NCBI GenBank assembly: GCA_964507025.1
Contig: CAZDOK010000003.1
Coordinates: 115,123-179,122 of the forward strand
Reading direction: 5' to 3'
Source: an uncultured Anaerolineaceae bacterium
GTDB lineage: Bacteria; Chloroflexota; Dehalococcoidia; Tepidiformales; Tepidiformaceae
Length of the DNA: 64,000 bases
Shown here: positions 1-64,000 of the stretch, piece after piece
Position numbering within the stretch: position 1 is the first letter of the stretch
How the letters are laid out: the number at the start of each line of letters is the position of its first letter
Notes under the pieces: generated by a model
What the model was told of the DNA's origin: nothing
Databases searched by the model: none
Seen by the model: only the letters and a program-made list of their open reading frames with translations
Translations under genes and position numbers: made by a program

Positions 1-697
1 GCCAGTCGTTGGGGTGCTTGGGCGATGGCAAGACGAACACGCCCGAGGAGTGCTCGACGAGCGCCGCCTTGAAGGTCGCACGGTCGAGGGTGGCGACCTG
101 GGCTGCCATCTCGGCGACCGTCACGGAGGGTTCGATGTCGAGCATGATGGCGACATCGCCGAAGCGGGTGTCGAGATCCATCACCAACACCGAGTTGTCC
201 GTATCGCGGGCGATGGCCGTGGCGATGTTGGTGGTGATGGTGGTTTTGCCGATGCCGCCCTTGGCGCCGAAGACGGTGAGAATGGTGCCCGCGGCCTGTC
301 GCTGGACGACTTCGCCGGCGGTGGGGACGGTCCGCATCACCGCTTCGATGGCGGTGAGGAGCTCACCTACCTTGAAGGGATGAGCGAGCAGGTCGCGCAC
401 CCCGGCATGCATCGCCTGGCGGACCAGCGGGAGTTCCGTGGAGCTGGAGTAGGCGATGACGGGGGCTTCCGGGCGGATGCCCCGGACTGCCTCGACGGTC
501 TGGATCGCGCGCGCGACCGGCTCCTCGATGGATGCGAGGATGAGATCGGGTTTGAGTTCTTCGGCGAGGGAGGCGGCTTCGACGCCGTAGCCGCAATCGG
601 CCACCACGGCGAGCCGTGCGGGCGTGAGCATGCCCTGCAGCTCCTGCCGGAAGATGGGGTCCTCATCGATGATCATGACCAGCGGGTTTCGTCCCAT
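1..697 (-). CDS. cpaE: Tad/Flp pilus assembly protein CpaE/TadZ-like (pseudo-receiver domain + ParA/MinD-type ATPase); 3' end lies beyond the window
   Basis: Minus-strand reading from ATG 697-695 (GGGGAGG 6 nt upstream) gives MGRNPLVMIIDEDPIFRQEL. The receiver-like N-domain reads LILASIEEP at the phospho-acceptor position (Ser, not Asp), as in TadZ atypical receiver domains. It is followed by a deviant Walker A, VFGAKGGIGKTT, and MDLDTRFGD. The frame stays open to position 1, so it is absent from the ORF track. Confidence 0.85.
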   Translation of the reverse strand, partial: MGRNPLVMIIDEDPIFRQELQGMLTPARLAVVADCGYGVEAASLAEELKPDLILASIEEPVARAIQTVEAVRGIRPEAPVIAYSSSTELPLVRQAMHAGVRDLLAHPFKVGELLTAIEAVMRTVPTAGEVVQRQAAGTILTVFGAKGGIGKTTITTNIATAIARDTDNSVLVMDLDTRFGDVAIMLDIEPSVTVAEMAAQVATLDRATFKAALVEHSSGVFVLPSPKHPNDW

Positions 698-726
698 GCT
701 TGCCTCCCCTTTCCAGTCCTGTCCGG

Positions 727-1590
727 TCATCGGCGAAGCGCGTCGATGATGAGCTGCTGGAACGTGGGATCGGCCAGCGAGAGGAAGGTTGAGTCCTCGG
801 TCTCGACGACTTCCGTATCGCCCGGTGCGCGGACGACGAGCCGGATCTTGCCCTTCGTTTCGGCGAGCAACACCTGCTGCGTGGCCTCCGGAGCGAGCGC
901 GAGGGTCACCACCGTGCCTTCAGGCTCGGGTTCGGGCTGGTCGACCGGCGAGCCTTCCTCCGTCCCCGCCGCCGGGGTGGTTCCCGAGGCGGGCGCGAGC
1001 TGCCGTTCGAGCTTCTGTTCGACTGCGAGCACCTGGACGTTCTGGGCGATGGTGAAGGCGCGAGTCTCGGTGAACTCCTTGTCGGTGATGAGGTCCTTGT
1101 ACTGGACATCGACGACGGCGATGACATCGACGCGGTCGCCGGGGCGGGTGAGTCCGCCCGGGCTGATGACCTTGTCGACCTTCACACCCATGGCGCGCAT
1201 GCCGAGGGGCACGATGTAGCTGAGGCCGAGGTCGCTTCGGACGGAGGCGAGCTTCTCCTGGACAAGCTGCTCGCCGGCGTAAATGGGGATGCGTGCGACA
1301 CGCCCTTCGACCAGCGACACATCGGAGTAGGCGCCGCCGAGTAGCGCGTTGGCGGGCACCTTCGTGAGTTGCAGCATGTCCGCGGTGATCTCGGCGCGCG
1401 CGGCGATGTCCTGCTTCGCGGTGACGACGGTCGTCTCGGCGCCGCCGGAGGAGTTGCGGACGATTGGCTCATCGCCGCTATCGCGCAGGGCGGCGAAGAC
1501 GAGCACCCCGGTGGCGAGAGCGAGCAGGGTGGCGAGCAGGAGGCCGATCCGGCTGCTTCCTCCCATGGCGAATGTTCGTGCCTCTGTCAT
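727..1590 (-). CDS. cpaB: Flp pilus assembly protein CpaB/RcpC family
   Basis: ORF 727..1590. N-terminal TM helix IGLLLATLLALATGVLVFAAL, then SAF/RcpC-like segments (VVTAKQDIAARAEITADML, GRVARIPIYAGEQL, PGDRVDVIAV). ATG preceded by GGAGGAA. Lies between the tadG-like gene and cpaE. Confidence 0.85.
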   Translation of the reverse strand: MTEARTFAMGGSSRIGLLLATLLALATGVLVFAALRDSGDEPIVRNSSGGAETTVVTAKQDIAARAEITADMLQLTKVPANALLGGAYSDVSLVEGRVARIPIYAGEQLVQEKLASVRSDLGLSYIVPLGMRAMGVKVDKVISPGGLTRPGDRVDVIAVVDVQYKDLITDKEFTETRAFTIAQNVQVLAVEQKLERQLAPASGTTPAAGTEEGSPVDQPEPEPEGTVVTLALAPEATQQVLLAETKGKIRLVVRAPGDTEVVETEDSTFLSLADPTFQQLIIDALRR

Positions 1591-1614
1591 GGCGTTCCTC
1601 CGGCGGGGCGCGGT

Positions 1615-2766
1615 CTAGTCGATGAGTTGGACGATCTTGGTGGTGGCTTCGGGGTCGAACTCGATGATGCAATCCTCGATATTCCCACCGGGGCAGCGGT
1701 CCGGATCGAAGACGTCGAGGTCGACTGGCTGATTCATGATGAAGCGGCCATAGACGATGCATTTGTCCTGGCCGGACTTGATCTTGCAGTCCCAGTTGTT
1801 CTTGCTCGTGTCGTAGGTGTCCTCGCCAGAAACCCAGAAATACGCGAGCAGGAACTGGCCGTTACCCAACTGAGCGATGGGCACATCCTTGCGGCCAGGC
1901 TCGACGATATCGATTGCGAGCACCGGCAAAAGGACCACCGCACTTCGCTGGATGCCATCCGAGTACTGGTTCTCCGGTTTGCAGCGCCACGTTGATTCGC
2001 CCGTGACCACCGGCGGCTGGACGTCTTCCCACGTGTAGCAGTTGGTGGCCTTCGCGGCCTTGAGCCGATCCGTTAGCCCGTTGTTCACGTCGCCGATGGT
2101 CCCGCCGGGCTTCGTATCGATCAGTGGTGCCAGCCCACAGCCGCTTCCCGAGCGAATCGGGTTGGCGCTATTGCCGGGGCCAAGGTCCACCAGCCCGGTA
2201 TTACTGGTGCCATCGGGGCCGCCATTGACGGCGAGTTTGAGCCCCACAAGTGGCGGCGGATTGGTGATGGGGTCATCCGGGTAGTTCGCGGTGCCATCGA
2301 AGTAGGCCGTGTCCTGTACCGCAATGGGGACGACGCAGCGGATGATGTTGAAACTGGCGATCCGGGCCGTGGCCGTGGCGCGGACGGTGGGTTCGCCGAA
2401 GCTCAGCCAGCCGGCGAAGGCCGTGGCGGCCTTCTTCTGGACCTGGACCTGGACCTGCGTGTACTCCTCGCTCACCACCGCCGACACGGCCAGGAGGTTG
2501 GAGAGGTTGTCATCGGCGTAGGCTTCAGCGGCCGCGATGGCGGGCGCCTCGCTCGCCGCGTAGCCGTTCAGCTCCTGCGCGCCGGCGAGGGCGGCCGCGT
2601 CGGCAGCGTTCTGAAGGTTGCGGCGCTGGATATACACGGCGCTCGTTTCGACCACGACCGCGAGGATGGCCAGGATGAACAGGCTCATGAGCGCCAGGGT
2701 CACGATCGACTGGCTCTCCTCGCGGTCCACGCGAACCGCAGCCCCATGGAACGCCCTTCCTAGCAT
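1615..2766 (-). CDS. tadG: TadG-like Flp pilus assembly / pseudopilin-like membrane-anchored protein
   Basis: ORF 1615..2868 trimmed to ATG 2766, which overlaps the tadE stop at 2760. TM segment plus TadE/G-like N-terminal motif SIVTLALMSLFILAILAVVVETSAVYIQRRNLQNAADAAALAGA. The large Cys-containing extracytoplasmic remainder has no fold I recognise. Confidence 0.7.
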   Translation of the reverse strand: MLGRAFHGAAVRVDREESQSIVTLALMSLFILAILAVVVETSAVYIQRRNLQNAADAAALAGAQELNGYAASEAPAIAAAEAYADDNLSNLLAVSAVVSEEYTQVQVQVQKKAATAFAGWLSFGEPTVRATATARIASFNIIRCVVPIAVQDTAYFDGTANYPDDPITNPPPLVGLKLAVNGGPDGTSNTGLVDLGPGNSANPIRSGSGCGLAPLIDTKPGGTIGDVNNGLTDRLKAAKATNCYTWEDVQPPVVTGESTWRCKPENQYSDGIQRSAVVLLPVLAIDIVEPGRKDVPIAQLGNGQFLLAYFWVSGEDTYDTSKNNWDCKIKSGQDKCIVYGRFIMNQPVDLDVFDPDRCPGGNIEDCIIEFDPEATTKIVQLID

Positions 2767-3203
2767 GTCGCCTTGGCCACTGTATTGGTCTCCATCCGCA
2801 TGGTTGCGGACTTGGTGTAGCTGGTTGTCGAGTCGATGCCCGGCACGAGGCCAATGGGCGTGATCCACTCGTAGGTCTGGTTCGCGGTGACGGTAACGCT
2901 GCCGCCGATGGTTGCCGGGCTGGGGTCATAGGCCAGGGTGCCGACGGCCGGGGTCCCGGTACCGCCGTAGGTGGTGGTGACCCGGGCCCCGACGGCCGCC
3001 TGGGTGCCGCCGACGGCGGCGCAGCGCGCGCCTTCGCGAACGGCGTTGGTGAGGCTGACGTAGGAGAAGGCGAACAGCCCGCAATCGACGATGAAGAAGA
3101 TGAAGGCGAGCAGAAACGGCATCGCCAGGGCGAATTCGAGGATTGCCTGGCCGCGGTCGTCTTTCTGGTCTCTCGGAGGTTTGGCTATCACCTGATCAAC
3201 CAA
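2760..3203 (-). CDS. tadE: TadE-like pseudopilin
   Basis: QAILEFALAMPFLLAFIFFIVDCGLFAF is a TadE-type N-terminus. TTG start at 3203 overlaps the flp stop (alternative GTG at 3191). Position is between flp and the tadG-like gene. Confidence 0.75.
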   Translation of the reverse strand: MVDQVIAKPPRDQKDDRGQAILEFALAMPFLLAFIFFIVDCGLFAFSYVSLTNAVREGARCAAVGGTQAAVGARVTTTYGGTGTPAVGTLAYDPSPATIGGSVTVTANQTYEWITPIGLVPGIDSTTSYTKSATMRMETNTVAKATC

Positions 3204-3372
3204 TCAACTCATCGGTTGCGACGCGTGCCGCGTCCACGAGATAGTTCCCGAAACCCAGGAGCACGACGACCATCCCGATGGAGAGAATCGCGATCACTAG
3301 CGCGTACTCGATCGCGGCCTGACCGCAGGATTGGTCGATGACCTTCTGGGCACGGCGAACAACCCGGAGCAT
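3196..3372 (-). CDS. flp: Flp family type IVb pilin (copy 1)
   Basis: ORF 3196..3429 trimmed to ATG 3372 (AAGAGGA upstream); 58 aa. Flp prepilin motif G/QAAIEYALVIAILSIGMVVVLLGF (G/XXXXEY plus a hydrophobic helix). Confidence 0.85.
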   Translation of the reverse strand: MLRVVRRAQKVIDQSCGQAAIEYALVIAILSIGMVVVLLGFGNYLVDAARVATDELIG

Positions 3373-3442
3373 GGTTCGTCCTCTTGGAGTCTCGGGGGTG
3401 GGCTGGCTCCCGTGGCCGGATAAGCCCACCCCGTCCTACCTG

Positions 3443-3631
3443 CTAGCTGATGAAGTCGTCGACGGCGCCCTGAGCCCAGGTGATGGCCTGCTGGCCAAAA
3501 CCGAGCAGGGCGGCCATCAAGACGATTGAAACCGCCGCCACGATGAGCGCGTACTCGATCACCGTCTGGCCTTCTTCTCGGGGCCCCCGCGCCTGCGTCC
3601 AGGCCACTGCCTTCAAGATGAGATTCCGCAT
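3443..3631 (-). CDS. flp: Flp family type IVb pilin (copy 2)
   Basis: ORF 3443..3898 trimmed to ATG 3631 (CAGGAGG upstream); 62 aa. Motif G/QTVIEYALIVAAVSIVLMAALLGF. Confidence 0.85.
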   Translation of the reverse strand: MRNLILKAVAWTQARGPREEGQTVIEYALIVAAVSIVLMAALLGFGQQAITWAQGAVDDFIS

Positions 3632-3646
3632 TTGATTTGCCTCCTG

Positions 3647-3673
3647 TGTACTCTTCCCTGCGGGAATCGTTCC
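3647..3673 (-). promoter_or_regulatory. Candidate ECF-type promoter upstream of flp copy 2 (GGAAC-N17-GTACA)
   Basis: On the minus strand, GGAAC (3673-3669) is followed after 17 nt by GTACA (3651-3647), which ends 15 nt before the flp ATG. The motif was read by eye only and the -10 is not a canonical CGTC. Confidence 0.2.
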
Positions 3674-3728
3674 GTCCGCTCGTTGCGCCTGACCGGCAAC
3701 GCGCCAGCGGACCTGCGCGTTGTCGGTG

Positions 3729-4031
3729 CTAACAGGCCTCCGGGCGGATCCAGAGGGGTGGGAGATAGGGGAGGCGATGTAGCGCGATGCGCCGCACCAG
3801 TCCCCGCCGGGCCGTGGCGATCCGCTGCCACAGTTGCTCCTTGCGCGGGCGCTGGAGCCGCGCGGTGTGCCCGGCCAGCTCATGGAGCCGCTCAGCAACG
3901 TCCATGAGTGCCGTGAGCTCGTTCCGCACGCGCGGTTCCGCGGGCAGGGCGCTTTCCCACGACGCCCCGGCCAGGAGATGATCGATGCAGCGGTCCAGGA
4001 GGACTTCCCGGGTTGACTCAGGCCGTGACAT
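3729..4031 (-). CDS. Hypothetical protein; possible sigma-factor partner (anti-sigma-like by position only)
   Basis: ORF 3729..4046 trimmed to ATG 4031, overlapping the ECF sigma stop (4018) by 14 nt. 100 aa, helical-looking. I found no TM segment and no zf-HC2 motif, so the function is inferred only from translational coupling. Confidence 0.35.
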   Translation of the reverse strand: MSRPESTREVLLDRCIDHLLAGASWESALPAEPRVRNELTALMDVAERLHELAGHTARLQRPRKEQLWQRIATARRGLVRRIALHRLPYLPPLWIRPEAC

Positions 4032-4632
4032 GGATTGGCTCCCCATCGAGTAACTTCCGCAGGCGGCTGAGCGCCCGGAATTGGACCGCCCGCACGGCGT
4101 TGGCGTTCCGTCCTATTCGACGCGCCACTTCTTCGTGGTGGAGGCCTTCGAAAAAGCGTAGGAAGACGACCTGCTGCTGTTCGGCGGTGAGCCGCCGGAT
4201 GGCTTCCTGCAGGCGCCTCGCTTCCAGGCCGGCGAACAGTTCACCTTCGGGGCCGGCGCCGGGATCCTCCGGTTCGCTGGCTGCTTCGAGGCCCGCGACG
4301 TCGCGGGTGGAGCGCAGCACGCTCATGGCCGAGTTGTGCGCGATCGAGAGGAGCCACGGTTGGGCGCTCGCTTCATCGCGGAGGGCGTGGCGGTTGCGCC
4401 AGGCCTTGAGGTAGACGTCAGCGGTGACGTCCTGGGCCCGGTCGGCGTCGCGGACGAGCACACAGGCGTAGCGATAAACGCTGTCCACCGTGCGCTCGTA
4501 GAGAGCACTGAACCAGAGCGTATCGCGGATCGTGGCGGTGCTCGATTTCGCGCGATTCGCCGAAGACGGCTTGATGACCGCAGCAGCGCTTGCCATGACT
4601 CCCCCGCCTGCGCCGGCAGCGACTCGACTCAC
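4018..4632 (-). CDS. ECF-type RNA polymerase sigma-70 family factor
   Basis: Region 2 (VYRYACVLVRDADRAQDVTADVYLKAWRNRHALRDEASAQPWLLSIAHN) and region 4 HTH (LTAEQQQVVFLRFFEGLHHEEVARRIGRNANAVRAVQFRALSRLR). GTG start at 4632; alternative ATG at 4596. Confidence 0.85.
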   Translation of the reverse strand: MSRVAAGAGGGVMASAAAVIKPSSANRAKSSTATIRDTLWFSALYERTVDSVYRYACVLVRDADRAQDVTADVYLKAWRNRHALRDEASAQPWLLSIAHNSAMSVLRSTRDVAGLEAASEPEDPGAGPEGELFAGLEARRLQEAIRRLTAEQQQVVFLRFFEGLHHEEVARRIGRNANAVRAVQFRALSRLRKLLDGEPIHVTA

Positions 4633-4736
4633 CGGATCGGCGCCTGTACGGGTAAGACGCGTGGTTCACTGGTTTGTTACGGGTTCTTCACCGAATTTCT
4701 CAGGGTTTTCCCTATATGAGGCAGTTCACACTGGCC

Positions 4737-6353
4737 TCACTCAGCGAGGTCAGTGCGGCGGAACGCTGTGCCTCCGGGCTCATCGAAGATGAGTTGGAAC
4801 TCCGCCGAGTGTCGGAGGGTCCACCGGAGCATGGCGCAGCAGTCCCGGTCGTCACCATCGGTGCCGCCTAGCCGTCTGTAGGGCTGGCGAGGAATGAACA
4901 CGTGGTCGAAATGGAGGTGGTGCCTGGCGCTCCACCGTTCCAGGCATGATGGGTCCTCGCCGGCGCACTTCTGCAAGTCCTCGTAGGCCTTGATGCGCCG
5001 AGCGAACTCGCCTCCCGAAAGCCACTCGGTGCCCTGTACGGTGGCCACGCTGATTCGCTCGCTGAGGACAGGGAACCATTCGGAGAGCGCATCGAGCGCC
5101 CAGTGTTGCTGGCCCGTCACTACTAACACGGTGGCGGAGGGAGGGGTCTCTAGCTGCAACCGGTAAGCAGCATGGCGTGCTTCCGGCCCAACAGCACGCA
5201 GCGGCGAGGCTCCCGTCACGGGGGCGAACAGCGCCCCAAGAAGGATGAAGCCCATGATGGCGTACATTCCGAGCCGCTCCACCAGGACGAGTCGCGAGAA
5301 CTCGGGGTGGAAGTCGGCCTCGTGCAGCCGGGTGCCGCTCAGAAGCGGCAGCACAACCCGAAACATCGCCTTCGCGCCCAGCAACGCCGCCGGGATCGTG
5401 GCAAGGGTCTCGGCCTTCCTGGGATCGAGAACCAGGACAGCAACGACCCACACGGGAAGAAGCCACTCCCGGCGACCGACGCACCAGGCGAAGCCCACAC
5501 CGCCAAGCGCGGCAACGAGCGGGAAAAGGGGCTCACTGAACGCGGATGGGCCCAGCACCTGCGCCATGGCAGGGCCGTGGGTACCCGTTTGCGAGGCTGC
5601 GAAGAGGGGATCCGGCCCGAGGCGTGCGACGACCCACAGGAGCCATGGACTCACCACGGCTGCGGCCACAATCGCTGAGACGCCCATCCGGCCGGCAACA
5701 GTCCGCCTTTCGTGGCTCAGCACGGCGAAGACCACAGCCGAATAGCAAACGAACAGGCCCATCTGCGGATGCGCGAGCACGGCAGAGCCGGCGGCCATGC
5801 CGGAACCGGCGATTGCGAGGCGGCTCCTGCTCCCCCGCGCGATCCGATACAGGAAAACGAGGGCGACCAATGCGAAGAACAGCCCCGGTGCCCGTGTCAA
5901 TCCCCCACCTCCGATTTCCCAGTCGAAACTGCGGGGGACCAGGGCGAAGAACCAGGCTGCAACGAACGACTCTGCACGTCCGGCCAACTCTCTGGCGAGC
6001 AGGTAGCACACACCGACCGTTGCAGTGCTGAACACGGTTGGCAGAATGCGTTGAGCCGTCTGCGTCTCGGTGCCGGTGAGTGCCTCGAACAGGCGCGCCA
6101 GGTAGAACGCGAGGGGCGGGTAGGCAAAGGGGATGCCGGCGCCGTTGTAGCTGAGTTCCCGTGGAACACGCCAGGAATTGGCCTGGATGTCGGACACCGC
6201 GGCATAGAACATGCCGCCGTCATTCATGGGAAAGCCGGCATCCAGTACGAAGCTGGCACGAACGGCGCCGGCGGCAGCGATCGCCCCCATTAAGAACAGG
6301 AGGTCGGGCCGGCGTCCCCTGAGCCAGTCTGCGCTCGAGGTCAGAGCTGACAC
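4737..6353 (-). CDS. Polytopic membrane protein, GT-C-fold glycosyltransferase-like (ArnT/PMT family resemblance) with a C-terminal soluble domain
   Basis: ORF 4737..6782 trimmed to GTG 6353, which overlaps the stop of the upstream vWA-FHA gene (alternative ATG at 6290). About 11 hydrophobic helices. First loop reads FPMNDGGMFY, followed by YPPLAFYL, which resembles the (H/K)PPL motif of GT39/GT83 enzymes. The N-terminal 140 codons of the track ORF are Arg-rich and overlap the upstream gene. Confidence 0.5.
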   Translation of the reverse strand: MSALTSSADWLRGRRPDLLFLMGAIAAAGAVRASFVLDAGFPMNDGGMFYAAVSDIQANSWRVPRELSYNGAGIPFAYPPLAFYLARLFEALTGTETQTAQRILPTVFSTATVGVCYLLARELAGRAESFVAAWFFALVPRSFDWEIGGGGLTRAPGLFFALVALVFLYRIARGSRSRLAIAGSGMAAGSAVLAHPQMGLFVCYSAVVFAVLSHERRTVAGRMGVSAIVAAAVVSPWLLWVVARLGPDPLFAASQTGTHGPAMAQVLGPSAFSEPLFPLVAALGGVGFAWCVGRREWLLPVWVVAVLVLDPRKAETLATIPAALLGAKAMFRVVLPLLSGTRLHEADFHPEFSRLVLVERLGMYAIMGFILLGALFAPVTGASPLRAVGPEARHAAYRLQLETPPSATVLVVTGQQHWALDALSEWFPVLSERISVATVQGTEWLSGGEFARRIKAYEDLQKCAGEDPSCLERWSARHHLHFDHVFIPRQPYRRLGGTDGDDRDCCAMLRWTLRHSAEFQLIFDEPGGTAFRRTDLAE

Positions 6354-8287
6354 GAATTGAGCCCCTCCAATAGCAGTTCGCTTGTGCCGATGCGTATGCG
6401 CGCATCGGTTCCAGCCAGGGCGGAACGGACAACCGTGCCATCGACCTCCATCCGTGCCGTGGGCGTCGAGGCGTTCAGGCGGCCGTCGCGCGAAATGACG
6501 AAGTGCGCGGGCTGCACGGCGGGGTCGGAGAGGCGGATCGAGCAGAAACTCGCGCGTCCGACCAGTTCGACATCGTCGCGAAGCTCGAAGACTCGCCCGG
6601 CATCCGGTCCCGCGACCACGGTCATCCGGCCCCACGGGCCGGGAGTATCCCCTGGTGCCGCCTCCCGTGGCTCTTCGCCGTGGCCTCCCCGCCGGAGCTC
6701 GGCCCACTCCGCCAGCTGGTTCCCGACACCGGAGACGTCGATCGGTCGTGGTCGCGCGCGGAACGACGAAACGGCGCGCCATCCGCCGTATGCCCCACCG
6801 CCGGCCGCCGCCACGATCGCGACGACGAGCAGCGCGTAGGCCGCGTAGTTGGGGCCCGGCTCGCCCGGGGCGGTGAACCCGTACACCTCCTCTACCGCCC
6901 CGGCCGCGTTGGTGACGACCACACGGACCTGGTGGTCGCCGGGCTCGAAGTCGCGCTCGGGGAGGATGAACTCAAACGGAGGGGACTGGAGCGTTTGGAC
7001 CTCCTCGCCATCGACCCAGAAGGCCACGCTCACGGGCCCCGGCTGCGCCGTGATGGTGAGCCGCAGCAGGTCGCCCGGTTGCAGGTTGGGGACCTCGCGC
7101 GGCGCCACGAGCACCGGAGGCAGGGCCGCTACGCGGAACGTGCGCGTGAGCGTTTCCTCGCCGGGGACGGCCACGCTGAGTGCGTGTGTCGCTGAAGGGT
7201 CGAGGAGGTATGGGTCGAGCCGGACCGACCTGCCGCCGGGCAGTGAATCGATCGCCTCGCCATCGAGAGCGAAGTCCACTGTGGCCCCAGCTGCCACGCC
7301 AGAGACCGACACGATCGTCTCCTGCGCGAGCACGCCAGGGACTTCGTCTATTTCGACCCCGCGCGGAGGTGGGCCTGCGGTTTCGAACGATGCCGCGCCA
7401 GTCAGCCCTCCGGCCGTGACCGTGATGCGGTGTGACCCGCCGGGGAGGTTCGCCGGGAGCGGCACGACCACGGTGTATTGCTGGCGGAGCCGGTCGGAGA
7501 TGCGCGCGTAGAGCCCGGAGAGCTGGGCGGGATCGGTCGCGGCGAAGTACTGGCCGTTGGTCGTGCTGGCGAGGCTCGTCAGGAATTGCTGGTCGACCTC
7601 CTGGCCGAGGCCGACCACGAAGAACGCCACGCCGGCGGAGCGCGCCGATTCGAGGGCCTGTTCTCGGGTGATCCCGCCGGAGGCGGCACCGAAGTCCTCG
7701 CCATCGGAAAGGAGCACCACGGTCCGGCGGGGTTGTGGCGCGGCCGCGGCCAGCTCCGAGGCGCGAACAACCCCTGCGAAGAGCGCCGTGTTGCCCGTGG
7801 CGGTCATCGCTTCGATGGCCGCCGAGAGGGTCCCCGTCTCGCCCGTGAGCGGGACCGGCACGCTCACCGACTGGGCGAAGGTCAGCAGGGCAGCCTGGTC
7901 GTTCGCCTGCATGGCGTTGACCAGCGGGAGGATGGCCTGCCTGGCGGAAGCGAGCGACGTCCCCTGCATGCTGCCGCTGGTATCGACCGCGAGGATGATG
8001 CCGACGGGAAGGGCGGCGTCGAGCCCCGTGGAGACGGTTTCGGGAGTCACTGCCGCGCCGTCGACGGTCACGCCGAACGATTCGGCCGCGAGTCCCGCGA
8101 CGGGGTTGCTCGCACCATCGAGGACGGCGAGGGAGAGCGTGAGCTGGCGCTCTTCCACGCGGACGGCGACCACATCGAGCCGCGCCGGCGATTGCTGTGC
8201 CTGTGACCAGCCGGATGGGACGGCAGCGAGGCACATCACCAGGAGCACGATGATCGTTCGTGGCCGCCGGGTTCGGGGCGTGTTCAC
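6341..8287 (-). CDS. Secreted vWA domain - Ig-like region - single TM - cytoplasmic FHA domain protein
   Basis: Signal peptide MNTPRTRRPRTIIVLLVMCLAAVPSGWSQA. vWA MIDAS motif ILAVDTSGSM with downstream TGNTAL and LLSDGED. TM helix YAAYALLVVAIVAAAGGGAYGGW. C-terminal FHA (VFELRDDVELVGRASFCSIRLSDPAVQPAHFVISRDG). GTG start overlaps the M23 gene stop (GTGA). Confidence 0.85.
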   Translation of the reverse strand: MNTPRTRRPRTIIVLLVMCLAAVPSGWSQAQQSPARLDVVAVRVEERQLTLSLAVLDGASNPVAGLAAESFGVTVDGAAVTPETVSTGLDAALPVGIILAVDTSGSMQGTSLASARQAILPLVNAMQANDQAALLTFAQSVSVPVPLTGETGTLSAAIEAMTATGNTALFAGVVRASELAAAAPQPRRTVVLLSDGEDFGAASGGITREQALESARSAGVAFFVVGLGQEVDQQFLTSLASTTNGQYFAATDPAQLSGLYARISDRLRQQYTVVVPLPANLPGGSHRITVTAGGLTGAASFETAGPPPRGVEIDEVPGVLAQETIVSVSGVAAGATVDFALDGEAIDSLPGGRSVRLDPYLLDPSATHALSVAVPGEETLTRTFRVAALPPVLVAPREVPNLQPGDLLRLTITAQPGPVSVAFWVDGEEVQTLQSPPFEFILPERDFEPGDHQVRVVVTNAAGAVEEVYGFTAPGEPGPNYAAYALLVVAIVAAAGGGAYGGWRAVSSFRARPRPIDVSGVGNQLAEWAELRRGGHGEEPREAAPGDTPGPWGRMTVVAGPDAGRVFELRDDVELVGRASFCSIRLSDPAVQPAHFVISRDGRLNASTPTARMEVDGTVVRSALAGTDARIRIGTSELLLEGLNSCQL

Positions 8288-9234
8288 TGGAGCCTCGGGA
8301 GTGGCGTCGGCGTGGGTGTCGCCCGGCGCGGTGTGGGGCTGGGCGTCGGCGTCCAGGTCGGCGTGGGCGTGATGGTGGGAGTACTGGTGATCGTGGGCGT
8401 CGCGGTTGGCGTGCTGGTCGGTCCCGGCGGCGTGGGCGTGGCTCCCGCCGGGGAGCTCGGCTGCGTGGCCGTGGAGGCGGCAGGGACGGCGGTGCGCGTC
8501 GGGGCTGGAGTGTTCGTGGGCGTCGGAGTCGGAGGAATCACCCGGCGCGGCAGGTCCATGTAGCCGGCAGGATCGATGGGGACTCCGCGGAAGCGGAGCT
8601 CCACATGGAGGTGGCCACCGGGCGTGCCTTCGCCGATGACAGTGGCAGGATCGACCGCCATGCCGCTGCGGGCTTCGGTTGATGCCAGGAACCCGGCGAC
8701 GAACGTCCAGTCGTCGCCGCAGTCCACGATGACGTGGGAACCCAGGGTCGGGGATTCATCCACCGCCGCCACCACGCCGGCGCACGCTGCGAAAACGGGG
8801 ACCTCATCGAGTCCCGAAAGCGAGAAATCGACTCCGCCGTGCACCTGGCCGTAGAGCCTGGGCGTCCCGAAGTAGTCTTCCACCCCTGCGTGCGCGCGGA
8901 GCGGCAGAGCGAACCGCCGCCCGCCGTTCTCCCGCAGTTCGGACGCGGGTGGGGCAGGTGGGCTCGCAGGAGGGACGATCGCGCCTTCCGTCAGCCCGCC
9001 GGCCCGGTTGGCCAGGCGCGCATCGGACGGCGGAGTGGGAGTGGCGGAGGCGGACGACAGGGTACGTTCGCCGTTGGTGGTGGTACCAGTGCCGGAGCCA
9101 CCGCGGAACTCCATGACCAGGATGAGCGCTACGACTCCGAGCGAGACCGCGACACCGGCCGCAACGGGAAGCCATGGGCGCCGCGCGGGCTTTCTTCCCC
9201 GGCGGTCGCGTGCGCGCGACCTCTGGTGGGTCAT
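8284..9234 (-). CDS. Membrane-anchored M23 family metallopeptidase with an 83-aa Pro/Thr-rich C-terminal tail
   Basis: ORF 8284..9597 trimmed to ATG 9234, which overlaps the DUF192 stop (ATGA). TM helix WLPVAAGVAVSLGVVALILV. M23 motifs HGGVDF and GGHLHVELR. The tail reads PPTPTPTNTPAPT...TPTITPTPTWTPTPSPTP. Confidence 0.85.
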   Translation of the reverse strand: MTHQRSRARDRRGRKPARRPWLPVAAGVAVSLGVVALILVMEFRGGSGTGTTTNGERTLSSASATPTPPSDARLANRAGGLTEGAIVPPASPPAPPASELRENGGRRFALPLRAHAGVEDYFGTPRLYGQVHGGVDFSLSGLDEVPVFAACAGVVAAVDESPTLGSHVIVDCGDDWTFVAGFLASTEARSGMAVDPATVIGEGTPGGHLHVELRFRGVPIDPAGYMDLPRRVIPPTPTPTNTPAPTRTAVPAASTATQPSSPAGATPTPPGPTSTPTATPTITSTPTITPTPTWTPTPSPTPRRATPTPTPLPRLQ

Positions 9235-9593
9235 CCGATCGCTCCGGCGTCGGCCGGGAACTCCAGCGTGTCGCCTTCGCGGATGCCAGCGGCAGCACCG
9301 CCGGGGAGCTCGATGACTCCGCGGGCGCGGCGCCCCCCGAGAGCGATCCCTGTCCAGGGACGCAGGCGGCGCGCGACCTTCGTGACGGTGCCGTCGCGGT
9401 CGTAGAAGACGGCATCGATGGGGAAGCGCACGAACATCATGTGGATGGAGTTGCAGGGCCGGATGTCGAGCGCGGTGCCTTCGGGGAGCCCGGAGGCGAA
9501 CATGAGCCCACGGGTCCGTTCGAACACGCTTCGCGCGAGCCGCACCTCCGCCGCGAGCACGGTCCCCGTTCCCCTGACTCGTAGACTGGCCAT
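9231..9593 (-). CDS. DUF192 (COG1430/UPF0127) domain protein
   Basis: 120 aa with the family-typical RGLMF, HMMFVRFPIDAVFYD and VIELPGG segments. First gene of the four-gene overlapping operon. Confidence 0.75.
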   Translation of the reverse strand: MASLRVRGTGTVLAAEVRLARSVFERTRGLMFASGLPEGTALDIRPCNSIHMMFVRFPIDAVFYDRDGTVTKVARRLRPWTGIALGGRRARGVIELPGGAAAGIREGDTLEFPADAGAIG

Positions 9594-9682
9594 TCAATTC
9601 ATCCCGCGCGACGCTGGTAAGACGCAGACTACACGCGAAACGTTACGGGTTCGCGGCGGTGGGCGGCACGCTGACTGGCGAG

Positions 9683-9889
9683 TTAGCGGCGGAGCGCGGG
9701 ACGGGTGGCCGGGGCTCTCCCCTGTGCCCAGGATTCGAGCTCGTACAGGGTCGCCCGCTCGAAGGCGACCTCACGAGTGAGGTACTCGCGCTCGCCGGTA
9801 TCGCGGACGGTGGCCAGCCGTCCCATGTAGTAGCGGAGGCGCGCAAGGTGGAGCCGGCGGTGAAGTGCGGGGTCGCATGAGCGGGACAT
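9683..9889 (-). CDS. Hypothetical small protein (68 aa) immediately downstream of ferredoxin
   Basis: ORF 9683..9997 trimmed to ATG 9889, 5 nt after the ferredoxin stop. No recognisable motif; coding status is uncertain. Confidence 0.3.
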   Translation of the reverse strand: MSRSCDPALHRRLHLARLRYYMGRLATVRDTGEREYLTREVAFERATLYELESWAQGRAPATRPALRR

Positions 9890-9894
9890 GGCGT

Positions 9895-10149
9895 TCAGCG
9901 GGCCCGGGCGTGGCGGAAGAAGGCGGTGGCCTTCTCGACATACTCGCGCCACTGCGCGGGCACATCGTCCTCGTGGAATATGGCCGTGACCGGGCACGCC
10001 GCTTCACAGGCCGCGCAGTCGATGCAGCCGTCGGGGTCGATGAAGTACTGGCTTTCGCCCGCCTCGGTGTGGATGCAATCCACGGGGCAGACGGACACGC
10101 AGGACGCGTCCATGACGTCGATGCAGGGTTCGGTGATGACGTAAGGCAT
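9895..10149 (-). CDS. fdxA: 7Fe-type ferredoxin ([3Fe-4S] + [4Fe-4S])
   Basis: MPYVITEPCIDVMDASCVSVCPVDCIH and CIDCAACEAACPV cysteine patterns; 84 aa. Confidence 0.9.
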   Translation of the reverse strand: MPYVITEPCIDVMDASCVSVCPVDCIHTEAGESQYFIDPDGCIDCAACEAACPVTAIFHEDDVPAQWREYVEKATAFFRHARAR

Positions 10150-10159
10150 GGCAGATTCC

Positions 10160-11233
10160 TCAGTCGAAGACGATCACGCTGCGGTTGACCTCGCCGGCCT
10201 TGAGGGCGGCGTAGGCCTCGTTGATCTGCGAGAGGCTCCAGCGGCGGCTGATGAGCTCGTCGATCTTCAGGCGCTTCTGGCGGTAGAGCTCCATGAGCCA
10301 GGGCATGTCGTAGGTCTGGCGGGTGGAGCCGTAGAAGCTGCCGATGATGCCCTTTTCGCCGAGGAACGCGGCGCCCGGGAGCGACACCATCTCGGTTACC
10401 GGGATCATGCCGACGACCACGGCGCGGCCGCCTCGCTTGACCATGCCAAACGCCTGCTCGGCCGTTTTCGCGAGGCCAATGGCTTCGAAGGCGTAGTCGA
10501 CGCCCCCGTCCGTCATTTCGACGACCTTCGCAACGGCCGCGTCCTTCGATGCATCGACCACATCGGTCGCGCCGAACTGGCGAGCGGCCGCGAGCTTCGA
10601 TTCGAGCAGGTCGACCACGATGATGCGCGAGGCACCCGCGAGGACCGCCCCCTGGACGATGTTGAGCCCGACACCACCCGCGCCGATGACGGCGACGGTG
10701 GACCCCGCCGGGATCTTCGCGGTGTTGGTGACGGCGCCGACGCCGGTCATCACGCTGCAGCCCACCAGCGCAGCGCATTCGAGCGGCACGCCGTCGGGCA
10801 CTTTCACGCAGGCGTTGGCGGAGACGAGCTGATATTCGGCGAAGGCCGACATGTTGGCGAACTGGTGGAGCGTGCCGCCGTGCAGCCGGATACGGCCGGG
10901 GCGGCCCAGGCTGGCAGTGTTCATGCACAGGTACGGCTTGCCGAGCGTGCAGTTATCGCAGCTGCCGCACGATGCCACGAATGCCACGACCACGCGGTCG
11001 CCCGGCTTCACACCGGTCACGCCTGGCCCGACTCGTTCGACGACGCCGGCGGATTCGTGGCCGAGCACGATCGGGACCTGCGCCGGGTAAGAGCCCTCCA
11101 TGAAGTGGAGGTCCGAATGGCAAACGCCGCTTGCGGCGGTGCGCACCAGCACCTCTCCCGCGGCCGGCTCATCGATTTCGACATCCTCGATGACGAGCGG
11201 CTGGTTCGCCCCATACATCACTGCAGCCTTCAT
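10160..11233 (-). CDS. Zinc-dependent alcohol dehydrogenase (MDR superfamily)
   Basis: GVCHSDLH and GHESAGVV catalytic zinc motifs, structural zinc loop CGSCDNCTLGKPYLC, and Rossmann motif VIGAGGVGL. Confidence 0.9.
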   Translation of the reverse strand: MKAAVMYGANQPLVIEDVEIDEPAAGEVLVRTAASGVCHSDLHFMEGSYPAQVPIVLGHESAGVVERVGPGVTGVKPGDRVVVAFVASCGSCDNCTLGKPYLCMNTASLGRPGRIRLHGGTLHQFANMSAFAEYQLVSANACVKVPDGVPLECAALVGCSVMTGVGAVTNTAKIPAGSTVAVIGAGGVGLNIVQGAVLAGASRIIVVDLLESKLAAARQFGATDVVDASKDAAVAKVVEMTDGGVDYAFEAIGLAKTAEQAFGMVKRGGRAVVVGMIPVTEMVSLPGAAFLGEKGIIGSFYGSTRQTYDMPWLMELYRQKRLKIDELISRRWSLSQINEAYAALKAGEVNRSVIVFD

Positions 11234-11265
11234 TGAGTCTTCCCCTCTCCTTCGCCTGGTCGCTG

Positions 11266-11715
11266 TCAGAACGTGGTCTCGATGCGCGAGGACAGATCGA
11301 AGAAGTCCTGGAACGACTGGTTGAAGCGGTAGAACGCATCGCGCGCATCGCCGTCCGAGTAGCCAGCCTTCGAGCGGGCGACGCCGTTCGGGTCTTCGCC
11401 ATCGAGCGAATTGAGGGTGTACTTCCCTTCGGCGCGGCCGTGCTGCTTGATGTTCTCAAGCATCGCTCGCCAGGTCTCGGGCTCGAGTTCCAGGTAGAAG
11501 TCCACGTCCGCGAGCCCCGCTTCGTCGATCTTTTCCACCGACGTGATCGAGTAGACAGCGAAGTTGAGGCGGTAGATTTCGTCGCCGCACTTCACCGCCA
11601 TGGTCGTATCGGCCTGGCCGTTCCGCCGCTGGAGTTCGATCTCCTGGTTATAGATGTCGCGGAGTGTCTCGAACCACTCCAGCGACGGGAATTTCAGCGC
11701 AGTCATTGTCGTCAT
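11266..11715 (-). CDS. SCP2-like (sterol/lipid carrier-like) small protein, tentative
   Basis: ORF 11266..11772 trimmed to ATG 11715 (GGGAGG upstream). FPSLEWFETLRD and LELEPETWRAMLENI resemble SCP2-type domains. The assignment is weak. Confidence 0.45.
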   Translation of the reverse strand: MTTMTALKFPSLEWFETLRDIYNQEIELQRRNGQADTTMAVKCGDEIYRLNFAVYSITSVEKIDEAGLADVDFYLELEPETWRAMLENIKQHGRAEGKYTLNSLDGEDPNGVARSKAGYSDGDARDAFYRFNQSFQDFFDLSSRIETTF

Positions 11716-11839
11716 TGTGCCCAAACCTCCCGGGTGCGACGAGTCTACGGAGCGGCGTGCCGGGCCTGCCATCGGGCCGAAGGAGCAACTGGGAGGACCG
11801 AATGGTGTAGGCCCTCGGGGAAGGCGATGTGGGCCACGA

Positions 11840-12520
11840 TTACTGTTCCCGGGCAGCCCCGGCCGGCGAGCTGGTGTGCCGCAGGTACACGCTCACGGCC
11901 TGGGTACGGTTGTGCACGCCGAGTTTCTGGAAGATGTTGCCCAGGTGAGTCTTGACCGTCTTGGCGGAGATCACCAGCTCCGCGCCGATATCAGCGTTCG
12001 ACAGGCCCCGGGCCAGGCAACCGAGGATGACGCGCTCTTGCGGCGTCAGCTTCGCGATCGGGGAGCTGTCGGGCGCCGCCGCTTCACCATCTTCGAGCAC
12101 GCGCATGATGAGGCGTGATGCGGCATCCCCGCTCAGGACAGACTCATTGTGTGCCGCGAGCCGGATCGCATTGAAGAGGTACTCGGGCTCCACATCCTTC
12201 ACCAGGTAGCCCGATGCCCCGGCGCGCAGCGCGCCGAAAATCAGCTCATCATCGAGGAACGTGGACAACGCCAGGACCCGTACATCCGGGTGAGCGTTGC
12301 GGATGCTCGAAGTGGCAACGGAGCCGCTGATCCCCGGCAGACGGACATCCATCAGCACCACATCCGGGTGACAGCTCTCGATTGCCTCGATCGCCTGCTC
12401 GCCGCTTGCCGCCTCGCCCACCACCGTGATGTCGTCGACGGTTTCGATGAGCCGCTTGAGGCCCTCCCGCACGATGCGGTGGTCGTCGCAGAGCAGGACG
12501 CGGATGGTCGCGTGGGACAT
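11840..12520 (-). CDS. NarL/FixJ (LuxR-type) response regulator
   Basis: Receiver domain (IRVLLCDDH, PDVVLMDVRLPG) plus C-terminal LuxR HTH (LTPQERVILGCLARGLSNADIGAELVISAKTVKTHLGNIFQKLGV). Confidence 0.9.
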   Translation of the reverse strand: MSHATIRVLLCDDHRIVREGLKRLIETVDDITVVGEAASGEQAIEAIESCHPDVVLMDVRLPGISGSVATSSIRNAHPDVRVLALSTFLDDELIFGALRAGASGYLVKDVEPEYLFNAIRLAAHNESVLSGDAASRLIMRVLEDGEAAAPDSSPIAKLTPQERVILGCLARGLSNADIGAELVISAKTVKTHLGNIFQKLGVHNRTQAVSVYLRHTSSPAGAAREQ

Positions 12521-12532
12521 AGTTCAACTCCT

Positions 12533-13663
12533 TTAGGCCAGGGGCAGGACGCATTCGACGCGTGTGCCAAGCCCCGCGACCGCGTGCACCGAAAGCTCGC
12601 CGCCAAACGACGCCGCGCGCTCTCGCATTCCCGAAATGCCGAACGAGCCCGGTCCGGGTTCTTCGATCGCGCCCACTCCATCATCGGTGATCGCCATCAC
12701 GACGCGGTCATCGTCGATGTTCACCAGGACTTCGGCCCGCGCGGCGCCCGAATGGCGCAGCACATTGGTAAGCGCTTCCCGGGCAATCGAGAGCAGGGCC
12801 GCGATGATGTCGTCCGCCAACCGCTCGGTGGATCCGTGGACCTGGATGTCACAGGCGATCCCGGCGGCCTGCAACGGCCCGGTCACCGCCACGAGCGAAT
12901 CGGCGATGGAGCGCCCCGCCCCGGCTCCGACGCGCAGGTTCCAGATCGAACGGCGCAGTTCAACCAGGGCGGCCCGCGCCACCGTGAGCGATTCCTCGAT
13001 CGCGTCACGCGTGGTCTTGGGTACCCGCCGATCGACGCGGCCGGCCGCTTCGAGATTGAGGACGATGGCGGTGATGGACTGCGTCGCCGAGTCGTGGATG
13101 TCGCGGGCAATGCGGGCCCGCTCGCGCAGGACCGCCAGCTCCGTGCTGCGTTCAAGTTCGATATCCGAGCGAATGGCCGCCCCGATGAGGCTCGCGGCCG
13201 CTTCGCAGATGGCGGTGTGCTCTTCGCCGAGCGGACGGTTCCGGCGTTTCCAGCCGAGGATGAGCACGCCCGCCACGTGATCCACCGACCAGACCGGGAA
13301 CGACGACGCCCAGTGCAGCCCCTCTTCCCGGGCAAAGTAGACAGTTTCCTCGATTGGGGCCTGGCGGACGTGCCCCGCCACCGCCACCAGGTTGACGAAG
13401 GCCTCCATCGTCTCCTGGAGCTCGCCGCCCGTCATCTGTTCGATGGTGTAGGGAGTGAGCGAATAGGTGTAGACCAGGGGTGCGGCCCCGCGCACAACGC
13501 TGCGCTGGTAGAAGACGGCCGCATCCGCCCCAACAATGCCCGCCAGGCAGCGAACGGTTTGCTCGATGCGGGCCCGCTGCGACCCGGACGAAGACAGCAC
13601 CCGGGCGATCTCGCCAAGGGCCGAGGCAGCGGTCGTGCGGGCCGGGGAGCTGGCTCTGGGCAT
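12533..13663 (-). CDS. Cytoplasmic GAF-domain sensor histidine kinase (HisKA_3 / NarX-DesK type)
   Basis: No TM segment. H-box RERARIARDIHDSATQ. HATPase_c region (LLSIAREALTNVLRHSGA, ITDDGVG, GISGMRERA). Stop lies 13 nt upstream of the response-regulator start. Confidence 0.85.
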   Translation of the reverse strand: MPRASSPARTTAASALGEIARVLSSSGSQRARIEQTVRCLAGIVGADAAVFYQRSVVRGAAPLVYTYSLTPYTIEQMTGGELQETMEAFVNLVAVAGHVRQAPIEETVYFAREEGLHWASSFPVWSVDHVAGVLILGWKRRNRPLGEEHTAICEAAASLIGAAIRSDIELERSTELAVLRERARIARDIHDSATQSITAIVLNLEAAGRVDRRVPKTTRDAIEESLTVARAALVELRRSIWNLRVGAGAGRSIADSLVAVTGPLQAAGIACDIQVHGSTERLADDIIAALLSIAREALTNVLRHSGAARAEVLVNIDDDRVVMAITDDGVGAIEEPGPGSFGISGMRERAASFGGELSVHAVAGLGTRVECVLPLA

Positions 13664-13723
13664 ATGTCTCGCCTTATGCCGGTATCATACGAGCCTGGCT
13701 CGCGCTGGTCTCTGGGGCACCGT

Positions 13724-13785
13724 GAGAGGAAAACGTGCCGGGCCTCGTGGCCGGGGAGCGGGATCGCCCGTCCACGAGGCCCGGC
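13724..13785 (-). terminator. Intrinsic terminator downstream of the diiron gene pair
   Basis: Perfect 14-bp arms, GCCGGGCCTCGTGG (13737-13750) and CCACGAGGCCCGGC (13772-13785). The loop can itself pair (CGGG-atcg-CCCG). On the minus strand the hairpin is followed by ACGUUUUCCUCUC. Confidence 0.55.
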
Positions 13786-13821
13786 AAGGGGGAAACCTGC
13801 GCCAGCCTTATTGCCGTGCGC

Positions 13822-15039
13822 TCATCCTGCGGCGACCGGCAGGCCGCCCGTGCGGGCTACCGCCACCAGCCCGGGGCTGACCGCCGCGTCACGATTCATC
13901 GAGATGGAATCGAGCAGGCTAAGATACCGCTGGAGCTGTTCGGAGCGCAGATCGCGCAGCCTCTCGATGCCCACCGCCAGGCGTTCCGTCCCGCCCGCGA
14001 ACAGCACCGCGAGCGCCTCCGAGACGGCCGGGCTGTGGACCAGCTCATCGGCCAGGGCAGCCTCGGCCCTCCCCAGGAACCCCTGCAGGTACTCACGGCC
14101 ATTGGGGTGGTACTGCAGATAGTACGCGAGGTGCCGCACACCGTACTCGAGGTGCCGCCGGCTATCGCGCGCCAGCAGCCCGAAGAGCTTGCGATCGACC
14201 GCCGACGGGCACGCCTCGGCCAGCTTCTCGAACGTGGCGACCTCGTAGACCTTGTACACGAAGCACACCGACGTGATCCACTCGGTGGCCTTGAGCGCCC
14301 CAAACCACGTGCGGTAGATCGTGCCGAGGTTGCTCTGGAGCAGGCCGCCGCCGTTGGCGAGCGCGCGCTTGCGCAGCGCCTCAACCTTGCGCCCCGCATC
14401 GAAGTTCTGCACCGAGAGCAGGTTCTTCACATCGTGGAAACCGTAGGCGATCCGCTCCTCCCACGCGGCGATGATCTTTTGCTCGGCAAGACCGTTCTCG
14501 GCGAACGACGTGGCGATCTGGCAGATGGCACGCTCGATCTCGTCGGGCTGCGTTTCGAGGGCGGGCCAGTCGATATCGACGGCGGGGATCCAGCGGTCGC
14601 GGATGCCCTGCTCGTAGAGCACATCAGCGTCTTCGGCCCAGACCTCGCTCTTCGTGTAGATGCTGTAGGGGCCGGGCATGTAGGCGCCGGGCGTGGGATG
14701 CGACCCCAGCGGCGTATCGTTTTCATACGGCCAGTGGTCGGGAACGGTGCCATACGTACCGATGTTGATTTCGCGCATGCCCAGGCCGTTGGGCCCCGGC
14801 CGGGCGCGCATGCCGAGCTGCGTCGTGGGGCGTGCCCACTTGAAGCTCATCCCGGCGATCGCGGGATTCTCCGTGGCAGCCCGGAGGAACGAGCGAGCCG
14901 ATTCCACATCCAGTTTCAGCGCCAGCAATGAGTGCACGGTATCGACCGGGAGCGCCGATTGCTCGAACTCCGCAACAAGGTCGTCCGGCCAGCCTATCTC
15001 GCCAGCGCGAAGCTTTACCCCTTCAGCAAGTGCCGCCAT
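13822..15039 (-). CDS. Ferritin-like superfamily protein; paralogue of the adjacent diiron protein with degenerate metal ligands
   Basis: Alignable by eye with ORF 15045..16103 (KSEVWAEDADVLYEQGIRDRWIPAVDIDW vs KSDVWSESALLLYEEAMQRQWSSAVDIPW; RKRALANGGG vs RKRALVNGGG). The ExxH motifs of the partner read FDAGRK and RDSRRH here. Confidence 0.6.
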   Translation of the reverse strand: MAALAEGVKLRAGEIGWPDDLVAEFEQSALPVDTVHSLLALKLDVESARSFLRAATENPAIAGMSFKWARPTTQLGMRARPGPNGLGMREINIGTYGTVPDHWPYENDTPLGSHPTPGAYMPGPYSIYTKSEVWAEDADVLYEQGIRDRWIPAVDIDWPALETQPDEIERAICQIATSFAENGLAEQKIIAAWEERIAYGFHDVKNLLSVQNFDAGRKVEALRKRALANGGGLLQSNLGTIYRTWFGALKATEWITSVCFVYKVYEVATFEKLAEACPSAVDRKLFGLLARDSRRHLEYGVRHLAYYLQYHPNGREYLQGFLGRAEAALADELVHSPAVSEALAVLFAGGTERLAVGIERLRDLRSEQLQRYLSLLDSISMNRDAAVSPGLVAVARTGGLPVAAG

Positions 15040-15044
15040 TCCGT

Positions 15045-16103
15045 TTAGTCCTCCAGGAACATTTTCATGCTCGGAGCCATCCGCTGGCGGCGGTCGCCAA
15101 GGCCGATGACTTCGAGCCGGTGCATGTATTCGTTGATCTGCTTCTTGCGCATGATCAGGAGCTTCTTGAAGCCTTCATCGATGTTCTTGATGCCGCCGCC
15201 GGCGAGCACGGCCAGCGCCTCGCTCGTCGCCGGGTTCGTCGTGAGACTGCCCTGCGACTGGCCGAGTGCACCTTCCTGGATATCCAGGTAGTGGTGGAGC
15301 TGCTCCTTGCGTTCCGGTTCGACATCCATGAGGTACTTCAGATGGGTCACGCCGAACGCCAGGTGCCGGGACTCGTCCTGGGCCGAAAGCCGGAAGATCC
15401 GCTTCTCCGCCTCGTTGTTCGAGATGAGCTCGCCCATCCGGAAGATCGTCTGCACAAAGCCCTCGCCAACGAGGTGCAGGCGCGCGGTCATCTCCGTGAA
15501 ATCGTCCGCCGAGAGCAGCTGCGATGCGCCGAACCCCGCGTCGGTCAGGCCGCCGCCGTTGACCAGCGCCCGCTTGCGGAACACATCCTCGTGCCGCGAC
15601 TCATCCATGAGCTGAGTGCCAAGGAACAGCTGCGTCTCGAACTGCTCGGGGTGGACGGTGCCCATGAACCGGCCAGGGAGGTCACCCGCGATGAATTCCA
15701 CCTGGGTGAGGAAGGTGCACAGCGTGCACATCGCCATCTCGATGTCGTCGGGGAGCTCCTTGATTTCCTCCCACGGGATATCGACAGCGGAGGACCACTG
15801 GCGCTGCATCGCCTCTTCATAGAGGAGGAGGGCTGATTCGGACCAGACATCGGACTTCGTCTTGTACTGGTTGCGGTGCGCCGCCGACCGCGGGTCGGGC
15901 CGCGCGCCACGCATGGCCAAGGTCGCCCAGCCGGCATCGGGCGGGGCCTCACCATAGATCGGCAGCTGGCGAAGGTTTTCGAGCGTGAGGCCCTTGGCGC
16001 CCGGTTCGGCGCGCGTGCCCCAGCCGTCCTCGATATTGAGCCAGGACAGGTCCAGTCCCGGTTCCATGACCTTTGTGGTCGATGATGCGCTCATGCTTTG
16101 CAT
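15045..16103 (-). CDS. Ferritin-like diiron-carboxylate protein (AurF / acyl-ACP desaturase / R2-like superfamily; family unassigned)
   Basis: Four-helix-bundle ligand pattern: QVEFIAGD, LMDESRHEDVF (ExxH), LVGEGFV and AQDESRHLAFG (ExxH). Stop lies 5 nt before the start of the paralogue. Confidence 0.65.
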   Translation of the reverse strand: MQSMSASSTTKVMEPGLDLSWLNIEDGWGTRAEPGAKGLTLENLRQLPIYGEAPPDAGWATLAMRGARPDPRSAAHRNQYKTKSDVWSESALLLYEEAMQRQWSSAVDIPWEEIKELPDDIEMAMCTLCTFLTQVEFIAGDLPGRFMGTVHPEQFETQLFLGTQLMDESRHEDVFRKRALVNGGGLTDAGFGASQLLSADDFTEMTARLHLVGEGFVQTIFRMGELISNNEAEKRIFRLSAQDESRHLAFGVTHLKYLMDVEPERKEQLHHYLDIQEGALGQSQGSLTTNPATSEALAVLAGGGIKNIDEGFKKLLIMRKKQINEYMHRLEVIGLGDRRQRMAPSMKMFLED

Positions 16104-16185
16104 GCCCTCCAGTGGGGTTTTCAGGTCTGCCGCCTATTCCACCACGCGAGAGGATGCGCTGGATATGCATCTGCTGACCGAATTT

Positions 16186-16211
16186 GGAGGACCGGAAGTC
16201 CTAGGACCTCC
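16186..16211. promoter_or_regulatory. Nested palindromes in the divergent promoter region (candidate operator)
   Basis: GGAGGACCGGAAGTCCTAGGACCTCC. AGGAC/GTCCT half-sites occur three times in alternating orientation, including the perfect 10-bp palindrome GTCCTAGGAC (16198-16207). Lies between the diiron operon and the ABC importer operon. Confidence 0.25.
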
Positions 16212-16309
16212 ACACCCACGAAATTAGGCCGTCGAGCCTATGCCCCCAATAGACGCCACTTATTAGACTCCGCCCCGACCCAATTCGACGGCAGGGTGGT
16301 CAGAACCCG

Positions 16310-17254
16310 ATGGCTGCATACGTCTTACGGCGCGTGGTCCTCACGTTGCCAGTGCTCTTACTCGTGCTCTTTGGCTCGTTCGCGCTCCTGCGCCTCATTC
16401 CCGGGAGCGCCGCCGAACTGCGCGCCGGGGCCGGCCAGAGCCAGGATGACATCGCCCGCCTCGAAAAGCAGTTCGGGCTCGACGACCCCATCCCAATCCA
16501 GTTCGCCAACTGGGTCGGCAGGCTCCTGACCGGCGACCTTGGCGAGTCCATCTGGAGCACCGAGCCCGTCGCCGACGAAATCAAGCGGCGCTTCCCGCCG
16601 ACCGCCGAGCTGGCGCTCCTGGGCGCCCTCTTCGCCGTCATCATCGCGGTACCAGCCGGCACCATGGCCGCGCTCAACCAGGACCGGTGGATCGATCGCT
16701 TCCTCCAGGTCGGCACAGCCGTCGGCATCGCGATCCCCAACTTCTTCCTCGCCACGCTGGTCATCATGCTGCCCGCGCGCTGGTGGGGGTGGACCCCGCC
16801 CACGGGCTACATCTCGATGTTCGATAACCCCGTCGAGAACCTCCAGCGCATGGCTCTGCCCGCGATGATCATCGGGCTTGCCCAGGCGGCCGTCATCACC
16901 CGCCTGACCCGGTCGTCGCTCCTCGAAGTCCTGCGGCAGGACTACATCCGCACCGCACGCGCCAAGGGACTCGCCGGCAGGACCGTCGTCATCCGCCACA
17001 GTTTCCGCAACGCCATGGTCCCGATCGTCACGATCTTCGGATTGCAGTTCGCGACGCTGCTCGGCGGCTCGGTCATCATCGAATCGGTGTTCAGCATTCC
17101 CGGGATGGGCGCTGGCGTGCTTTCCGCCATCGGCCGGCGCGACTATGACCTGGCCCAGACGCTCGTCCTGATTTTCGGTCTGGTCCACATCCTCTCCGTC
17201 TTCATCACGGACATGGCCTACACGCTGGTCGATCCGCGCATCAAATACACGTGA
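16310..17254 (+). CDS. ABC transporter permease (DppB/OppB family)
   Basis: MAAYVLRRVVLTLPVLLLVLFGSFALLRLIPG N-terminus and the EAA-like region typical of peptide/nickel/opine permeases; 314 aa. Confidence 0.9.
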   Translation: MAAYVLRRVVLTLPVLLLVLFGSFALLRLIPGSAAELRAGAGQSQDDIARLEKQFGLDDPIPIQFANWVGRLLTGDLGESIWSTEPVADEIKRRFPPTAELALLGALFAVIIAVPAGTMAALNQDRWIDRFLQVGTAVGIAIPNFFLATLVIMLPARWWGWTPPTGYISMFDNPVENLQRMALPAMIIGLAQAAVITRLTRSSLLEVLRQDYIRTARAKGLAGRTVVIRHSFRNAMVPIVTIFGLQFATLLGGSVIIESVFSIPGMGAGVLSAIGRRDYDLAQTLVLIFGLVHILSVFITDMAYTLVDPRIKYT

Positions 17255-17265
17255 AATACACGTGA
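17244..17265 (+). repeat. Perfect tandem duplication of 11 bp (AATACACGTGA x2) that includes the permease stop codon
   Basis: 17244-17254 and 17255-17265 are identical. The first copy carries the TGA stop (17252-17254). Each unit contains the CACGTG palindrome. Confidence 0.8.
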
Positions 17266-17314
17266 CATCCCGGCGCTCTCGTAATCCTCATTTCGTGCTC
17301 CACAAGGTGAATCC

Positions 17315-18220
17315 ATGGCGACTACAGCGGCTGTAAAACCTCCGCTCACCCGGATTGAAAAGAGGCGGCGGACTGGCCTGCTCCTCAGGAGCACGCGCCG
17401 GTTCATCGTGAAGAAGCCGCTTGGTGCGCTCGGCCTCGTGATGATCTGCATCGTCATCGTGGTCGGCATCATGCCTCAGGCTTTCGAGCGGACCGACCCC
17501 AACGCCGTCGATCCCCTCCGCATCCTGGAAGCCCCCGGCTCCAGCGCATGGTTCGGCACCGACCAGCTCGGCCGGGACATCTATTCCCGCGTAGTCCACG
17601 GCGCGCGTGTCGCCTCGATCGTGGGCTTCGGGGCGGTCGCCATCGCGGCCGTCGTGGGTACCGCCATCGGCATCGTCAGCGGCTACTACGGCGGCTGGGT
17701 GGACCTCATCGTCCAGCGCTTCGTCGATGCCATCCTCGCGTTTCCGCCCCTGGTCCTGGCGCTGAGCGTGGTGGTCGCCGTGGGGCCATCGGTCGGCAAC
17801 CTCGTGTTCGCGCTGGCGTTCGTTTCGGCGCCCTCGTTTTCCCGCATTGTACGGGCGTCCACACTCTCGGTCCGGCAGATGACCTATGTCGAAGCGGCCG
17901 TCTCCATCGGCCAGTCGACGCCGCTCATCATCCTTCGGCACGTCCTCCCGAACGTCGCGGCGCCCATCCTCGTGGTGGCCACCGGCGCGGTTGGCTCGGC
18001 GATCCTGGTCGAATCCGGGCTGAGCTTCCTGGGCCTCGGGCCACCACCGCCCGACGCCACCTGGGGGAGCATGCTCTCCCTCGAGGCGCGCTTCTACCTG
18101 ACGACTGCCTGGTGGCTCGCGGTCGTGCCCGGCGTCGTGATCTCGGTCACGGTGCTCGCCTTCAACCTCCTCGGCGACGCGCTGCGAGACGTCCTCGACC
18201 CGCGCCTGCGGGGGCGCTAG
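17315..18220 (+). CDS. ABC transporter permease (DppC/OppC family)
   Basis: 301 aa. LGTDQLGRDIYSRVVHGAR motif typical of OppC/DppC N-terminal regions, with multiple TM helices. Confidence 0.9.
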   Translation: MATTAAVKPPLTRIEKRRRTGLLLRSTRRFIVKKPLGALGLVMICIVIVVGIMPQAFERTDPNAVDPLRILEAPGSSAWFGTDQLGRDIYSRVVHGARVASIVGFGAVAIAAVVGTAIGIVSGYYGGWVDLIVQRFVDAILAFPPLVLALSVVVAVGPSVGNLVFALAFVSAPSFSRIVRASTLSVRQMTYVEAAVSIGQSTPLIILRHVLPNVAAPILVVATGAVGSAILVESGLSFLGLGPPPPDATWGSMLSLEARFYLTTAWWLAVVPGVVISVTVLAFNLLGDALRDVLDPRLRGR

Positions 18221-18241
18221 CCAAAACAACTCGTGCCCACG

Positions 18242-18268
18242 GTGCGCACTCCCGGCCGGGAGGCGCAC
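18242..18268 (+). other. Intercistronic GC hairpin between the permease and binding-protein genes
   Basis: GTGCGC-a-CTCCC GGCC GGGAG GCGCAC: 11 bp with one bulged A and a GGCC loop. No U-tract. Could be an mRNA-stability or processing element. Confidence 0.3.
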
Positions 18269-18387
18269 CGGCCACTCCAGAACGAAAGGAGCCTTCGCAA
18301 AGCAGACTGATCATTCGGCCCGGGGGGGCCGGCCGGCTTCAGGGGCCAAAACACGCTTTTTGGGTTTCAAGGGGAAGGGAGATTCGC

Positions 18388-20169
18388 ATGACTGAGAAGT
18401 CAGAATACTGGTCCCGCTGGTGGAACAGCAGGACATCACGGCGCCGCCTGATCGGCGGCGGCGTTTCGCTTGGTCTTGGCGCCGCGGCGCTGGGCATCGT
18501 CGGGTGCGGTGACGACGACGATGATGACGGCGATACCGGCGGGAACGGTGGTGGTGGCGCCACTGCCTCCCCGTCGGCCGGGAATGGTGGCGGGACCACC
18601 GTCGCCTCCGCCTTGCCCGACCACCCCCTGTTCAAGGGCCTGCCCGGCGGCAAGAAGGGCGGCAAGTTCGTATGGGCCCAGTCCGACGACCCGGTCGGCG
18701 GCGACCCGCACAGCCACGAGGAGCCCGGCACCCAGGCTCTGACCTCGCCGGTGCACAACTGCCTCTTCTTCCCGTGGGAAGAGACCCCGGGCGAACAGAC
18801 CATCGTCGGCGAACTCGTGGAAAAGTGGGAACAGCCCACGGATACGGAAGTCATCCTCACCCTGCGGAAGGGCGTGAAGTGGCAGGATGTGGACCCCGTC
18901 AACGGCCGCGAGTTCGTGGCCAAGGACGTCGAGTACAACCTGAAGCGGATGGTCGAAACCCGGCCGGAAAACCGCCTCCGCGGCATGTTCGAACCGATCG
19001 TCGGCATCGAGATGCCCGACGACCACACCGTAAAACTGAAGCTGGCCCACCCGTTCGCGCCGCTGTTGATGAACCTCGGTTTCACCTGGGCCCAGATGGT
19101 CGCCAGGGAAGTCGTGGAGAAGGGCACGATCGAGCGCGCGCCGATCGGCACCGGTCCCTTCATGCTGGATAAGTGGGAACGCGGAGTCCGCGCGACCTAC
19201 AAGCGCAACCCGAACTACTGGAAGCCGGGCCTTCCCTTCTTCGACGAGCTCGAAATGCAAATCCTGGCCGACCGGGCCGTGCGCGAGGCGAAATACCTCG
19301 CCGGCGAGCACGACCTGGGCGCCGTGAACGTGCTCGGCTCGAAGGCCGACGTCATCAGCAGCCAGATGTCGGACATCAAAGGCAAGGTACCCAGCAAATT
19401 CATCGAGGGGAACGCGGCATTCAACGCGAAGCTGCACGTGTATTTCAACGTTGCCGTCAAGCCGTTCGACGATGAGCGCGTGCGCCGCGCTATCGCCATG
19501 GCCTTCAATTACGACCAGATGATCGCGGCCTTCGCGGCTGGCCGGGGCCAGCGGACGGGCGAAATGTCCTCGGGCAATACCTTCTGGGCGGCGCGCGAGG
19601 CCGATATGCCGAAGTTCGATATCGCCCAGGCGAAGGCACTCCTGGAGCAGGCGGGGCAGTCGGGCCTCAAGACCGAGAACTGGGTCTCGCCTCAGTACAG
19701 CGGCACCACCCTCGCGCCCATCACGCAGGGCCTGCTGAAGCAGGCGCTGGGCATCGACGTGGCGCCGAAGACCCTCGAAAACGCGCAGTGGATCTCGGAG
19801 GTCTACCGGGCCCAGAAGCCGTACCCGCTTTCCAGCCACGCAGACTGGTCGTTCGACGACCCGGACCGCACCCTGCGCGAGTACTACCACTCGAAGGGCA
19901 CCGCCCAGCATCAGAACCTGAACGATGCCGTGCTCGACAAGATGCTCGACGATCAGCGCCAGGAGCTGGACAGGACCAAGCGCCAGGAACTGGTGCGCGA
20001 CATCCAGAAGTACATGATGGACAAGGCCTATACGGTGCCGATGTTCGCCATCGGCTTCATCACCGTCGTCCCCGAGTATCTCAACTATCTCGATATCCGC
20101 GGCGGCAACATCAACAGCTACCGCACCCGCGATATCATCTTCGCCACAGGTGGCCCGCGCGCGGGCTAG
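18388..20169 (+). CDS. ABC transporter substrate-binding lipoprotein, family 5 (peptide/nickel/opine type), Tat-type signal
   Basis: ORF 17548..20169 trimmed to ATG 18388 (GGGAAGGGAG upstream). Twin-arginine SRRRLIGGG and lipobox IVGCG, then a poly-Asp/Gly linker. Family 5 SBP body (YKRNPNYWKPGLPFFDE). Confidence 0.9.
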   Translation: MTEKSEYWSRWWNSRTSRRRLIGGGVSLGLGAAALGIVGCGDDDDDDGDTGGNGGGGATASPSAGNGGGTTVASALPDHPLFKGLPGGKKGGKFVWAQSDDPVGGDPHSHEEPGTQALTSPVHNCLFFPWEETPGEQTIVGELVEKWEQPTDTEVILTLRKGVKWQDVDPVNGREFVAKDVEYNLKRMVETRPENRLRGMFEPIVGIEMPDDHTVKLKLAHPFAPLLMNLGFTWAQMVAREVVEKGTIERAPIGTGPFMLDKWERGVRATYKRNPNYWKPGLPFFDELEMQILADRAVREAKYLAGEHDLGAVNVLGSKADVISSQMSDIKGKVPSKFIEGNAAFNAKLHVYFNVAVKPFDDERVRRAIAMAFNYDQMIAAFAAGRGQRTGEMSSGNTFWAAREADMPKFDIAQAKALLEQAGQSGLKTENWVSPQYSGTTLAPITQGLLKQALGIDVAPKTLENAQWISEVYRAQKPYPLSSHADWSFDDPDRTLREYYHSKGTAQHQNLNDAVLDKMLDDQRQELDRTKRQELVRDIQKYMMDKAYTVPMFAIGFITVVPEYLNYLDIRGGNINSYRTRDIIFATGGPRAG

Positions 20170-20194
20170 TTCCTGACCACGCACGACGATCAGT

Positions 20195-20227
20195 GAGGGT
20201 GCCGCCGCACATCCGGCGGCAACCCTC
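20195..20227 (+). terminator. GC-rich hairpin downstream of the binding-protein gene (possible terminator, no U-tract)
   Basis: GAGGGTGCCGCCG-cacatc-CGGCGGC-a-ACCCTC: 13 bp with one bulge. Confidence 0.35.
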
Positions 20228-20251
20228 ATCGGGACACCCGGGAGAAACGCC

Positions 20252-20539
20252 ATGCCTGTGTACGAATTTCGCTGCCAGCTGTGTGGCCACAAAGCTGAAG
20301 TGCTGGCCAGGCGGGTGGGGTCAGCGGTGACGGAACCGGAGTGCCCGGCCGGTCAACCAGGACATCGCATGGTCCGCATCATGAGCACGTTCGCTCGCCG
20401 GCTCACCGAGGCGGACAAGCTCGCCGAGGCGGAGGCGCAGTACGGGGCCGAAGTCGAAGCCGTCATGGGCAAGGGACCCGATATCGCGCGCCTCGCCCGG
20501 CGCTACGACACGCTCTCGGCCGACCTGCCCCCGGAGTAA
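20252..20539 (+). CDS. FmdB-family zinc-ribbon small protein
   Basis: MPVYEFRCQLCGH N-terminus, typical of the CxxC_CxxC_SSSS family. The second metal pair is atypical (ECPAGQPGH). Confidence 0.7.
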   Translation: MPVYEFRCQLCGHKAEVLARRVGSAVTEPECPAGQPGHRMVRIMSTFARRLTEADKLAEAEAQYGAEVEAVMGKGPDIARLARRYDTLSADLPPE

Positions 20540-20630
20540 CCCGGCGCGGCCGCGTGGGCCATGCACCACCCTTCTACCGGGGGGCCCGCTTCATCCCCGG
20601 GCTTCTTCGGGCCTTGCTACAGTGAATCGT

Positions 20631-21449
20631 ATGGCAGGTCTCAGGAAGCGCCGGCTCGGACGTACCGGCCTGGCAGTCTCGGAACTCGGGCTGGGCGCCA
20701 TGGACACGCCACATTCGCCCGAGGCCATCGACACGGTGATGACCGCGCTCGACCTCGGCATCGACTTCATCGACACCGCGCGGGACTACGAAGGGAGCGA
20801 GCACCTGCTCGGCGAGGTCATCCGCCGGCGTGGCGGAAAGGACTTCGTGCTGGGGAGCAAGACCTTCCGCCACTCCGCGAATGGGAGCCAGTACGAGATC
20901 GACCGTTCGCTCCGGGTGCTCGGCGTCGAGCGGATCGACCTCTACCAGCTCCACGACATCTCCACGCCGGCAGCCTGGGACGAAGTGATGGGCGAGGACG
21001 GCGCGCTCGAAGGGCTCAAGACCGCGCGATACCGCGGCCTCATCGGGCACATCGGCATCTCATCGCACCACCTGGACATCGCCGAGCGAGCGATCACTTG
21101 CGGTGAGTTCGACACCGTCATGCTCGAGTACTCCGCATTCTTTCCCCAATCGGCGCCGCTCATCGGCCTGGCCGCGGAGCGCGATGTGGGCGTGATCGTG
21201 ATGCGCCCCCTGGGGGGTTCCGGCCGGACCAGCACCATGCGCGGCCGCCTGGCCGCCGGCTACAGCGGCCCGCTCACCCCGGCGAACCTCCTGCGATACG
21301 TGCTTTCGCACCCGGGCGTGTCGGTGGCCATCCCGGGGGCGCGATACCCGTCGCGCATCGTCGAGAACGTCGCGACGGCTTCCAGCTACGAACCGATGAC
21401 CCTGGCCGAGCGGCGAAAACTCGAACAGGCTGCGGCGGAGCTGTACTGA
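20631..21449 (+). CDS. Aldo/keto reductase
   Basis: RRLGRTGLAVSELGLGAM, FIDTARDYEGSEHLLG (catalytic Asp/Tyr region) and IDLYQLHD. ATG at 20631 lies inside track ORF 20622..21449. Confidence 0.9.
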   Translation: MAGLRKRRLGRTGLAVSELGLGAMDTPHSPEAIDTVMTALDLGIDFIDTARDYEGSEHLLGEVIRRRGGKDFVLGSKTFRHSANGSQYEIDRSLRVLGVERIDLYQLHDISTPAAWDEVMGEDGALEGLKTARYRGLIGHIGISSHHLDIAERAITCGEFDTVMLEYSAFFPQSAPLIGLAAERDVGVIVMRPLGGSGRTSTMRGRLAAGYSGPLTPANLLRYVLSHPGVSVAIPGARYPSRIVENVATASSYEPMTLAERRKLEQAAAELY

Positions 21450-21564
21450 CCCCGGCCCCGGCGGGCACGGCCGCTCGGCCGGCGATACCGGCCCGGGCCG
21501 CCCTGTGCTGCTGCCTTGAACTGGCTGAGTATCATCGATGCAATCACCGGCTGGAGGTGCGCGC

Positions 21565-21792
21565 ATGGCGACCAGCGCGATGTTCGTGGTGACACTGCGG
21601 GAGTGGCTCGAGAGCCAGCGGCTTCAGGACACGCCCCACCGCGCGGCCCTCGGTGCCGCGATGAACGCCGGCGATACGGCCGCGATTCGCTCCTTGCTCG
21701 CCGGGGCGCCGTTCAATCCCGAACAGCGGCGCTACCTGGATGACCTGCTCGATCGCTGGGAGAAGGCGGAAGCCGGGGCGAATGAGGCCTGA
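21565..21792 (+). CDS. Hypothetical small protein
   Basis: ORF 21538..21792 trimmed to ATG 21565 (GGAGGTG upstream). No motif recognised. Confidence 0.4.
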   Translation: MATSAMFVVTLREWLESQRLQDTPHRAALGAAMNAGDTAAIRSLLAGAPFNPEQRRYLDDLLDRWEKAEAGANEA

Positions 21793-22492
21793 CCACGATC
21801 ATGGGCCGCGCCGGGGTAAGGGTGGTACACCGGCACCCATGCCAATCTCGCGCATCCCTGTGCCGTCGGTCGGCCGGCTGACCGAGGCGATCGCCGTTTC
21901 GCCAGCAGATCGCATGCGCCAGGTAGAGGCGTTCTTCGCTGCCCACCCGCAATCCGGTGCCGGGCCGTTCGGGCTCGGGCAGGCGATTCTCGACTTCCAG
22001 CGGTGGGAGCTCGCGTCCGGCCGCATCGGCGATGCTGGCGGGTCCGGATGGTGGCGGGGCGTGAACGGCATGATGGTCCTGGACATCGCTTCCGCCTGTC
22101 GCGGAGACGCGCCGGCAACCCCCGCGGTGCGCGCCTGGGTGAACTACACCACCGCACGCGATCCGCAGGCCGCGCTCTGGGAAGCGCATCAGCGCTCGCT
22201 TCACGCCGGCATCCGCGCGTGCGCGGCGTTGCTGGCGGCCGAACCAGAGGCCGAGCAGCGTTTCGCCGCTATCGTTATCGACGTGGTCGACCGCACGGCA
22301 CTCGCGGGGACGGCTACGGACAACGACGGCCTGGCGCGCATGACGCAGCGCTTCTATCCCGCCAGCTACCCAATCGGCCCGGACGACATCCCGGAGCTCG
22401 ACCTGATGCGCGAGAAGACGGCGGCGCGCCTGCTCGATGGTGCCGGGCGCCGGCTCGAGAACGTTGGCATGGGTTCGACGCGCTGGGATTGA
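21782..22492 (+). CDS. Hypothetical protein (236 aa)
   Basis: ORF 21740..22492 trimmed to ATG 21782, overlapping the upstream stop by 11 nt. Ordinary amino-acid composition; no motif recognised. Confidence 0.5.
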   Translation: MRPDHDHGPRRGKGGTPAPMPISRIPVPSVGRLTEAIAVSPADRMRQVEAFFAAHPQSGAGPFGLGQAILDFQRWELASGRIGDAGGSGWWRGVNGMMVLDIASACRGDAPATPAVRAWVNYTTARDPQAALWEAHQRSLHAGIRACAALLAAEPEAEQRFAAIVIDVVDRTALAGTATDNDGLARMTQRFYPASYPIGPDDIPELDLMREKTAARLLDGAGRRLENVGMGSTRWD

Positions 22493-22566
22493 GACTGCCT
22501 GGCGCAAGACATCGCGCCACGCTGCTAGACTCCCCTTCGCGCCGGGATGCCGGCCGGAGATTCCAG

Positions 22567-23238
22567 GTGCTCGATGCGCAGCTGCCCGGCGCCGTTCAAG
22601 CCGAATGGGATGGCCTTGTCGTCCGAAGCGCTCGTCCCGAAGAGTCGGATCTCCTGGCTGATCTCGTGCTTGGAGATGCGGAGCAGGAAACCACCAGGGT
22701 GGCGATGAAGCTCTACGGTCTCAGCGACCTGGAGCGAGTGCGATCGCTGTTCCGCTTGTTGTGGCGCGCGGGTGAGAATTGGCGCCTGAGCGTGGTCGCA
22801 TTCTCTGGAGGCGAACCCGTTGCCGTATTGCAGCGAGGGCCCTCAGGGTTGAAAGTCCGACCTCGTCTGCTCGTGCATGCTTTCCGCGCGGTGGGGCCGT
22901 TTGCCCTGGTGAGGATTGGCTTGCGCATGCGTTATCAATCGGCCGTCTCGCCGAAAAAGCCTGTCGGCGCCTACGTGATTTCAGAGCTGCACGTCGCGGC
23001 GAATGCGCGGGGGAGGGGCATCGGAGGCCAGCTGCTTGGATTTGCAGAGCACGAAGCGCGTTCCTGTGGATTCGGGAAGATGGCCCTTCACACACTGACG
23101 ACCAATCCGGCTCGCCACCTGTACGAACGAAATGGGTTCGTCGAAGTGGCTGTCGCCAGGGGCGCCCGGTTCGAACGCCTCACAGGCGCCGAGGGGAATG
23201 TGCTCATGGTGAAGGAGCTTCCCACGCTCACTGGATGA
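22567..23238 (+). CDS. GNAT family N-acetyltransferase
   Basis: Track ORF 22003..23238 trimmed to GTG 22567 (GGAGA upstream). Acetyl-CoA binding motif ANARGRGIGGQLLGFAEHEA and C-terminal NPARHLYERNGF. Confidence 0.75.
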   Translation: MLDAQLPGAVQAEWDGLVVRSARPEESDLLADLVLGDAEQETTRVAMKLYGLSDLERVRSLFRLLWRAGENWRLSVVAFSGGEPVAVLQRGPSGLKVRPRLLVHAFRAVGPFALVRIGLRMRYQSAVSPKKPVGAYVISELHVAANARGRGIGGQLLGFAEHEARSCGFGKMALHTLTTNPARHLYERNGFVEVAVARGARFERLTGAEGNVLMVKELPTLTG

Positions 23239-23914
23239 ACTCGTACGGCTGGAGCAGCTCCGCGTAGTCGTTCCGCGGCGAGTTCAAGAGGGGGGAGACG
23301 GGCCGGTAGACCAGCCACTCATCCGGTGGGGGCCCGAGCAGCTTCTTCAGGCTCACCGGGTTTGGCTCGTTCAGGTTCATCCAGGCGTCGGCCTGCTCAT
23401 CCGAAAGCACGACAGGCATGCGGTCGTGGATAGGCCGCATCATCTCGTTCGCGCGCGTCGTGAGGATGGTGAAGGTACGTTCCCTTCGGTCGGGAGCGGG
23501 AAACCACGATTCGTAGAGCCCTGCCAGCAGGAGGAGTCCCCCATCGGGGCGATGGAACCAGAGCGGGCGGCGGTGGTCGCCCGGCCCGACCCACTCGAAA
23601 AACCCATCGGCGGGGACCACGCAGCGGCGCTTGAGGAAGGCCTCGCGGAAGGCGGGACGCCGGTCGACACCCTCGGCCCGGGCGTTGATTGGCCCGGTCA
23701 CCCTTTTCCCGGGCTGGGCCCAGTGGTTCACGAGCCCCCACTTCGCGCGCGCGATTTCGCGGTCTTCGAAGCGCTGGCGGACGATGAAGTGCCAGTCAGT
23801 CGGGGCGATGTTGTAACGCGGCTGGTACTCGTCGGGGATCGAGCCGCGCGGAACGCCGAGCTCGCGCTCGAGCTCCGCGCGGTCGGCCCTCGTGAGGGTG
23901 AAACGCCCACACAT
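23228..23914 (-). CDS. yedK: SOS response-associated peptidase (SRAP/YedK, abasic-site processing protein)
   Basis: N-terminal MCGRF (Cys2 nucleophile), YNIAPT, INARAE, PADGFFEW and HDRMPV motifs. Confidence 0.9.
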   Translation of the reverse strand: MCGRFTLTRADRAELERELGVPRGSIPDEYQPRYNIAPTDWHFIVRQRFEDREIARAKWGLVNHWAQPGKRVTGPINARAEGVDRRPAFREAFLKRRCVVPADGFFEWVGPGDHRRPLWFHRPDGGLLLLAGLYESWFPAPDRRERTFTILTTRANEMMRPIHDRMPVVLSDEQADAWMNLNEPNPVSLKKLLGPPPDEWLVYRPVSPLLNSPRNDYAELLQPYEFIQ

Positions 23915-23948
23915 GCGAGAAGCTTAGTGCTCCAGGGGACGTGGCACG

Positions 23949-24425
23949 CTACCCCCTCGAGTACGTGCCAACGAGCCGGTTCATGCCGAGGGTGTGCGGC
24001 TCGATCTTCTCCAGCAACTGCCAGAGGGTGAGACCCGGCTCGAGGTTGAGCTCGGCGTTCAGCGCGAACACCCAGAAGTAGTAGTAGTGGGTGCCGTGGC
24101 CCGGCGGGGGCATCGGGCCACCGTAGCCGGGCTTGCCGAAGTCGGTCACACCGCTGGTGTGGTCCTTTGTGCCCTCGGCGAGGTTCGTGACGTTGGCGGG
24201 GATGTTGTAGAGCACCCAGTGCACGTAGCCATAGCGGCCGCCGGTTACCAGGGGCGCATCCGGGTCGTGGCAGACCACGGCGAACGACCGGGTGCCCTCC
24301 GGCGCGTCACTCCAGGCGAGCGCGGGCGAGACGTTTTCGGCCTCGCCTGTGTGCTTCGCGGGGATCCTGCCACCCGCCCCGAATGCCGGGCTGGTGAGCT
24401 GCATCTTCGATAGCGCGAAACCCAA
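23949..24425 (-). CDS. YbhB/YbcL family PEBP (Raf kinase inhibitor-like) protein
   Basis: CHDPDAP, YVHWVLYNIP and GHGTHYYYFWVFAL. TTG at 24425 lies 5 nt after GAAGGAGGA; the first ATG is at 24404. The upstream 150 codons of track ORF 23949..24899 are Arg-rich filler. Confidence 0.85.
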   Translation of the reverse strand: MGFALSKMQLTSPAFGAGGRIPAKHTGEAENVSPALAWSDAPEGTRSFAVVCHDPDAPLVTGGRYGYVHWVLYNIPANVTNLAEGTKDHTSGVTDFGKPGYGGPMPPPGHGTHYYYFWVFALNAELNLEPGLTLWQLLEKIEPHTLGMNRLVGTYSRG

Positions 24426-24643
24426 AGCGTTCCTCCTTCGCTGTCTCCGTCCAGGTCCAGGGCGCACTGATACTGGCACAGACCCGTCGCGCCTGCCAGC
24501 GCCCCCCGGGGCGAGCGTGCCTGCGTGAAGCGCATCACCCTCCTTCCCGAGCCTCCATGGCTTCTTCAGAAATCCCTCAAGTTTCGCCCGCGGTGCCCGT
24601 CCTACGTTGAGATCGCGGCTGATGGCCGCAGGGAGAGAGAACC

Positions 24644-25885
24644 ATGGAATACGAACTGCAAGCAGAGACCGAGGCCGGATGCCGCCTCGTCGCGCTCGCG
24701 GAGACCCTGGCGGCCGACTTCGCAAGTCGCGCTGCCGAGCACGACCGCGAAGGCACGTTCCCGTTGGAGAACATCGACGCGCTCCGCGCGAGCGGGTACC
24801 TGGCCGCGCCCGTCCCCCGCGGGTGCGGTGGCATGGGCGTCGAGACCGTCCGCGACGTGCTCGTCGCATCGAGCCGGCTGGCACGTGGCGACGGATCAAC
24901 GACCATCGGCGTCAACATGCACCTCAATGTCACCATGGGCCTGCGCCGCTCCTACGAGCGGGCCATGGCCACCGGCGACCGGGCGAGGGCGGCCATGCTC
25001 GCCGAAACGCTCCAGGGCATTGCCCGGGGCCAGGTGATCATCGCTTCGCTCAGCACCGAGCCAGGGCGCGAGCTCACTGAACCGGCCACGCGAGCCACCC
25101 GCACGCCGGGCGGCTGGTCGATCAGCGGGAAGAAGACCTTCGCGACGATGTCTGAGGCAGCGACACACCTGGCCGTCTCCGTTTCGTGGGAAGACGAGAA
25201 CGGCGAGGAGCGGGTCTCGTTCGTCCAGCTGCCCGCCAACGGGCCGGGCGTCACCCTCAACCATGACTGGGATGCCATGGGCATGCGGGCGAGCGGCAGC
25301 GGATCGGTGTCGTTCGAGCATGTGCCCGTGGCCGATGGCCGCCTGGTTGGTGGCTTTCCCGTGGGCAGGTGGAGCGCGGGCCTGATGGAGCGCTTCCTCT
25401 CGGCCGGCCTGGTGCATGCATCGCCCTACCTGGGCATCGCAGAAGCTGCCGCCGGGCAGGGGCTCGCGATGGCTTCGAAGGCGAAGAAGGGCCGCAACGG
25501 TCGGCCGATGGCCGAGCGGCCCATGATCCAGGTGCTGGCCGCCGAGAACGCGATCGAGCTCGCTGCCATGCGTGGCATCTTTGACCGGGCGGCGCGGCTC
25601 GTCGACCAGTACTTCGCCAACCACGTGGCTTGCGCGGACTACGACGAGGTCCTGGTCGCCTTCAAGGAAGCCCAGTGCGCGAAGACGTTCCTCAACGCTG
25701 CATCGGTCCGCGTGGTCGATCGTGCGCTCACGCTTTCGGGCGGGGCGGGCTACATGGCCCGCCATCCGCTGTCACGACTCTACCGGGATGTCAGGGCGGG
25801 GGCATTCATGCACCCGCTCGCAGCCAATACCGCCCACGAATTCATCGGCCGCGTCGAGCTCGGTCTCGAACCCGATGCAGCCTGA
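24644..25885 (+). CDS. Acyl-CoA dehydrogenase-fold flavoprotein (paralogue of 46904..48139)
   Basis: ACAD-like N-, middle and C-domains. The C-terminal region reads RDVRAGAFMHPLAANTAHEFIG instead of a YEG-type catalytic-base motif. Confidence 0.85.
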   Translation: MEYELQAETEAGCRLVALAETLAADFASRAAEHDREGTFPLENIDALRASGYLAAPVPRGCGGMGVETVRDVLVASSRLARGDGSTTIGVNMHLNVTMGLRRSYERAMATGDRARAAMLAETLQGIARGQVIIASLSTEPGRELTEPATRATRTPGGWSISGKKTFATMSEAATHLAVSVSWEDENGEERVSFVQLPANGPGVTLNHDWDAMGMRASGSGSVSFEHVPVADGRLVGGFPVGRWSAGLMERFLSAGLVHASPYLGIAEAAAGQGLAMASKAKKGRNGRPMAERPMIQVLAAENAIELAAMRGIFDRAARLVDQYFANHVACADYDEVLVAFKEAQCAKTFLNAASVRVVDRALTLSGGAGYMARHPLSRLYRDVRAGAFMHPLAANTAHEFIGRVELGLEPDAA

Positions 25886-25915
25886 TTGAGCCGGCCTGAC
25901 GGCCATCTCTCCCCG

Positions 25916-25947
25916 CCGGCGTCCCGGTCGACTGACCGGGGCGCCGG
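25916..25947 (+). terminator. GC-rich hairpin between the ACAD-fold gene and the deacetylase gene (no U-tract)
   Basis: CCGGCGTCCCGGTC-gact-GACCGGGGCGCCGG: 14 bp including one G-U pair. Confidence 0.3.
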
Positions 25948-25974
25948 CCCAGAACCACCGAAGGAACCACTGTC

Positions 25975-26844
25975 ATGTCGAACCTCGAACTACTGCCCAC
26001 CTCCACCTGGCCGGTCGCTCAGCGACGCATGTTGTTCGTGCTGGCCCATCCAGACGACGAGACCCTCGGTTTCGGGGGCACGATTGCCCGCTACGCCGCT
26101 GAAGGGGTCGAGGTGCACCTCATTACCGCTACCTCCGGCCAGAAGGGCTGGTTCGGCGACCCGGAGCGGAATCCGGGAGAGGCCGCCCTCGGCCGCATTC
26201 GGCGCGAAGAGCTGCGGCGGGCCGCGGCGATCCTGGGCGTCCGCCGCGTCTACCTGCTCGGGCACACCGACGGCGATCTCGACCAGGTCGACCCCGACTG
26301 CATCGTGACCGAGATCGCGGCGTATATCCGCGAGTTCCAGCCCGACGTCGTCCTGACCTTTGGACATGACGGGCTGTATGGCCACCCGGACCACATCGCC
26401 ATCTGCCAGTTCACGACGGCGGCGGTGGTGGCCGCTGCGAACCCGGGCTATGCACTGCTCCAGGGCTCGGAGCCGCACCAGGTCTCGAAGCTTTACTACC
26501 GGGCGGCCCGGGCGCAGTACATGGCCGCGTACGAGGAAGCCTTTGGCGAACTCGTGATGCACATCGACGACGAGGAACGCCGCTCCCCCGGCTGGGCGAA
26601 CTGGGTAATCACCACGACCGTGAACGCCGGGACGCGCTGGCGGCAGGTGTGGACCGCTGTGAAGCAGCATCGGTCACAGCTACCGCTGTACGCGCGACTC
26701 CAGGCACTTCCCGACGAGCGCCACCGCTACCTCTGGGGGACGCAGGAGTACTACCGGGCCATGAGCGTGGTGAACGGCGGCCGGACGAAGGAGACCGACC
26801 TGTTCGCGGGGCTCCAGCAATGGGCCTTAACCGCGGCCGCCTGA
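25975..26844 (+). CDS. PIG-L/LmbE family deacetylase
   Basis: VLAHPDDETLGFGG, and HPDH within GHDGLYGHPDHIA. Confidence 0.85.
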   Translation: MSNLELLPTSTWPVAQRRMLFVLAHPDDETLGFGGTIARYAAEGVEVHLITATSGQKGWFGDPERNPGEAALGRIRREELRRAAAILGVRRVYLLGHTDGDLDQVDPDCIVTEIAAYIREFQPDVVLTFGHDGLYGHPDHIAICQFTTAAVVAAANPGYALLQGSEPHQVSKLYYRAARAQYMAAYEEAFGELVMHIDDEERRSPGWANWVITTTVNAGTRWRQVWTAVKQHRSQLPLYARLQALPDERHRYLWGTQEYYRAMSVVNGGRTKETDLFAGLQQWALTAAA

Positions 26845-26953
26845 ATCGGGAGTTCCCCTGCACCGTGTTGAGTGCCCGCGTGGTACGGTGACGGTGCGGG
26901 GGAAACTCCGCCAATGCCTCAACGAGGCCGTCGGCCTCCACCCCCGGAGGGGA

Positions 26954-27988
26954 ATGTCGAAACAGCGTCCCGCGCCACCCGTTGACTACCGTGAGCTGAA
27001 GCAGCTCGTCACCAGCGAAGGACTCCTCGCACCACAGCACGGCTACTATGCCTTTAAAGCCGCTGCCGCATTCGCCGGGATTGGCCTTGCGGTCGTGGTG
27101 ACGCTCTCCACCTCGAACCTGGCCATGGTGCTCCTGGGCGCCCTCCTGATGGCGTTCGCATCCACCCAGGTCGCGCTCCTGGGGCACGACATCGGCCACC
27201 GGCAGGGATTCCGCGGCCGCCGGACGAACCTCATCGCACGGTTTATCTTCGGGAACCTGCTCCTTGGCATTAGCCACACCTGGTGGAGCGCGAAACATAA
27301 CCAGCACCACGCGACCCCGAACCACGAGGAGCTCGATCCCGACATCCAGTTCCCCATGGTGGTGTTCTCGATCGAGCAGCTGGCTGCCCGCTCGCCCAGG
27401 CTTCGCTGGCTGATCGGCCTGCAGGCGTTCGTGTTCCCGCTACTGCTTCCGCTGCAGGCGGCGAACATGCGAATCACCAGCATCCAGCACCTGGTGCGCG
27501 GCCGCGCGAAGATGCCGCTGCTGCAGGCCGCGGTCATCCTCGGCCATTTTGTTCTTTACGGCCTGCTGCTCCTCGCCATTGGCAGCTGGCCGCTGGCCCT
27601 CGCGTTCGCGCTGGTCCACCAGCTGGCGTTCGGTCTGTACAACAGCTCGGTCTTTGCCTCGAACCACAAGGGCATGCCGCTCATCGAGGCAGGGCACCGG
27701 CTCGACTTCCTGCGCGAGCAGGTGCTCACCTCGCGCAACGTGCTGGGGCACCCGCTCACGGACTTCTGGTATGGCGGCCTGAACTACCAGATCGAACATC
27801 ACCTGTTCCCGACCATGCCTCGCAACCAGCTCAGCAAGGCCCAGCCCATCGTCGAGGACTTCTGCAAGCGGCTGGGCATTTCGTACCACGCCACCGGCCT
27901 GTTCGCGTCGTATCGCGAGACCTGGCTCCACCTCTACCGGCTGGGCAACGCGGCCCGCCGGCGGCCCGTAGCGGTCAGGGCCGACTAG
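26954..27988 (+). CDS. Membrane fatty-acid desaturase family protein
   Basis: Track ORF 26888..27988 trimmed to ATG 26954 (GGAGGGGA upstream). Three histidine boxes: HDIGHRQ, HNQHHATPN and QIEHHLFP. Confidence 0.85.
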   Translation: MSKQRPAPPVDYRELKQLVTSEGLLAPQHGYYAFKAAAAFAGIGLAVVVTLSTSNLAMVLLGALLMAFASTQVALLGHDIGHRQGFRGRRTNLIARFIFGNLLLGISHTWWSAKHNQHHATPNHEELDPDIQFPMVVFSIEQLAARSPRLRWLIGLQAFVFPLLLPLQAANMRITSIQHLVRGRAKMPLLQAAVILGHFVLYGLLLLAIGSWPLALAFALVHQLAFGLYNSSVFASNHKGMPLIEAGHRLDFLREQVLTSRNVLGHPLTDFWYGGLNYQIEHHLFPTMPRNQLSKAQPIVEDFCKRLGISYHATGLFASYRETWLHLYRLGNAARRRPVAVRAD

Positions 27989-30284
27989 GCACCGGTAAGG
28001 GCTGCAGGCGGAGGATCGACTCGGTTTCAGCCTCCCGGGCAGCCTGATTGCGCAGCATCAGGATGCGCTCGTGCTGTTGCCAGAGCGGGAGCTGGTCGGC
28101 GTAGTGGTGGCTTGCCGGAATACCGGAGACGCCACCCGGGATGACATATGAGGCCTGTTCGGGCTCCGCGAAATCGACCACCTGGCGATACACCGAGGTG
28201 AGCGTGATGGCGAAGTCGTTCCTGCCGCTGAGGCCGTAGCCAGCGGCCTGGAGCGTATCGCCGTCGCCGCCGACAGCGGCGCGCGGTGGGTCGAGCGCGG
28301 CCCCGGGGAACTGGCTCGAGAGCGGGTGCCGGCTGGCGGTAGTGTGGCGGGAGTCCCAGCGCCAGCTCTTCGGGTCGGGGCCGCCGAGCGCGGCGGCCTG
28401 TTCCCAGGCGCGTCTCAACGCGGCCGCGAGGATGCCGCCCCACTCACGGTCACGGGGGGGTGTCGCCCCGTCTTCGAGGTGAGCGACGACCTCCGCAAGC
28501 AGGCCGTTGACCACCCGGCCGAGGCCAGCGTGCCGTTCGGTGGTGAGCCAGGCCCAGGTCGCCTCGCCCACCAGCGGCGCGAAGAGCTCGCGCGTGACGT
28601 TTCTGCGGAAGTACGCATACAGGAGCCCCTCAGCGCCGTCGCCGCGGAGGTTGCCATCCCACCCGGCGAGCATGGCGCGGGCGCGTTCGGCATCGCCTTC
28701 GAACGGGCCCCCGGATGCCAGGAACCGTGACCACGCGCGCGCCGGATTCGACGTGGTGTCGCCCTGCCATGAGGCGATCGCCTCGGGCGAATGGCGTTCA
28801 CCGGTGGCGAGCAGCTCCACCAGGCGGCCGGCCCGGCCTGGCGGAGCGAAGTACGCGCTGATGTAGGGCTCGTCGCCTGCCAGCACACGCTGGTTCGCGG
28901 TCGCGATGTACCCTTCGGGCGGGTTCACCGAGCGAGGCATCTGCTCGAAGGGGACGGTGCCAATCCACTCGTGCTCGCCCGTCCAGCCGGGCACGGCGAC
29001 GCGGCGCCCGGCCTTCGATGCGCGGATTGGCAGCTCGCCCCGCACCAGGTAACCGATGTTCCCGGCGGAATCGGCGGCGACCAGGTTGTTGACCGGGTCG
29101 ACCCAGGTTGCCTGCGCGGCGAAGAGCTCCAGCACATCGTGAGCGCGGAGCATGGCGCGGAGGCCGTTGAACGCCGGCTTCGCGCGTTCGAGTGCGGTGT
29201 ACCTCAGCGCGACACCCATCCCCTCGCGCGGGTCACCGTGGACGACCGGCCCGTGCCGTGTCCTCCAGCACTCGATGCTGACCGGCTCTCCGCCACGCAC
29301 GGTGATGGTCTCGGTGCGCGGCTCTGCCGCCCGCCAGCCATCTTCAGTGAGGTAGCGTTCGCCGGCGTCGCCCTCGAACCGCTCGATGTAGAGGTCCTGG
29401 TAGTCGGCCTGGGTGTGAGTGATGTTCCAGGCGACGGCACCGTTGAAGCCGAAGTGAGGGAAGCCCGGGAACCCCGCAAAGGTCGCGCCGCTGACCTCGA
29501 ATTCCGGGCACGAGACCTTCACCTGCCAGTAGGCGTTTGGCACATCGAGGGCACGATGGGAGTCGTTGCAGATGACCGGTTTACCGGTGGTGGTGCGCGA
29601 GCCGTGCACAGCCCAGGAGTTCGACCCGGCCTCGATCTCGGAGAGGAAGCCCAGATGTTCGCCCGCCGCCGCGATCTCCTCGTTCGCGAACTCGAAGAGC
29701 TCCCGGACCTTGCCGCCCGGGGGGAGGATGACTGAGGTACCAGGCGGCGAAAGGAAGTGGAGGTCCTTCCACGTGTCCGGACCAACGCGGGCGAACAGGC
29801 CAGTCGCGGCCATCTTCCACTGCCAGAGTCCCATCAGCACGTGGCGGATCTTGAACACGGCAACCGAGTGCCACGGTTCCCACGGCTCGGGGCTGGTGCC
29901 CGTAAGCGCGTACTCCGGTGGCAGCGGCGCGGCACTTGCCAGGAAGGCGTTCACTCCCAGGGCATACGCCTCGAACATCTCGCGCGTGCCGGTATCCATC
30001 GCGCCGATGTCGGCCCTGGCCGCGGCGGCAGTGTCGAGCCGGCGCGCCATCAGGTCGGCGGGGACGCCAGCCTCGCCCACGGCCTCGGCCCAGCGGCCCG
30101 CTGCCCGCCGCCGGTCGTACTCCATTTGCCAGAGCCGGTCATGGGCGGCGGCGAAGCCCTGCCCGAACCACGCGTCCATCTCTGTCGCGGCCGAGACGTG
30201 GGCCACGCCCCAGCGGTCGCGCCGGATGACGACCTCTCCGCTCGGCCCCCGGACATGGAGATCTGTTGATTGCGCCGTCACCAT
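27975..30284 (-). CDS. Penicillin acylase family Ntn-hydrolase (penicillin/AHL acylase-like)
   Basis: DRLWQMEYDRR in the alpha-subunit region and the EAGSNSWAV nucleophile Ser motif at the beta-subunit start; 769 aa. No evident signal peptide. Confidence 0.85.
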   Translation of the reverse strand: MVTAQSTDLHVRGPSGEVVIRRDRWGVAHVSAATEMDAWFGQGFAAAHDRLWQMEYDRRRAAGRWAEAVGEAGVPADLMARRLDTAAAARADIGAMDTGTREMFEAYALGVNAFLASAAPLPPEYALTGTSPEPWEPWHSVAVFKIRHVLMGLWQWKMAATGLFARVGPDTWKDLHFLSPPGTSVILPPGGKVRELFEFANEEIAAAGEHLGFLSEIEAGSNSWAVHGSRTTTGKPVICNDSHRALDVPNAYWQVKVSCPEFEVSGATFAGFPGFPHFGFNGAVAWNITHTQADYQDLYIERFEGDAGERYLTEDGWRAAEPRTETITVRGGEPVSIECWRTRHGPVVHGDPREGMGVALRYTALERAKPAFNGLRAMLRAHDVLELFAAQATWVDPVNNLVAADSAGNIGYLVRGELPIRASKAGRRVAVPGWTGEHEWIGTVPFEQMPRSVNPPEGYIATANQRVLAGDEPYISAYFAPPGRAGRLVELLATGERHSPEAIASWQGDTTSNPARAWSRFLASGGPFEGDAERARAMLAGWDGNLRGDGAEGLLYAYFRRNVTRELFAPLVGEATWAWLTTERHAGLGRVVNGLLAEVVAHLEDGATPPRDREWGGILAAALRRAWEQAAALGGPDPKSWRWDSRHTTASRHPLSSQFPGAALDPPRAAVGGDGDTLQAAGYGLSGRNDFAITLTSVYRQVVDFAEPEQASYVIPGGVSGIPASHHYADQLPLWQQHERILMLRNQAAREAETESILRLQPLPVPSRP

Positions 30285-30389
30285 CGGACACCCCCTCCGC
30301 TGGCATTTCGCGGAAGCCTACCACTTCTGGCAGCACCGCCATGGCGACGGCTCTGGTAGGCTTCCGGCACTCCACGGAAGGAGCCGCCA

Positions 30390-31703
30390 GTGGCCGCGAA
30401 TCCGTCCCTCGACTGGGATGGCCTCTTCGATGAAGCCGTCGACATCCTCTGCAGCTATATCCGCATCGATACGTCGAACCCGCCGGGCAACGAGGTCGCG
30501 GCGTGCGAGTTCCTCGGCGGCATCCTCCAGCGCGAAGGCATCCCGTTCGAGACGTTCGATGCCGGCGGCGGGCGCGTGTCGCTCAGGGCTGTCCTGCGGG
30601 GCGATGGGAGCAAGCGCCCGTTCATGCTGCTGAACCATACCGACGTGGTGCCCGTGCAACGCGAGTACTGGGACGAGGACCCGTTCAGCGGGCTCATCAA
30701 GGATGGCCACATCTGGGGCCGCGGCGCGCTCGACATGAAGGGGTTGGGCGTTGCCCAGCTCATCACCTTCCTCGCGCTCAACCGCCGTCAGGTCCCCCTC
30801 GCGCGCGACCTCGTGTTCTTCGCCATGGCCGACGAGGAGGCCGGCTCGGAGTTCGGCATGCGCTGGCTCGATCGCAACCACCCCGAGTCGCTCGATGCCG
30901 AGTTCGTCATCAACGAAGGCGGGGGCGGCACCACGGAGCTCTTCGGCATCGAGCGGCCGGTGTACAACGTGGCGGTTGCGGAGAAGGGGCCGGTCTGGCT
31001 GCGGCTGGTCGCGGAAGGTGCACCGGGCCACGGCTCGGTGCCCCACGACGACAACGCGCTCGACCGGCTGGTGCGCGCCATGCACCGCGTTCAGACCTGG
31101 GAGCGCCCCCTCACGGTGTCGCCGGCGCTCGAGGAGTATTTCGCGCGCCTTTCGAAGGCCGGCATCTATCGCGGAGATCCGACTGCGGCCGGCCTGCAGT
31201 CGGCCGCGGCGGGCGACCCCCGCATCCGAGCGCTGCTCACGGACACGATTAGCGCGACGACGGCCGCAGCGGGTGTGAAACATAACGTGATCCCGGCGCG
31301 CGCCGAGGCCACGCTCGACTGCCGGCTCCTGCCTGGCGTTCAACCGGAGGGCTTCATCGCCGAACTCGAGCGTGTAGTCGACGACCCAAAGGTGCGGGTG
31401 GAGCGCGTTCACATCGGGTGGTCGGATTCGAACGCGTTTGACACCGAGTTGTTCCGGACCATTGAGAGCGTCGTCCACGACCACATCGAGGATGCGGTGG
31501 TCGTGCCCGGGATGACGGTAGGGTTCACGGATAGCAGTGTGCTGCGCAACCGCGGCGTGGTCTCGTACGGCTTTTCCGGCGGGCTCAACGTGCCGGCGCT
31601 CGGGCGGACGGTGCATGGCCACAACGAGCGTGTGCCGCTCGAAAGCTTCCGGCTGAATTGCCAGATGGTGTACGAAGTGACCCGGCGGATGTGCGCGCGC
31701 TAG
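30390..31703 (+). CDS. M20/M25/M40 family metallopeptidase
   Basis: LLNHTDVVP, GRGALDMKG and FFAMADEEAGS metal and catalytic motifs. GTG start. Confidence 0.85.
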   Translation: MAANPSLDWDGLFDEAVDILCSYIRIDTSNPPGNEVAACEFLGGILQREGIPFETFDAGGGRVSLRAVLRGDGSKRPFMLLNHTDVVPVQREYWDEDPFSGLIKDGHIWGRGALDMKGLGVAQLITFLALNRRQVPLARDLVFFAMADEEAGSEFGMRWLDRNHPESLDAEFVINEGGGGTTELFGIERPVYNVAVAEKGPVWLRLVAEGAPGHGSVPHDDNALDRLVRAMHRVQTWERPLTVSPALEEYFARLSKAGIYRGDPTAAGLQSAAAGDPRIRALLTDTISATTAAAGVKHNVIPARAEATLDCRLLPGVQPEGFIAELERVVDDPKVRVERVHIGWSDSNAFDTELFRTIESVVHDHIEDAVVVPGMTVGFTDSSVLRNRGVVSYGFSGGLNVPALGRTVHGHNERVPLESFRLNCQMVYEVTRRMCAR

Positions 31704-31708
31704 CCGGC

Positions 31709-31729
31709 GGTTGCAATGCCTTTGCAACC
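31709..31729 (+). terminator. Short perfect hairpin just after the M20 gene (no U-tract)
   Basis: GGTTGCAA-tgcct-TTGCAACC: 8 bp with a 5-nt loop. Confidence 0.3.
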
Positions 31730-32108
31730 CGGCGGCCGGGCAGGGGCTTCCCCCCGGGGGTATACTGAAAGGGTCAATTCGCGCATCCACAAGGGGGGTC
31801 CAACCGGCCCGGCGCCCAGGCGCCGCGCCGGGTTCCGTTTCCCCAGGCAAGTCAGTTCAATCGTGCGGGCCAACCACTGGAGGGCCCGCCCCGGCACCAG
31901 ATGGAGCAGGCCAGATGACCTGGACCGAGCAATCGCTTCCGCTCCCATCCGAGGTGCGTCGCGGAGCCACCCACTGCCGGTACGGCCTGCGGTCCCTCCG
32001 CCGCTCGCGACTGCTCGCAACCTCCCGGCCGTGGCAGGTGGTCGCCAACCATGTCGCGCGCGGCGAACTACCTGCCACGCACGCTCGTTCCTGAGACGAT
32101 TCGCCCCC

Positions 32109-32148
32109 GGCTACCGGTAGCAGCCCTCGGTGAGAGATGGGCTACCGG
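32109..32148. promoter_or_regulatory. Palindrome plus direct repeat upstream of the GlgE operon (candidate protein-binding site)
   Basis: GCTACCGGTAGC is a perfect 12-bp palindrome (32110-32121). GGCTACCGG recurs at 32109-32117 and 32140-32148. Confidence 0.2.
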
Positions 32149-32175
32149 CCCCCCGGCCAAGGAAAGGACATCTTG

Positions 32176-32376
32176 ATGGACGAATGTTGCGCCTGCGGCG
32201 CCACCAACAACCTCGAATACTTCGCGCCAGAGACCTGCGTGTTCGGCGACGGTTCCCGCCTGGAGCGCGAGGCGCTCCTCTGCGATGTGTGCGTGGGCGC
32301 GACCACGCTCCGGCGCGTGGTGGACCACATCTCAGGCGCGCGCCGGCGAGGCCGCCAATCGGCACTCGCATCCTGA
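32176..32376 (+). CDS. Small Cys-rich protein (66 aa), possible zinc-binding
   Basis: Track ORF 32137..32376 trimmed to ATG 32176 (GGAAAGGA upstream). MDECCACGATNN ... LLCDVCVG gives CCxC and CxxC pairs. No family recognised. Confidence 0.4.
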   Translation: MDECCACGATNNLEYFAPETCVFGDGSRLEREALLCDVCVGATTLRRVVDHISGARRRGRQSALAS

Positions 32377-32412
32377 AAGTCACCATCGTTCGTCGGATTG
32401 GGAGGCAATGCC

Positions 32413-32595
32413 ATGAACAGTGACGTTATCGCAAGTCCGGCTGAGCGGACCGAACAACGGGTCGCCAGCCCGGCCCGCGACTATCCGGTCGAGCCGGTGC
32501 GCTCGCAATGGGTGGTCGACCTCGTCTCACACAGGGTAGTGAAGCGTGCCGCGCGCTCGCCACTGCATGCACACGGGGATCCCGACGCATCGTGA
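32413..32595 (+). CDS. Small hypothetical ORF (60 aa) translationally coupled to glgE
   Basis: ATG 32413 preceded by GGGAGG. Its TGA stop (32593-32595) overlaps the GTG start of glgE (32592) as GTGA. Confidence 0.35.
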   Translation: MNSDVIASPAERTEQRVASPARDYPVEPVRSQWVVDLVSHRVVKRAARSPLHAHGDPDAS

Positions 32596-34598
32596 GTCCC
32601 GCTCCCGGGAGGCCGGGCCTGCCACCCCCTGCCGGGCGCCCCTCGCGGGTGGTGATCGAACGGGTCAGGCCCGAGGTCGACGCGGGCCGCTTCGCGGCGA
32701 AGCGCGTTGAGGGAGATACCGTCGAGGTCACAGCCACGATCTTTGCCGATGGCCACGAGGTCCTGGCTGCGGAGGTGCTTTTCCGCCGCGAGGGAGAGCG
32801 ATCGTGGTCCCGCGCATCAATGTGCCCGACCGTTAACGACCGCTGGGAGGGCGCCTTCCCGGTGCCCTCCATCGACCGGTATGCGTACACCGTGGAGGCA
32901 TGGATTGACCGCTACACGACCTGGCTCGAGCGGCTGGAGAAACGGCACGCGGCCGGCCAGGACCTCCAGGTCGAGTTCGAAGTCGGGGCGAGCATGCTGG
33001 CACGCGCGGCGGAACCCGCCCCCCGGTCCGATGCCCGTGTGCTGAATGAGGCCGCGGGCCGGCTCCCGTCGCTGGGGGCCGATGAGGGCGTCGCGCTCGC
33101 GCGGAGCGTGGCGGACGTCGCCCGGCGCCACCAGTCGCGGGGCTCCGTGGCGCGGTACTCCCGCATGCTGTCGCTGGTGGTCGAACGCGAACGTGCCGGG
33201 TTTGGCGCCTGGTACGAGTTCTTCCCCCGCTCGTTCGGGAAGGAGGGCGCCCACGGCACGTTAGCCGATGCGGAGAGTGTGCTGCCGTACATCCAGTCGA
33301 TGGGCTTCGACGTGGTGTACCTGCCGCCCATCCACCCCATCGGCACGTCTAACCGTAAGGGCCTGAACAACGCGCTCGAAGCCGCGCCAGGCGACCCGGG
33401 CAGCCCATGGGCGATCGGCTCAGAGGCGGGAGGTCACTGTGCCGTGCACCCCGAACTCGGCACGCTCGATGACTTCCGCCGCTTCCGCGAGAGGGCTGAG
33501 GGGCTCGGGCTGGACGTGGCGCTCGACCTTGCCTTTCAGTGTTCTCCTGACCACCCCTGGGTGTCCGAACACCCGGAGTGGTTCGAACACCTGCCCGACG
33601 GCTCAATTCGCCACGCCGAGAATCCGCCGAAGAAGTACGAAGACATCGTCCCGTTCGATTTCGAGTGCGACGAGTGGACCGCGCTCTGGGAGGCGCTCCG
33701 GGGAGTGGTCGCGTTCTGGATACGCCAGGGCGTGCGGATCTTCCGCGTCGACAATCCTCACACCAAGCCGTTTGCCTTCTGGGAGTGGCTGATCGACTCG
33801 ACCCGGCGCGATCACCCCGACGTCATCTTCCTCTCCGAGGCCTTCACGCGGCCGGCGGTCCTGCACTACCTGGCGAAGCTCGGCTTCAGCCAGTCGTACA
33901 ACTACTTCGCCTGGCGCAATACCCGCGATGAGCTGACCAGCTACGTGAACGAACTCATGACCGAGCCCGGACGCGACTATCTCCGCCCGAATTTCTGGCC
34001 GAATACGCCCGACATCCTGACGGGCTACCTGCAGGCTGGCGGGCGGCCCGCGTTCATGGTCCGGCTGGTGCTGGCGGCCACGCTCGGCGGGAGTTACGGC
34101 CTCTACGGGCCCGCGTTCGAGCTCTGCGAGGACCGGCCGCGCGAGCCCGGGTCGGAGGAATACCTCGATTCCGAGAAGTACCAGCTTCGCCGGTGGGACC
34201 TCGCGAATCCGTGGAGCCTGCGCGACTTCATCGGCCGGGTGAACGGCATCCGACGCCAGAGCCCGGCCTTCCGCAACGATGCGCGGTTCCGCTTCCACGA
34301 AACGGATAACGACCGGCTCATCTGCTACAGCCGCACCGCGCCCGGCGGCGAAACCGTGGTTGTGGTGGTCAACCTGGACCCGCACTTCAAGCAGACGGGG
34401 CACATCGAACTGGACCCGGCGGTGGTGCGCGTAGAGCCCGGGACGCAGTTCCAGGCCCACGACCTTTTGGGCGGTGGGCGTTACCTCTGGCAGGGAAGCC
34501 GGAATTACGTTGAACTGGATCCAGCAGTCACCCCGGCGCACATCTTCCTGTTGAGGACAGAGCGCCGCTCGGAGCGCGACTTCGAATACTTCCTGTAG
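32592..34598 (+). CDS. glgE: Alpha-1,4-glucan:maltose-1-phosphate maltosyltransferase
   Basis: [21 protein letters not shown]-domain, [30 protein letters not shown] and IFLSEAFT. Followed by treS-mak and glgB. Confidence 0.92.
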
Positions 34599-34611
34599 GG
34601 AGGGAGAACGC

Positions 34612-37600
34612 TTGACCAGCCCCACCCGCGCTGCCGCCGCAGCCAGTGTTGAACCGGCGAGCGATCCCCTTTGGTTCAAGGATGCTGTCATCTACGAGGT
34701 GCACGTCCGCGCTTTCATGGATGCGGACGGCGATGGGATGGGCGACTTCGCGGGCATGACGCAGAAGCTGGACTATCTCCAGGAACTCGGGGTCACGGCG
34801 ATCTGGCTCCTGCCGTTCTACGAATCCCCTTTGCGAGACGATGGGTACGACATCGCGGACTACCGCAAGATCCACCCTTCGTACGGCACGCTGCGTGACT
34901 TCAAGCGGTTCCTGGCCGAAGCGCACGCTCGGGGCCTGCGCGTCATCACCGAACTGGTGATCAATCACACGAGCGATCAGCACGCCTGGTTTCAGCGGGC
35001 GCGGCGGGCGCCGGAAGGCAGCGCCTACCGCGACTACTACGTGTGGAGCGACACGGCGACGGAGTACTCCGAGGCGCGAATCATCTTCAAGGACTTCGAG
35101 CGTTCGAACTGGACGTGGGACCCGGTTGCCGGGCAGTACTACTGGCACCGCTTCTATTCGCACCAGCCCGACCTGAACTTCGATAACCCGCGCGTGCGCC
35201 AGGAGATCCTCGACCTCGTCGACTACTGGTTTGCGATGGGCGTGGATGGATTCCGGCTCGATGCCGTGCCGTACCTGTTCGAACGCGAGGGCACCAGCTG
35301 CGAGAACCTGCCCGAGACTCACGCCTTCCTGAAGGAGCTGCGGGCCCACGTCGACCGGAAGTTCCCGGGCCGGATGCTGCTCGCCGAGGCCAACCAATGG
35401 CCCGAGGATGCAGCCCGCTACTTCGGCGATGGCGACGAATGCCACATGGCCTACCACTTCCCGCTCATGCCGCGCCTCTTCATGGCGGTCCGCATGGAGG
35501 ACCGGTTCCCCATCACCGAGATCCTGGACCAGACGCCCGAGATCCCTGAGAACACCCAGTGGGCCCTCTTCCTCCGCAACCACGATGAGCTCACCCTCGA
35601 GATGGTCACCGACGAAGAGCGCGACTACATGTACCGGGTATATGCGGCAGAGGACCGCGCGCGCATCAACCTGGGCATCCGCCGCCGGCTGGCGCCGCTT
35701 CTTGGCCACAACCGCCGCCTGATTGAGCTGATGAACGCCCTGCTGCTCTCGATGAATGGCACGCCCGTCATCTACTACGGCGACGAGCTCGGGATGGGCG
35801 ACAACATCTACCTGGGCGACCGCGACAGCGTGCGGACGCCGATGCAATGGAGCGCCGACCGCAACGCGGGGTTCTCGCGCGCCAACCCGCAGCGGCTCTA
35901 CCTGCCGGTGATCATCGATCCCGAGTATCACTACGAGTCGATAAACGTCGATGCCCAGCAGGCGAACCCGTCGCTCTTGCTCTGGTGGATGCGCCGCCTG
36001 ATCGCGTTGCGCACGCGCTACCGGGCCTTCAGCCGGGGCTCGATGACCTTCCTCGATACAGACAACCGGCGGGTGCTGGCGTTCCTCCGGGAGCACGATG
36101 GCGAGCGCATCCTGGTTGTCGCGAATCTGTCGCGATTTACGCAGGCCGTGAACGTGAACATCGGCGCCTGTGCGGGCCTCACGCCGGTCGAGATGTTCGG
36201 CCACACCCACTTCCCGCCCGTCACGCATGACCCGTACTTCCTCTCGCTGGGTCCCCATGCGTTCTACTGGTTCCTGCTCGAACCGGCATCGGGGCACGTC
36301 CAATCCGAACCGGGACAGGCCCCACCACTGATGGTGGACCGTGACTGGCAGGAACTGATCAACGGCCGCCGCAAGTCGCTCGAAGCCGCACTCTCTGTCT
36401 ACCTTCCCGGGCGCCGGTGGTTCGGCGCGAAGGCGCGCAATGCCCGGCGGCTGACGATCATCGAGGCCATTCCCTTCCGCACCCGCGGCGCGCCCGAGTC
36501 GGCCTACGTGCTGGCGCGCGTCGAGTACGACCAGGGCGAGCCGGATTGCTACGCCATCCTGCTTTCGGCCGTGCAGACCGACAGGGCCGCGGCCATCGAG
36601 AGAACCGTCCCGTGGGCGTTGATCACGACCATCGAAGACCGCGGCGGAACGGTGCTTCATCTCGTCGATGGGCTCGCGCTGCCCGAAGTCGCGTCAGCGT
36701 TCCTCGATGCGTTCCGGTCGCGCGCGAAATTCTCCAGCGCGAAGGGAACACTGGCCTTTTCCGTTGAGCCGGGCTTCCGCTACCGGCCCGGACCCGATGA
36801 ACCGCCTGCGGCGATCCACCGGGGAGAACAGAGCAACACCTCGGTCATCTACCCCGGCCGGTTCATCCTCAAGTTCATCCGCCGCGTCGAACCCGGCATC
36901 CACCCACAGGTCGAGATGCAGCAATTCCTGCGCGGCACGGAATTGGGCGATTCGGTGCCCCACCTGGCCGGGACCATCAGCTACTCGACGCCGGGACAGA
37001 AAGCGGCCGTGTCGGGAGTCCTCGAGGAGCTGGTGACGGCGCAGTACGACGCATGGACGTTCGCGGTCGACGAACTTGGGCGGATGTTGGAGGAGGTTGC
37101 GGCCGCGCGGATAGACCCGCCGGCGGTGCCCCGCCGCTCGCATCCGTTGGATGCCCCGGCCACTCCGCCTGTCATGCGGGAGGCTTCCGCATCGTGGCTG
37201 CAGTTCGCGCGCACCCTTGGCGAACGGACGGGCCACCTCCACGCCGCGCTCGCATCCGACCGCGAGAATCCCGCGTTCGCGCCGGAGCGGTACACGCCGT
37301 TCTACCAGCGAGCGCTGGCACAGGCATTCCGGGGCCAGGCGCGAGACGCCTTTCGTGTGCTGCGGGGGAAACTCGATGCCCTGGAAGAGGCCTCACGCGA
37401 ACGCGCGGAAACCGTGCTCGCCGAGGAGTCGGCAATCCTCAAGCGCCTCCAGGCGGTGGCCGACCGCCCGCTCGCCAGCGCCCGGATTCGTTGCCATGGC
37501 GACCTGCACCTCGGGCAGGTCCTGATCGCCGGCCGCGAACCCATCTTCATCGACTTCGAGGGTGAACCGGTCCGCTCGCTGGGCGAACGCCGGGTCAAGC

Positions 37601-37953
37601 GCTCGCCGTTGCGCGATGTCGCGGGAATGGTGCGCTCGTTCCACTACGCCAGCCGGCACGCGTTGCGCGAGCTCGTCGAATCGCAGGCGGCCGGCTCGGG
37701 GACCGACCTCGAGGCGTGGGCGCGGGCCTGGAACCTCTGGAGCGCCGCAGAGTACCTGGGCGGCTACTTCGACGTTGCCGGTTCCACGGGGCTGCTGCCT
37801 TCCGACACCGACGAGCATCGATTCTTGCTCGATAGCTTCCTGCTCGACAAGGCACTGTACGAAGTGCGCTACGAACTCGATAGCCGGCCCGCATGGGTTG
37901 ATATCCCGCTCCAGGGGATCGTCGAACTCATGGATGTCGCTATCCTCGATTGA
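34612..37953 (+). CDS. treS: Trehalose synthase fused to maltokinase (TreS-Mak/Pep2)
   Basis: GH13 TreS motifs ([39 protein letters not shown]) in the N-terminal ~600 aa. C-terminal ~450 aa is a maltokinase-like domain ([21 protein letters not shown]). TTG start lies 5 nt after GGGAGGGAG. Confidence 0.92.
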
Positions 37954-37971
37954 CCGCACCCGGAGGTGCCA

Positions 37972-39894
37972 ATGCCGCCCCATACCGCCGGAATGCCGGC
38001 TTCGCTGTTCACCACCGACGATCTCTACCTGTTCAACGAGGGCACGCACACACGCCTCTACCGCTCGCTGGGCGCGCACCCCGTGGTGCGCGATGGTGTC
38101 CCGGGCGTGAATTTCGCCGTCTGGGCGCCCAATGCCCGGGCAGTGAGCGTGGTGGGTGACTTCAACGATTGGGACGAGGGCGCCCACACGCTGGGGAACC
38201 TGGGTCCATCCGGTATCTGGGAAGGGTTCGTTGCTGGCGCCTCCGAAGGCCAGCGCTACAAGTTCGCCATCACCAGCAACCTGGGCGGCACGTTTCTCCG
38301 GGCCGACCCGTTCGCATTCCACGCCGAGGAAGCGCCGGCCACGGCCTCCATCGTCCACGATCTCGCATACGAATGGGGCGATGCCGGGTGGATGGCGGGC
38401 CGGGCCGCGCACAACCGGCACGATGGACCGATCTCCATCTACGAAGTGCATCTCGGCTCGTGGATGCGGGACCCGGAGGACGACCGCCTGCTGACCTATC
38501 GCGAACTGGCGCCGAAGCTCGCGCGTTACCTGGTCGACCACGGGTTCACGCACGTCGAGTTCCTGCCCGTGATGGAGCACCCGTTCTATGGCTCCTGGGG
38601 ATACCAGACGACCGGTTACTTCGCGGCGACCGGCCGCTACGGCACGCCCCAGGACTTCATGTACCTCGTGGATGTGCTCCACCAGAACGGCATCGCCGTG
38701 ATCCTGGACTGGGTGCCCTCGCACTTTCCCTCGGACGAGTTCGCCCTCGCGAAGTTCGATGGCTCGCACCTGTTCGAGCATGCCGACCCCCGCCGCGGCT
38801 ACCACCCCGACTGGGGCAGCCTCATCTTCAACTACGGTCGCCACGAAGTCCGGGCCTTCCTGCTCAGCAGCGCCCTCTTCTGGCTCGAGGTGTTCCACGC
38901 CGACGGCCTCCGCGTGGATGCCGTGGCCTCGATGCTGTACCTGGATTACTCACGCAAGGAAGGCGAGTGGATCCCGAACGTCTATGGCGGGCGCGAGGAC
39001 CTGGACGCGATCAGCTTCCTGCGCCAGCTGAACGAGGCCGCCTACGCGTTCGACCCCGGCATCCAGATGTTCGCCGAGGAATCGACAGCGTGGCCCGGCG
39101 TCTCGCGCCCGACCTACCTGGGTGGCCTGGGGTTCGGCTTCAAGTGGGACATGGGCTGGATGCACGACACGCTCAAATACATGGCTGAAGACCCGGTGCA
39201 CCGCAAGTACCATCACAACCTGCTGACATTCCGCGCCCTGTACGGCTTCACGGAGAACTTCGTGCTCGCGCTCTCGCACGATGAGGTGGTCCACGGCAAG
39301 GGATCGTTGCTGGGCAAGATGCCGGGCGACGACTGGCAGAAGTTCGCGAACCTGCGCACGCTGCTCGCCTACATGTGGTGCCTGCCGGGGAAGAAGCTGC
39401 TCTTCATGGGCGCGGAGTTTGGCCAGTGGGCGGAATGGAACCACGAGTCCAGCCTCGACTGGCACCTGGCGGGGTACGAACGCCACAACGGACTGCAGCG
39501 CCTGGTGGGCGACCTGAATGCGCTCTACCGGGGCAGCGCCGCCCTGCACCGCACGGATTGCGACCCGGTGGGCTTCGAGTGGATCGACTGCCACGATGGC
39601 GACCAGAGCACGCTCTCCTTCGTCCGCCGCACGGCCGATGGGAAGGAGGTGCTGGCGGTGGTCTGCAACTTCACGCCGGTGCCGCGGCCGAACTTCCGCG
39701 TTGGCGTGCCCGTGTCCGGTCACTGGCGCGAAGTGCTCAACACCGATGCGCCGATCTACGGCGGGAGCGGCCAGGGCAACCTGGGCGGCCTCGACACGGT
39801 GCCGATCCCTTCGCACGACGAGCCGCAGTCGCTGCTCATCACGCTACCCCCGCTCGCGGCGGTGGTGTTCAGGGCCGAAGCATCGCCGGACTGA
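37972..39894 (+). CDS. glgB: 1,4-alpha-glucan branching enzyme
   Basis: [47 protein letters not shown] and [12 protein letters not shown] 37972 lies 5 nt after GGAGG; the track start, GTG 37966, overlaps the SD. Confidence 0.92.
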
Positions 39895-42139
39895 CGGACC
39901 CTGCCGGCCGGGTGCCGGTGACGCCCTGCTCCTGGAGGCGGGCCAGCGCGTCCGCATCCAACCCCATCGCGGCCAGGACCTCCGCCGTGTGCTGCCCGAG
40001 TGTGGGCGCGGGCCCCGCGGCCTCGGGCCGGCCGTACTCCGCCCGGATAGGAAGCCCGGGGTAGAGGTGGAAGCCCACGTGGGCACGCTCTTCGCCCACC
40101 CAGAACCCTGCCTCGACCAGCGGTTCCAGCGAGAGGATTTCGCCCTCGCTGAGCACGGGAACCGCCACGATCCCGGCCGCGAGCAACCGGTCGACCAGCG
40201 CCGCCCGCGATTGGGTCGACGTCCATGCCGCGACGAGCTGTTCGATCTCGCCCTCTCTCGCCTGGCGGCCGGTGAGGGTGCGGAGCGCCGGGTCGCGGGC
40301 CCAGGGCTGGCCGATGGAATCGGCCAGGAGCTGCCAGTCGGTGTCCGAACGCACCTCGATAGCGACCCACTCGCCATCCGCACAGGGGAAGGCGCCGGAG
40401 GGCACACGGCCGCCGAGCCTGTTGCCGTTTCGCCGCGGCACGGTGGCGGTGCGCTGATAGTTCAGCAGGGCCTCGGAGACCAGCGGGATGAAGCCTTCGA
40501 GCTGAGCCGCCTCGATCACGCGGCCGCAGCCGTCGCGGCCGCGGGCGGCGAGCGCTGCAAGCAGGGCGATGGTGCCGGTGAGCCCGCTCACTGGGTCGCC
40601 GAGGGCGTTGCTGAGCATGACCGGCTCGCCGCCGGGGTAGCCGATCAGCGAGGTGAGCCCCGACATACCCTCGATGGTGTTGCCGAAGGTGACGTAGCCG
40701 CCCTCGGGGCCATCGCTGCCGAAGCCGGGCTGGCGGAGCATGATGAGCCCGGGGTTGTCCGCGCTCAGGCGTTCGTAGGTCAGGCCGAGCTTTTCGATGA
40801 TGCCCGCGCCGAAATTCTCGATGACGATGTCGGCCTCGTGGATGAGCCGGTGGGCGAGCTCGTTGCCGGCCGGGGTCGCGAGGTTGAGCGTGATGCCCCG
40901 TTTGCCGCGATTGACGGCATTGAAGACGTGGCTGCGTTCATGCAGGGCGAGCGCCGGGTCATCGCCCGGTGGGCGCGAGCCACGCCACCAGTCGAAGTGC
41001 GTGTGGCTTTCGACCTTGATGACGTCGGCCCCGACTGAGGCGAGGATGTGCCCCGCCAGCGGACCGGCCCACCCCATCGAAAGGTCGACGACCCGAAGGG
41101 CGCCCTCGCGCCAGGGCCCGCCCGGAGCGTGCGAGGCTCCGGCGCGGGAGTTCGTCCGCACGCGGGCCGGGGCGCCTGGCACTCGATACCGGCGGCCAGC
41201 AGGCGTCTCGACCTCGCGCCAGAATCCACGTGCCGCCAGTTGCGGCGAAGCGAGCACTTCCGGCATGTCCGGGTGGGCCGAACACGGGATGCGGTTGCGC
41301 TGAAGCTCGTGATAGACCTCCCAGCGCGTCCGCCGGGCGAGCCAGGGCAGGAGGTACTCGTCGAGCTGGCGGATGTTCTTCGAGCGTTCGCCGGGCGAGG
41401 CAAAGCGCGGGTCGTGGACCAGCTCATGGTGGCCGACCAGCCTCGCGAGCGTCACCCACTGGCTGTGGAGGGCGGCATGGATGCCGATGTGCCCGTCCTT
41501 GCAGGGCAGCGTCACGATGGTTGGCTGGTTGCGGCTATAGCGGTTGCCCACGCGGCCGCGCAGGGCGCCGTAGTATTGGAACGCGATGGAGTCGTAGATG
41601 AGGGTGGCGGCCATCCCCTCGATCTCCGAGACATCGATGAGCCCGCAGGCGTCGCCCCACCCCGCGTGGCGGGTGAGGGCCGCGATGGTGGCGTAGAGAC
41701 CTGCGATGAATTGGCCGAGGCTCACGGGCGCGGCCAGCGGCTCGCGGCCGGGTTCGCCCACCATGGTCATCCAGCCGCCGGCAGCGTACTGGGCCAGCTC
41801 AGTGGCCGGCCGCTCGCTCCATCTGGTGTCCGTGCCCCAGGGTGTGATCCACGCAACCAGCGCATGGCGGCGCAGTTCGTCGACGCGCTGCCGGGCGGCC
41901 GCGGAGACCGGGGCGTCCGTGATGAGGACGCCGCCGGGCTCGACCGCGAGCTCGGGCGTGTCGGTGTATGCCGCGCCCTCCGCGAGGAACGCGCCCATGC
42001 CTTCGGGATCGAGGGCGGTGGTGTGGGCAACCTCGGCACCGAACTGGCGCAGGAGCCACGCGGCATAGGCGGCCGCGATGCCGTGGGAGGCGACCGTGAA
42101 TCGTTGACCGGTGAGCAGGTCCATGTGGCCGCGCATCAT
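39869..42139 (-). CDS. Internally duplicated family III (CaiB/BaiF) CoA-transferase
   Basis: The C-terminal half is clearly family III ([64 protein letters not shown]). The N-terminal ~330 aa repeats the pattern more weakly ([36 protein letters not shown]). 756 aa. Confidence 0.8.
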
Positions 42140-42169
42140 AGCGCCCCGCGCAGCGTTCGCGAACCCGGT

Positions 42170-45100
42170 TTACCAGGTGTCGACGTTGGGCCGCTTCTTC
42201 TCGCGACGCCCCGGCGGTGGTGGGACCGACTTCAGGGCCCGCGTCACCCAGGACCGTGAATCCAGCGGGTCGATGACGTCGTCGATCTCGAAGTGCGACG
42301 CGGTGTTGACGGCCTTGCCGCGCTCGTAGGAGCGGGCGACCATCTCGTCGAAGAGCCGCTTTCGCGCTTCGGGGTCTTCGATCGCGGCCAGCTCGTTGCG
42401 GTAGCCGAGTTTGACCGCGCCCTCGAGGCCCATCCCGCCGAATTCGCCGGTGGGCCAGGAGACGGTGAAGAACGGCGCCTTGAAGCTGCCACCCGCCATC
42501 GCCTGAGCGCCGAGGCCGTACGCCTTCCGCAGGATGATGGTGAACACGGGCACGCTCACGCTCGCGCCGGTCACGAACATCCGGGCGGCGTGGCGGACGA
42601 GGGCGGTCTTCTCGACTTCTGGCCCGACCATGATCCCCGGCGTGTCGCAGAGGAACAGGAGCGGGATGTCGAAGGCGTCGCAGAGCTGCATGAAGCGGGC
42701 CGCCTTGTCGGCGCCTTCGCTATCGATGGCGCCGGCCAGGTGCATCGGGTTGTTCGCCACGAGCCCCAGCGGCCGGCCCTCGATGCGGATGAGCGCGGTG
42801 ACCATGCCAGGCCCGAAGTCTCGCCGCAGTTCGAGCACCGAGCCGGCATCGGCCATCGTCTCGATGACCTTTCGCACGTCGTAGACACGCAGGCGATTCT
42901 CGGGGATGGCGCTCCGCAGCAGCCGCTGGTCGGCGCACTCCCACGCGGCAACCGGCCCCTGGAAATACGAGAGGTACTGTCTCGCCACGCGCACCGCTTC
43001 AGCCTCGTCATCGACGAGGACGTCGATGACGCCGTTTGGCGCCTGGACGCTCGCCGGACCGACTTCCTCGGGCCGGAAGATGCCGAGGCCGCCTCCTTCG
43101 ATCATCGCAGGGCCGCCCATGCCGATGTTCGAGTTCTTCGTTGCGATGACCACATCGCAGCAGCCGAGGATCGCCGCGTTCCCGGCGAAGCATCGGCCGG
43201 AGGTTATCCCAACGAGCGGCACCAGGCCGCTGAGCCTGCCGAAGTAGTGGAAAGCCATGCAGTCGAGCCCGGCGACGCCAACGCCGTCGGTGTCTCCGGG
43301 GCGCCCGCCGCCGCCTTCGGTGAAGAACACGACCGGCAGCCGGTGCTTTTCGGCCAGCTCGAACATGCGGTCTTTCTTGCGGTGGTTCTGCTGCCCCTGG
43401 GTGCCGGCCAGGACTGTGTAGTCGTAGGACATCAGGATGGCGCGCGCCTTCGCGTCGTCGAAGAGGTGACCGTTGACGCTCCCGACGCCTGCGATCATGC
43501 CGTCGGCTGGCGTCTTCTCGATGAGCTCTTCCAGCGGTCGCCGCCGCCGCTGGGCGGCAATCACCAGCGGGCCATACTCGATGAATGTGCCCGGGTCGCA
43601 GAGGTCTTCGATGTTCTCGCGGGCGGTCCGCTGACCTGTCTTGCGGCGTCGCGCGACGGCATCGGGCCGAGCCGCATCGAGGCCGACGGCGTGGCGCCGG
43701 TGGACCTCATCCAGGTCGGGCCGGATTCGATCGAGGTCGACTTCTGTCTCGGCGGCTGCTTCCTCCGTCGCGTCGCCCGTTTCCTGGATGAACACGACCG
43801 GGTGGCCGGGCATCACGGCCGCGCCGGGCGTCACGGCGACGCTCAGGACGATGCCGCCCGCATCGGCGGTGATGACGTGCTCCATCTTCATCGCTTCCAT
43901 GACCGCGACCTGCTGGCCGCGGCGCACCGCGTCGCCAGGGTTCACATCGATGGAGACGATGGTGCCCTGGAGCGGCGTGGGTATGGCGACCGTGCCATCG
44001 GGTGGAGGGGGGGCGCCGGGGGCACTGGAGGGCAGGGTCGCCTCGGCTTTCCCGTGGGCGAGGACTGCGAGGGGATCGCGGTTGTCGATCGTCGCACCCG
44101 CGCGTCCCACCGGGTTCGTGGGCGGTGGGACCGTCGCCGGGGTGGCTTCGAAGAACAGGCGGCGGTGCTCTTGCCCGCGCGGTGCCGCCAGTTCGGCGGC
44201 GTGCTCCTCGATGAAGCGCGTTGAGATCCGGTCGGCCACGAAGTCCGGGTGGTGGAAGAGGTTCTGCAGGAGCGGGATGTTCGTCGCCACGCCCTCGACG
44301 CGGAATTCGCAGAGGGCGCGATAGGTCTTCGCTACCGCGCCGGCGAAATCGCCGCCTGTGGAATGTACGACCAGCTTCGCAAGCAACGAATCGAAGTAGG
44401 GGCTGGTGGTGTAGCCGGTGTAGCCGAACGTGTCGGTTCGCAGTCCCGGTCCCGTTGGTGGCTCGAATGCGGTGAGCGTGCCCCCCGAGGGACGCGGCGA
44501 ACCGTCGGCGGCGACGGTTTCCATGTTCACCCGCGCCTGGATCGCAGAGCCTCGCGGGCGTGGGACGTCTGCCTGCTGGAGGTTGAGCGAAGCAAGCGTG
44601 GCACCCGCGGCGATGCGAAGCTGCGTGGTGACCAGGTCGATGCCCGTGACCTCCTCGGTGACCGTGTGCTCGACCTGCAAGCGGGGGTTCGCCTCGATGA
44701 AGGCGATCGCGTGGGCCCCGTAGGGCGAGCTTCCGTCGATCAGGAACTCGAACGTTCCAAGGTTCTTGAAGCGGACCGCCTCGGCCATGCGGACCGCGTA
44801 ACCGGTCAGCCGCTCGCGCAGGTCATCGGTGAGCCCGGGGCTCGGCGCAACCTCGACGAGCTTCTGGTTCCGGCGCTGGATCGTGCACTCGCGCTCCCAG
44901 AGGTGGCTGACGTGGCCGGTGCCATCGCCCACCACCTGGACTTCGATGTGGCGCGCGACCGGGATGAGCCGCTCGACATAGAGATCGCCGTTGCCGAATG
45001 CGGAACGAGCCTCGGACTGGCAGCGGGTGAAGGCTTGTTCGAGGTCCTCCTGCCGTGTGACCGGGCGCATGCCTCGCCCGCCGCCCCCTGCGACCGCCTT

Positions 45101-45574
45101 CACCATCAGGGCTGCTCCCTCGCCGAGCGACGCCATGAACGCGCGGGCCTCGTCCAGGGTGGTAGGCCCCGAGGTGCCCGGCAGCACGGGCACACCCAGC
45201 TCGGCCGCGAGCGCCCGCGCGCGCGCCTTATCGCCGAAGAGGTCGAGCACTTCGGGCTGTGGGCCCACGAAGGTGATGCCGTCCTGGGTGCAGCGCCGGG
45301 CGAAGGCGGCGTTCTCGCTCAGGAGACCGTATCCGGGATGGATCGCGTCGCACCCGGAGGCAATAGCGATACGCACGATCTGGGCGGCATCGAGATAGGC
45401 GGCCGCTCCCTGTCCTTCGAGCCGCCGGGCCTCGTCCGCCCGGCGAACGTGCAGCGATGCCGCATCGTCGTCGGAGTAGATGGCCACGGTTCGAATGCCG
45501 AGTTCGGCGGCGGCGCGGATGACCCGGATGGCGACTTCTCCCCGGTTCGCGACGAGCAGGGTGGTGATGCTCAT
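42170..45574 (-). CDS. Single-chain biotin-dependent acyl-CoA carboxylase (BC - BCCP - carboxyltransferase fusion)
   Basis: Biotin carboxylase (LLVANRGEVAIRVIRA, GGGGRGMR, EANPRLQVEHTVTE). Biotinyl domain with VMEAMKMEH. C-terminal AccD/PccB-like CT domain (YDYTVLAGTQG, FFTEGGGGRPGD, MGGPAMIEGG). 1134 aa. Confidence 0.9.
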   Translation of the reverse strand: MSITTLLVANRGEVAIRVIRAAAELGIRTVAIYSDDDAASLHVRRADEARRLEGQGAAAYLDAAQIVRIAIASGCDAIHPGYGLLSENAAFARRCTQDGITFVGPQPEVLDLFGDKARARALAAELGVPVLPGTSGPTTLDEARAFMASLGEGAALMVKAVAGGGGRGMRPVTRQEDLEQAFTRCQSEARSAFGNGDLYVERLIPVARHIEVQVVGDGTGHVSHLWERECTIQRRNQKLVEVAPSPGLTDDLRERLTGYAVRMAEAVRFKNLGTFEFLIDGSSPYGAHAIAFIEANPRLQVEHTVTEEVTGIDLVTTQLRIAAGATLASLNLQQADVPRPRGSAIQARVNMETVAADGSPRPSGGTLTAFEPPTGPGLRTDTFGYTGYTTSPYFDSLLAKLVVHSTGGDFAGAVAKTYRALCEFRVEGVATNIPLLQNLFHHPDFVADRISTRFIEEHAAELAAPRGQEHRRLFFEATPATVPPPTNPVGRAGATIDNRDPLAVLAHGKAEATLPSSAPGAPPPPDGTVAIPTPLQGTIVSIDVNPGDAVRRGQQVAVMEAMKMEHVITADAGGIVLSVAVTPGAAVMPGHPVVFIQETGDATEEAAAETEVDLDRIRPDLDEVHRRHAVGLDAARPDAVARRRKTGQRTARENIEDLCDPGTFIEYGPLVIAAQRRRRPLEELIEKTPADGMIAGVGSVNGHLFDDAKARAILMSYDYTVLAGTQGQQNHRKKDRMFELAEKHRLPVVFFTEGGGGRPGDTDGVGVAGLDCMAFHYFGRLSGLVPLVGITSGRCFAGNAAILGCCDVVIATKNSNIGMGGPAMIEGGGLGIFRPEEVGPASVQAPNGVIDVLVDDEAEAVRVARQYLSYFQGPVAAWECADQRLLRSAIPENRLRVYDVRKVIETMADAGSVLELRRDFGPGMVTALIRIEGRPLGLVANNPMHLAGAIDSEGADKAARFMQLCDAFDIPLLFLCDTPGIMVGPEVEKTALVRHAARMFVTGASVSVPVFTIILRKAYGLGAQAMAGGSFKAPFFTVSWPTGEFGGMGLEGAVKLGYRNELAAIEDPEARKRLFDEMVARSYERGKAVNTASHFEIDDVIDPLDSRSWVTRALKSVPPPPGRREKKRPNVDTW

Positions 45575-45680
45575 GGAGGTCCTCGGATAGCTGGCGGACC
45601 GGCAGCGGAGCCGTCCCGCCGGGATGTGGCGACGATCCTAGAGTGTTCGGCTGAATCCCGCCGCGCGAGGGAGGGTTCAG

Positions 45681-46313
45681 GTGACGGGGCGGCGCACCGT
45701 TAATCCAGACATGGATGCTGAGCTCGGTCCGATCGAGAGCGTTGCGCCTGGCATGGCGGTAACGGTGATGCCGCGTGGGGAATCGAGCGTGGCCTATGGC
45801 CAGGGCGTCCTTCAGTCCTCGCGGGGATTCTCCGTCTACATCGCCACCGGAGACTGCCCCTGGCAGCCCGGCGACGAGGTAGTGCTCGCGTGTGGGGCCC
45901 TCGGGCGGAGGGTTGCGGCACTGGGCCGCTTCCGCGAGCACGGCGATGGGCAGGCCATCTTCTCGCGCCAGAGCCCATGGCGGCCGTTCAACCGCCGGTC
46001 GCTTCAGCGTTACACCACGAGCGTCGCCGCCACCCTCGGGCAGGAACCCGAGATAGACGTCACCGTGACCGACATTTCGATGGGTGGTGCGGCGGTGCTG
46101 GTGGCCGAGACCCCGGCCGACGTTAAGACGTGGCTGCGGATGGCCACGCCGGCGGGTGAATGCGCCCTGCCGGTCGCGATCGTCGGCGGGCACGGGGACG
46201 AGGCCGGGACGATCCTGCACCTGCGGTTCGAGGAAGTGACGCCCGAAGCGGCGCTGGTGCTGCAGGGATTCGTCTCCGGTCTGGCCGCGGCGCTCGTCTC
46301 CGAGGCTGCGTGA
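45681..46313 (+). CDS. PilZ domain protein (c-di-GMP receptor candidate)
   Basis: RRSLQR (RxxxR) and DISMGG (DxSxxG) at the canonical spacing. GTG start lies 5 nt after GGGAGGG. Confidence 0.75.
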   Translation: MTGRRTVNPDMDAELGPIESVAPGMAVTVMPRGESSVAYGQGVLQSSRGFSVYIATGDCPWQPGDEVVLACGALGRRVAALGRFREHGDGQAIFSRQSPWRPFNRRSLQRYTTSVAATLGQEPEIDVTVTDISMGGAAVLVAETPADVKTWLRMATPAGECALPVAIVGGHGDEAGTILHLRFEEVTPEAALVLQGFVSGLAAALVSEAA

Positions 46314-46388
46314 ACACGAGCCCGGCTGCGGGAGTGACCTGCACCACACTGCGGGCACAGCGCCCCGCGCTTCTCTAAGGAACCCTCA

Positions 46389-46512
46389 GGAATTCTCCAA
46401 GCGACGCCCCTTCGCCTTGCCTACCTTCGATCGTGTCAGCTGCGCATTCCCGCGCTGAACACCACGAAGCACCAGCAGCCGGGTCCAGGGCCCGGCCGGC
46501 AAGGAGAATTCC
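46389..46512 (+). promoter_or_regulatory. Long-range perfect 10-bp inverted repeat that could sequester the Shine-Dalgarno site of the downstream micro-ORF
   Basis: GGAATTCTCC (46389-46398) is the exact reverse complement of GGAGAATTCC (46503-46512). The latter contains the SD and ends 1 nt before ATG 46514. Confidence 0.3.
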
Positions 46513-46513
46513 G

Positions 46514-46702
46514 ATGATCTGCCCACGCTGCTCCGCCAGCACCATCAGCGGACCGAGCTACGTCGTTGACCGCCGTGGCCGCCGCAAGGCCGCGGTTGTC
46601 ACCTGCGCCGCCTGCTCCAACGCCTTCGACGCCCACGAGTTCTTCGGCTCCACTCGCGATCGCGCGTATCGCGAATTCGGGCCGTGGCTCCTGGCGGCTT
46701 GA
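46514..46702 (+). CDS. Small zinc-ribbon protein (62 aa)
   Basis: Track ORF 46433..46702 trimmed to ATG 46514 (AAGGAGAA upstream). MICPRCSAS ... VTCAACSNAF gives CPxC and CxxC pairs. Confidence 0.5.
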   Translation: MICPRCSASTISGPSYVVDRRGRRKAAVVTCAACSNAFDAHEFFGSTRDRAYREFGPWLLAA

Positions 46703-46718
46703 GCCCGGGGAGCCGTCG

Positions 46719-46895
46719 ATGAACTGCCCGAACTGTCTCGCCGGCGCGATACGTCGCCCCCGCTGGCGCACCCTGCTCGGACTGACCGGGTGGGGCGCTG
46801 GACCTGTCTGTCCGCAATGTGGCCACGCCACTCCAACCCTCCAGCGCTCCCGGTTCACCGACCGGGGGCGCTGCGCCATTCAATTCACGAACTGA
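46719..46895 (+). CDS. Small zinc-ribbon protein (58 aa)
   Basis: Track ORF 46566..46895 trimmed to ATG 46719. MNCPNCLAG ... VCPQCGHA gives two CPxC pairs. Ends 8 nt before the next gene. Confidence 0.5.
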   Translation: MNCPNCLAGAIRRPRWRTLLGLTGWGAGPVCPQCGHATPTLQRSRFTDRGRCAIQFTN

Positions 46896-46903
46896 GGTTG
46901 AAG

Positions 46904-48139
46904 ATGTCCTACGAACTGCAAGCCACCACTGAAGCCGGCCGCAAACTCATCGCCACGGCCGAGTCGTTTGTCCCGGCGTTCCAGTCCCGCGTGGCACGCC
47001 ACGATGTGGACGGAACGTTTCCCATGGAGAGCCTGCGGGAGCTCCAGGAGTCGGGGTATCTGTATGCGCCGATCCCGGTCGAGCTCGGGGGGATGGGCGT
47101 TGAGTCGGCCCACGATGTGCTTGTTGCGGCAAGCCGCCTCGCGCGGGCGGATGCCGGCCTGACGCTCGGCGTGAACATGCACATGATCATGATGATGACC
47201 TACGCCCAGCAGTACCGGGCCGCGCTCGCGACCGGAGATGAAGCGAAGGCGAACGGGGTTGCCCGGGCGATGACGCGGGCCATCAACGACGGCATGATCA
47301 TCGCCGCCGCGGTGAGCGAGCCCGACCAGGACCTCATCCGGCCCCAGACCACCGCAAGGCCCGACGGCGACGAGTGGGTCATCGACGGCCGGAAGATCTT
47401 CATCAGCATGGCGCCGGCAGCCACCCACTTCTCGGTTGCTGTTTCCTACGTTGATGCGGCTGGTGACGAGCGCTACGGCTACATGGTCGTTCCCGCCGGT
47501 GCGCCTGGTGTCACCGTGAACGATGACTGGGACGCCCTCGGTATGCGCGACTCGGGCTCGACGTCGGTCACGTTCAACGAGGTGCGCATGAAGCGTGGCC
47601 CCGGTTCGGGGGTGCTTGCCGGGATTGTCACGGCCCAGCACCTCGAGCAGATCCTGACCTCGGGCCCCTCGCACGCGGCTGCGGCGGTAGGCGTTGCCGA
47701 GGCGGCTTTCGAGCTCGGCGTCAAGGCCTTCCGTTCGAAGCTCGAAAAGAAGGGCGAGCGTGCTTTCCGGCCGACGTTCCAACACCTCGCCGCGGAAAAC
47801 TCGGTCGACCTCGCCGCGATTCGCGCCATCTTCGGGGCGGCCCTGCGCGCGATCGACGATTACCAGGAGCGCCACCTCTCCGGTCACGGCACGGATGAAG
47901 AGGCAAACGCGGTCTTCGCCGATGCCCAGCGCGCCAAGATCTTCATCAACCAGGCTGTGCTGCGCGTGGTCGACCGTTCGATGACGATCGCTGGCGGGGC
48001 CGCCTACACGGCCGGCAACCCGCTTGCACGGCTCTATCGCGATGCGCGGGCGGGGGCGTTCATGCACCCGCTCGGCGCCAACGTCGCCTTTGAGTACGTC
48101 GGTGCCCAGGCTCTGGGCTTGCGTCCTGCGACGTTCTGA
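46904..48139 (+). CDS. Acyl-CoA dehydrogenase-fold flavoprotein (paralogue of 24644..25885)
   Basis: Track ORF 46790..48139 trimmed to ATG 46904. MSYELQATTEAGRKLIATAE parallels MEYELQAETEAGCRLVALAE. C-terminal region reads RDARAGAFMHPLGANVAFEYVG. Confidence 0.85.
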   Translation: MSYELQATTEAGRKLIATAESFVPAFQSRVARHDVDGTFPMESLRELQESGYLYAPIPVELGGMGVESAHDVLVAASRLARADAGLTLGVNMHMIMMMTYAQQYRAALATGDEAKANGVARAMTRAINDGMIIAAAVSEPDQDLIRPQTTARPDGDEWVIDGRKIFISMAPAATHFSVAVSYVDAAGDERYGYMVVPAGAPGVTVNDDWDALGMRDSGSTSVTFNEVRMKRGPGSGVLAGIVTAQHLEQILTSGPSHAAAAVGVAEAAFELGVKAFRSKLEKKGERAFRPTFQHLAAENSVDLAAIRAIFGAALRAIDDYQERHLSGHGTDEEANAVFADAQRAKIFINQAVLRVVDRSMTIAGGAAYTAGNPLARLYRDARAGAFMHPLGANVAFEYVGAQALGLRPATF

Positions 48140-48160
48140 TCCGCTCACCTTCCCTTCCCT

Positions 48161-48205
48161 GGCCCTGCCTCGAAGGCCCGTCTTCGAAGCAGGGCCTCTT
48201 CGTGT
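48161..48205 (+). terminator. Intrinsic terminator after the ACAD-fold gene
   Basis: GGCCCTGC-c-TCGAAG gcccgt CTTCGA-a-GCAGGGCC, followed by TCTTCGTGT. Confidence 0.6.
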
Positions 48206-48382
48206 CCCGAAGGGCTCGGCGGCCTTCCGCGTGAGGCACGTCACAGAGCGGGGGCGGTCTCCATGGGTTCTCCAGAAACCCTGAAGGAGGGCTTCAGGTA
48301 ACCGGTGCTCGCACTGCCTACCGTTGAGTGTGCCAGGGGATTGGCCCCTGCAGCAGAGACACGCAACAGGAGAACCACTGCA

Positions 48383-48955
48383 ATGACTCAGATCGAAACC
48401 GCTCCGACCATCCGCAACGGCGTCAACGTCGATACCATGTTCGCCACGCTCGACGCGATCAAGGCGACGCCTGCCATTGCCCAGTTCAAGTGGCGCGCGA
48501 AGAACACGTGGATGGGCGGCTCGCACAACCGCTCCACTATCCAGGGCTTCTATGCAGCCCTTCAGGAAGACACGTCGCGCTCCAGCGCCTTCACCGTCGA
48601 CGCGGGCGAGCCCGGCATTCTCCTCGGTCACGACGAAGGCCCGAACCCCGCCGAGTACCTGCTCCATGCGCTGGTAGCCTGCCTCACGACATCGCTGGTC
48701 TACGTCGCCGCGGCTCGCGGCGTGCGCCTCACCGAAGTGTCCTCGGTGATCGAGGGCGACATGGACGTGCAGGGCGCGCTGGGCCTCAACAACGAGGTGC
48801 GCAATGGCTTCCAGAACATCCGCGTCACCTTCACAGTGAAGGGCGATGCCCCGAAGGAGAAGCTCCAGGAAGTGGTCGCCCGGGCGCAGTCGCGGTCGGC
48901 CGTGTTCGACAGCATCACCCGGGGCGTGCCGGTCACGGTCCAGCTCGCTGACTAA
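48383..48955 (+). CDS. OsmC family peroxiredoxin-like protein
   Basis: Track ORF 48305..48955 trimmed to ATG 48383. GPNPAEYLLHALVACLT and SAVFDSITRGVPV are typical OsmC/Ohr-fold segments with conserved Cys. Confidence 0.85.
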   Translation: MTQIETAPTIRNGVNVDTMFATLDAIKATPAIAQFKWRAKNTWMGGSHNRSTIQGFYAALQEDTSRSSAFTVDAGEPGILLGHDEGPNPAEYLLHALVACLTTSLVYVAAARGVRLTEVSSVIEGDMDVQGALGLNNEVRNGFQNIRVTFTVKGDAPKEKLQEVVARAQSRSAVFDSITRGVPVTVQLAD

Positions 48956-48978
48956 CGGCCAGCGCGTGCAGCAAGAAA

Positions 48979-49020
48979 GCGGCGGTCCGCCTCCTCTACC
49001 CGGACCGCCGCTTCTTCGTG
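48979..49020 (+). terminator. Intrinsic terminator after the OsmC gene
   Basis: Perfect 11-bp stem GCGGCGGTCCG / CGGACCGCCGC with an 11-nt loop, followed by TTCTTCGTG. Confidence 0.7.
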
Positions 49021-49093
49021 TCTGGAAGGTTGCGTCTACCCATGGCGTACGATTCCGCCGCGCCAGCACACCCACAATGGAGGACTCCTTCCC

Positions 49094-49729
49094 ATGCCCC
49101 GACTTCGCCAGGTCTCGCGTTCTGCAGCCTCGCCCGAGGCTCTCGCCGCCTACAGCCGTCTCTTTGGGGAGCGTGACCCTGTCACGCAGCCCGGCACGGC
49201 CACGGGAACGCCAGGCAACTGGTGGACCGTGTTCGCACTTGTGCCGGACATCCTCGTCCACGCGCAGGACGGGTTCAGCCTGCTCAACAGCCGCCGCCGC
49301 ACGCTCACGCCCTACTTCCGCGAACTCGGCATCACGCGCGCGGGGTTCGTGGCCGGGAGCCAGTTTGTGTTTTCTCAACATTGCAAGGCCGCGCGCGCGG
49401 CCGGGATCCCGGAGGAGAAGCTCGCGGCTATCCCCGCGTGGCCGGCCGCCACGGTTTTCGACGCGGCGGACCGGGCGGTCCTCGCCTATGCCGACGAGAT
49501 GGTGCTGCAGGACGGGCGAGTACAGGATGTCACCTTCGCCGCCCTCAGAACGCACCTCATCGACGAGGCGATCCTCGAACTCACGTACGCGGTGGCGATG
49601 TACCGCCTCCATGCGACGGTCTGCCGGGCGCTCCGGCTGGAATACGACGACATCGATGAGCGGGTGGTAGAGATCGCCGCACCTTCGGGCGGCGCGGCCG
49701 CCGACGTGATGAGCCAGATCTCACGCTGA
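49094..49729 (+). CDS. Carboxymuconolactone decarboxylase (AhpD-like) family protein
   Basis: RELGITRAGFVAGSQFVFSQHCKAARAAGIPEEKLAAI resembles the CMD-domain core; 211 aa. Confidence 0.7.
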   Translation: MPRLRQVSRSAASPEALAAYSRLFGERDPVTQPGTATGTPGNWWTVFALVPDILVHAQDGFSLLNSRRRTLTPYFRELGITRAGFVAGSQFVFSQHCKAARAAGIPEEKLAAIPAWPAATVFDAADRAVLAYADEMVLQDGRVQDVTFAALRTHLIDEAILELTYAVAMYRLHATVCRALRLEYDDIDERVVEIAAPSGGAAADVMSQISR

Positions 49730-50449
49730 GGCTGCCGCGGACTCCTGCGCGGCGATGTGCGCCTGCCAGTAGTGGTTGCACTTCGCCACCACGGTGATGA
49801 CGCTCTTGACCTCGTTCTTCAGGGTGAACGCCGGGCTGGCGGGCACCAGCAGCCGTTCCTCGTCACAGCGAGCGTCGACGTTCTCGAGGATGATCGATGC
49901 CGCCAGCCACGCCGCCATCTTCTTCGAATGGCAGGTCACCGAAAGCCACCCCGGTTCCGCCAGCTCGCTGAAGAGACCGGTCGTCTCGTAGATGCCGCGG
50001 CGAATCTCGGCAATTGCGTCGAAGCCGGCGACTGGTGGCGCGTCGACGACGGAGTGAAGTGCTTCTGCCTCGCCCCGGTGTGGGGGGCCGCCATAGAGGG
50101 CGAGTTCGCAGAACCCGGTCCACATGGCGGCCCAGTCGGGGCGCCCATCTTCCCGGTACACGAACGGGGCCGCGCTCATGCTCGCGGACCTCGATGTCGG
50201 TGGGGCGACGAACTCAACCTCCCAGCCGGAAGGACTCGAGACAAGCGAATCGAGCGTCTGCACGAGAGGGACGACAGCACACGTGGCGAGTGCCACCGGT
50301 TCGTTCAGGAAGCCCGAGAAGGAGCGACACAACTCGCGCACGTCGTCCTGGTAGTTCGCCGGGAATCCCTGGTGGATGAGCACCGCCAGTGAGGGTCGGG
50401 TGGTCGGAGGGGCCGAGGGCCGGGGTTGGGCACTTGGGGTTTCGGGCAT
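49721..50449 (-). CDS. Hypothetical protein (242 aa), no family recognised
   Basis: Track ORF 49721..50464 trimmed to ATG 50449. Ordinary composition and long uninterrupted frame. Overlaps the convergent CMD gene end by 9 nt. Confidence 0.5.
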   Translation of the reverse strand: MPETPSAQPRPSAPPTTRPSLAVLIHQGFPANYQDDVRELCRSFSGFLNEPVALATCAVVPLVQTLDSLVSSPSGWEVEFVAPPTSRSASMSAAPFVYREDGRPDWAAMWTGFCELALYGGPPHRGEAEALHSVVDAPPVAGFDAIAEIRRGIYETTGLFSELAEPGWLSVTCHSKKMAAWLAASIILENVDARCDEERLLVPASPAFTLKNEVKSVITVVAKCNHYWQAHIAAQESAAASA

Positions 50450-50503
50450 GGAGAGATTCTGCAATCATTTGCAATTGCAAAGCAATGCCTCTGGAGGCGC
50501 AGA

Positions 50504-50761
50504 ATGCCGCTCTATGACTACGCCTGTGACCGCTGTGGGCTGACGTTCGAGGTGTCGCGCAGCATCAAGGATTCCGACATCCCAGCGATGTGCCCGATGT
50601 GCGATGTCGCCGCCCGGCGAGTTTTCACGCCCCCCATGGCCACGTTCACCCGCGGCGCCGCAGCTGCGGCCGACCGGGCGAACGTCCCATCGCCGTCCCC
50701 TTCGCGGTGGTCGCACCACGGTCACAGCCATGGGCCCGGTACGGGCTCCCACTCGCACTGA
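50504..50761 (+). CDS. FmdB-family zinc-ribbon protein with a His-rich C-terminal tail
   Basis: Track ORF 50426..50761 trimmed to ATG 50504. MPLYDYACDRCGLTFEV ... MCPMCD. The tail reads WSHHGHSHGPGTGSHSH. Confidence 0.7.
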   Translation: MPLYDYACDRCGLTFEVSRSIKDSDIPAMCPMCDVAARRVFTPPMATFTRGAAAAADRANVPSPSPSRWSHHGHSHGPGTGSHSH

Positions 50762-50795
50762 CCGGCGGCCGGGTCCACCTGCTAGACTCGTTCCC

Positions 50796-52166
50796 GTGCC
50801 GGCCCCCCAGGAGTTGCTGTCGCGCCTCGCCGCAATCGTCGGCGACCAGCACGTGCTCACCGATCCCGACCTCCGCGCCGGCTACGAGACGGACTGGACG
50901 CGCCGCTTCCATGGCGAATCGCCCGCCGTGGTGCGCCCCGGCTCAACCGAAGAGGTCGCAAGCGTGGTGCGCGTCTGTGGGGAGGCGGGCGCCGCCATCG
51001 TTCCCCAGGGCGGCAACACCGGGCTGGTGGGCGGCGGGGTACCCCGAAACCGCGAGATCGTCCTTTCTCTGCGGCGTCTCGACTCCATCAACGGCTTCGA
51101 TGAGGAAGCGGGCGAAGTGACGGCCGGCGCCGGTGTGACGCTGGCGGCGCTCCAGGAGACGATCCGGGCGCGGGGATGGAACTTTGGTGTCGATCTGGCC
51201 TCGCGCGACAGCGCCACGATCGGCGGCATGGTCGCGACCAACGCCGGGGGCATCCGGGTTCTGCGCTATGGCGGCATGCGCCATCAGTTGCTCGGCATCG
51301 AAGCGGTGCTCGCCGATGGGCGTGTGATCCGGCGTCTTCCGGGGCTGGTGAAGGACAACTCGGGCTACGACATGGCGCAGCTGCTGGCCGGCAGCGAAGG
51401 GACGCTCGCCGTCATAACCTCGGTCCGGCTGAAGCTGGTGCCACAACAACCCCAACGGTCGGTGGCACTACTCGCTGTCGAGAGCCTGGCGGCGGCGCTC
51501 GGTGTAGTCTCGGCCGTGCGCCGCGCCCTTCCGTCTCTCGAGGCGGCGGAGGTGTTCTTCCCCGAGGGGCTGGAGCTCGTGCTTCGGCACACCGGGCTCC
51601 CCCAGCCTTTCGCCGCCCTCCACCCCTGCTACCTGCTGCTGGAATGCGCGGGGCAACAGGACGAGTCGGACGCTCTCGCCAATGTGCTCGCCGTGGTGCC
51701 GGGGATCCGCGATTCGGCACTCGCGACGGGGCGAGCCGAGCGCGAGCGCCTGTGGGCCTACCGGGAGCGCCACACCGAGTCGATCAGCGCCGAGGGTATT
51801 CCGCACAAGCTCGATGTGACGCTCCCGCTTGCGCGGCTTCCCGAGTTCGAAGCACGCGTGCGTGGGGTGCTCGTCGAGGTGGAGCCCGCCGCCCGGCCGG
51901 TGCTCTTCGGCCACGCGGGCGATGGCAACCTCCACGTGAACATCCTGGGCCTGGACCCGGGTGACGAACGACCAGACGACGCCGTGTTCCGGCTCGTGGC
52001 CGAACTCGGGGGCAGCATCAGCGCCGAGCACGGCATCGGCATCGCCAAGATGCCGTGGCTCCACCTCACCCGCACAGACGCCGACAGAGAGGCGATGCGC
52101 TGGATTAAGTCTGCGCTCGACCCGGCAGGTATCCTCAATCCCGGCGTGATCATCCCGGCAAGTTGA
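50796..52166 (+). CDS. FAD-binding oxidoreductase (GlcD / D-lactate dehydrogenase family)
   Basis: Track ORF 50604..52166 trimmed to GTG 50796. FAD_binding_4 motifs VVRPGSTEEVASVVRVC, PQGGNTGLVGG and SATIGGMVATNAGG. C-terminal HAGDGNLHVN and SAEHGIG. Confidence 0.85.
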   Translation: MPAPQELLSRLAAIVGDQHVLTDPDLRAGYETDWTRRFHGESPAVVRPGSTEEVASVVRVCGEAGAAIVPQGGNTGLVGGGVPRNREIVLSLRRLDSINGFDEEAGEVTAGAGVTLAALQETIRARGWNFGVDLASRDSATIGGMVATNAGGIRVLRYGGMRHQLLGIEAVLADGRVIRRLPGLVKDNSGYDMAQLLAGSEGTLAVITSVRLKLVPQQPQRSVALLAVESLAAALGVVSAVRRALPSLEAAEVFFPEGLELVLRHTGLPQPFAALHPCYLLLECAGQQDESDALANVLAVVPGIRDSALATGRAERERLWAYRERHTESISAEGIPHKLDVTLPLARLPEFEARVRGVLVEVEPAARPVLFGHAGDGNLHVNILGLDPGDERPDDAVFRLVAELGGSISAEHGIGIAKMPWLHLTRTDADREAMRWIKSALDPAGILNPGVIIPAS

Positions 52167-52217
52167 TGCGCGGCGCGGAGCCCCCGGTTATGGTTCGATT
52201 CTGATGGGGAAGAGGTC

Positions 52218-52583
52218 ATGGCGTTTCAGTTCCTGGACCAGCAAGACTTCATCGAAATGCGGCTGTTCGGCGAGATCTCGGGCGCACGGGAGCCCGAGGT
52301 TGAGTGGCTTGAGCGCCTCAGCGCCCGCGGCCGCCTCCTGATTGACGCTTCCGAGGTCGCTGCGATCACTGCCGACGTGCTCTGGATGGCTGGCGTAGTG
52401 AACCGGGCTCGCAGTTTCGGCCCGTTTTGGACGGCGATATTCGCGCCGGGCGACCTGGTGTTTGGCGTGCTTCGCCAGGTTTCCGCCTATCGCGCGCACG
52501 ACGCACAGGATGTGAACTTCTTCCGTGAGCGCGAGGCCGCGGAGGAGTGGCTACGCTCGCGGGAAGGTTTGCCAGCGGCCTGA
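52218..52583 (+). CDS. STAS/SpoIIAA-like small protein, tentative
   Basis: 121 aa. GGGGAAGAGG upstream of the ATG. General resemblance to STAS-like DUF proteins (FIEMRLFGEIS, LLIDASEV). The assignment is weak. Confidence 0.4.
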   Translation: MAFQFLDQQDFIEMRLFGEISGAREPEVEWLERLSARGRLLIDASEVAAITADVLWMAGVVNRARSFGPFWTAIFAPGDLVFGVLRQVSAYRAHDAQDVNFFREREAAEEWLRSREGLPAA

Positions 52584-52609
52584 TAGGATGGCCCGCGTGG
52601 AGGCTGCGG

Positions 52610-53461
52610 ATGACCGTTGATAGCTACAAGTACCTTCCCCGCTCGATGCGGACCATGTATGAGGCCACTCCGGTCATCGATGAGCCGCCGGCCTGGGCTC
52701 CCCTTCCGAAACCACTGCATCACTGCACTATCGCCCTTATGACCTCCGCAGGGATCTACCTGCGCGATTCGCAGGAACCCTTCGATGTCGAACGCGAACG
52801 GCGCGAACCGACCTGGGGCGACCCGACCTACCGCATCATCCCCCGCGATGTCCGCTCGGAGGACATTGCCTGCTCGCACCTCCACATCAGCCACGATGAT
52901 CTCCTGGAGGATGCCGACGTGGTGCTGCCGATCCGGGCGTTCACGGCGCTTGAGGCGGAGGGCCGGGTGGGGCGCCTGGCCGATGAGCACTACTCGTTCA
53001 TGGGCTACCAGGACCGCCGGCTCATCGACTGGCAAACAGTGCAGGGGCCCGAGCTTGCCGCGCGGTTGAAGGAGCGCGCGGTTGATATCCTGCTCCTGGC
53101 GCCTGCCTGACCGGACTGCTGCCGAAACGTGCCCGTGCTGGCGCGTACCATCGAAAACCTCGGCATCCCCACCGTCACGGTCACCATGATCCCGGACCTG
53201 GCGATGAAGTTCCGGCTCTCCCGGGTGGTGGGCGTGGAGTTCCCGTTCGGGCACAGCTTCGGCACGCCCCACAACGATGCGCTGATGCTGACGGTCGCGC
53301 GAGCCGCATGCCAGGCGCTGGAGGAAGCAGGCGCCCCGGGCTACCGGATCGATGTCGACGTGGAATGGCCGGTGCCACTGGAGATTGCGTACAAGACGTG
53401 GCATCCGCCCGTGCCGAGCCCCATCGTTGCCGAGATGCTGAAGCGCCGCCAGGGCGGCTAG
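52610..53461 (+). CDS. GrdB-family (glycine/sarcosine/betaine/D-proline reductase selenoprotein B-like) protein with an in-frame TGA at 53108-53110, a candidate selenocysteine
   Basis: Track ORFs 52547..53110 and 53129..53461 share one frame and are separated only by the TGA and six sense codons. Read-through gives DILLLAPA-U-PDCCRNVPVLARTIENLGIPTVTV. Family-like segments LPIRAFTALEAEGRVGRLADEHYSFMGY. No SD precedes the second half. ATG 52610 lies after the upstream gene stop. Confidence 0.6.
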
Positions 53462-56400
53462 GAGACCGCGGCGCGCCGGGCCAACACCTCGCCGATGCGC
53501 TGGCGTACGTCGCGCTTCGCGGCGGCAAGGTCGCGTATCGGTTCTTCGTGGCGAGGCTCGGTGAACACGAATCGCACCCCTGCGACCTCCCGCCCCAGCG
53601 CGGCTTCGAGGGCGACCGCGTAGGCCGCGCCCTGGAGCCGGTAGCGTTGCATCGCTTGTTCGATGTCGTCGAGGCTCCGGGCGGAGTCCGTCTTGTAGTC
53701 CACCACGACCAGCCCCTCGGGCCCCTCGTAGAGGAGGTCGATGAACCCTTCGACCGTTGCGCCCTCCACCTGCGTGCCGACGTAGACTTCGCGCCAGTAG
53801 CGGCCGGAAGCCACGGCCTCGCGCACCGCGGCCGATTGACGGGCATTCTCGGCGAGCCGCGCGATGCGGGCGTCTTCTCCGGCGATGCCTTCGGCCACGG
53901 CCTGCGCGCGGGCGGCGTCGTCGAGGCCCGTGCCGGTCTGCAGGTCGATGGTCTGCAGGACAGCGTGCACCGCGCGCCCGACGGATGTGCCGGCGCGGCC
54001 CTTGCGCCAGGGCTGCCGCTCATCGTCTGGCGGTGACTTCTCGGGTTCTTCCTCGCCGCCGTGGGCGATCGCGGTCGCCGCGAGCACCGGCGCGTGCCGC
54101 GTCTGCTGGAGCAATGCGGCACGCTCGGCGATCCAGCGCTCGCGAGCCCCGGGCGAATCGGCGACAGGCTGACTGGCGGGTTCGGGTAGACCAAGAGCGA
54201 GCGGCACGTTGTAGCGTTCCCACGTCCCGTCCTGGCCCTGTTCGACGCAGATGGAGAGGAGGCATTCGGCGTGCGAGCAGGTATCGCCGGAGTGGCGCTC
54301 ATCGTGGGGAGTCTTGTGATGGGCGTGGTAGAGCGACACGACCAGCCGCCGTTTCGCGCGGGTCGCCGCCACGTAGAGGAGCCGGTCGCGTTCCAGCCGC
54401 TGGTGGCGGCGCTCGAGGGCTGCGACCTGGTCGTAGCCGGCGGTCTGGAAGGGCCGTTCCTTCAGGCCGGCCCGGACCTCGACCGCCCCGTGTTCGTGGA
54501 TTCGGCCGGGCCAGATGACGTTGTCATCGCGGTTGAACGGCTCGACGCCGAGCCCCGCGAGGAACACGATGTCAAACTCGAGGCCCTTCGCCGCGTGGAT
54601 GGTCATGATCCGGATAGCGTCGTCGTCGGGTTCCTTCGCCACGCCCTCGTTCACCCGGGCGCGTTCTTCTTCCTGGGTGCGGAGCCACTCAACGAACTGC
54701 CGGAGCGTGGTGAGCGCGCCGGACTCATCGAGGCCGCGGGCCTGCTCTGCGACGAACCGGAGCCGGCGCCACGATTCCCGAGGGCGCGGGCCAGCCACCG
54801 CCAGCTCGAGCATGTGGCGCGCGGCGATGACCTCCTCGATGAGCGCGCCCGTGCTGACGTACCACTTACGCCGGTGGAATTCGCGGAAGGATTCCATGCC
54901 CGTGCGCACGCACTCCGGGCTGTCGTCCGGTACGCGGGAGAGGTAGTTCCATCGTCCGCCCGCCTGGACGTGTGCCAGCAGGTCGCCATCGCGGCATGCG
55001 AAGGCAGGCGACCGCAGGGCCGCCACCACGGAGACGTCGTCGGTCGGGTCATCGATGGCTGCGAGGATGTTCGACAGGTCGCGGACGTCCTGCGTGGCAA
55101 ACACGAGCGACTGGCTCTCCATACGGAACGGGATGCCCGCGTCGCCCAGGGCCCGCTCGATCGCTGGCGAGTTGGTACGCGTCGGCAGGAGGATTGCCAT
55201 GTCGGCGAAGCGGGTGCCATTAGGTCCCCCCAGCCAGTCCTCGTTGCGTGCGGCGACGATGGCCGCGGCGAGCGCCGAAGCCTCCTCCCGGCGGACATCG
55301 TCTGCTCTCGCGCCTGGCTCGAGCGGCCCGCCCATTAACAGGACCGGGTGGTCGGGTGGTGGTGTGGGCCCGGGCTGCAGGGGAACCCACTCGGCCTGCC
55401 GCACCCCGGCACCCGAATCACGGGCAAAGAGGCGTTCGAAGACCGCATTGACCCACGTGAGGATCACCGCCTGCGAGCGGAAGTTCGTCACGAGCGGGAC
55501 CGGCTCGCACCCGAAGGCATCCCGCGTGCGCTCGTAGAGGTCGATATCGGCCCGGCGAAACCGGTAGATCGACTGCTTGGGGTCGCCGACGAAGAAGAGG
55601 CGGCCGGGTTCGACTTCCGCCCGGGTCCAGTGGTCTGGCGGGGCGGCAGGCCCGCCCGCGAGCAGGGCGGCGAGCTCGACCTGCAGGGGGTCGGTGTCCT
55701 GGAACTCGTCGATGAGGATGCGCTGGTACCGCTCATGGAGCGCGTGGCGCACGTGAGCGTTCGTACTGAGCAACCTGACCGCGAGCACAAGAAGGTCCTG
55801 GAACCCGAGGTATCCAGCGGAGCGCCGTTCGGCGGCGTAGTCCAGGGCGAACTGCTTGAGGCCGGGCAGGATTGCCGTGAGGCAGGCGCGCCTGGCCTGC
55901 CCCAGCCAGTCGGCGTGCCTGGCCGCCGCGGTCTTGAGCACGCCGGTCTTGCCCACGCCCCTGATCCTGGGGAACGCAGCGACGAGCCGCAGCAAGTCGA
56001 CCTCGGCGTTCTCCCGTTCGGAAGCATCGCGCGCGTTGCGCACGCGGGCGGCTGCCGCGCCGACGTTCGCGAGGGGCGTGGCGAGCTCCGCAAAATGTGC
56101 GATCGCCTTCTGGGTCGGCTTTGGCCCCTGCTCCGCCTTCGCGTCTTCGAGCGCAGCGATGACCGCCGGCTCGGCCAAATCGGGCTCGGGCGCCGCGACG
56201 AACTCCGTCCCGTCCAGGCGATCCCAGTTCTTGTGGAACTCCTTCGCGACGGGCTCCAGGTCCTTCGGACGGAGTCCAAGGGTGAGGGCGCGGAGCAGGG
56301 GCCGGTGCAAGACCGGGTCGCTGAAGAGCTCGTCCTTGAACTGGGCCCAGCGGTCGCGGAAGGCGATGTCGCCCTCGACTTCGTCCATGATGCGCAGTTC

Positions 56401-56787
56401 CGGTGGCAGACCGGCCTCGAGCGGGTAGAGCGAAAGGATGCGCTGGGCGAAGGAGTGGAGCGTCTGAATGGCGGCACGGTCCAGGTCCGGGAGTGCCTCC
56501 GCGCACCGTGTCCGCTCGCCGGCCGGCAATGACTCGTAGCCCTCGCCACCCGAGGCGGCAAGCTCCAGGTGCTTGCGGACGCGCTCGCTCAGCTCGGCCG
56601 CCGCTTTTTCGGTGAAGGTGATCGCCGCGATGTGTTCGACCGGAACCCCGGAGCGGATCAGTGCGACGATGCGGCCCACCAGCTCGGTCGTCTTGCCCGT
56701 GCCCGCGCCCGCCTCAACGAACAGGGTAGCGTCCAGGTCGCGGGCGATGCGCTCGCGGGCGGCACGGTCCGGGAGATGCTCACTCAT
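53458..56787 (-). CDS. addA: AddA/RecB-type ATP-dependent helicase-nuclease subunit (UvrD-like helicase + PD-(D/E)XK nuclease)
   Basis: Walker A VEAGAGTGKTT and UvrD/Rep motifs (ITFTEKAAAEL, LIDEFQDTDPLQ, VGDPKQSIYRFRRAD). C-terminal RecB nuclease motif GFIDLLYEGPEGLVVVDYKTD. Start overlaps the addB stop by 8 nt. Confidence 0.88.
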   Translation of the reverse strand: MSEHLPDRAARERIARDLDATLFVEAGAGTGKTTELVGRIVALIRSGVPVEHIAAITFTEKAAAELSERVRKHLELAASGGEGYESLPAGERTRCAEALPDLDRAAIQTLHSFAQRILSLYPLEAGLPPELRIMDEVEGDIAFRDRWAQFKDELFSDPVLHRPLLRALTLGLRPKDLEPVAKEFHKNWDRLDGTEFVAAPEPDLAEPAVIAALEDAKAEQGPKPTQKAIAHFAELATPLANVGAAAARVRNARDASERENAEVDLLRLVAAFPRIRGVGKTGVLKTAAARHADWLGQARRACLTAILPGLKQFALDYAAERRSAGYLGFQDLLVLAVRLLSTNAHVRHALHERYQRILIDEFQDTDPLQVELAALLAGGPAAPPDHWTRAEVEPGRLFFVGDPKQSIYRFRRADIDLYERTRDAFGCEPVPLVTNFRSQAVILTWVNAVFERLFARDSGAGVRQAEWVPLQPGPTPPPDHPVLLMGGPLEPGARADDVRREEASALAAAIVAARNEDWLGGPNGTRFADMAILLPTRTNSPAIERALGDAGIPFRMESQSLVFATQDVRDLSNILAAIDDPTDDVSVVAALRSPAFACRDGDLLAHVQAGGRWNYLSRVPDDSPECVRTGMESFREFHRRKWYVSTGALIEEVIAARHMLELAVAGPRPRESWRRLRFVAEQARGLDESGALTTLRQFVEWLRTQEEERARVNEGVAKEPDDDAIRIMTIHAAKGLEFDIVFLAGLGVEPFNRDDNVIWPGRIHEHGAVEVRAGLKERPFQTAGYDQVAALERRHQRLERDRLLYVAATRAKRRLVVSLYHAHHKTPHDERHSGDTCSHAECLLSICVEQGQDGTWERYNVPLALGLPEPASQPVADSPGARERWIAERAALLQQTRHAPVLAATAIAHGGEEEPEKSPPDDERQPWRKGRAGTSVGRAVHAVLQTIDLQTGTGLDDAARAQAVAEGIAGEDARIARLAENARQSAAVREAVASGRYWREVYVGTQVEGATVEGFIDLLYEGPEGLVVVDYKTDSARSLDDIEQAMQRYRLQGAAYAVALEAALGREVAGVRFVFTEPRHEEPIRDLAAAKRDVRQRIGEVLARRAAVS

Positions 56788-59700
56788 CGGCGGGCTCCTC
56801 GCCGGGGAGGAGGCCCTCGCTCAGTCCGGCGAAGCTGGCTACGACCGGGCCGCCCTTGAACTGCTTCCAGATCTCCAGGCGCTGCCCCGGCGGGCAGACG
56901 CGGTCGTAGGGGCAGTACTGGCAGTGCTTGTAGGAGTTGCGGTCTTCTTCGCCGGGCACCGCGGGGAAGAACCCCTCGCGCATGGTATCGGCGAGGACCT
57001 GCACCACCCCACCGAACGCCTCGCGGGTGTCGGCATCAAGTGGCAGGCGTGCCTCCCTGAAGCCCTCGCGCTCGGTGACGAACCAGTACCGCGCGCTGAT
57101 TGGCGAGCCCCGCGCTTCGTCCTCCAGCGCGAGGGCGTAGACCGGCAATTGCAGCCGCCTGCCGCCAGCCAGGCGTGCCAGCGCATCGGGATGGTCGATC
57201 GCCTTCGTGAACTTGCCCGAATTGCCGGACTTATAGTCGGTGACAAGCAGTGCCCCGCCCGGGCCGCGGTCGACCCGGTCGATGTAGCCCCTGAAGCGCA
57301 CCTGCGTGCCATCGGGGAGCGTATACAGCACCGGCGGAAGGGAGGGGGAACCGTCCCGGGTGGTGCCGAAGGCGACTTCCGCCCGCTCGTAAAGAAAGCC
57401 CGTGGCGAGCCGTTCGGCCTCGTCGGCATCGAGGAAGCACTCGAGGTCGCGCAGGATGCGGGCGCGTTCCGACGCCCAGGTAAGGGGCTTGCCCGTGATT
57501 CCGCGCCGTTCGGCCTCCGTGCACTGCTGTTCGGCGATTTCGAGGAGCAGTGCGCGTTCCCGGGTGGTCCAGGGAGCGACGGGGTCTTCCCGCGGGTGGG
57601 TCTGCTCGAAGAACAGCTGCAAGGCGGCATGCATGATGTTGCCTGCGTCGCCGGGGCTGATCGTTTCCGTGTCCTCTGGCCGTTCGACCTCGCCGACGCG
57701 GAGCACGTGCCCGAGGAAGTACCGGAACGGGCATTCGGCGAACGTTTCGAGCGCGGTGGGCGAGACCGGGCTGCTGCTCCCGGCCGGGGCGACCAGACCA
57801 GGCGGCACCCGGCCATTCCAGGCATCGAGCTCGACCGCCCCACTCCCGGCGAAACGGCGCTTCCTGGCGCGGCTACGACGCGCGAGGATTCCATCGGCAA
57901 GGCCGTCGAGCTGTTTAGCGAGGAAGTGCTGCTCCGGCGCTTCGCGCGCACAGAGCAGCGACCCGAGATCGCGCTCCTGGAGCGAGGCGCGCTCTCCATC
58001 CGCCTCGAGCGCCGACTCGAACGAGTGCACGGCTTGGAGCCATGGTGGGCGTTCGCGCGATTCGACCATCTTCGCCAGGTCGGTCGCGTACATTGGGGAG
58101 CCGTTAAGGCGGCTGGCCGAATCGAGCAACCAGTCCCCGGGGATGGCCGGGCGCTGACCGCGCAGGTCGACTCGCGGGCTGGAGATGGTGCTGGCGCCGC
58201 TGCCCGCAAGGGCGGCGACATAGGCGCGCCGCTCCTGGACCAGGCCAATCCGGCGCGAGGGGACCTCTCCGCCGCTCCGTTCCCGTTCGCCCTCGGTGAT
58301 GATCGGGTCTTCGCCGCGGCTCGCACTGCCTTCGACCAGCCCGAGCACGAAGATCGCCTCGAACTCCATTTCCGCGGCGGCGGAAACGGGCCCCACGAAG
58401 ATGCCATCGCCCAGCGAGCCAACCCGGCCTGCCGGGACATCGAGCGATTCTTCGAGGGCATTCGCGAACTCCCGACGAGAGACCGGGACGCGCATGGGCG
58501 GGGGCAACTCGTCTTCCATGCTGACGATCGCGGCGAGCAGGGCCCGTGTCTCCTCCCACGCTGCGGCCTCGGCCTCGGCCGGTTCATCGCCTGGCCGTTC
58601 GACGGCGCGGAGAGGCAGGTACAGTTCCATGAGGTTGATGGCGTGGCCGGCATGGGCGTCTGACGTTGCGCGCTGTTCCGGGCCGATTGCCTGCGCCAGT
58701 CCGGCCACGAAGCGGGCGAGCTCGCGCGCATGGACGGCCTGGCCACGGTTGTATTCGGCGGCTTCCGGGTTGGCGGCGGCGCGTGCCTCCATGGTGGCAG
58801 CCCACGCCTCGAGCCGGGTGCCCCACTGGTCCGCCCCTTTCACGACGCCTGCCCTGCGCGAGATCTCGTCCCAGCGGTGCGAGGGCGCGGTGGCGCCGTC
58901 GTCGACGGCGATGGGAGCGGAGGTGAGCCAGTCCATCACCACCTCCCGCCGGAACCCGCTCGCGGCGACCTGGTAGGCACCGAGCACGGTGCGCCCCGCG
59001 AGCGTCCGATTCAGCCTTCGCACCGGTGGCCCATTGTGGGGGACGCCGGCCGAGGTCAGCACTTCGTGCGCGAGCAGCGCGTAATGCGCGGGCTGCTGAT
59101 AGAGGATCGCCATGCGGTGAAGGGGCGTGCCGGCCCGGGCGAGGGCCATGGCCTGGCGGATGGCGTGCCGCACCTCCTCCTCGGGGTCGGGTAGCGATGC
59201 CACGGTATCCGCTGCGGGCGCGCTCGCCTGTTCGCTCTCACGGGTGGGGCCCAGGCGTTCCAGGCGCCCGGCCGAATCGCGGGCAAGCGCATCAACCTGT
59301 GCATCGCCGGTAAGGCCGATGATCGCGGCGGCGCCGGGCCCGGCGGCGGCCGCTTCCAGCAGGCTTGCCATGGACCCGCTGACACGGCGGGGCAGATAGA
59401 GGATCAGCGCCCCCGCTTCGCGGGCACCCGGGTGGCCCGCCCGGACGGCCTGCGCCGCCGCCTCGAGGAGGTCCGATTCGTCGTAGTAACCCGCCGTCAG
59501 CTGGCCTGTCCGGCGGAAGAGGCGAACGACGTCGGCCGCCCGGGGGCCCATCGCCGCTAGCCGCTCGAGGGTTGCCGGCGTGACGTCGCGGAGGTCGTCG
59601 AACGTGCGCCCGAGCTGCCTCGCGGTGGCCGGGTGGTTGGCGACGCCAGCGAAGATGCCAGCGTTTTCGCGCAGCGCGGCACGGATAGCCTCCATGCGGA

Positions 59701-59956
59701 GCCATGGCACCAGCGGCTTCCTGCCCGCTGCCGAGAGCGTCGCGCCACCCAGGAGCTCGGCGGCGCGGCCAGCCACCTGGAAGCGCACGTTCACGAGCGG
59801 GGTTGTCGCGGCGAGCGAACGCCGCAGCCCGAGGCCCGCGTAGTTCGTGGGTACGATCACCGTCACCGGCGCGAGAGGGTCGCCCCGCTTCGCTGCCGCG
59901 ATCGCCGCGGCAAGTGCCTCGCGTGCCGGGCGCCCATACCCCACCAGGTCAATCAT
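56780..59956 (-). CDS. addB: AddB-type helicase-nuclease subunit with a C-terminal PD-(D/E)XK nuclease and Fe-S cysteine cluster
   Basis: Nuclease motif FRGYIDRVDRGPGGALLVTDYKSG. Cysteines FAECPFRYF and HCQYCPYDRVCPPG (C...CxxCx5C, as in the AddB iron staple). I found no Walker A in the N-terminal region. Confidence 0.85.
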   Translation of the reverse strand: MIDLVGYGRPAREALAAAIAAAKRGDPLAPVTVIVPTNYAGLGLRRSLAATTPLVNVRFQVAGRAAELLGGATLSAAGRKPLVPWLRMEAIRAALRENAGIFAGVANHPATARQLGRTFDDLRDVTPATLERLAAMGPRAADVVRLFRRTGQLTAGYYDESDLLEAAAQAVRAGHPGAREAGALILYLPRRVSGSMASLLEAAAAGPGAAAIIGLTGDAQVDALARDSAGRLERLGPTRESEQASAPAADTVASLPDPEEEVRHAIRQAMALARAGTPLHRMAILYQQPAHYALLAHEVLTSAGVPHNGPPVRRLNRTLAGRTVLGAYQVAASGFRREVVMDWLTSAPIAVDDGATAPSHRWDEISRRAGVVKGADQWGTRLEAWAATMEARAAANPEAAEYNRGQAVHARELARFVAGLAQAIGPEQRATSDAHAGHAINLMELYLPLRAVERPGDEPAEAEAAAWEETRALLAAIVSMEDELPPPMRVPVSRREFANALEESLDVPAGRVGSLGDGIFVGPVSAAAEMEFEAIFVLGLVEGSASRGEDPIITEGERERSGGEVPSRRIGLVQERRAYVAALAGSGASTISSPRVDLRGQRPAIPGDWLLDSASRLNGSPMYATDLAKMVESRERPPWLQAVHSFESALEADGERASLQERDLGSLLCAREAPEQHFLAKQLDGLADGILARRSRARKRRFAGSGAVELDAWNGRVPPGLVAPAGSSSPVSPTALETFAECPFRYFLGHVLRVGEVERPEDTETISPGDAGNIMHAALQLFFEQTHPREDPVAPWTTRERALLLEIAEQQCTEAERRGITGKPLTWASERARILRDLECFLDADEAERLATGFLYERAEVAFGTTRDGSPSLPPVLYTLPDGTQVRFRGYIDRVDRGPGGALLVTDYKSGNSGKFTKAIDHPDALARLAGGRRLQLPVYALALEDEARGSPISARYWFVTEREGFREARLPLDADTREAFGGVVQVLADTMREGFFPAVPGEEDRNSYKHCQYCPYDRVCPPGQRLEIWKQFKGGPVVASFAGLSEGLLPGEEPADE

Positions 59957-60064
59957 CCGCCTTCACCATCCGTGCGGTAGCCGATCCTACGCCGCGTCAG
60001 CACGTACCGCCGCACCAGTTCACCCCATCGCCACGACAATTGGTGTCGACTTTGCGTGCGTGGC

Positions 60065-61069
60065 TTAGCCGGTGAGCATTCGCATGGCGTATTCCATGTT
60101 CGATTGCATGGAGGGCTTGATGACCTCCCAGTGGGGGTCATCGCGCTTGCCACGGCGGTGCAGCATGAGGTTGAACCCGCTGATGATGGCGAACTTGTAG
60201 ACCGCCAGCGCCTTGAACCAGCGGATGTCTCCGGGGTCGGCGCCGCAGGCCTCGCGGTACCAGCCCTCCAGTTCGTCACCGTGGGGCATGCGGCTGGCGG
60301 TCTGCTGGTGCGCCCACGCGGAGGGATCGCTAAAGACGCAGATCCAGCCCACGTCATTCAGCACGGGCCCAATCCCGCAGAGCTCCCAGTCGATGACCGC
60401 TGAGAGCTTGCCCGCCGGAGAATAGAGGAGGTTGGTCCACTGGAAGTCGCCGTGATAGATGGCGATACGTGACTCGTGGGGGATCTTCTCGAGAAGAAGC
60501 TCCTTTACGCGGGGCTGCAACGCGAGCAGCTCCGGTTCGGCCGCCCGCTCGTAGAACCGGTCCCAGCGGGTCACGTCGAACTCGTAACCCCAGTAGTCTC
60601 CGAGGTACGGCGCCTTCGCCGGGTCGACCCGGTGGATGCCCGCGAGGGCGACCATCGCCTGGCGAGCCATGTCGCGAAGCTGTCCCTCGGTGAAGCGCAG
60701 CGGGTACTCGTCCTTCAGCGTGTCGCCTTCCAGACGGGGCTGCACGAAGTAGGGGCACCCGAACCACTGTTCATCCGTGCCAGACCAGAGGATCGGTGCG
60801 TGCGGGACGTCCGTGTCCTTGAGCGCCTTGATCGCGGCGACCTGCCGCATCAGGTCGGCAGTGCCTTCGTACTTGACGCCCGGCGGGGGCAGGCGCAGGA
60901 AGTAGCTCGTCCGCAGCCCGCCAGAGATGGTCTCGAAGAAGTACGAGAATCCGGCGTGCCCCGGCCCCTTCTCGACGGAGGCGACCGACGCGCCCGGGTC
61001 ATCGAGATGTGCGCGCATGAATGGCGTGAGCCGTTCCCGGAGTTCATCCAAGTCCATCGTCGCCCCCAT
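60065..61069 (-). CDS. Phosphotransferase (APH / choline-kinase-like) family protein
   Basis: Catalytic loop IYHGDFQWTNLL (HxDxxxxN) and metal-binding VIDWELCGIG; 334 aa. Directly downstream of an ACAD10/11-like dehydrogenase gene. Confidence 0.85.
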   Translation of the reverse strand: MGATMDLDELRERLTPFMRAHLDDPGASVASVEKGPGHAGFSYFFETISGGLRTSYFLRLPPPGVKYEGTADLMRQVAAIKALKDTDVPHAPILWSGTDEQWFGCPYFVQPRLEGDTLKDEYPLRFTEGQLRDMARQAMVALAGIHRVDPAKAPYLGDYWGYEFDVTRWDRFYERAAEPELLALQPRVKELLLEKIPHESRIAIYHGDFQWTNLLYSPAGKLSAVIDWELCGIGPVLNDVGWICVFSDPSAWAHQQTASRMPHGDELEGWYREACGADPGDIRWFKALAVYKFAIISGFNLMLHRRGKRDDPHWEVIKPSMQSNMEYAMRMLTG

Positions 61070-61086
61070 TTGTTGCCGATAGCAGG

Positions 61087-62328
61087 TTACTGGACCCCGA
61101 AGTCCCAGCCGTTGCCGGCCTTGAAACTCTGGAGGATGCGCCGCGAGACTACCATCCGGTGGGTCTCATCGGGACCGTCGTAGATGCGGGCGGCACGAGC
61201 ATTTCGATACATCGACTCGAGCGGGGTATCGCCCGAGACGCCCCGGGCGCCGTGGACCTGGATCGCCCGGTCGATCACGTCATGGAGGATCCTTGCGCCG
61301 AAGAACTTGATGGCGGAGATCTCGACGCGTGCCTCGTCGCCCTGGTCGATCTTCTTGGCCGCGCTCAGCGTGAGCGCGCGCGAGGCCTGGATCTCGACGT
61401 ACGAATCGGCGATCCAGTTCTGGATCGTCTGCTTTTCGGAGAGGGTCGAGCCGAAGACCTCACGCTGGAGCGAGTACTCGCACATCATCTCGAACGCGCG
61501 TTGCATCTGCCCGAGCCAGCGCATGCAGTGGTGGATGCGCCCGGGCCCGAGCCGCTTCTGTGCGATGCGGAAGCCGCCGCCCGCCTCGCCGAGGGTGTTG
61601 GTGATCGGCACCCGCACGTCGTTGTAGCGGATCTCGGCGTGGGAGCCGTCGGTTTCGCCCATCACGGGAACGGGGCGGATGAGCTCGAACCCGGGCGTGT
61701 CGCACGGCACCACGATCTGGGTCATGCGGCGATGGGGGGGCTGGTCGAGCTCGCTCGCGCACATCACGATGGCGAAGGTCGCGCCTTCGCCCTGGCTGGT
61801 GAACCACTTGTGCCCGTTGATCACCCACTCGTCGCCATCGCGCCGGGCAACCGTCTGGAGGTTGGTGGGGTCGGCGCCGGAGACCTCGGGCTCGGTCATC
61901 GAGTAGCAGGAGTAGATGTCGCCGTTCACGAGCGGCTTCATGTACTTCTCCTGGAGCTCTTTCGTCCCGAATTGCCAGAGGATCTCGGCGTTGCCCGAAT
62001 CGGGCGCCTGCGAGCCAAAGGCCATGGGTGCGAAGGGGCTGCGGCCGAGGATTTCGTTCATGTAGACATACGGCATGAAGCCGATGCCCATGCCTCCCGC
62101 CTCGGAGGGGAGGTGTGGAGCCCACATACCCATCGCCTTCGTTTTCGCCTGGAGCTCTTTCATCCTGCCCATGCCCTCGGGGCTACGGCGCGGATGGTGT
62201 TCGTGGAAGAACGGCTCGTTTGGGTAGACGTGTTCCGCCATGAAGGCCTTCACCTTCTCGCGGAGCTCCTGGATCTCTTCCTCCGTCAGCTTGCGGTCGC
62301 TGGCGTGCGCGTGGCTGGGGGTGGTCAT
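61087..62328 (-). CDS. Acyl-CoA dehydrogenase (ACAD10/ACAD11/FadE-like subgroup)
   Basis: CYSMTEPEVSGADPTNL, WVINGHKWFTS and C-terminal ARIYDGPDETHR, typical of the ACAD10/11-like clade; 413 aa. Confidence 0.9.
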   Translation of the reverse strand: MTTPSHAHASDRKLTEEEIQELREKVKAFMAEHVYPNEPFFHEHHPRRSPEGMGRMKELQAKTKAMGMWAPHLPSEAGGMGIGFMPYVYMNEILGRSPFAPMAFGSQAPDSGNAEILWQFGTKELQEKYMKPLVNGDIYSCYSMTEPEVSGADPTNLQTVARRDGDEWVINGHKWFTSQGEGATFAIVMCASELDQPPHRRMTQIVVPCDTPGFELIRPVPVMGETDGSHAEIRYNDVRVPITNTLGEAGGGFRIAQKRLGPGRIHHCMRWLGQMQRAFEMMCEYSLQREVFGSTLSEKQTIQNWIADSYVEIQASRALTLSAAKKIDQGDEARVEISAIKFFGARILHDVIDRAIQVHGARGVSGDTPLESMYRNARAARIYDGPDETHRMVVSRRILQSFKAGNGWDFGVQ

Positions 62329-62407
62329 GGGTGTCCTCGTTACGGATTTCGGCGCAGGTCACTCTACCCGCCGGAGGACGGCGCTGCCACCGCCGGAGAG
62401 GCCCCGG

Positions 62408-63304
62408 TTATTCCGGCTCGACCTCTTCGCCGGGGGCGTGGAAGTGGTGGGCGTGGTGGTGGCCGTGGCGGCGTTGCAGATAGCCGCTGAGCATCCCGTG
62501 GGTGGGCGCGAACACCACGGCGAGCAGGAACACCGCGGTGGCCGTGAGCACGATTGTCGCGCCGGCGGCGGTCCCGGCGTGGTACGAGATGTAGAGTCCC
62601 GTCACGCCGCTCGCGGCGGCGATGAACACGCTCGCAGCCATCATCCGGCCGAGACGGTCGGTGAGCAGCCGCGCGGTTGCTGGCGGTGTCACGATCAGCG
62701 CCAGGATGAGAATGTTCCCAACCGTCTGGAGGCTCACGACGATGGTGGCCGAGACAAGCAGGAGCAGGAGCACATCGAGCGCGAAGACGGGGTAGCCTGC
62801 CGCCCGCGCCATGGTCGGGTCGAACGCGAGGAGGGTGAACTCCTTGAGCAGCGCGAGCACGACCCCCGCCACCACGATTGCGATGACGGCCGTCACGCGG
62901 ACGTCGTCCATCGAGACGCCGAGGATGTTGCCGAAGAGCAGCGAGCCGAGGTCGCGGTTGAACCCGCCCTGGCGGCTGAGGATGACCACGCCAAGCGCGA
63001 AGAATGCGGCGAACACCACGCCGATGGCGGAGTCTTCGCTCACCCTGCGGCTGCGCGCCAGGATCCCGATCCCCAGGGCCGTCATCCCCCCAAAGACGAA
63101 GGCGCCGATCATGATGCTCTGGCCGGCAATGTACGAGAGCACCACGCCGGGGAAGACCGCGTGCGCCAGCGCATCGCCGATGAACGCCAGCCCGCGGAGC
63201 ACGACGAAGCAGCCCACAAGCCCGCAGAGTGCGCCGATGATGACGACTTCCAGCATCGCCCGCTGCATGAAGCCGTACTGAAGTGGGTCGGTCAGCCAGC
63301 TCAT
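62408..63304 (-). CDS. Metal (Zn/Mn/Fe) ABC transporter permease, ABC-3 family
   Basis: FMQRAMLEVVIIGALCGLVGCFVVLRGLAFIGDALAHAVFPGVV is typical of ZnuB/MntB/TroC. His-rich C-terminus RRHGHHHAHHFH. Confidence 0.88.
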   Translation of the reverse strand: MSWLTDPLQYGFMQRAMLEVVIIGALCGLVGCFVVLRGLAFIGDALAHAVFPGVVLSYIAGQSIMIGAFVFGGMTALGIGILARSRRVSEDSAIGVVFAAFFALGVVILSRQGGFNRDLGSLLFGNILGVSMDDVRVTAVIAIVVAGVVLALLKEFTLLAFDPTMARAAGYPVFALDVLLLLLVSATIVVSLQTVGNILILALIVTPPATARLLTDRLGRMMAASVFIAAASGVTGLYISYHAGTAAGATIVLTATAVFLLAVVFAPTHGMLSGYLQRRHGHHHAHHFHAPGEEVEPE

Positions 63305-64000
63305 GGCGGGCGCTCGAAGACCGGCACCTGTTCGAACACCGCGACCTGGCCGCCGAAGGTCGCGCGCAGGGTCGCCGGCGTGAACGTCGTGGGGGTTGGG
63401 CCGAATGCGATCATGTCGCGGTTCAGGCAGATGACGTGTGTCGTGGTTTCGCGCACCTCGTCGAGGTCGTGGGTGGCCAGCAGCACGGTGACCCCGGCGC
63501 GGGCGAAGTCGCGGATGAGCTCGTGGAGGATGGACCGGTTGTGCACGTCGATGCCGGTGAATGGCTCATCGAGGAGGACGAGGCGCGGCTCCTGGATGAG
63601 CGCCCGGGCGAGGAAGATGCGCTGTTGCTGGCCGCCGGAGAACTGGCTGATGTGGCGATGGCCCATGCCGCCGAGCCCCAGCCGCTCGAGTGCGGCGTCG
63701 GCCTGCTGACGTTCATCCCGCCCGGGCCACCGCAGCCACCCGAGCGGCCGGTAGCGGCCCATCATCACCACATCGCGGGCGGTGACGGGGAAGTCCCAGT
63801 TCACCTCTTCGCGTTGAGGGACGAAGGCGATGGAGGCAGCGCTTTCGCGGATCGGGCCACCGCCGAACCGGATTTCGCCGCTCAGCGGCCGGACCACGCC
63901 GGCTACCGCCTTCAGCAGGGTGGACTTCCCGCTCCCGTTCGGCCCGATGACGCCGACAACCGCTCCGGGCCCCACAGTGGCGGTTACCCGGGCGACGGCG
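63301..64000 (-). CDS. Metal ABC transporter ATP-binding protein (ZnuC/MntA-like); 5' end lies beyond the window
   Basis: Walker A GPNGSGKST, signature FSGGQQQR and Walker B LVLLDEP. The frame stays open upstream of the track start at 63975 to the window edge. Stop overlaps the permease start (ATGA). Confidence 0.88.
   Translation of the reverse strand, partial: AVARVTATVGPGAVVGVIGPNGSGKSTLLKAVAGVVRPLSGEIRFGGGPIRESAASIAFVPQREEVNWDFPVTARDVVMMGRYRPLGWLRWPGRDERQQADAALERLGLGGMGHRHISQFSGGQQQRIFLARALIQEPRLVLLDEPFTGIDVHNRSILHELIRDFARAGVTVLLATHDLDEVRETTTHVICLNRDMIAFGPTPTTFTPATLRATFGGQVAVFEQVPVFERPP

What the first reader, a model, noticed from the sequence alone, without database searches (positions are those of the whole stretch)
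4737..9593. Four-gene overlapping envelope operon (DUF192 / M23 peptidase / vWA-TM-FHA / GT-C-like) inserted beside the Tad pilus locus
- **Coupling:** The four genes are chained by start/stop overlaps: ATGA at 9231-9234, GTGA at 8284-8287, and GTG 6353 overlapping the stop at 6341. Co-translation as one unit is therefore very likely.
- **Components:** A protein of unknown function (DUF192), a membrane-anchored murein-type endopeptidase, a surface vWA adhesin-like domain wired to a cytoplasmic phospho-Thr reader, and a polytopic glycosyltransferase-like protein.
- **Location:** The operon sits immediately upstream of an ECF sigma pair and the flp-tadE-tadG-cpaB-cpaE genes on the same strand.
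- **Hypothesis:** I know of no described system with this composition. It may be a cell-wall remodelling and surface-display module that serves or regulates the Tad pilus.
Basis: partly seen in the sequence, partly recalled or inferred. Interest (0 to 1): 0.6.

Follow-up and report, generated by a model that had tools for sequence, protein, structure and literature searches.

The report
Accessory operon of a Tad pilus
The four chained genes are real and form the leading part of a Tad (Flp) pilus gene cluster in a Tepidiformaceae (Chloroflexota) bacterium, sharing a near-identical ECF-sigma-type promoter motif with the pilus genes; two of the four (DUF192 and a membrane vWA-FHA protein) recur in Tad clusters widely across the phylum, which gives a first functional lead for DUF192.

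Summary
**Observation:** confirmed. Four minus-strand genes are chained by start/stop overlaps: DUF192, TM-M23-Pro/Thr tail, signal peptide-vWA-2 Ig-TM-FHA, and a GT-C enzyme.

**Placement:** they are not an insert beside the Tad locus. They are its first transcription unit.

**Promoter motif:** AACCCGTAAC-N15/16-GCGTCTTACC occurs only twice in the 3.6-Mb genome. One copy lies just upstream of DUF192 and the other just upstream of the ECF sigma gene that heads sigma/anti-sigma/flp/tadE/tadG/cpaB/cpaE/cpaF/tadB/tadC.

**Conservation:**
- In the 11 congeners that carry a gene C orthologue (of 23 searched), DUF192-M23-vWA/FHA is followed by sigma and the tad genes wherever the contig reaches that far.
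- The fourth slot varies: a PMT_2-like GT-C, a GT87 GT-C, or nothing.
- DUF192 directly follows tadC in 16 of 21 Dehalococcoidia Tad loci, and in 18 of 29 loci sampled from the rest of the Chloroflexota.
- vWA-TM-FHA proteins sit in Tad loci of several families. In Actinomycetota the same ecto-vWA module is fused to TadB.
- M23 is a genus-level addition. A second DUF192-M23 pair lies elsewhere in the genome.

**Caveats:** the FHA domain lacks the phospho-Thr-binding Ser and Asn. M23 lacks one catalytic His.

**Verdict:** a new variant of a known machine. This scan noted the sigma-plus-membrane-protein Tad layout before in another Dehalococcoidia genome.

The parts
9620..9648 (-). P1: ECF-type promoter-like motif (AAC)CCGTAAC-N16-GCGTCT(TACC), 27 nt upstream of the DUF192 start codon
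   Evidence: One of only two matches in the whole 3.6-Mb genome. Two matches in the window against 0 in 100 shuffles. Conserved upstream of the DUF192 gene in 6 congeners, 7 genomes with the window.
9231..9593 (-). Gene A: short DUF192 protein of 120 aa with no signal peptide, so presumably cytoplasmic
   Evidence: Pfam DUF192, 69.5 bits. The only PDB relatives are the structural-genomics entries 3m7a and 3pjy. Orthologues directly follow tadC in many Chloroflexota.
8284..9234 (-). Gene B: N-terminal TM anchor, linker, M23/LytM domain (about 8569-8844) and an 83-aa Pro/Thr tail (8287-8535)
   Evidence: Pfam M23. HxxxD and HxH are present, and the His equivalent to LytM H260 is Phe. The tail is conserved in all orthologues and in two paralogues.
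6341..8287 (-). Gene C: signal peptide, beta-sandwich plus MIDAS vWA (about 7487-8005), two Ig-like domains, TM helix (about 6764-6847), disordered linker and FHA domain (about 6365-6631)
   Evidence: Pfam. AlphaFold model with pLDDT 81. PDB profile hits to the FhaA FHA domain (E=1.7e-9) and to ArnB-type vWA (E=3e-13). Fold search.
4737..6353 (-). Gene D: GT-C-fold glycosyltransferase (PMT_2 family; NCBI calls relatives 'GT39') with an extracytoplasmic Cys-containing C-terminal domain
   Evidence: Pfam PMT_2, 57 bits. Model with pLDDT 89 and pTM 0.90. Best folds are STT3/AglB/PglB, then AftA and ArnT. Asp45 in the first outer loop is invariant.
4655..4682 (-). P2: second copy of the ECF-type motif, (AAC)CCGTAAC-N15-GCGTCT(TACC), upstream of the sigma gene
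   Evidence: Conserved upstream of sigma in all congeners examined, with a conserved GGGGGAG Shine-Dalgarno before the ATG.
4018..4596 (-). ECF sigma factor; the likely true start is ATG 4596, giving 192 aa
   Evidence: Sigma70_r2 and Sigma70_r4. TIGR02937 at 72.6 bits against a cut-off of 42.9. The start is inferred from the alignment of upstream regions.
3729..4046 (-). Coupled 105-aa ORF, a candidate soluble anti-sigma factor
   Evidence: Overlaps the end of the sigma gene and is conserved in all congeners at 43-84% identity. No family match. The role is inferred from position only.
2..3631 (-). Tad genes inside the window: flp1 (3443-3631), flp2 (3196-3372), tadE (2760-3203), tadG without vWA (1615-2868), cpaB (727-1590) and cpaE/tadZ with a receiver domain (2-730; continues past the window edge)
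   Evidence: Pfam and translations. The locus continues with cpaF, tadB and tadC on the same contig.

Best explanation
The four genes are the leading, co-regulated accessory operon of a monoderm (secretin-less) Tad/Flp pilus locus in a Tepidiformaceae bacterium.

**Shown**
- The genes are translationally coupled.
- In every congener that has gene C, A-B-C is followed by sigma and the tad genes wherever the contig reaches that far.
- Two near-identical promoter-like motifs of ECF type (an AAC-containing -35, a 16-17 nt spacer, a CGTC-containing -10) lie in front of gene A and in front of the locus's own ECF sigma gene. They occur nowhere else in the genome.

**Inferred**
- *Regulation:* the sigma factor autoregulates. 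It switches on both the accessory operon and the sigma/anti-sigma/flp/tadE/tadG/cpaB/cpaE/cpaF/tadB/tadC operon.
- *A (short cytoplasmic DUF192):* a partner of the TadB/TadC platform, whose gene it follows in most Chloroflexota Tad loci.
- *C:* it places a metal-dependent vWA ectodomain on an Ig-domain stalk at the outer face of the membrane. Through its TM helix and a phospho-independent FHA domain it docks to the cytoplasmic Tad platform or motor. It is the non-covalent version of the vWA-TM-TadB fusions seen in Actinomycetota. It could hold or sense the pilus base or minor pilins, or relay surface contact.
- *B:* a membrane-tethered LytM-domain protein with a roughly 25-nm Pro/Thr tail. It opens or organises the 20-30 nm peptidoglycan layer of this lineage where the pilus must pass, either as a hydrolase or as a LytM-type activator or scaffold.
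- *D:* it glycosylates an extracytoplasmic target, such as the Pro/Thr tail of B, the stalk of C or the pilins. An unrelated GT87 enzyme occupies its slot in some congeners, and the slot is empty in two.
For: **Coupling and domains:**

**Synteny**
- In the 11 congeners with a gene C orthologue (of 23 searched), down to 45% identity of C, A-B-C is followed by the variable slot, sigma, anti-sigma, flp, tadE, tadG, cpaB and cpaE as far as each contig reaches. Genes upstream of A are not conserved.
- Slot content: the PMT_2-like gene in four congeners, GT87 in four, nothing in two, and one contig too short to tell.

**Promoter motif**
- It occurs exactly twice in 3.6 Mb, both times in the right place and orientation, with 0 of 100 shuffles matching.
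- It is conserved upstream of sigma in all congeners and upstream of A in 7 genomes including the window. In G001 and G003 a copy lies upstream of GT87 instead.
- A like motif lies upstream of sigma and of the flp region in a different family.

**DUF192**
- It lies within 10 kb of cpaB in 24 of 47 cpaB-bearing Dehalococcoidia genomes.
- It is directly after tadC in 16 of 21 fetched loci and in 18 of the 29 best loci from 201 Chloroflexota genomes.

**The vWA module**
- Proteins with the same architecture (signal peptide, vWA, Ig, TM, FHA) occur in Tad loci of other families. In several they lie immediately next to an ECF sigma gene.
- vWA-TM-TadB fusions occur in about 14 Actinomycetota Tad loci and in a Chloroflexota-like contig.

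**Envelope:** Tepidiforma has a cytoplasmic membrane, 20-30 nm of peptidoglycan and an S-layer (PMC10284905).

**D relatives:** one sits beside two flp genes, and GT87 lies near another Tad locus.
Against: - Co-transcription and sigma dependence are therefore inferred.
- In four more distant congeners no motif was seen upstream of A.
- M23 is absent from the other 21 Dehalococcoidia Tad loci. A second DUF192-M23 pair sits away from any tad gene, so this pair can work without a pilus.
- Most D-family members are not Tad-linked. The Pro/Thr tail of B is kept whether or not a GT-C gene is present.
- The FHA domain lacks pThr-pocket residues and B lacks one catalytic His, so the biochemical roles are open.
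- No partner of the FHA domain or of DUF192 was tested.
Confidence: 0.62

Rival explanations
1. The operon is a general envelope-remodelling unit (peptidoglycan plus glycan) that belongs to an envelope-stress ECF regulon. It shares a regulator and a neighbourhood with the Tad genes but plays no part in the pilus machine.
For: - A second DUF192-M23 pair lies away from tad genes.
- Three M23 paralogues share the same Pro/Thr tail.
- The D family is a widespread Chloroflexota GT-C family, found mostly in glycan clusters.
- The best PDB match of the FHA domain is FhaA, a cell-wall regulator.
Against: - The strict motif occurs only at this locus, which does not fit a broad stress regulon.
- DUF192 and vWA-TM-FHA are tied to Tad genes in many families, and the vWA module is also fused to TadB in a second phylum.
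- A-B-C never occurs apart from sigma-tad in the congeners.
Confidence: 0.17
2. C is mainly a transmembrane signal receiver for the ECF sigma factor. Ligand binding by the vWA ectodomain is relayed through the FHA domain to the soluble 105-aa anti-sigma candidate, releasing sigma and inducing the pilus. This concerns the mechanism of C and partly overlaps the best explanation.
For: - The C-like gene and the ECF sigma gene are immediate neighbours in distant lineages (L044, L049, L052, L067, L079).
- The anti-sigma candidate has no TM segment, so it would need a membrane partner (sequence).
- L044 has a second FHA protein on the other side of sigma.
Against: - Five of eight C-like genes in other Tad loci have no sigma gene detected nearby, and two loci have sigma without a C-like gene.
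- The same ectodomain is fused to the platform protein TadB, not to a regulator, in Actinomycetota.
- The anti-sigma role of the 105-aa ORF is unproven.
Confidence: 0.25
3. The four genes are chance neighbours of the Tad locus with unrelated functions.
For: The set of four is not conserved outside one genus.
Against: - Start/stop overlaps.
- Fixed order in 11 congeners.
- The shared, genome-unique promoter motif.
- Phylum-wide DUF192-tadC adjacency.
Confidence: 0.03

Closest known systems
Monoderm Tad/Flp (type IVc) pilus loci: rcpC-tadZABC, flp, tadE/G of Chloroflexales (PMC7332563) and of Actinobacteria
   Same: The window locus has the core set: flp pilins with G/xxxxEY, tadE, tadG, cpaB/rcpC, cpaE/tadZ, cpaF/tadA, tadB and tadC. 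It has no secretin.
   Different: - It has its own ECF sigma/anti-sigma pair and twin ECF-type promoters.
- It has a leading operon with DUF192, M23, vWA-TM-FHA and GT-C.
- TadG lacks a vWA domain.
- The prepilin peptidase is encoded at the second Tad locus on another contig.
Bdellovibrio bacteriovorus 'tadC locus', operon Bd0470-Bd0475 (PMC6561027, PMC12034629)
   Same: A Tad platform gene is co-encoded with bitopic membrane proteins that carry cytoplasmic FHA domains and an extracytoplasmic interaction domain. [quoted passage not shown] Earlier notes of this scan say a DUF192 gene follows tadC there too.
   Different: - The ectodomain is TPR there and vWA plus Ig here.
- That operon has several FHA proteins and a PP2C-like gene.
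- It has no ECF sigma, M23 or GT-C.
- It belongs to a diderm predator.
- The DUF192 identity of Bd0471 is not stated in the papers and was not tested here.
ArnA (FHA) / ArnB (vWA) regulators of the Sulfolobus archaellum (PDB 8s05, 5a8j)
   Same: An FHA domain and a vWA-plus-beta-sandwich domain are paired in control of a type IV filament. The ArnB-type vWA is among the best sequence and fold matches of C.
   Different: - ArnA and ArnB are separate cytoplasmic proteins controlled by Ser/Thr kinases.
- Here both domains are in one protein on opposite sides of the membrane.
- No kinase gene was seen among the genes examined around the locus (window 1-13,700), and the pThr pocket is degenerate.
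vWA-bearing pilus proteins: CpaL/TadG of Caulobacter, PilB minor pilin of Streptococcus sanguinis (7b7p), PilY1
   Same: A MIDAS-type vWA module is associated with a type IV filament.
   Different: Those proteins are pilins or tip proteins carried on the fibre. C has a Sec signal peptide and a C-proximal TM anchor, and it is not a pilin.
Dedicated peptidoglycan enzymes and LytM scaffolds of trans-envelope machines (FlgJ, VirB1, EtgA, TagX; SpoIIQ, DipM)
   Same: A wall-directed protein is co-encoded with a machine that must cross peptidoglycan. DipM and SpoIIQ, both non-catalytic LytM domains, are among the best PDB sequence matches of B.
   Different: B keeps all three zinc ligands, unlike DipM and SpoIIQ, but lacks one catalytic His. 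No activity is known. This comparison rests on general knowledge of those systems.
Pilin-linked GT-C/O-OTase accessory genes (TfpW, TfpO/PilO of Pseudomonas aeruginosa; AglB for archaeal pilins)
   Same: A variable glycosyltransferase slot sits within a pilus locus. D has a GT-C fold closest to the STT3/AglB/PglB enzymes.
   Different: - D has no WWDYG motif.
- The pilins have no N-x-S/T sequon.
- The acceptor is unknown.
- The slot lies between the vWA-FHA gene and the sigma gene, not after the pilin gene.

Membership tests
Tad/Flp (type IVc) pilus locus | Flp pilin(s) with the G/xxxxEY processing site | tested here: met
   Flp1 has ...G/QTVIEY and Flp2 has ...G/QAAIEY. The Pfam Flp_Fap hits are below cut-off.
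Tad/Flp (type IVc) pilus locus | Core machine genes: tadE/tadG pseudopilins, cpaB/rcpC, cpaE/tadZ, cpaF/tadA ATPase and tadB/tadC platform | tested here: met
   Pfam. cpaF, tadB and tadC lie downstream on the contig.
Tad/Flp (type IVc) pilus locus | Dedicated prepilin peptidase (TadV/CpaA, Peptidase_A24) in the locus | tested here: not met
   The only A24 match in the genome is on contig C22, next to the second Tad locus.
ECF sigma factor with autoregulated promoter | Sigma-2 and sigma-4 domains only; a promoter with an AAC -35, a 16-17 nt spacer and a CGT -10 upstream of its own gene | tested here: met
   Sigma70_r2, Sigma70_r4 and TIGR02937 above cut-off. The motif is at 4655-4682. Recognition by this sigma factor was not tested experimentally.
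Peptidase M23 (LytM/lysostaphin type) | Zinc ligands HxxxD and the second His of HxH | tested here: met
   VHGGVD and GHLHVE are present in B and in all orthologues.
Peptidase M23 (LytM/lysostaphin type) | Catalytic His equivalent to LytM H260 (the 'Y-x-H-L' position) | tested here: not met
   It aligns to Phe (GFL) against the His of 6smk and DipM in HMMER alignments. The position is Phe in all orthologues and Trp in the C11 paralogue. The LytM numbering is from memory.
FHA domain (phospho-Thr reader) | FHA fold and profile match | tested here: met
   The profile hits the FhaA (Rv0020c) FHA domain at E=1.7e-9, and also GarA and OdhI. The model shows a beta-sandwich at 553-641 with pLDDT around 85.
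FHA domain (phospho-Thr reader) | pThr-binding Arg, Ser and Asn | tested here: not met
   The GR is kept in the window protein. VSRRH of FhaA aligns to VQPAH, and STNGT aligns to STPTA. Distant homologues also lack the GR.
vWA domain with MIDAS | DxSxS, Thr and Asp metal-site residues | tested here: met
   D102-T-S104-G-S106, T167 (GNTAL) and D195 (LSDG) are invariant in 14 homologues.
GT-C glycosyltransferases (PMT_2 / 'GT39'-like) | Polytopic GT-C fold with a conserved acidic residue in the first extracytoplasmic loop | tested here: met
   Pfam PMT_2, 57 bits. In the fold search the matches with E <= 0.05 (ranks 1-41) are all GT-C enzymes, with TM-scores of 0.5-0.58 to the STT3-type enzymes. 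D45 in 'NDGG' is invariant.
Oligosaccharyltransferase (STT3/AglB/PglB) | WWDYG motif in the external C-terminal domain | tested here: not met
   No WWDxG in D or in the family consensus. The invariant motifs are SEWFP and TVQGxEW instead.
DUF192 (PF02643) | Match to the family profile over its whole length | tested here: met
   69.5 bits against a cut-off of 27, covering profile positions 2-96 of 96.
Bdellovibrio-type tadC-DUF192-FHA operon | tadC immediately followed by DUF192 and by membrane FHA proteins in one operon | tested here: not met
   In this window DUF192 and the FHA protein are at the other end of the locus from tadC. In other Chloroflexota, tadC-DUF192 adjacency holds. The Bdellovibrio gene content itself was not examined here.

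The most novel reading that the evidence does not exclude
Short cytoplasmic DUF192 proteins and bitopic proteins with an ectodomain, a TM helix and an FHA domain form an undescribed sub-complex of the Tad platform (TadB/TadC). It would be shared across distant phyla: Chloroflexota here, Bdellovibrionota and Kiritimatiellia according to earlier notes of this scan. The ectodomain (vWA here, TPR in Bdellovibrio) would report contact outside the cell to the motor inside. In Dehalococcoidia a dedicated ECF sigma factor would add a feed-forward loop.
Probability: 0.3. Interest if true: 0.75.

Novelty: new variant of a known kind. Interest (0 to 1): 0.55.

Why it matters
- **DUF192:** this is a widespread family with two solved structures and no known function. 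A strict, phylum-wide position directly after tadC gives it a testable role.
- **The vWA module:** an ecto-vWA domain is either fused to TadB or linked to an FHA domain. That points to a missing extracellular or sensing part of monoderm Tad machines, whose passage through thick walls and whose regulation are poorly understood.
- **Regulation:** a locus-specific ECF sigma factor with two genome-unique promoters makes a compact, testable circuit.
- **Experimental access:** cultured Tepidiforma strains exist, so tests are feasible if those strains carry the locus, which was not checked here.

Tried and rejected
- **Transcript evidence:** Co-transcription and 5' ends were not checked.
- **Intrinsic terminators, sigma-70 promoters and Rfam elements in 3000-10300:** nothing above chance.
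- **Pro/Thr tail of B versus GT-C genes:** I looked for a correlation between the tail and the presence or type of the GT-C gene, as a test of 'D glycosylates B'. There is none. The tail is present in every orthologue and in M23 paralogues elsewhere.
- **D as an N-oligosaccharyltransferase:** rejected as a family member. It has no WWDYG motif and the pilins have no sequon.
- **C as a pilin-type vWA adhesin:** rejected. It has a Sec signal peptide and a TM anchor, with no class III signal peptide.
- **M23 as a general Tad accessory:** rejected. There were no hits in 21 other Dehalococcoidia Tad loci.
- **A larger ECF regulon:** allowing one mismatch gave only six further sites, none convincing.
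- **Sequence search of D against the PDB:** no hits.
- **Literature on DUF192, COG1430 or UPF0127 and pili:** nothing found.
- **DUF192 in Actinomycetota Tad loci that carry vWA-TadB fusions:** not found within the flanks.

Full report
**1. What is in the sequence.**

Four open reading frames lie head to tail on the minus strand.

| Gene | Coordinates | Length |
|---|---|---|
| A | 9593-9231 | 120 aa |
| B | 9234-8284 | 316 aa |
| C | 8287-6341 | 648 aa |
| D | 6353-4737 | 538 aa |

- The junctions are ATGA, GTGA and a 13-nt overlap.
- Public gene calls give proteins of the same lengths: 648 aa and 538 aa.
- Pfam assigns DUF192 to A, Peptidase_M23 to B, VWA plus an FHA-clan match to C, and PMT_2 to D, all above the curated cut-offs.
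- Downstream on the same strand are an ECF sigma gene, a coupled 105-aa ORF, two flp pilin genes, tadE, tadG, cpaB and cpaE. On the contig beyond the window come cpaF, tadB and tadC.
- Upstream are a ferredoxin gene and a small ORF, which are conserved only in the closest relatives.
- The region holds no credible terminator, sigma-70 promoter or Rfam element.

**2. Organism and envelope.**

- Record titles of orthologous contigs place the genome in the Tepidiformaceae (Chloroflexota, class Dehalococcoidia).
- Cultured Tepidiforma are monoderm. They have a cytoplasmic membrane, a 20-30 nm peptidoglycan layer and an S-layer.
- Their wall hydrolysate is rich in Thr, Ala and Pro (PMC10284905).
- That paper does not mention pili.

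**3. The operon belongs to the Tad locus.**

- 11 of 23 congeners searched carry a full-length orthologue of C, down to 45% identity. In all of them the order is A-B-C, then a variable slot, then sigma, anti-sigma, flp, tadE, tadG, cpaB and cpaE, as far as each contig reaches. The genes upstream of A differ.
- The slot holds the PMT_2-like gene in four congeners besides the window. In four others it holds an unrelated GT-C gene of family GT87; that gene appears frameshifted in G001. In two the slot is empty, and one contig ends before it.

**4. A shared, genome-unique promoter motif.**

- Aligning the spacers upstream of the sigma gene showed a block conserved at the DNA level across all congeners. 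It reads AACCCGTAAC, 15 nt, GCGTCTTACC, followed by a conserved GGGGGAG and an ATG.
- The same block, with a 16-nt spacer, lies 27 nt upstream of gene A.
- The pattern CCGTAAC-N14-18-GCGTCT matches exactly twice in the 3.6-Mb genome, at these two sites and in the right orientation. It matches 0 times in 100 shuffles of the window.
- With one mismatch allowed, only six more sites appear, none convincing.
- An 'AAC' -35 and a 'CGT' -10 separated by 16-17 nt is the general pattern of ECF promoters (established knowledge). The simplest reading is that the locus's sigma factor drives both its own operon and A-D.
- The upstream-of-A copy is present in 7 genomes including the window.
- In G001 and G003 a copy lies in front of GT87 instead. 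No copy was seen upstream of A in four distant congeners.
- A similar motif lies upstream of sigma and of the flp region in another family (G136), and near the flp region in G048.
- Recognition by the sigma factor is inferred, not shown.

**5. Each component, and how far its link to Tad reaches.**

*DUF192 (A).*
- It is short, with no signal peptide.
- Among 151 Dehalococcoidia genomes, 47 have cpaB. In 24 of those a DUF192 gene lies within 10 kb of cpaB.
- In 16 of 21 fetched loci it directly follows tadC on the same strand.
- In a sample of 201 Chloroflexota genomes, 108 have an A-like protein. In 18 of the 29 best loci the order is tadB-tadC-DUF192, and 22 of 29 have some tad gene within 1.5 kb.
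- The two PDB relatives are unannotated structural-genomics entries. No paper links the family to pili.
- In the window's genus the gene sits at the front of the locus instead.

*vWA-FHA (C).*
- The AlphaFold model has a mean pLDDT of 81.

| Residues | Element |
|---|---|
| 1-30 | Signal peptide |
| 36-89 and 269-303 | Beta-sandwich |
| 95-267 | vWA domain |
| 324-473 | Two Ig-like domains |
| 481-508 | TM helix |
| 509-548 | Disordered linker |
| 553-641 | FHA domain |

- The MIDAS residues are invariant.
- A profile of the family hits the FhaA FHA domain at E=1.7e-9 and ArnB-type vWA at E=3e-13. Fold search returns ITIH, ArnB, BatB and vWA pilins.
- Against FhaA, the pThr-pocket Ser and Asn are replaced (VQPAH, STPTA). 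Phospho-independent binding is therefore more likely.
- Proteins with the same architecture occur in Tad loci of other Dehalococcoidia families. They often lie immediately next to an ECF sigma gene.
- More distant relatives of the ectodomain are fused to TadB, in the order signal peptide, vWA, TM, T2SSF. This occurs in about 14 Actinomycetota Tad loci and in a Chloroflexota-like contig. In Tepidiformaceae and Thermoflexus the relatives follow tadC.
- The fusion is the strongest argument that the ectodomain is a part of the machine and that the FHA domain docks it to the platform.

*M23 (B).*
- It has a TM anchor, a linker, a LytM domain and an 83-aa Pro/Thr tail.
- HxxxD and HxH are present. 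The His aligned with the 'YxHL' His of active M23 enzymes is Phe in all orthologues.
- The best PDB sequence matches include the non-catalytic DipM and SpoIIQ.
- No M23 gene was found in the 21 other Dehalococcoidia Tad loci.
- The genome has a second DUF192-M23 pair at contig C11, 31643-30183, with 56% and 47% identity and no tad genes nearby.
- Three M23 paralogues share the tail motif TPTITPTPTWTPTP. At least 23 proteins in the genome carry Pro/Thr-rich stretches.

*GT-C (D).*
- The model has pLDDT 89 and pTM 0.90.
- The best folds are STT3/AglB/PglB with TM-scores of 0.5-0.58, then AftA, ArnT, AftD, DPY19 and PMT4.
- There is an invariant Asp in the first outer loop, four conserved Cys in the outer C-terminal domain, and no WWDYG motif.
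- The family has at least 464 members across the Chloroflexota.
- One relative lies divergently next to two flp genes. Another sits in a cluster with PMT_2, GT87, Wzy_C and UbiA genes. A third is unrelated to pili.
- The link of D to the pilus is thus the weakest of the four.

**6. Mechanism proposed.**

The ancestral Dehalococcoidia layout appears to be vWA-TM-FHA, sigma, anti-sigma, flp ... tadC, DUF192.

In this genus:
- a DUF192-M23 cassette stands at the front;
- a GT-C slot opened between C and sigma;
- an extra copy of the sigma promoter was placed before the cassette.

I propose that the sigma factor co-induces both operons. The proposed roles are:
- DUF192 works at the cytoplasmic face of TadB/TadC.
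- C tethers a metal-dependent binding domain above the platform.
- B deals with the thick wall.
- D, or GT87 in its place, decorates an exposed component.

Only gene content, coupling, synteny and motif distribution are shown. All biochemical roles are inferred.

**7. Comparison with what is known.**

- In Bdellovibrio, tadC (Bd0470) shares an operon with FHA membrane proteins needed for predation. Bd0474 has cytoplasmic FHA domains and an outer TPR domain (PMC6561027, PMC12034629).
- Earlier notes of this scan say DUF192 follows tadC there and in Kiritimatiellia. They also say that another Dehalococcoidia genome has a sigma-controlled Tad locus with a built-in membrane protein.
- I checked the published part (TadC plus FHA). 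I could not check the DUF192 identity of Bd0471, and the papers do not mention it.
- ArnA and ArnB of Sulfolobus pair FHA and vWA in archaellum control, but as soluble, kinase-dependent proteins.
- FHA proteins are also enriched in the Myxococcus kil (Tad-like) clusters (PMC12428579).

**8. Verdict.**

This is a real, coupled operon that forms part of a Tad locus. It is a new variant of a known machine. The value of the finding lies in three leads:
- DUF192 as a Tad-platform-linked gene across the Chloroflexota.
- The vWA ectodomain as a tethered machine part.
- A two-promoter ECF circuit.

The four-gene set as such is genus-specific.

Noticed in passing
own genome contig C11: 31643-30183 (outside the window): A second, tightly adjacent DUF192-M23 gene pair, 56% and 47% identical to A and to the M23 domain of B, with no tad genes nearby. 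It is followed by a 228-aa ORF and a zinc-ribbon ORF.
   Followed up: partly
L034, L039, L040, L042 (congeners G022, G001, G003, G006), the slot between the vWA-FHA gene and the sigma gene: A GT87-family GT-C gene of about 404 aa replaces the PMT_2-like gene in the same slot. In G001 it appears split by a frameshift into two ORFs. In G001 and G003 it has its own copy of the ECF-type motif.
   Followed up: partly
L152, L153, L162, L166, L175, L178 (other Chloroflexota): In several genomes the order tadB-tadC-DUF192 is followed, after about 0.8 kb, by another cpaF-like ATPase gene.
   Followed up: no
L148: 9135-11656: A 40%-identical homologue of D lies divergently next to two Flp-like pilin genes, with no other tad genes within 10 kb.
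   Followed up: no
own genome contigs C7: 142304-143221, C11: 30186-31190 and window 8284-9234: Three M23 paralogues share the C-terminal motif TPTITPTPT(W/R)TPTP. At least 23 proteins in the genome have Pro/Thr-rich stretches. This fits the Thr/Pro-rich wall hydrolysate reported for Tepidiforma.
   Followed up: partly
own genome contig C22: about 17800-26050: A second Tad locus (tadE, cpaB, cpaE, cpaF, tadB, tadC) has the genome's only A24 prepilin peptidase gene beside it. It has no DUF192 after tadC, unlike the orthologous loci of same-family genomes.
   Followed up: partly
L044: 7559-9076: In a distant lineage the sigma gene is flanked on the other side by a 505-aa protein with weak DnaJ and FHA-clan matches. 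The sigma/anti-sigma pair there sits between two FHA proteins.
   Followed up: no
window 9683-10149: A 7Fe-type ferredoxin gene and a coupled 68-aa ORF lie directly upstream of P1. They are conserved only in the three closest congeners and so are not part of the unit.
   Followed up: partly

Follow-up and report, generated by a model that had tools for sequence, protein, structure and literature searches.

The closest described relatives of the gene pair reported here are the R2lox proteins and the R2 subunits of class I ribonucleotide reductase (RNR), and both types of protein form homodimers. R2lox proteins are characterized by a Mn/Fe cofactor at which a fatty acid is bound, and to our knowledge there is not yet an agreed physiological role for them. 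Among RNRs, yeast carries a heterodimer in which the active subunit Rnr2 is joined by Rnr4, a paralogue that lacks the iron ligands. New ferritin-like oxygenases have repeatedly been found to carry out unexpected chemistry, and BioE is a recent case. R2lox has been described as binding a fatty-acid ligand and activating O2 (PMC9314684), and GkR2loxI has been reported to function as an alkane monooxygenase (PMC10867098). BioE is a homodimeric ferritin-like diiron oxygenase that cleaves C14-C18 acyl-CoA/ACP (PMC12704756), and in the COQ7-COQ9 system a separate lipid-binding partner is described as presenting the substrate (10.1101/2021.11.15.468694). These recent ferritin-like oxygenases act on long hydrophobic chains, and their likeness to the proteins described below is one of analogy only. 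BioE also differs from our pair in being a homodimer and in its link to biotin genes.

The window analyzed in this study is a stretch of 64,000 nucleotides from an uncultured Anaerolineaceae bacterium (contig CAZDOK010000003.1). An earlier note, made from the sequence of this DNA alone, had called attention to two adjacent genes, here termed A and B, that are separated by 5 nucleotides and encode proteins of 352 and 405 amino acids. Both ORFs are present on the minus strand (Table 1), with the TAA stop codon of gene A at positions 15047-15045 and the ATG start codon of gene B at positions 15039-15037. The proposed paralogy is likewise borne out by BLASTP, which aligns the two proteins with 30% identity over 338 columns (E 4e-45). 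The sequence blocks on which the proposal was based are found in both proteins, one as KSDVW..LYEE..W..AVDIPW in A and KSEVW..LYEQ..W..AVDIDW in B, and the other as RKRALVNGGG in A and RKRALANGGG in B. The RKR and NGGG residues of the latter block are invariant in both subunits.

The location of the GGAGGA motif inside gene A, together with the 5-nucleotide gap, suggests that translation of gene B is coupled to that of gene A. The hairpin downstream of gene B was spotted by eye and then confirmed by RNA folding (-45.6 kcal/mol, z -5.2), wherein none of 200 shuffled sequences was equally stable. This structure is probably a terminator and would mark the end of an A-B bicistronic unit. A scan for consensus promoters and terminators was uninformative and missed the hairpin, probably because its apical part exceeds the 8-nucleotide loop limit of the scan. 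The A-B pair is a free-standing bicistronic unit, and the genome carries three such pairs. A second B gene on another contig (C2) was considered as a frameshifted pseudogene, which we rejected because the gene is interrupted by a run of N nucleotides where the assembly has a gap, at the NGGG repeat.

Table 1. Features of the A-B locus and its surroundings, with positions given in window coordinates.
Feature	Position	Strand	Basis
Gene A, encoding an R2-like subunit of 352 aa with ferritin fold and all ligands of the dimetal site	15045..16103	-	ORF, translation, ligand alignment, AlphaFold2, Foldseek
Gene B, 405-aa paralogue without a metal site, with an extra N-terminal helical region of ~60 aa	13822..15039	-	Translation, alignment, AlphaFold2
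GGAGGA, Shine-Dalgarno-like motif for gene B within the last codons of gene A	15049..15054	-	Sequence
Strong hairpin 35 nt past the gene B stop codon, then ACGUUUUCCUCU; probable terminator	13736..13786	-	Sequence and RNA fold
HisKA_3 histidine kinase	12533-13663	-	Pfam
LuxR-type response regulator	11840-12520	-	Pfam
149-aa orphan protein with FPSxEWF motif; alternative upstream start at 11772	11266..11715	-	Clusters with 38 A-B neighbors in other genomes
84-aa FdxA-type ferredoxin	9895..10149	-	Fer4 domains; FdxA_Actino match below cut-off
95-aa FmdB-family zinc-ribbon protein, fourth cysteine missing	20252..20539	+	PF09723, TIGR02605

Protein A had been credited with a full diiron pattern, and all of its elements are found: E136 (in QVEFIAGD), E168 and H171 (MDESRHE), E214 (VGEGF), and E244 and H247 (QDESRHL). 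In the AlphaFold2 model, these ligands sit on four separate long helices (residues 119-147, 152-181, 202-227 and 231-261). We mapped the ligand columns in an alignment of 306 sequences that includes 119 A-type and 120 B-type proteins. The columns read EEHEEH in 118 of the 119 A-type proteins, with Ala at the E214 column in the lone exception, and the same pattern is present in all 82 A-type proteins of a second set taken from 83 genome loci.

The B-type proteins do not keep this set of ligands. In the 120 representatives, the same six columns hold, in order, G/A, (mostly) A, K, K, S and H, and the B protein of the window carries G183, A215, K218, K263, S293 and H296 at these positions. This protein indeed reads FDAGRK and RDSRRH at the two ExxH positions, as had been noticed previously. 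The accompanying estimate that at least three ligands are lost was correct as to the loss and too low as to the number, which according to the family alignment is five of six. Among 63 diverse B-type proteins, none retains a ligand glutamate. Residues flanking the ligand helices are kept in B, and D167, R176, K177, R178, D243 and R246 are conserved in A and B alike.

AlphaFold2 yielded models with pLDDT values of 85.5 for A and 91.9 for B. The best Foldseek matches of A are R2 and R2lox, and its best PDB-profile matches are to the same proteins (E 5e-5). Protein B gives weak Foldseek matches to R2lox, R2, MMOH and PaaC, the last of these (4iit_C) with a TM-score of 0.60 normalized by target. 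Both proteins fall below every Pfam and NCBIfam cut-off, in agreement with the initial impression that the pair belongs to no assigned family. The best NCBIfam match of A is to the R2lox model NF006200 (33.3 bits, E 3e-8, cut-off 194), and lower scores were obtained with NF006202 (22.2 bits, cut-off 315) and NF006198 (14.4 bits, cut-off 274). Protein B matches none of these three models. Furthermore, neither protein matches PF05138 (PaaA/PaaC) or PF02332 (soluble diiron monooxygenase hydroxylase) up to an E value of 1. The nearest relatives of A and B are R2lox and RNR R2, rather than PaaA/PaaC or the soluble diiron monooxygenases. Profile HMM and structure searches placed the two proteins in no characterized family with a known substrate. 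Their family is widespread in bacteria and has no name, solved structure or known substrate, and our literature search found no paper on it.

The earlier note had likened the pair to PaaA/PaaC and to the alpha and beta subunits of soluble diiron monooxygenases. This analogy is apt insofar as those systems also combine a catalytic diiron subunit with a ligand-free homologous subunit and carry small accessory proteins in their operons. However, it does not extend to kinship, as the Pfam results above indicate. In addition, the subunit sizes are different, and the A-B pair comes without a reductase or a known effector protein.

The resemblance to R2lox is more extensive. Protein A has the same E/ExxH/E/ExxH six-ligand site on the same four helices, and both have Phe where R2 has its radical tyrosine (Phe175 of A aligns with Phe109 of R2lox). 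As with R2lox, there is no dedicated reductase. However, the Val72-Tyr162 cross-link pair (GkR2loxI numbering) is replaced by Ala139 and Leu209 in A, as mapped by sequence register from the ligands (E69 = E136; E167-G = E214-G) and not by superposed structures. The TM-scores are only 0.45-0.65, and approximately 80 residues form an extra N-terminal region. Moreover, R2lox is a homodimer whereas A is paired with a ligand-dead paralogue, and the A-B pair is accompanied by orphan small proteins. With TM-scores of at most 0.65, the similarity is distant, and a common chemistry is not assured.

In the tree, the A proteins are separated from the B proteins by a single branch with a support value of 100, and each of the two types forms one clade of single origin. 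The pairwise distances of adjacent A and B proteins correlate strongly (Mantel r 0.91, with none of 999 permutations as high), which reveals that the two are co-inherited, and this co-divergence holds even among paralogous pairs within one genome. Gene B directly follows gene A in 63 of 82 loci and in most matches from a sample of 101 genomes of the class. In this sample, the family is found in 36 genomes, mostly as adjacent pairs, with one to five pairs per genome. The family comprises 663 clusters at 50% identity, and the A subunits share 60-80% identity across much of the class.

In about 25 loci of Chloroflexota and Gammaproteobacteria, the gene order is A, B, small protein(s) and zinc ribbon. 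The cassette of these distant relatives includes one or two orphan proteins of 145 amino acids followed by a four-cysteine zinc-ribbon protein, and both accessory proteins have homologues in the window. One of these, the 149-aa protein, is homologous to the small protein(s) directly after B in the distant cassettes. It has no Pfam or NCBIfam match, and all 86 of its database homologues are named 'hypothetical' and carry no Pfam domain. Two PDB profile searches returned weak matches to Thermus SCP2 (2cx7 and 1wfr, E 0.1-0.2), and the protein is possibly SCP2-like. Only two copies are present in this genome. The other homologue, the 95-aa zinc-ribbon protein, corresponds to the last gene of the A-B-small-small-ribbon cassette. 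It scores above the cut-offs of PF09723 (35.4 bits, cut-off 34.4) and TIGR02605 (36.6 bits, cut-off 31.3) and can be aligned to the cassette members of 19 loci over stretches of 71-97 residues. However, the genome has nine matches to the ribbon family.

Other genes of the neighborhood are less consistently associated with the pair. The histidine kinase and response regulator genes, which lie between gene B and the gene for the 149-aa protein, are conserved only in the closest relatives. In a relative with 87% identity (locus L108), the order is A, B, kinase, regulator, a 150-aa protein and ferredoxin. A homologue of the ferredoxin thus occupies the same position in L108, and another is located upstream of A in locus L095. 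The ferredoxin is a weak candidate for the electron donor of the pair, and we rejected it as a conserved partner because it recurs in only these two other loci. An ADH gene was also rejected as a conserved partner, given its absence from L108. No reductase gene is conserved beside the pair among the 83 loci. Because the flanking genes vary between lineages, the genetic context gives no substrate.

We consider it reasonably probable that A and B constitute one heterodimeric dimetal oxidase, with a catalytic and a structural subunit and with a substrate that is possibly hydrophobic. Protein A would serve as the catalytic R2-like four-helix-bundle subunit, binding two metals (Fe/Fe or Mn/Fe) with a ligand set of four carboxylates and two histidines, and it would activate O2. 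Protein B would be a duplicate that keeps the fold and the second-sphere Asp and Arg residues, with its ligands replaced and lysines filling the former metal site. It most likely replaces the second protomer of an ancestral R2-type dimer and serves a structural or partner-docking function. Both proteins would be produced jointly from one bicistronic mRNA. The enzyme would most likely carry out a two-electron oxidation of an organic ligand bound to it, for example a hydroxylation, in line with what has been proposed for R2lox. The orphan protein of 145-150 amino acids, possibly SCP2-like, may present the substrate, and the electrons may come from a small protein of the iron-sulfur or four-cysteine type. 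We infer the heterodimer and its oxygenase chemistry from the translational coupling of the genes, their strict adjacency and co-inheritance, and analogy. Our statements on the type of substrate and on the accessory proteins are likewise proposals.

The pair might instead act on an acyl-CoA or acyl-ACP thioester as a functional analogue of PaaABC or BioE, in which case the RKR..NGGG block could bind phosphopantetheine or nucleotide phosphates. The invariance of this block in both subunits and the presence of PaaC (4iit_C, TM 0.60) among the Foldseek matches of B are consistent with such a function, as is the precedent of BioE for homodimeric ferritin-like oxygenases that act on C14-C18 acyl-CoA/ACP (PMC12704756). 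Genes for CoA-transferase III, enoyl-CoA hydratase and short-chain dehydrogenase are also located near many pairs. However, with 33-107 CoA-transferase III copies in each of five of these genomes, the 18 of 83 loci that have such a gene at a distance of up to 8 kb are close to the number expected by chance, and we rejected a CoA-thioester link through this neighbor as not above background. No CoA-metabolism gene adjoins the pair in the window, PF05138 is unmatched even at an E value of 1, and the RKR block might just as well serve in the dimer interface or in the docking of a partner. We therefore regard a thioester substrate as unlikely. It is slightly less likely still that A is a homodimeric oxidase and that B is a separate metal-free protein, such as a ligand-binding, regulatory or chaperone-like pseudoenzyme, encoded nearby only for co-expression. 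R2, R2lox and BioE (for BioE, PMC12704756) are homodimeric, and the B proteins have diverged more quickly than the A proteins (mean p-distance 0.62 versus 0.46). Furthermore, A-only loci form whole clades whose genomes hold orphan, unlinked B genes. Thus, pairing in cis is not obligatory, and A homodimers are possible. However, these unlinked B genes could pair with A in trans. The 5-nucleotide spacing with its coupled ribosome-binding site, the adjacency in 63 of 82 loci, the co-divergence even among paralogous pairs of the same genome, and the retention in B of residues beside the ligand helices all argue against two separate functions.

Membership in the ferritin-like superfamily also brings to mind a role in iron or manganese handling, in which the pair would be a ferroxidase, storage or metal-sparing protein with no organic substrate. 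Divergently upstream of the third pair of this genome, and of its clade in other genomes, there is a gene for a repressor of the DtxR/IdeR family along with a small, conserved ORF rich in cysteine. The repressor is present in seven loci, five of which also have the cysteine-rich ORF. However, this link is limited to one clade that excludes the pair of the window, and metal-responsive control would suit metal-dependent isozymes as well. The proteins have the fold and size of R2 and R2lox rather than those of the 24-mer or 12-mer ferritins, and a pair of DExRH motifs is typical of enzymes that activate O2. We consider metal handling very improbable. Least probable is that A is a divergent radical-generating R2 for RNR or another radical enzyme, with B as an inactive partner like Rnr4 to Rnr2. 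Protein A shares its fold class and ligand pattern with class I R2, R2 proteins are among its best fold and profile matches, and the yeast heterodimer is a precedent for an active subunit that is joined by a ligand-deficient paralogue. However, the radical tyrosine site, four residues after the first ligand histidine, is occupied by Phe175 in A. The match of A to PF00268 (RNR R2) reaches 14 bits against a gathering score of 33.6, and this model has no match elsewhere in the genome. The sole RNR of the genome is a B12-dependent class II enzyme of the NrdJ type (NF006417, 1011 bits, cut-off 961), and a class I large subunit was not found in the genome. The occurrence of one to five pairs per genome is also unlike a housekeeping role. 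A divergent RNR R2 is thus largely refuted, and we rejected this assignment.

Returning to the heterodimeric oxidase, we tentatively propose a broader view in which the pair and its accessory proteins (the 145-aa orphan or orphans and the four-cysteine protein) might represent a previously unrecognized class of soluble multicomponent dimetal (possibly Mn/Fe) oxygenases. In such a system, the catalytic subunit would work alongside a pseudo-subunit, with a dedicated carrier for the substrate and a small redox protein as the remaining parts. The system has expanded in aerobic Dehalococcoidia, whose genomes have between one and five copies, and it is also found in marine Gammaproteobacteria. Its use would be the oxidation of hydrophobic or recalcitrant organic matter.

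The A/B family stands out as a large, multi-copy family that is present in about one-third of the sampled genomes of the class, has a strongly conserved A subunit, and is invisible to Pfam and NCBIfam. The pair is a clean natural case of an active subunit with a pseudo-subunit, and it could throw light on the origin of asymmetry in R2-type dimers. Because the A-B pair is found in cultured Tepidiforma species, expression and biochemical studies are feasible. If the substrates are hydrocarbons, lipids or refractory dissolved organic matter, then the pair would be relevant to carbon cycling by Chloroflexota.

The adjacent genes A and B lie on the minus strand exactly where the earlier note had placed them, and their products are indeed paralogs that share 30% identity over 338 columns (E 4e-45) as well as every sequence block quoted in that note. 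Metal ligands were read from the columns of a 306-sequence alignment that includes 119 A-type and 120 B-type homologs. The complete set proposed for A (E136, E168, H171, E214, E244 and H247, or EEHEEH) is intact in 118 of the 119 A-type homologs and in all 82 A-type proteins from 83 genome loci. At the same six columns, B-type homologs carry glycine or alanine, then mostly alanine, followed by lysine, lysine, serine and histidine, and these positions are G183, A215, K218, K263, S293 and H296 in the B protein of the window. Thus, the predicted loss of ligands in B holds, but its extent is greater than the "at least three" originally estimated, as five of the six are gone. None of the 63 B-type proteins from the genome loci keeps a ligand glutamate, and the residues that replace the ligands vary among B clades. 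B retains the second-sphere Asp and Arg residues of each DExRH motif, along with the RKR..NGGG block, which is invariant. A-type proteins have more invariant residues near the site, including His210, located four residues before Glu214.

Neither protein reaches the thresholds of Pfam or NCBIfam models. The best matches for A are to R2-like ligand-binding oxidase models (33 bits versus a cut-off of 194) and to ribonucleotide reductase (RNR) R2 (14 bits versus 33.6), whereas B yielded no matches in this search. A family profile compared with the PDB recovers R2lox structures at E ~5e-5 and none closer. AlphaFold2 models both proteins with confidence (pLDDT of 85.5 for A, 91.9 for B), and four long helices carry the ligand positions in these models. 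When A is compared with the PDB using Foldseek, the top 50 matches are RNR R2 and R2lox structures only (TM 0.45-0.65, E ~1e-4). The same families lead for B with weaker scores, and methane monooxygenase hydroxylase and PaaC come next. Therefore, A and B are R2-like proteins within the ferritin-like superfamily and make up a family of their own, on which our literature search found no paper. The pair would constitute a dimetal oxidase of the ferritin-like kind in which one subunit is a pseudo-subunit.

Coordinates of the A-B pairs and associated features
Feature	Location	Coordinates	Strand	Description
Gene A	window	15045-16103	minus	352 aa
Gene B	window	13822-15039	minus	405 aa
Candidate operator	window	16186-16211
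Alcohol dehydrogenase gene	window	10160-11233		class III / NDMA-type, zinc; between 149-aa gene and ferredoxin
Orphan-protein homolog	window	11266-11715		149 aa
Histidine kinase gene	window	12533-13663		HisKA_3; downstream of B
Zinc-ribbon homolog	window	20252-20539		FmdB-type
Second A-B pair	same genome, contig C2, locus L013	8491-10895
Third A-B pair	same genome, contig C1, locus L014	9307-11670
Repressor and cysteine-rich ORF	same genome, contig C1, locus L014	8191-9136		divergently upstream of third pair
Second orphan-protein copy	same genome, contig C12, locus L107	8023-8457		145 aa
Tandem of A matches	another genome of the class (G006), contig C11	20061-22231

Only five bases separate the stop codon of A from the ATG of B, and a GGAGGA motif in the last codons of A is located 10 nt 5' of this ATG. 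The region 3' of B folds into a strong hairpin (RNA fold -45.6 kcal/mol, z -5.2) that ends in U-rich sequence, and thus A-B appears to form a bicistronic unit complete in itself. A and a divergently oriented ABC importer are 206 bp apart, and the spacer carries a candidate operator, AGGTCCTAGGACT, with the perfect 10-bp palindrome GTCCTAGGAC and, after it, one more GGTCC half-site.

The genes surrounding the pair vary by lineage, and only two gene types recur above background. One codes for an orphan protein of 140-150 aa, present in one or two copies directly after B, and the other for a zinc-ribbon protein of the FmdB type with four cysteines. The order A-B-orphan protein(s)-zinc ribbon is fixed in approximately 25 loci from two phyla. 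In the window, the accessory homologs are not adjacent to the pair, as a two-component system and a divergently oriented ABC importer of family 5 lie in between. The orphan protein belongs to no family in Pfam or NCBIfam, and has weak similarity only, to Thermus SCP2. Its second copy in this genome is remote from any A-B pair, and therefore the accessory family is not exclusive to the pair. This copy adjoins luciferase-like and other ORFs. The closest relative, L108 (87% identical), shares this island except for the alcohol dehydrogenase gene, which appears to be a recent insertion. The kinase, whose ~170 N-terminal residues are without a Pfam match, and a LuxR-type regulator occupy the same position in this relative.

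A is matched by 1585 database proteins and, in a set clustered at 50% identity, by 663 clusters. Most carriers belong to the Dehalococcoidia and Tepidiformaceae, and the family also occurs in some Gammaproteobacteria (Pseudomonadales) and Binatia. The family is found in 36 of 101 genomes of the class, mostly all-or-none per taxonomic family, and each of these carriers has roughly one to five pairs. The genome examined here has three, and the A proteins of the pairs on C2 and C1 are 75% and 59% identical, respectively, to that of the window. An apparent frameshift in B on C2 was rejected, since the break is a stretch of N in the repeat that codes for NGGG and marks an assembly gap. One branch with support of 100 separates A from B in the tree, consistent with a single ancient duplication and a single loss of the metal site in B, which evolves faster than A. 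In G006, A has matches of 50-52% identity in two genes that lie side by side. Judged by these similarity matches, the tandem looks like A-A instead of A-B, and could be a pair whose second copy still has its site.

Several other functions were considered. The possibility that A is a radical-generating R2 is largely refuted. Phe175 of A corresponds to the radical tyrosine of RNR R2, as does a Phe in R2lox. The class Ic R2 of Chlamydia likewise has Phe at this position. The sole ribonucleotide reductase of the genome, which is 99.9% complete, is a B12-dependent class II enzyme (NF006417, 1011 bits), and PF00268 has no match there. With the register set from the ligand residues, the cross-link pair Val72/Tyr162 of R2lox corresponds to Ala139/Leu209. 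A is neither R2lox nor R2. The pair might possibly serve as an oxygenase that acts on acyl-CoA or acyl-ACP, analogous to PaaABC or BioE (PMC12704756), but genomic context lends this no support. CoA-transferase genes are often near pairs, but the genomes concerned have 33-107 copies each, and so this proximity carries no weight.

Independent functions for A and B are kept alive by loci with A only, where the same genomes carry other pairs and unlinked B genes. Coupling and co-inheritance argue against this explanation. B is directly 3' of A in 63 of 82 loci, and distances among A proteins track those among adjacent B proteins (r 0.91; 0 of 999 permutations as high), a correlation partly due to the shared ancestry of genomes but also present for paralogous pairs inside single genomes. 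Divergently upstream of the third pair are a gene for a DtxR/IdeR-family repressor that includes a FeoA domain and a cysteine-rich ORF of 63 aa, which is conserved at this position in loci L038, L039, L045 and L053. This arrangement may point to control of the third pair in response to metal, or to a small redox protein dedicated to it, and would favor a role in metal handling, against which the fold argues.

We favor, with some confidence, a heterodimer in which A would be the catalytic subunit and activate O2 at a diiron or Mn/Fe center. B would take the place that a second protomer has in dimers of the R2 type, with a role in structure or docking. The small accessory proteins may provide substrate and electron delivery. 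R2lox is described as binding fatty acids (PMC9314684), and is reported to hydroxylate alkanes (PMC10867098). By this analogy, the bound organic molecule might be hydrophobic, a far more tentative proposal than the architecture, and its oxidation, perhaps hydroxylation, is the likely chemistry of the pair.

Follow-up and report, generated by a model that had tools for sequence, protein, structure and literature searches.

A probable selenoprotein gene annotated as two reading frames

Positions 52610-53461 of the window (the term stands here for the whole 64-kb stretch of DNA that was analysed) very probably hold one gene, which would encode a 283-residue selenoprotein of the GRDB (GrdB/PrdB) superfamily, with the UGA codon at 53108 read as selenocysteine (Sec). 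We place high confidence in this reading, which was reached by comparative sequence analysis. We observe a single frame across the UGA, membership of this family, a Cys/Sec column at the site of the UGA, conservation of the UGA itself and nucleotide-level constraint on a hairpin that follows it. The features are listed in Table 1.

The open reading frames (ORFs) 52547..53110 and 53129..53461 lie in the same frame, at an offset of 582 nt, and the region between them comprises a single TGA (53108-53110) followed by six sense codons, CCG GAC TGC TGC CGA AAC (53111-53128), just as an earlier sequence-only reading of this DNA had described. Translation through the TGA yields ...VDILLLAPA-U-PDCCRNVPVLARTIENLGIPTVTVTMIP... 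or, given as a longer string, ...VDILLLAPA-U-PDCCRNVPVLARTIENLGIPTV..., with the motif U167-P-D-C170. We take ATG 52610 as the true start codon instead of GTG 52547 of the listed ORF, because a GGAGG sequence is found 6 nt upstream of this ATG and because the homologues begin with MTVDSYKYLPRS; from this start the product has 283 residues and the recoded position is 167. No Shine-Dalgarno (SD) sequence was found ahead of GTG 53129, in the upstream sequence GACCGGACTGCTGCCGA. The sequence-only reading had noted this lack correctly, but we could not substantiate its further statement that GGAGG-type sites precede nearly all genes of the window: an SD core is present at 18 of the 36 longest-ORF starts, many of which are uncertain.

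Public gene calls treat the two parts of the gene separately. The 166-aa part has more than 100 homologues (63-93% identity) that are entered in databases at about 166 aa and hence end at the same codon, and the 110-aa part from GTG 53129, which has no Pfam match, is called as a gene of its own. The C-terminal 116 codons are conserved in frame in all loci and can be aligned to the C-terminal half of the full-length Cys forms of the family. A scan of the window for TGA codons flanked by coding signal identified 53108 as the only TGA at which the coding signature is strong both before and after the codon; besides the PrdB-like gene, the scan returned two false positives, both of which can be explained. 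In the annotation, we suggest, one 283-aa selenoprotein should replace the two ORFs of 166-187 aa and 110 aa.

Table 1. Features of the predicted selenoprotein gene, of an alpha-glucan gene cluster in the same window and of a clade-B locus with Sec genes. Coordinates refer to the window, except in the rows that name locus L054, where they refer to that locus.
Feature	Coordinates	Strand	Evidence or remark
Shine-Dalgarno sequence GGAGG	52599..52603	+	read from sequence; 6 nt before start codon
Predicted complete PrdB-like GRDB-family selenoprotein gene, 283 codons and TAG	52610..53461	+	translation, Pfam GRDB, end-to-end alignment with Cys homologues
N-terminal 166 codons, separate 166-aa protein in public gene calls	52610..53107	+	homologue entries of ~166 aa
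UGA predicted to be read as selenocysteine, Sec167	53108..53110	+	TGA in 70/70 loci; Cys (TGC) in full-length homologues; six assemblies
Six codons P-D-C-C-R-N from TGA to GTG, translated	53111..53128	+	amino acids kept, codons synonymously variable
TGC of Cys170, likely the resolving Cys of U-x-x-C (Cys171 at 53120-53122)	53117..53119	+	invariant, 50/50 in clade A
Candidate SECIS hairpin	53127..53146	+	fold, consensus stem, synonymous constraint, absent from Cys forms
C-terminal 116 codons; from GTG 53129 annotated as 110-aa ORF	53111..53458	+	in-frame conservation, alignment to Cys forms
TAG stop codon of the predicted selenoprotein gene	53459-53461	+	
GlgE maltosyltransferase	32508-34598	+	
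Alpha-amylase/TreS-like protein (1113 aa) fused to maltokinase N-terminal cap domain	34612-37953	+	
GlgB-type branching enzyme	37966-39894	+	
Locus L054, TGA of PrdB-like gene	~1446		
Locus L054, selD	2455-3519	+	
Locus L054, tRNA-Sec	3595-3690	-	
Locus L054, selB	3718-5628	-	
Locus L054, selA	5631-7013	-	

Conservation of the UGA and of the codons around it

We retrieved 71 related genome loci, 70 of which reach the TGA site. All 70 have TGA at exactly the codon that corresponds to 53108, with conserved in-frame sequence after it; they come from at least four phyla (the taxa include Dehalococcoidia, Tepidiformaceae, other Chloroflexota, Acidimicrobiia, Acidobacteriota, Rhodobacteraceae, SAR116 and Gammaproteobacteria) and their protein identity goes down to about 25%. 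The identical 166-aa call is present in 16 metagenome contigs; the six of these that we retrieved, which derive from different sequencing runs, match the window at 99.6-100% identity (0-3 mismatches within the gene), and all of them have TGA. The sequence-only reading had left room for a recent TGC-to-TGA nonsense mutation or for a sequencing error, to which an assembly error may be added. A single base change would indeed turn TGC into TGA, but the codon is retained across phyla and in independently assembled contigs, and the 116 codons downstream of it are still under purifying selection, so we consider a pseudogene or an artefact exceedingly improbable.

The residues that follow the TGA were analyzed in the alignment of clade A, which comprises 50 sequences; at the protein level, the most divergent of them are about 45% identical to the query. 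In the stretch P-D-C-C, Pro and both Cys residues are found in all 50 sequences and Asp in 47, and synonymous variants occur among the codons of PDCCR (GAC/GAT, TGC/TGT and five codons for Arg). Since the six codons between TGA and GTG are conserved at the level of amino acids and variable at synonymous sites, they are translated and do not constitute a spacer. This finding bears directly on the possibility that the TGA is a true stop, that translation re-initiates at GTG 53129 and that the two resulting polypeptides assemble. Such a split gene would agree with the two ORFs of the gene-caller annotation, with the invariance in clade A of a GTG located 18 nt past the TGA, and with the fact that the Sec machinery of the source genome is deduced indirectly. 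Amino-acid selection on six codons that include both Cys residues of the motif is, however, unexpected in an untranslated spacer, the GTG lacks an SD sequence, and its invariance has another explanation, namely its position in the stem of the hairpin described below; moreover, the Cys forms are single ORFs, and the homologue from clade B is located beside tRNA-Sec, selB, selA and, in some loci, selD. We therefore regard two separately translated polypeptides as highly unlikely, and a single recoded gene remains our preferred reading.

A candidate SECIS element downstream of the UGA

A hairpin with a 7-bp stem begins 16 nt after the UGA; it consists of the 5' arm ACGUGCC (53127-53133), the loop CGUGCU (53134-53139) and the 3' arm GGCGCGU (53140-53146). 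In a local fold of 27 nt it has a minimum free energy (MFE) of -11.1 kcal/mol (z -2.29), and 5 of 200 shuffled sequences are as stable. The fold of 81 nt after the TGA is not more stable than shuffled sequences (z -0.40), and it is only the 27-nt local hairpin that stands out. The sequence-only reading had seen no convincing SECIS hairpin by eye in the 60 nt after the TGA; folding of the region downstream of the TGA, which it had itself proposed, reveals that this caveat was mistaken.

The hairpin is under selection at the nucleotide level. In the 50 clade-A sequences, codons +6 to +10 (AAC GUG CCC GUG YUG) exhibit no synonymous variation at all, except for a C/U alternation in the loop (the first position of a Leu codon), whereas ten other invariant codons with four-fold or six-fold degeneracy, used as a control from the same alignment, exhibit 0.9-1.9 bits of synonymous entropy. 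The wobble position of the Ala codon +11 is G or A in 48 of the 50 sequences, either of which pairs with the opposing U. RNAalifold recovered a consensus stem in the 50 sequences and no compensatory changes within clade A, because the stem is invariant; for the same reason the support for the hairpin comes from the constraint on synonymous sites and from the Cys-form controls, not from covariation. As to these controls, the Cys-form genes use other codons across the same residues and have no hairpin.

A second control is provided by the divergent proteobacterial clade B (19 loci), which exhibits this kind of constraint on another sequence: it contains an invariant GC-rich block at codons +4 to +9 (ACG CGC GCC GUG UGC GGG), the flanks of which are free to vary. 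The loop motif CGUGY is also found in the MFE fold of one further locus (L051), and in clade B drawing it requires an alternative fold, 3.9 kcal/mol above the MFE, so that its recurrence across clades as a common loop motif is suggestive only. Bacterial SECIS elements have been described as stem-loops that closely follow the UGA and bear a small G-containing apical loop (PMC1088965). The hairpin at 53127-53146 fits these published features, and we propose it as a candidate SECIS element. Rfam searches gave no match at the gathering thresholds in the whole window, and in the vicinity of the site they gave only noise at E-values up to 10 (snoZ206 and mir-598, E 2-3).

Family membership and the Cys/Sec column

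For the family searches, U was replaced by C in the read-through protein. The Pfam family GRDB (PF07355) was matched with 33.3 bits, above its gathering score of 22, by residues 32-163, which correspond to positions 219-344 of the 347 in the model; the match stops four residues before the TGA codon. The best match in NCBIfam was PrdB (TIGR04483, E-value 1.7e-38), which spans residues 23-240 and thus covers the Sec site, with a score of 132.4 bits that lies below the curated cut-off of 300. Scores were likewise under the cut-off for TIGR01918 (46.3 bits versus 65.45), TIGR01917 (43.5 versus 602), NF040794 (48.6 versus 800) and NF040795 (41.8 versus 775); the models of GrdB, GrdF, GrdH and of selenoprotein B in general all remained below theirs. 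The selenoprotein-B models are covered only from about 211 to 406, and the protein does not have their full-length architecture of about 430 aa. Thus, the assignment to the "GrdB family" made by the sequence-only reading holds at the level of the Pfam GRDB domain, which is matched above threshold, but not at the level of the curated GrdB and PrdB models, and we assign the protein to an orphan PrdB-like subfamily. We do not call it PrdB in the strict sense, both because it scores below the curated cut-off and because the window contains no PrdA partner. The NCBI curated selenoprotein-B models miss this subfamily, which may be the reason why its members lack an annotation as selenoproteins.

Five full-length homologues (279-309 aa, 45-50% identical) can be aligned with the read-through protein from end to end and possess Cys at the column of the TGA, in a C-P-D/G-C motif. 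A profile search revealed two further Cys forms, for which we checked at the DNA level that the codon in this column is TGC, and in the wider family Cys occupies the column in 61 of 83 more distant full-length representatives. The alignment to GRDB homologues therefore places the TGA on the Cys/Sec column. It bears out what the sequence-only reading had stated of this family, namely Sec or Cys just before a conserved segment (given there as ARxIE-GIPTV, here as the ARxxE-GIxTV helix), and, together with the hairpin and the conservation of the TGA at all loci, it agrees with the proposal made there of a candidate Sec in a UxxC motif.

Residues other than Cys are also encountered in this column. 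Gly is present in the full-length homologues P0249, P0274, P0281, P0310, P0313 and others (e.g. LAPN-G-PDCCKNVPVLARHLE), and Trp in the full-length database homologues P0279 and P0298. These residues may arise where metagenome gene callers apply genetic code 25 or 4 and so translate TGA, in which case the entries would be hidden Sec forms.

A profile built from the Cys forms detected 843 relatives. Among the best 120 of these 843 matches, 108 end at the Sec codon and 12 are full length, which indicates that the same erroneous split affects many public entries; Sec forms make up about 90% of the listed homologues.

Genes for selenocysteine decoding

No tRNA was detected by ARAGORN in the 64-kb window. 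SelA, SelB and SelD were detected neither by tblastn with clade-B queries in the window and the clade-A flanks, nor by Pfam scans of 40 ORFs of the window, and tRNA-Sec, selA, selB and selD are absent from the flanks of all 49 clade-A loci. The Chloroflexota (Tepidiformaceae-like) host is predicted to decode Sec on the evidence of the PrdB-like gene itself.

A different arrangement was found in the 19 loci of clade B, where Sec genes form a compact block with the homologue, at distances of up to about 6 kb from it: 18 of the loci have tRNA-Sec, 17 selB, 12 selA and 11 selD, several of the contigs being truncated. The loci with this block of Sec genes (L052 and L054-L071) belong to marine Rhodobacteraceae, SAR116/Puniceispirillales, Porticoccaceae and Halieaceae. 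In the literature that we searched we found no mention of a linkage between the PrdB-like gene and Sec genes. Judged by gene order, the linkage in clade B ties the PrdB-like family directly to Sec decoding.

These data also bear on whether the UGA might be read through without selenium, either by near-cognate decoding as Trp or Cys or as a consequence of genome-wide reassignment of UGA. The W or G found in the column of some full-length homologues would suit this explanation (these residues may be translations of TGA under an alternative code), as would the absence of Sec machinery from the window. Reassignment throughout the genome is excluded by the use of TGA as the stop codon of 21 of the 35 other genes in the window. 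Against read-through without selenium in general stand the hairpin, which is conserved, is located where a bacterial SECIS element would be and occurs only in the TGA forms, the proteobacterial homologue that adjoins tRNA-Sec, selB, selA and partly selD, and the report of selenoprotein-rich Dehalococcoidia (PMC13326102). We conclude that decoding without selenium is very unlikely, and that insertion of Sec accounts best for the UGA.

A more speculative and, in our view, rather doubtful reading takes the lack of a PrdA partner, the proportion of Sec forms (about 90%) and the block of Sec genes in marine Rhodobacteraceae, SAR116 and Porticoccaceae as hints that the PrdB-like protein is the main reason why these apparent aerobes keep the Sec machinery. 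On this reading the protein might even take part in the handling of selenium, for instance in the reduction of a selenium compound for use by SelD.

Structural model and proposed mechanism

For a Cys form AlphaFold predicts, with high confidence (pLDDT 91, pTM 0.92), an alpha/beta fold in which the active Cys/Sec site lies between the strand 161-165 and the helix 169-184. In this model the position of Sec167 is just after the beta-strand, one residue before the alpha-helix and three residues from Cys170. A phmmer search detected no solved relatives in the PDB, and Foldseek, used with the same Cys-form model, reported no match at E <= 1e-3.

We propose that at UGA 53108-53110 the hairpin located 16 nt downstream would recruit SelB-GTP with Sec-tRNA(Sec), that Sec would be inserted at this codon and that translation would run on to the TAG at 53459-53461. 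Binding of SelB, incorporation of selenium and insertion at UGA 53108 in dependence on SelB and SECIS are predicted here from the known mechanism of Sec insertion in bacteria. In the protein Sec167 would be the attacking nucleophile and Cys170 would resolve it with formation of a selenenylsulfide, which could then be reduced again by a dithiol donor such as thioredoxin. This putative chemistry of Sec167 and Cys170 is based on the UxxC motif, on its position by the N-terminus of a helix and on the likeness to PrdB and to UxxC/CxxC enzymes; the resolving role of Cys170, in particular, follows from the analogy with UxxC and CxxC redox proteins.

Genomic neighbourhood

PrdA, GrdE, PrdC and GrdA were found neither in the Pfam scans of 40 window ORFs nor in the precomputed annotation of the flanks, and across the 49 clade-A loci no conserved partner gene was found beyond close relatives. 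As there is no PrdA pyruvoyl partner, the protein is probably not a D-proline reductase; on the basis of gene content we classify it as a probable orphan PrdB-like enzyme. The orphan family is widespread, consists mostly of Sec-containing members and has no partner subunit, which makes it a reasonable target for biochemistry. That these proteins form a stand-alone family of selenoenzymes, distinct from proline-reductase subunits and with a fold that has no solved relative in the PDB, is a tentative idea that we consider rather doubtful. The main value of the finding consists in the correction of the annotation and in the pointer to an uncharacterised orphan subfamily.

The local neighbours of the gene encode an acyl-CoA dehydrogenase, an OsmC protein, an AhpD-like CMD protein, a GlcD-like FAD oxidase and a 121-aa protein without a Pfam match, and the convergent neighbours are a helicase-nuclease pair of the AddA/AddB type. 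The ORF of 121 aa (52218-52583, plus strand) ends 27 nt before the start of the predicted selenoprotein; its adjacency to the PrdB-like gene is conserved in about 7 loci, all from close relatives. On the other side, the end of the predicted selenoprotein gene with its TAG (53458-53461) overlaps by 4 nt with the 3' end of the convergent gene of a 1109-aa UvrD/PD-(D/E)XK helicase-nuclease (53458-56787, minus strand), which leaves no space for a terminator between the two genes. The genes of the OsmC-like protein (48305-48955, plus strand) and of the AhpD-like CMD protein (49094-49729, plus strand), situated 3-5 kb upstream, are ordinary ORFs without an in-frame TGA. Both of these families have Sec-containing members in marine metagenomes (PMC2398784); a link of OsmC or CMD to the PrdB-like gene is unsupported outside close relatives.

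Several other groups of genes were recognized in the window. A cluster of the GlgE pathway of alpha-glucan metabolism occupies positions 32508-39894 on the plus strand (Table 1). An all-in-one acyl-CoA carboxylase of 1134 aa, which combines the biotin carboxylase, biotin carrier and carboxyltransferase domains, is encoded on the minus strand at 42170-45574; the adjoining ORF of 756 aa (39869-42139) contains a family III CoA-transferase domain. Positions 1-4632 (minus strand) contain genes for the assembly of a Tad/Flp pilus (RcpC/CpaB, TadE/G-like and a response-regulator/ParA-like ATPase) and, after these, the gene of an ECF-type sigma factor.

Comparison with known systems

The candidate hairpin resembles the SECIS element of the E. 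coli fdhF type in being a stem-loop within the coding sequence after the UGA, with a small apical loop that contains G and U. It differs from known bacterial SECIS elements in that it matches no Rfam model, and its binding to SelB is only predicted.

With GrdB, GrdF and GrdH, the substrate-specific selenoprotein B components of the reductases for glycine, sarcosine and betaine, the protein shares the match to Pfam GRDB. We take Sec167 to correspond to the Sec position of GrdB (near residue 350), given that the Pfam GRDB match ends at residue 163 with model position 344 of 347. In comparison with GrdB of about 430 aa, only the C-terminal ~210 residues are matched, and the N-terminal half of GrdB is missing here. 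The motif is also different, UxxCC instead of the UxxCxxC of GrdB (PMC13188914). None of grdA, grdE, grdC and grdD is located nearby.

D-proline reductase cleaves D-proline reductively to 5-aminovalerate, and PrdB was reportedly described by Kabisch et al. in 1999 as the selenocysteine subunit of this enzyme in Clostridium sticklandii / Clostridioides difficile. PrdB (TIGR04483) is the best match of our protein in NCBIfam and is similar to it in size (283 aa versus 238 in the model), and both contain the UxxC motif (for PrdB, see PMC13188914). The differences are the score of 132 bits against a cut-off of 300, the absence of prdA, prdC and other prd genes from the 64-kb window, and the lack of a conserved partner gene in the 49 loci related to this gene.

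The closest parallel is provided by the UxxC selenoproteins of pfam07355 termed "proline reductase PrdB", which in the Sargasso Sea, with 42 genes, ranked among the selenoprotein families of highest abundance (Zhang et al. 2005, PMC1088965), and for which the Global Ocean Sampling (GOS) data comprise 235 Sec forms and 110 Cys forms (Zhang and Gladyshev 2008, PMC2398784). Our gene shares with this marine family the Pfam domain and the UxxC motif, as well as its occurrence in genomes without a Stickland-type prd operon, and Sec forms outnumber Cys forms both in GOS (235 versus 110) and among the relatives of this gene (108 of the best 120). By contrast, this copy originates from a high-GC (67.5%) member of Chloroflexota, the nearest named metagenome-assembled genomes (MAGs) being Tepidiformaceae and Dehalococcoidia; the protein is only about 25-31% identical to those of the marine Rhodobacteraceae/SAR116 clade, its putative SECIS sequence is different, and the gene is not adjacent to sel genes. 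PrdB-like UxxC selenoproteins have thus been catalogued since 2005, and the gene described here is not a new kind of system but adds to them a member from the Chloroflexota lineage.
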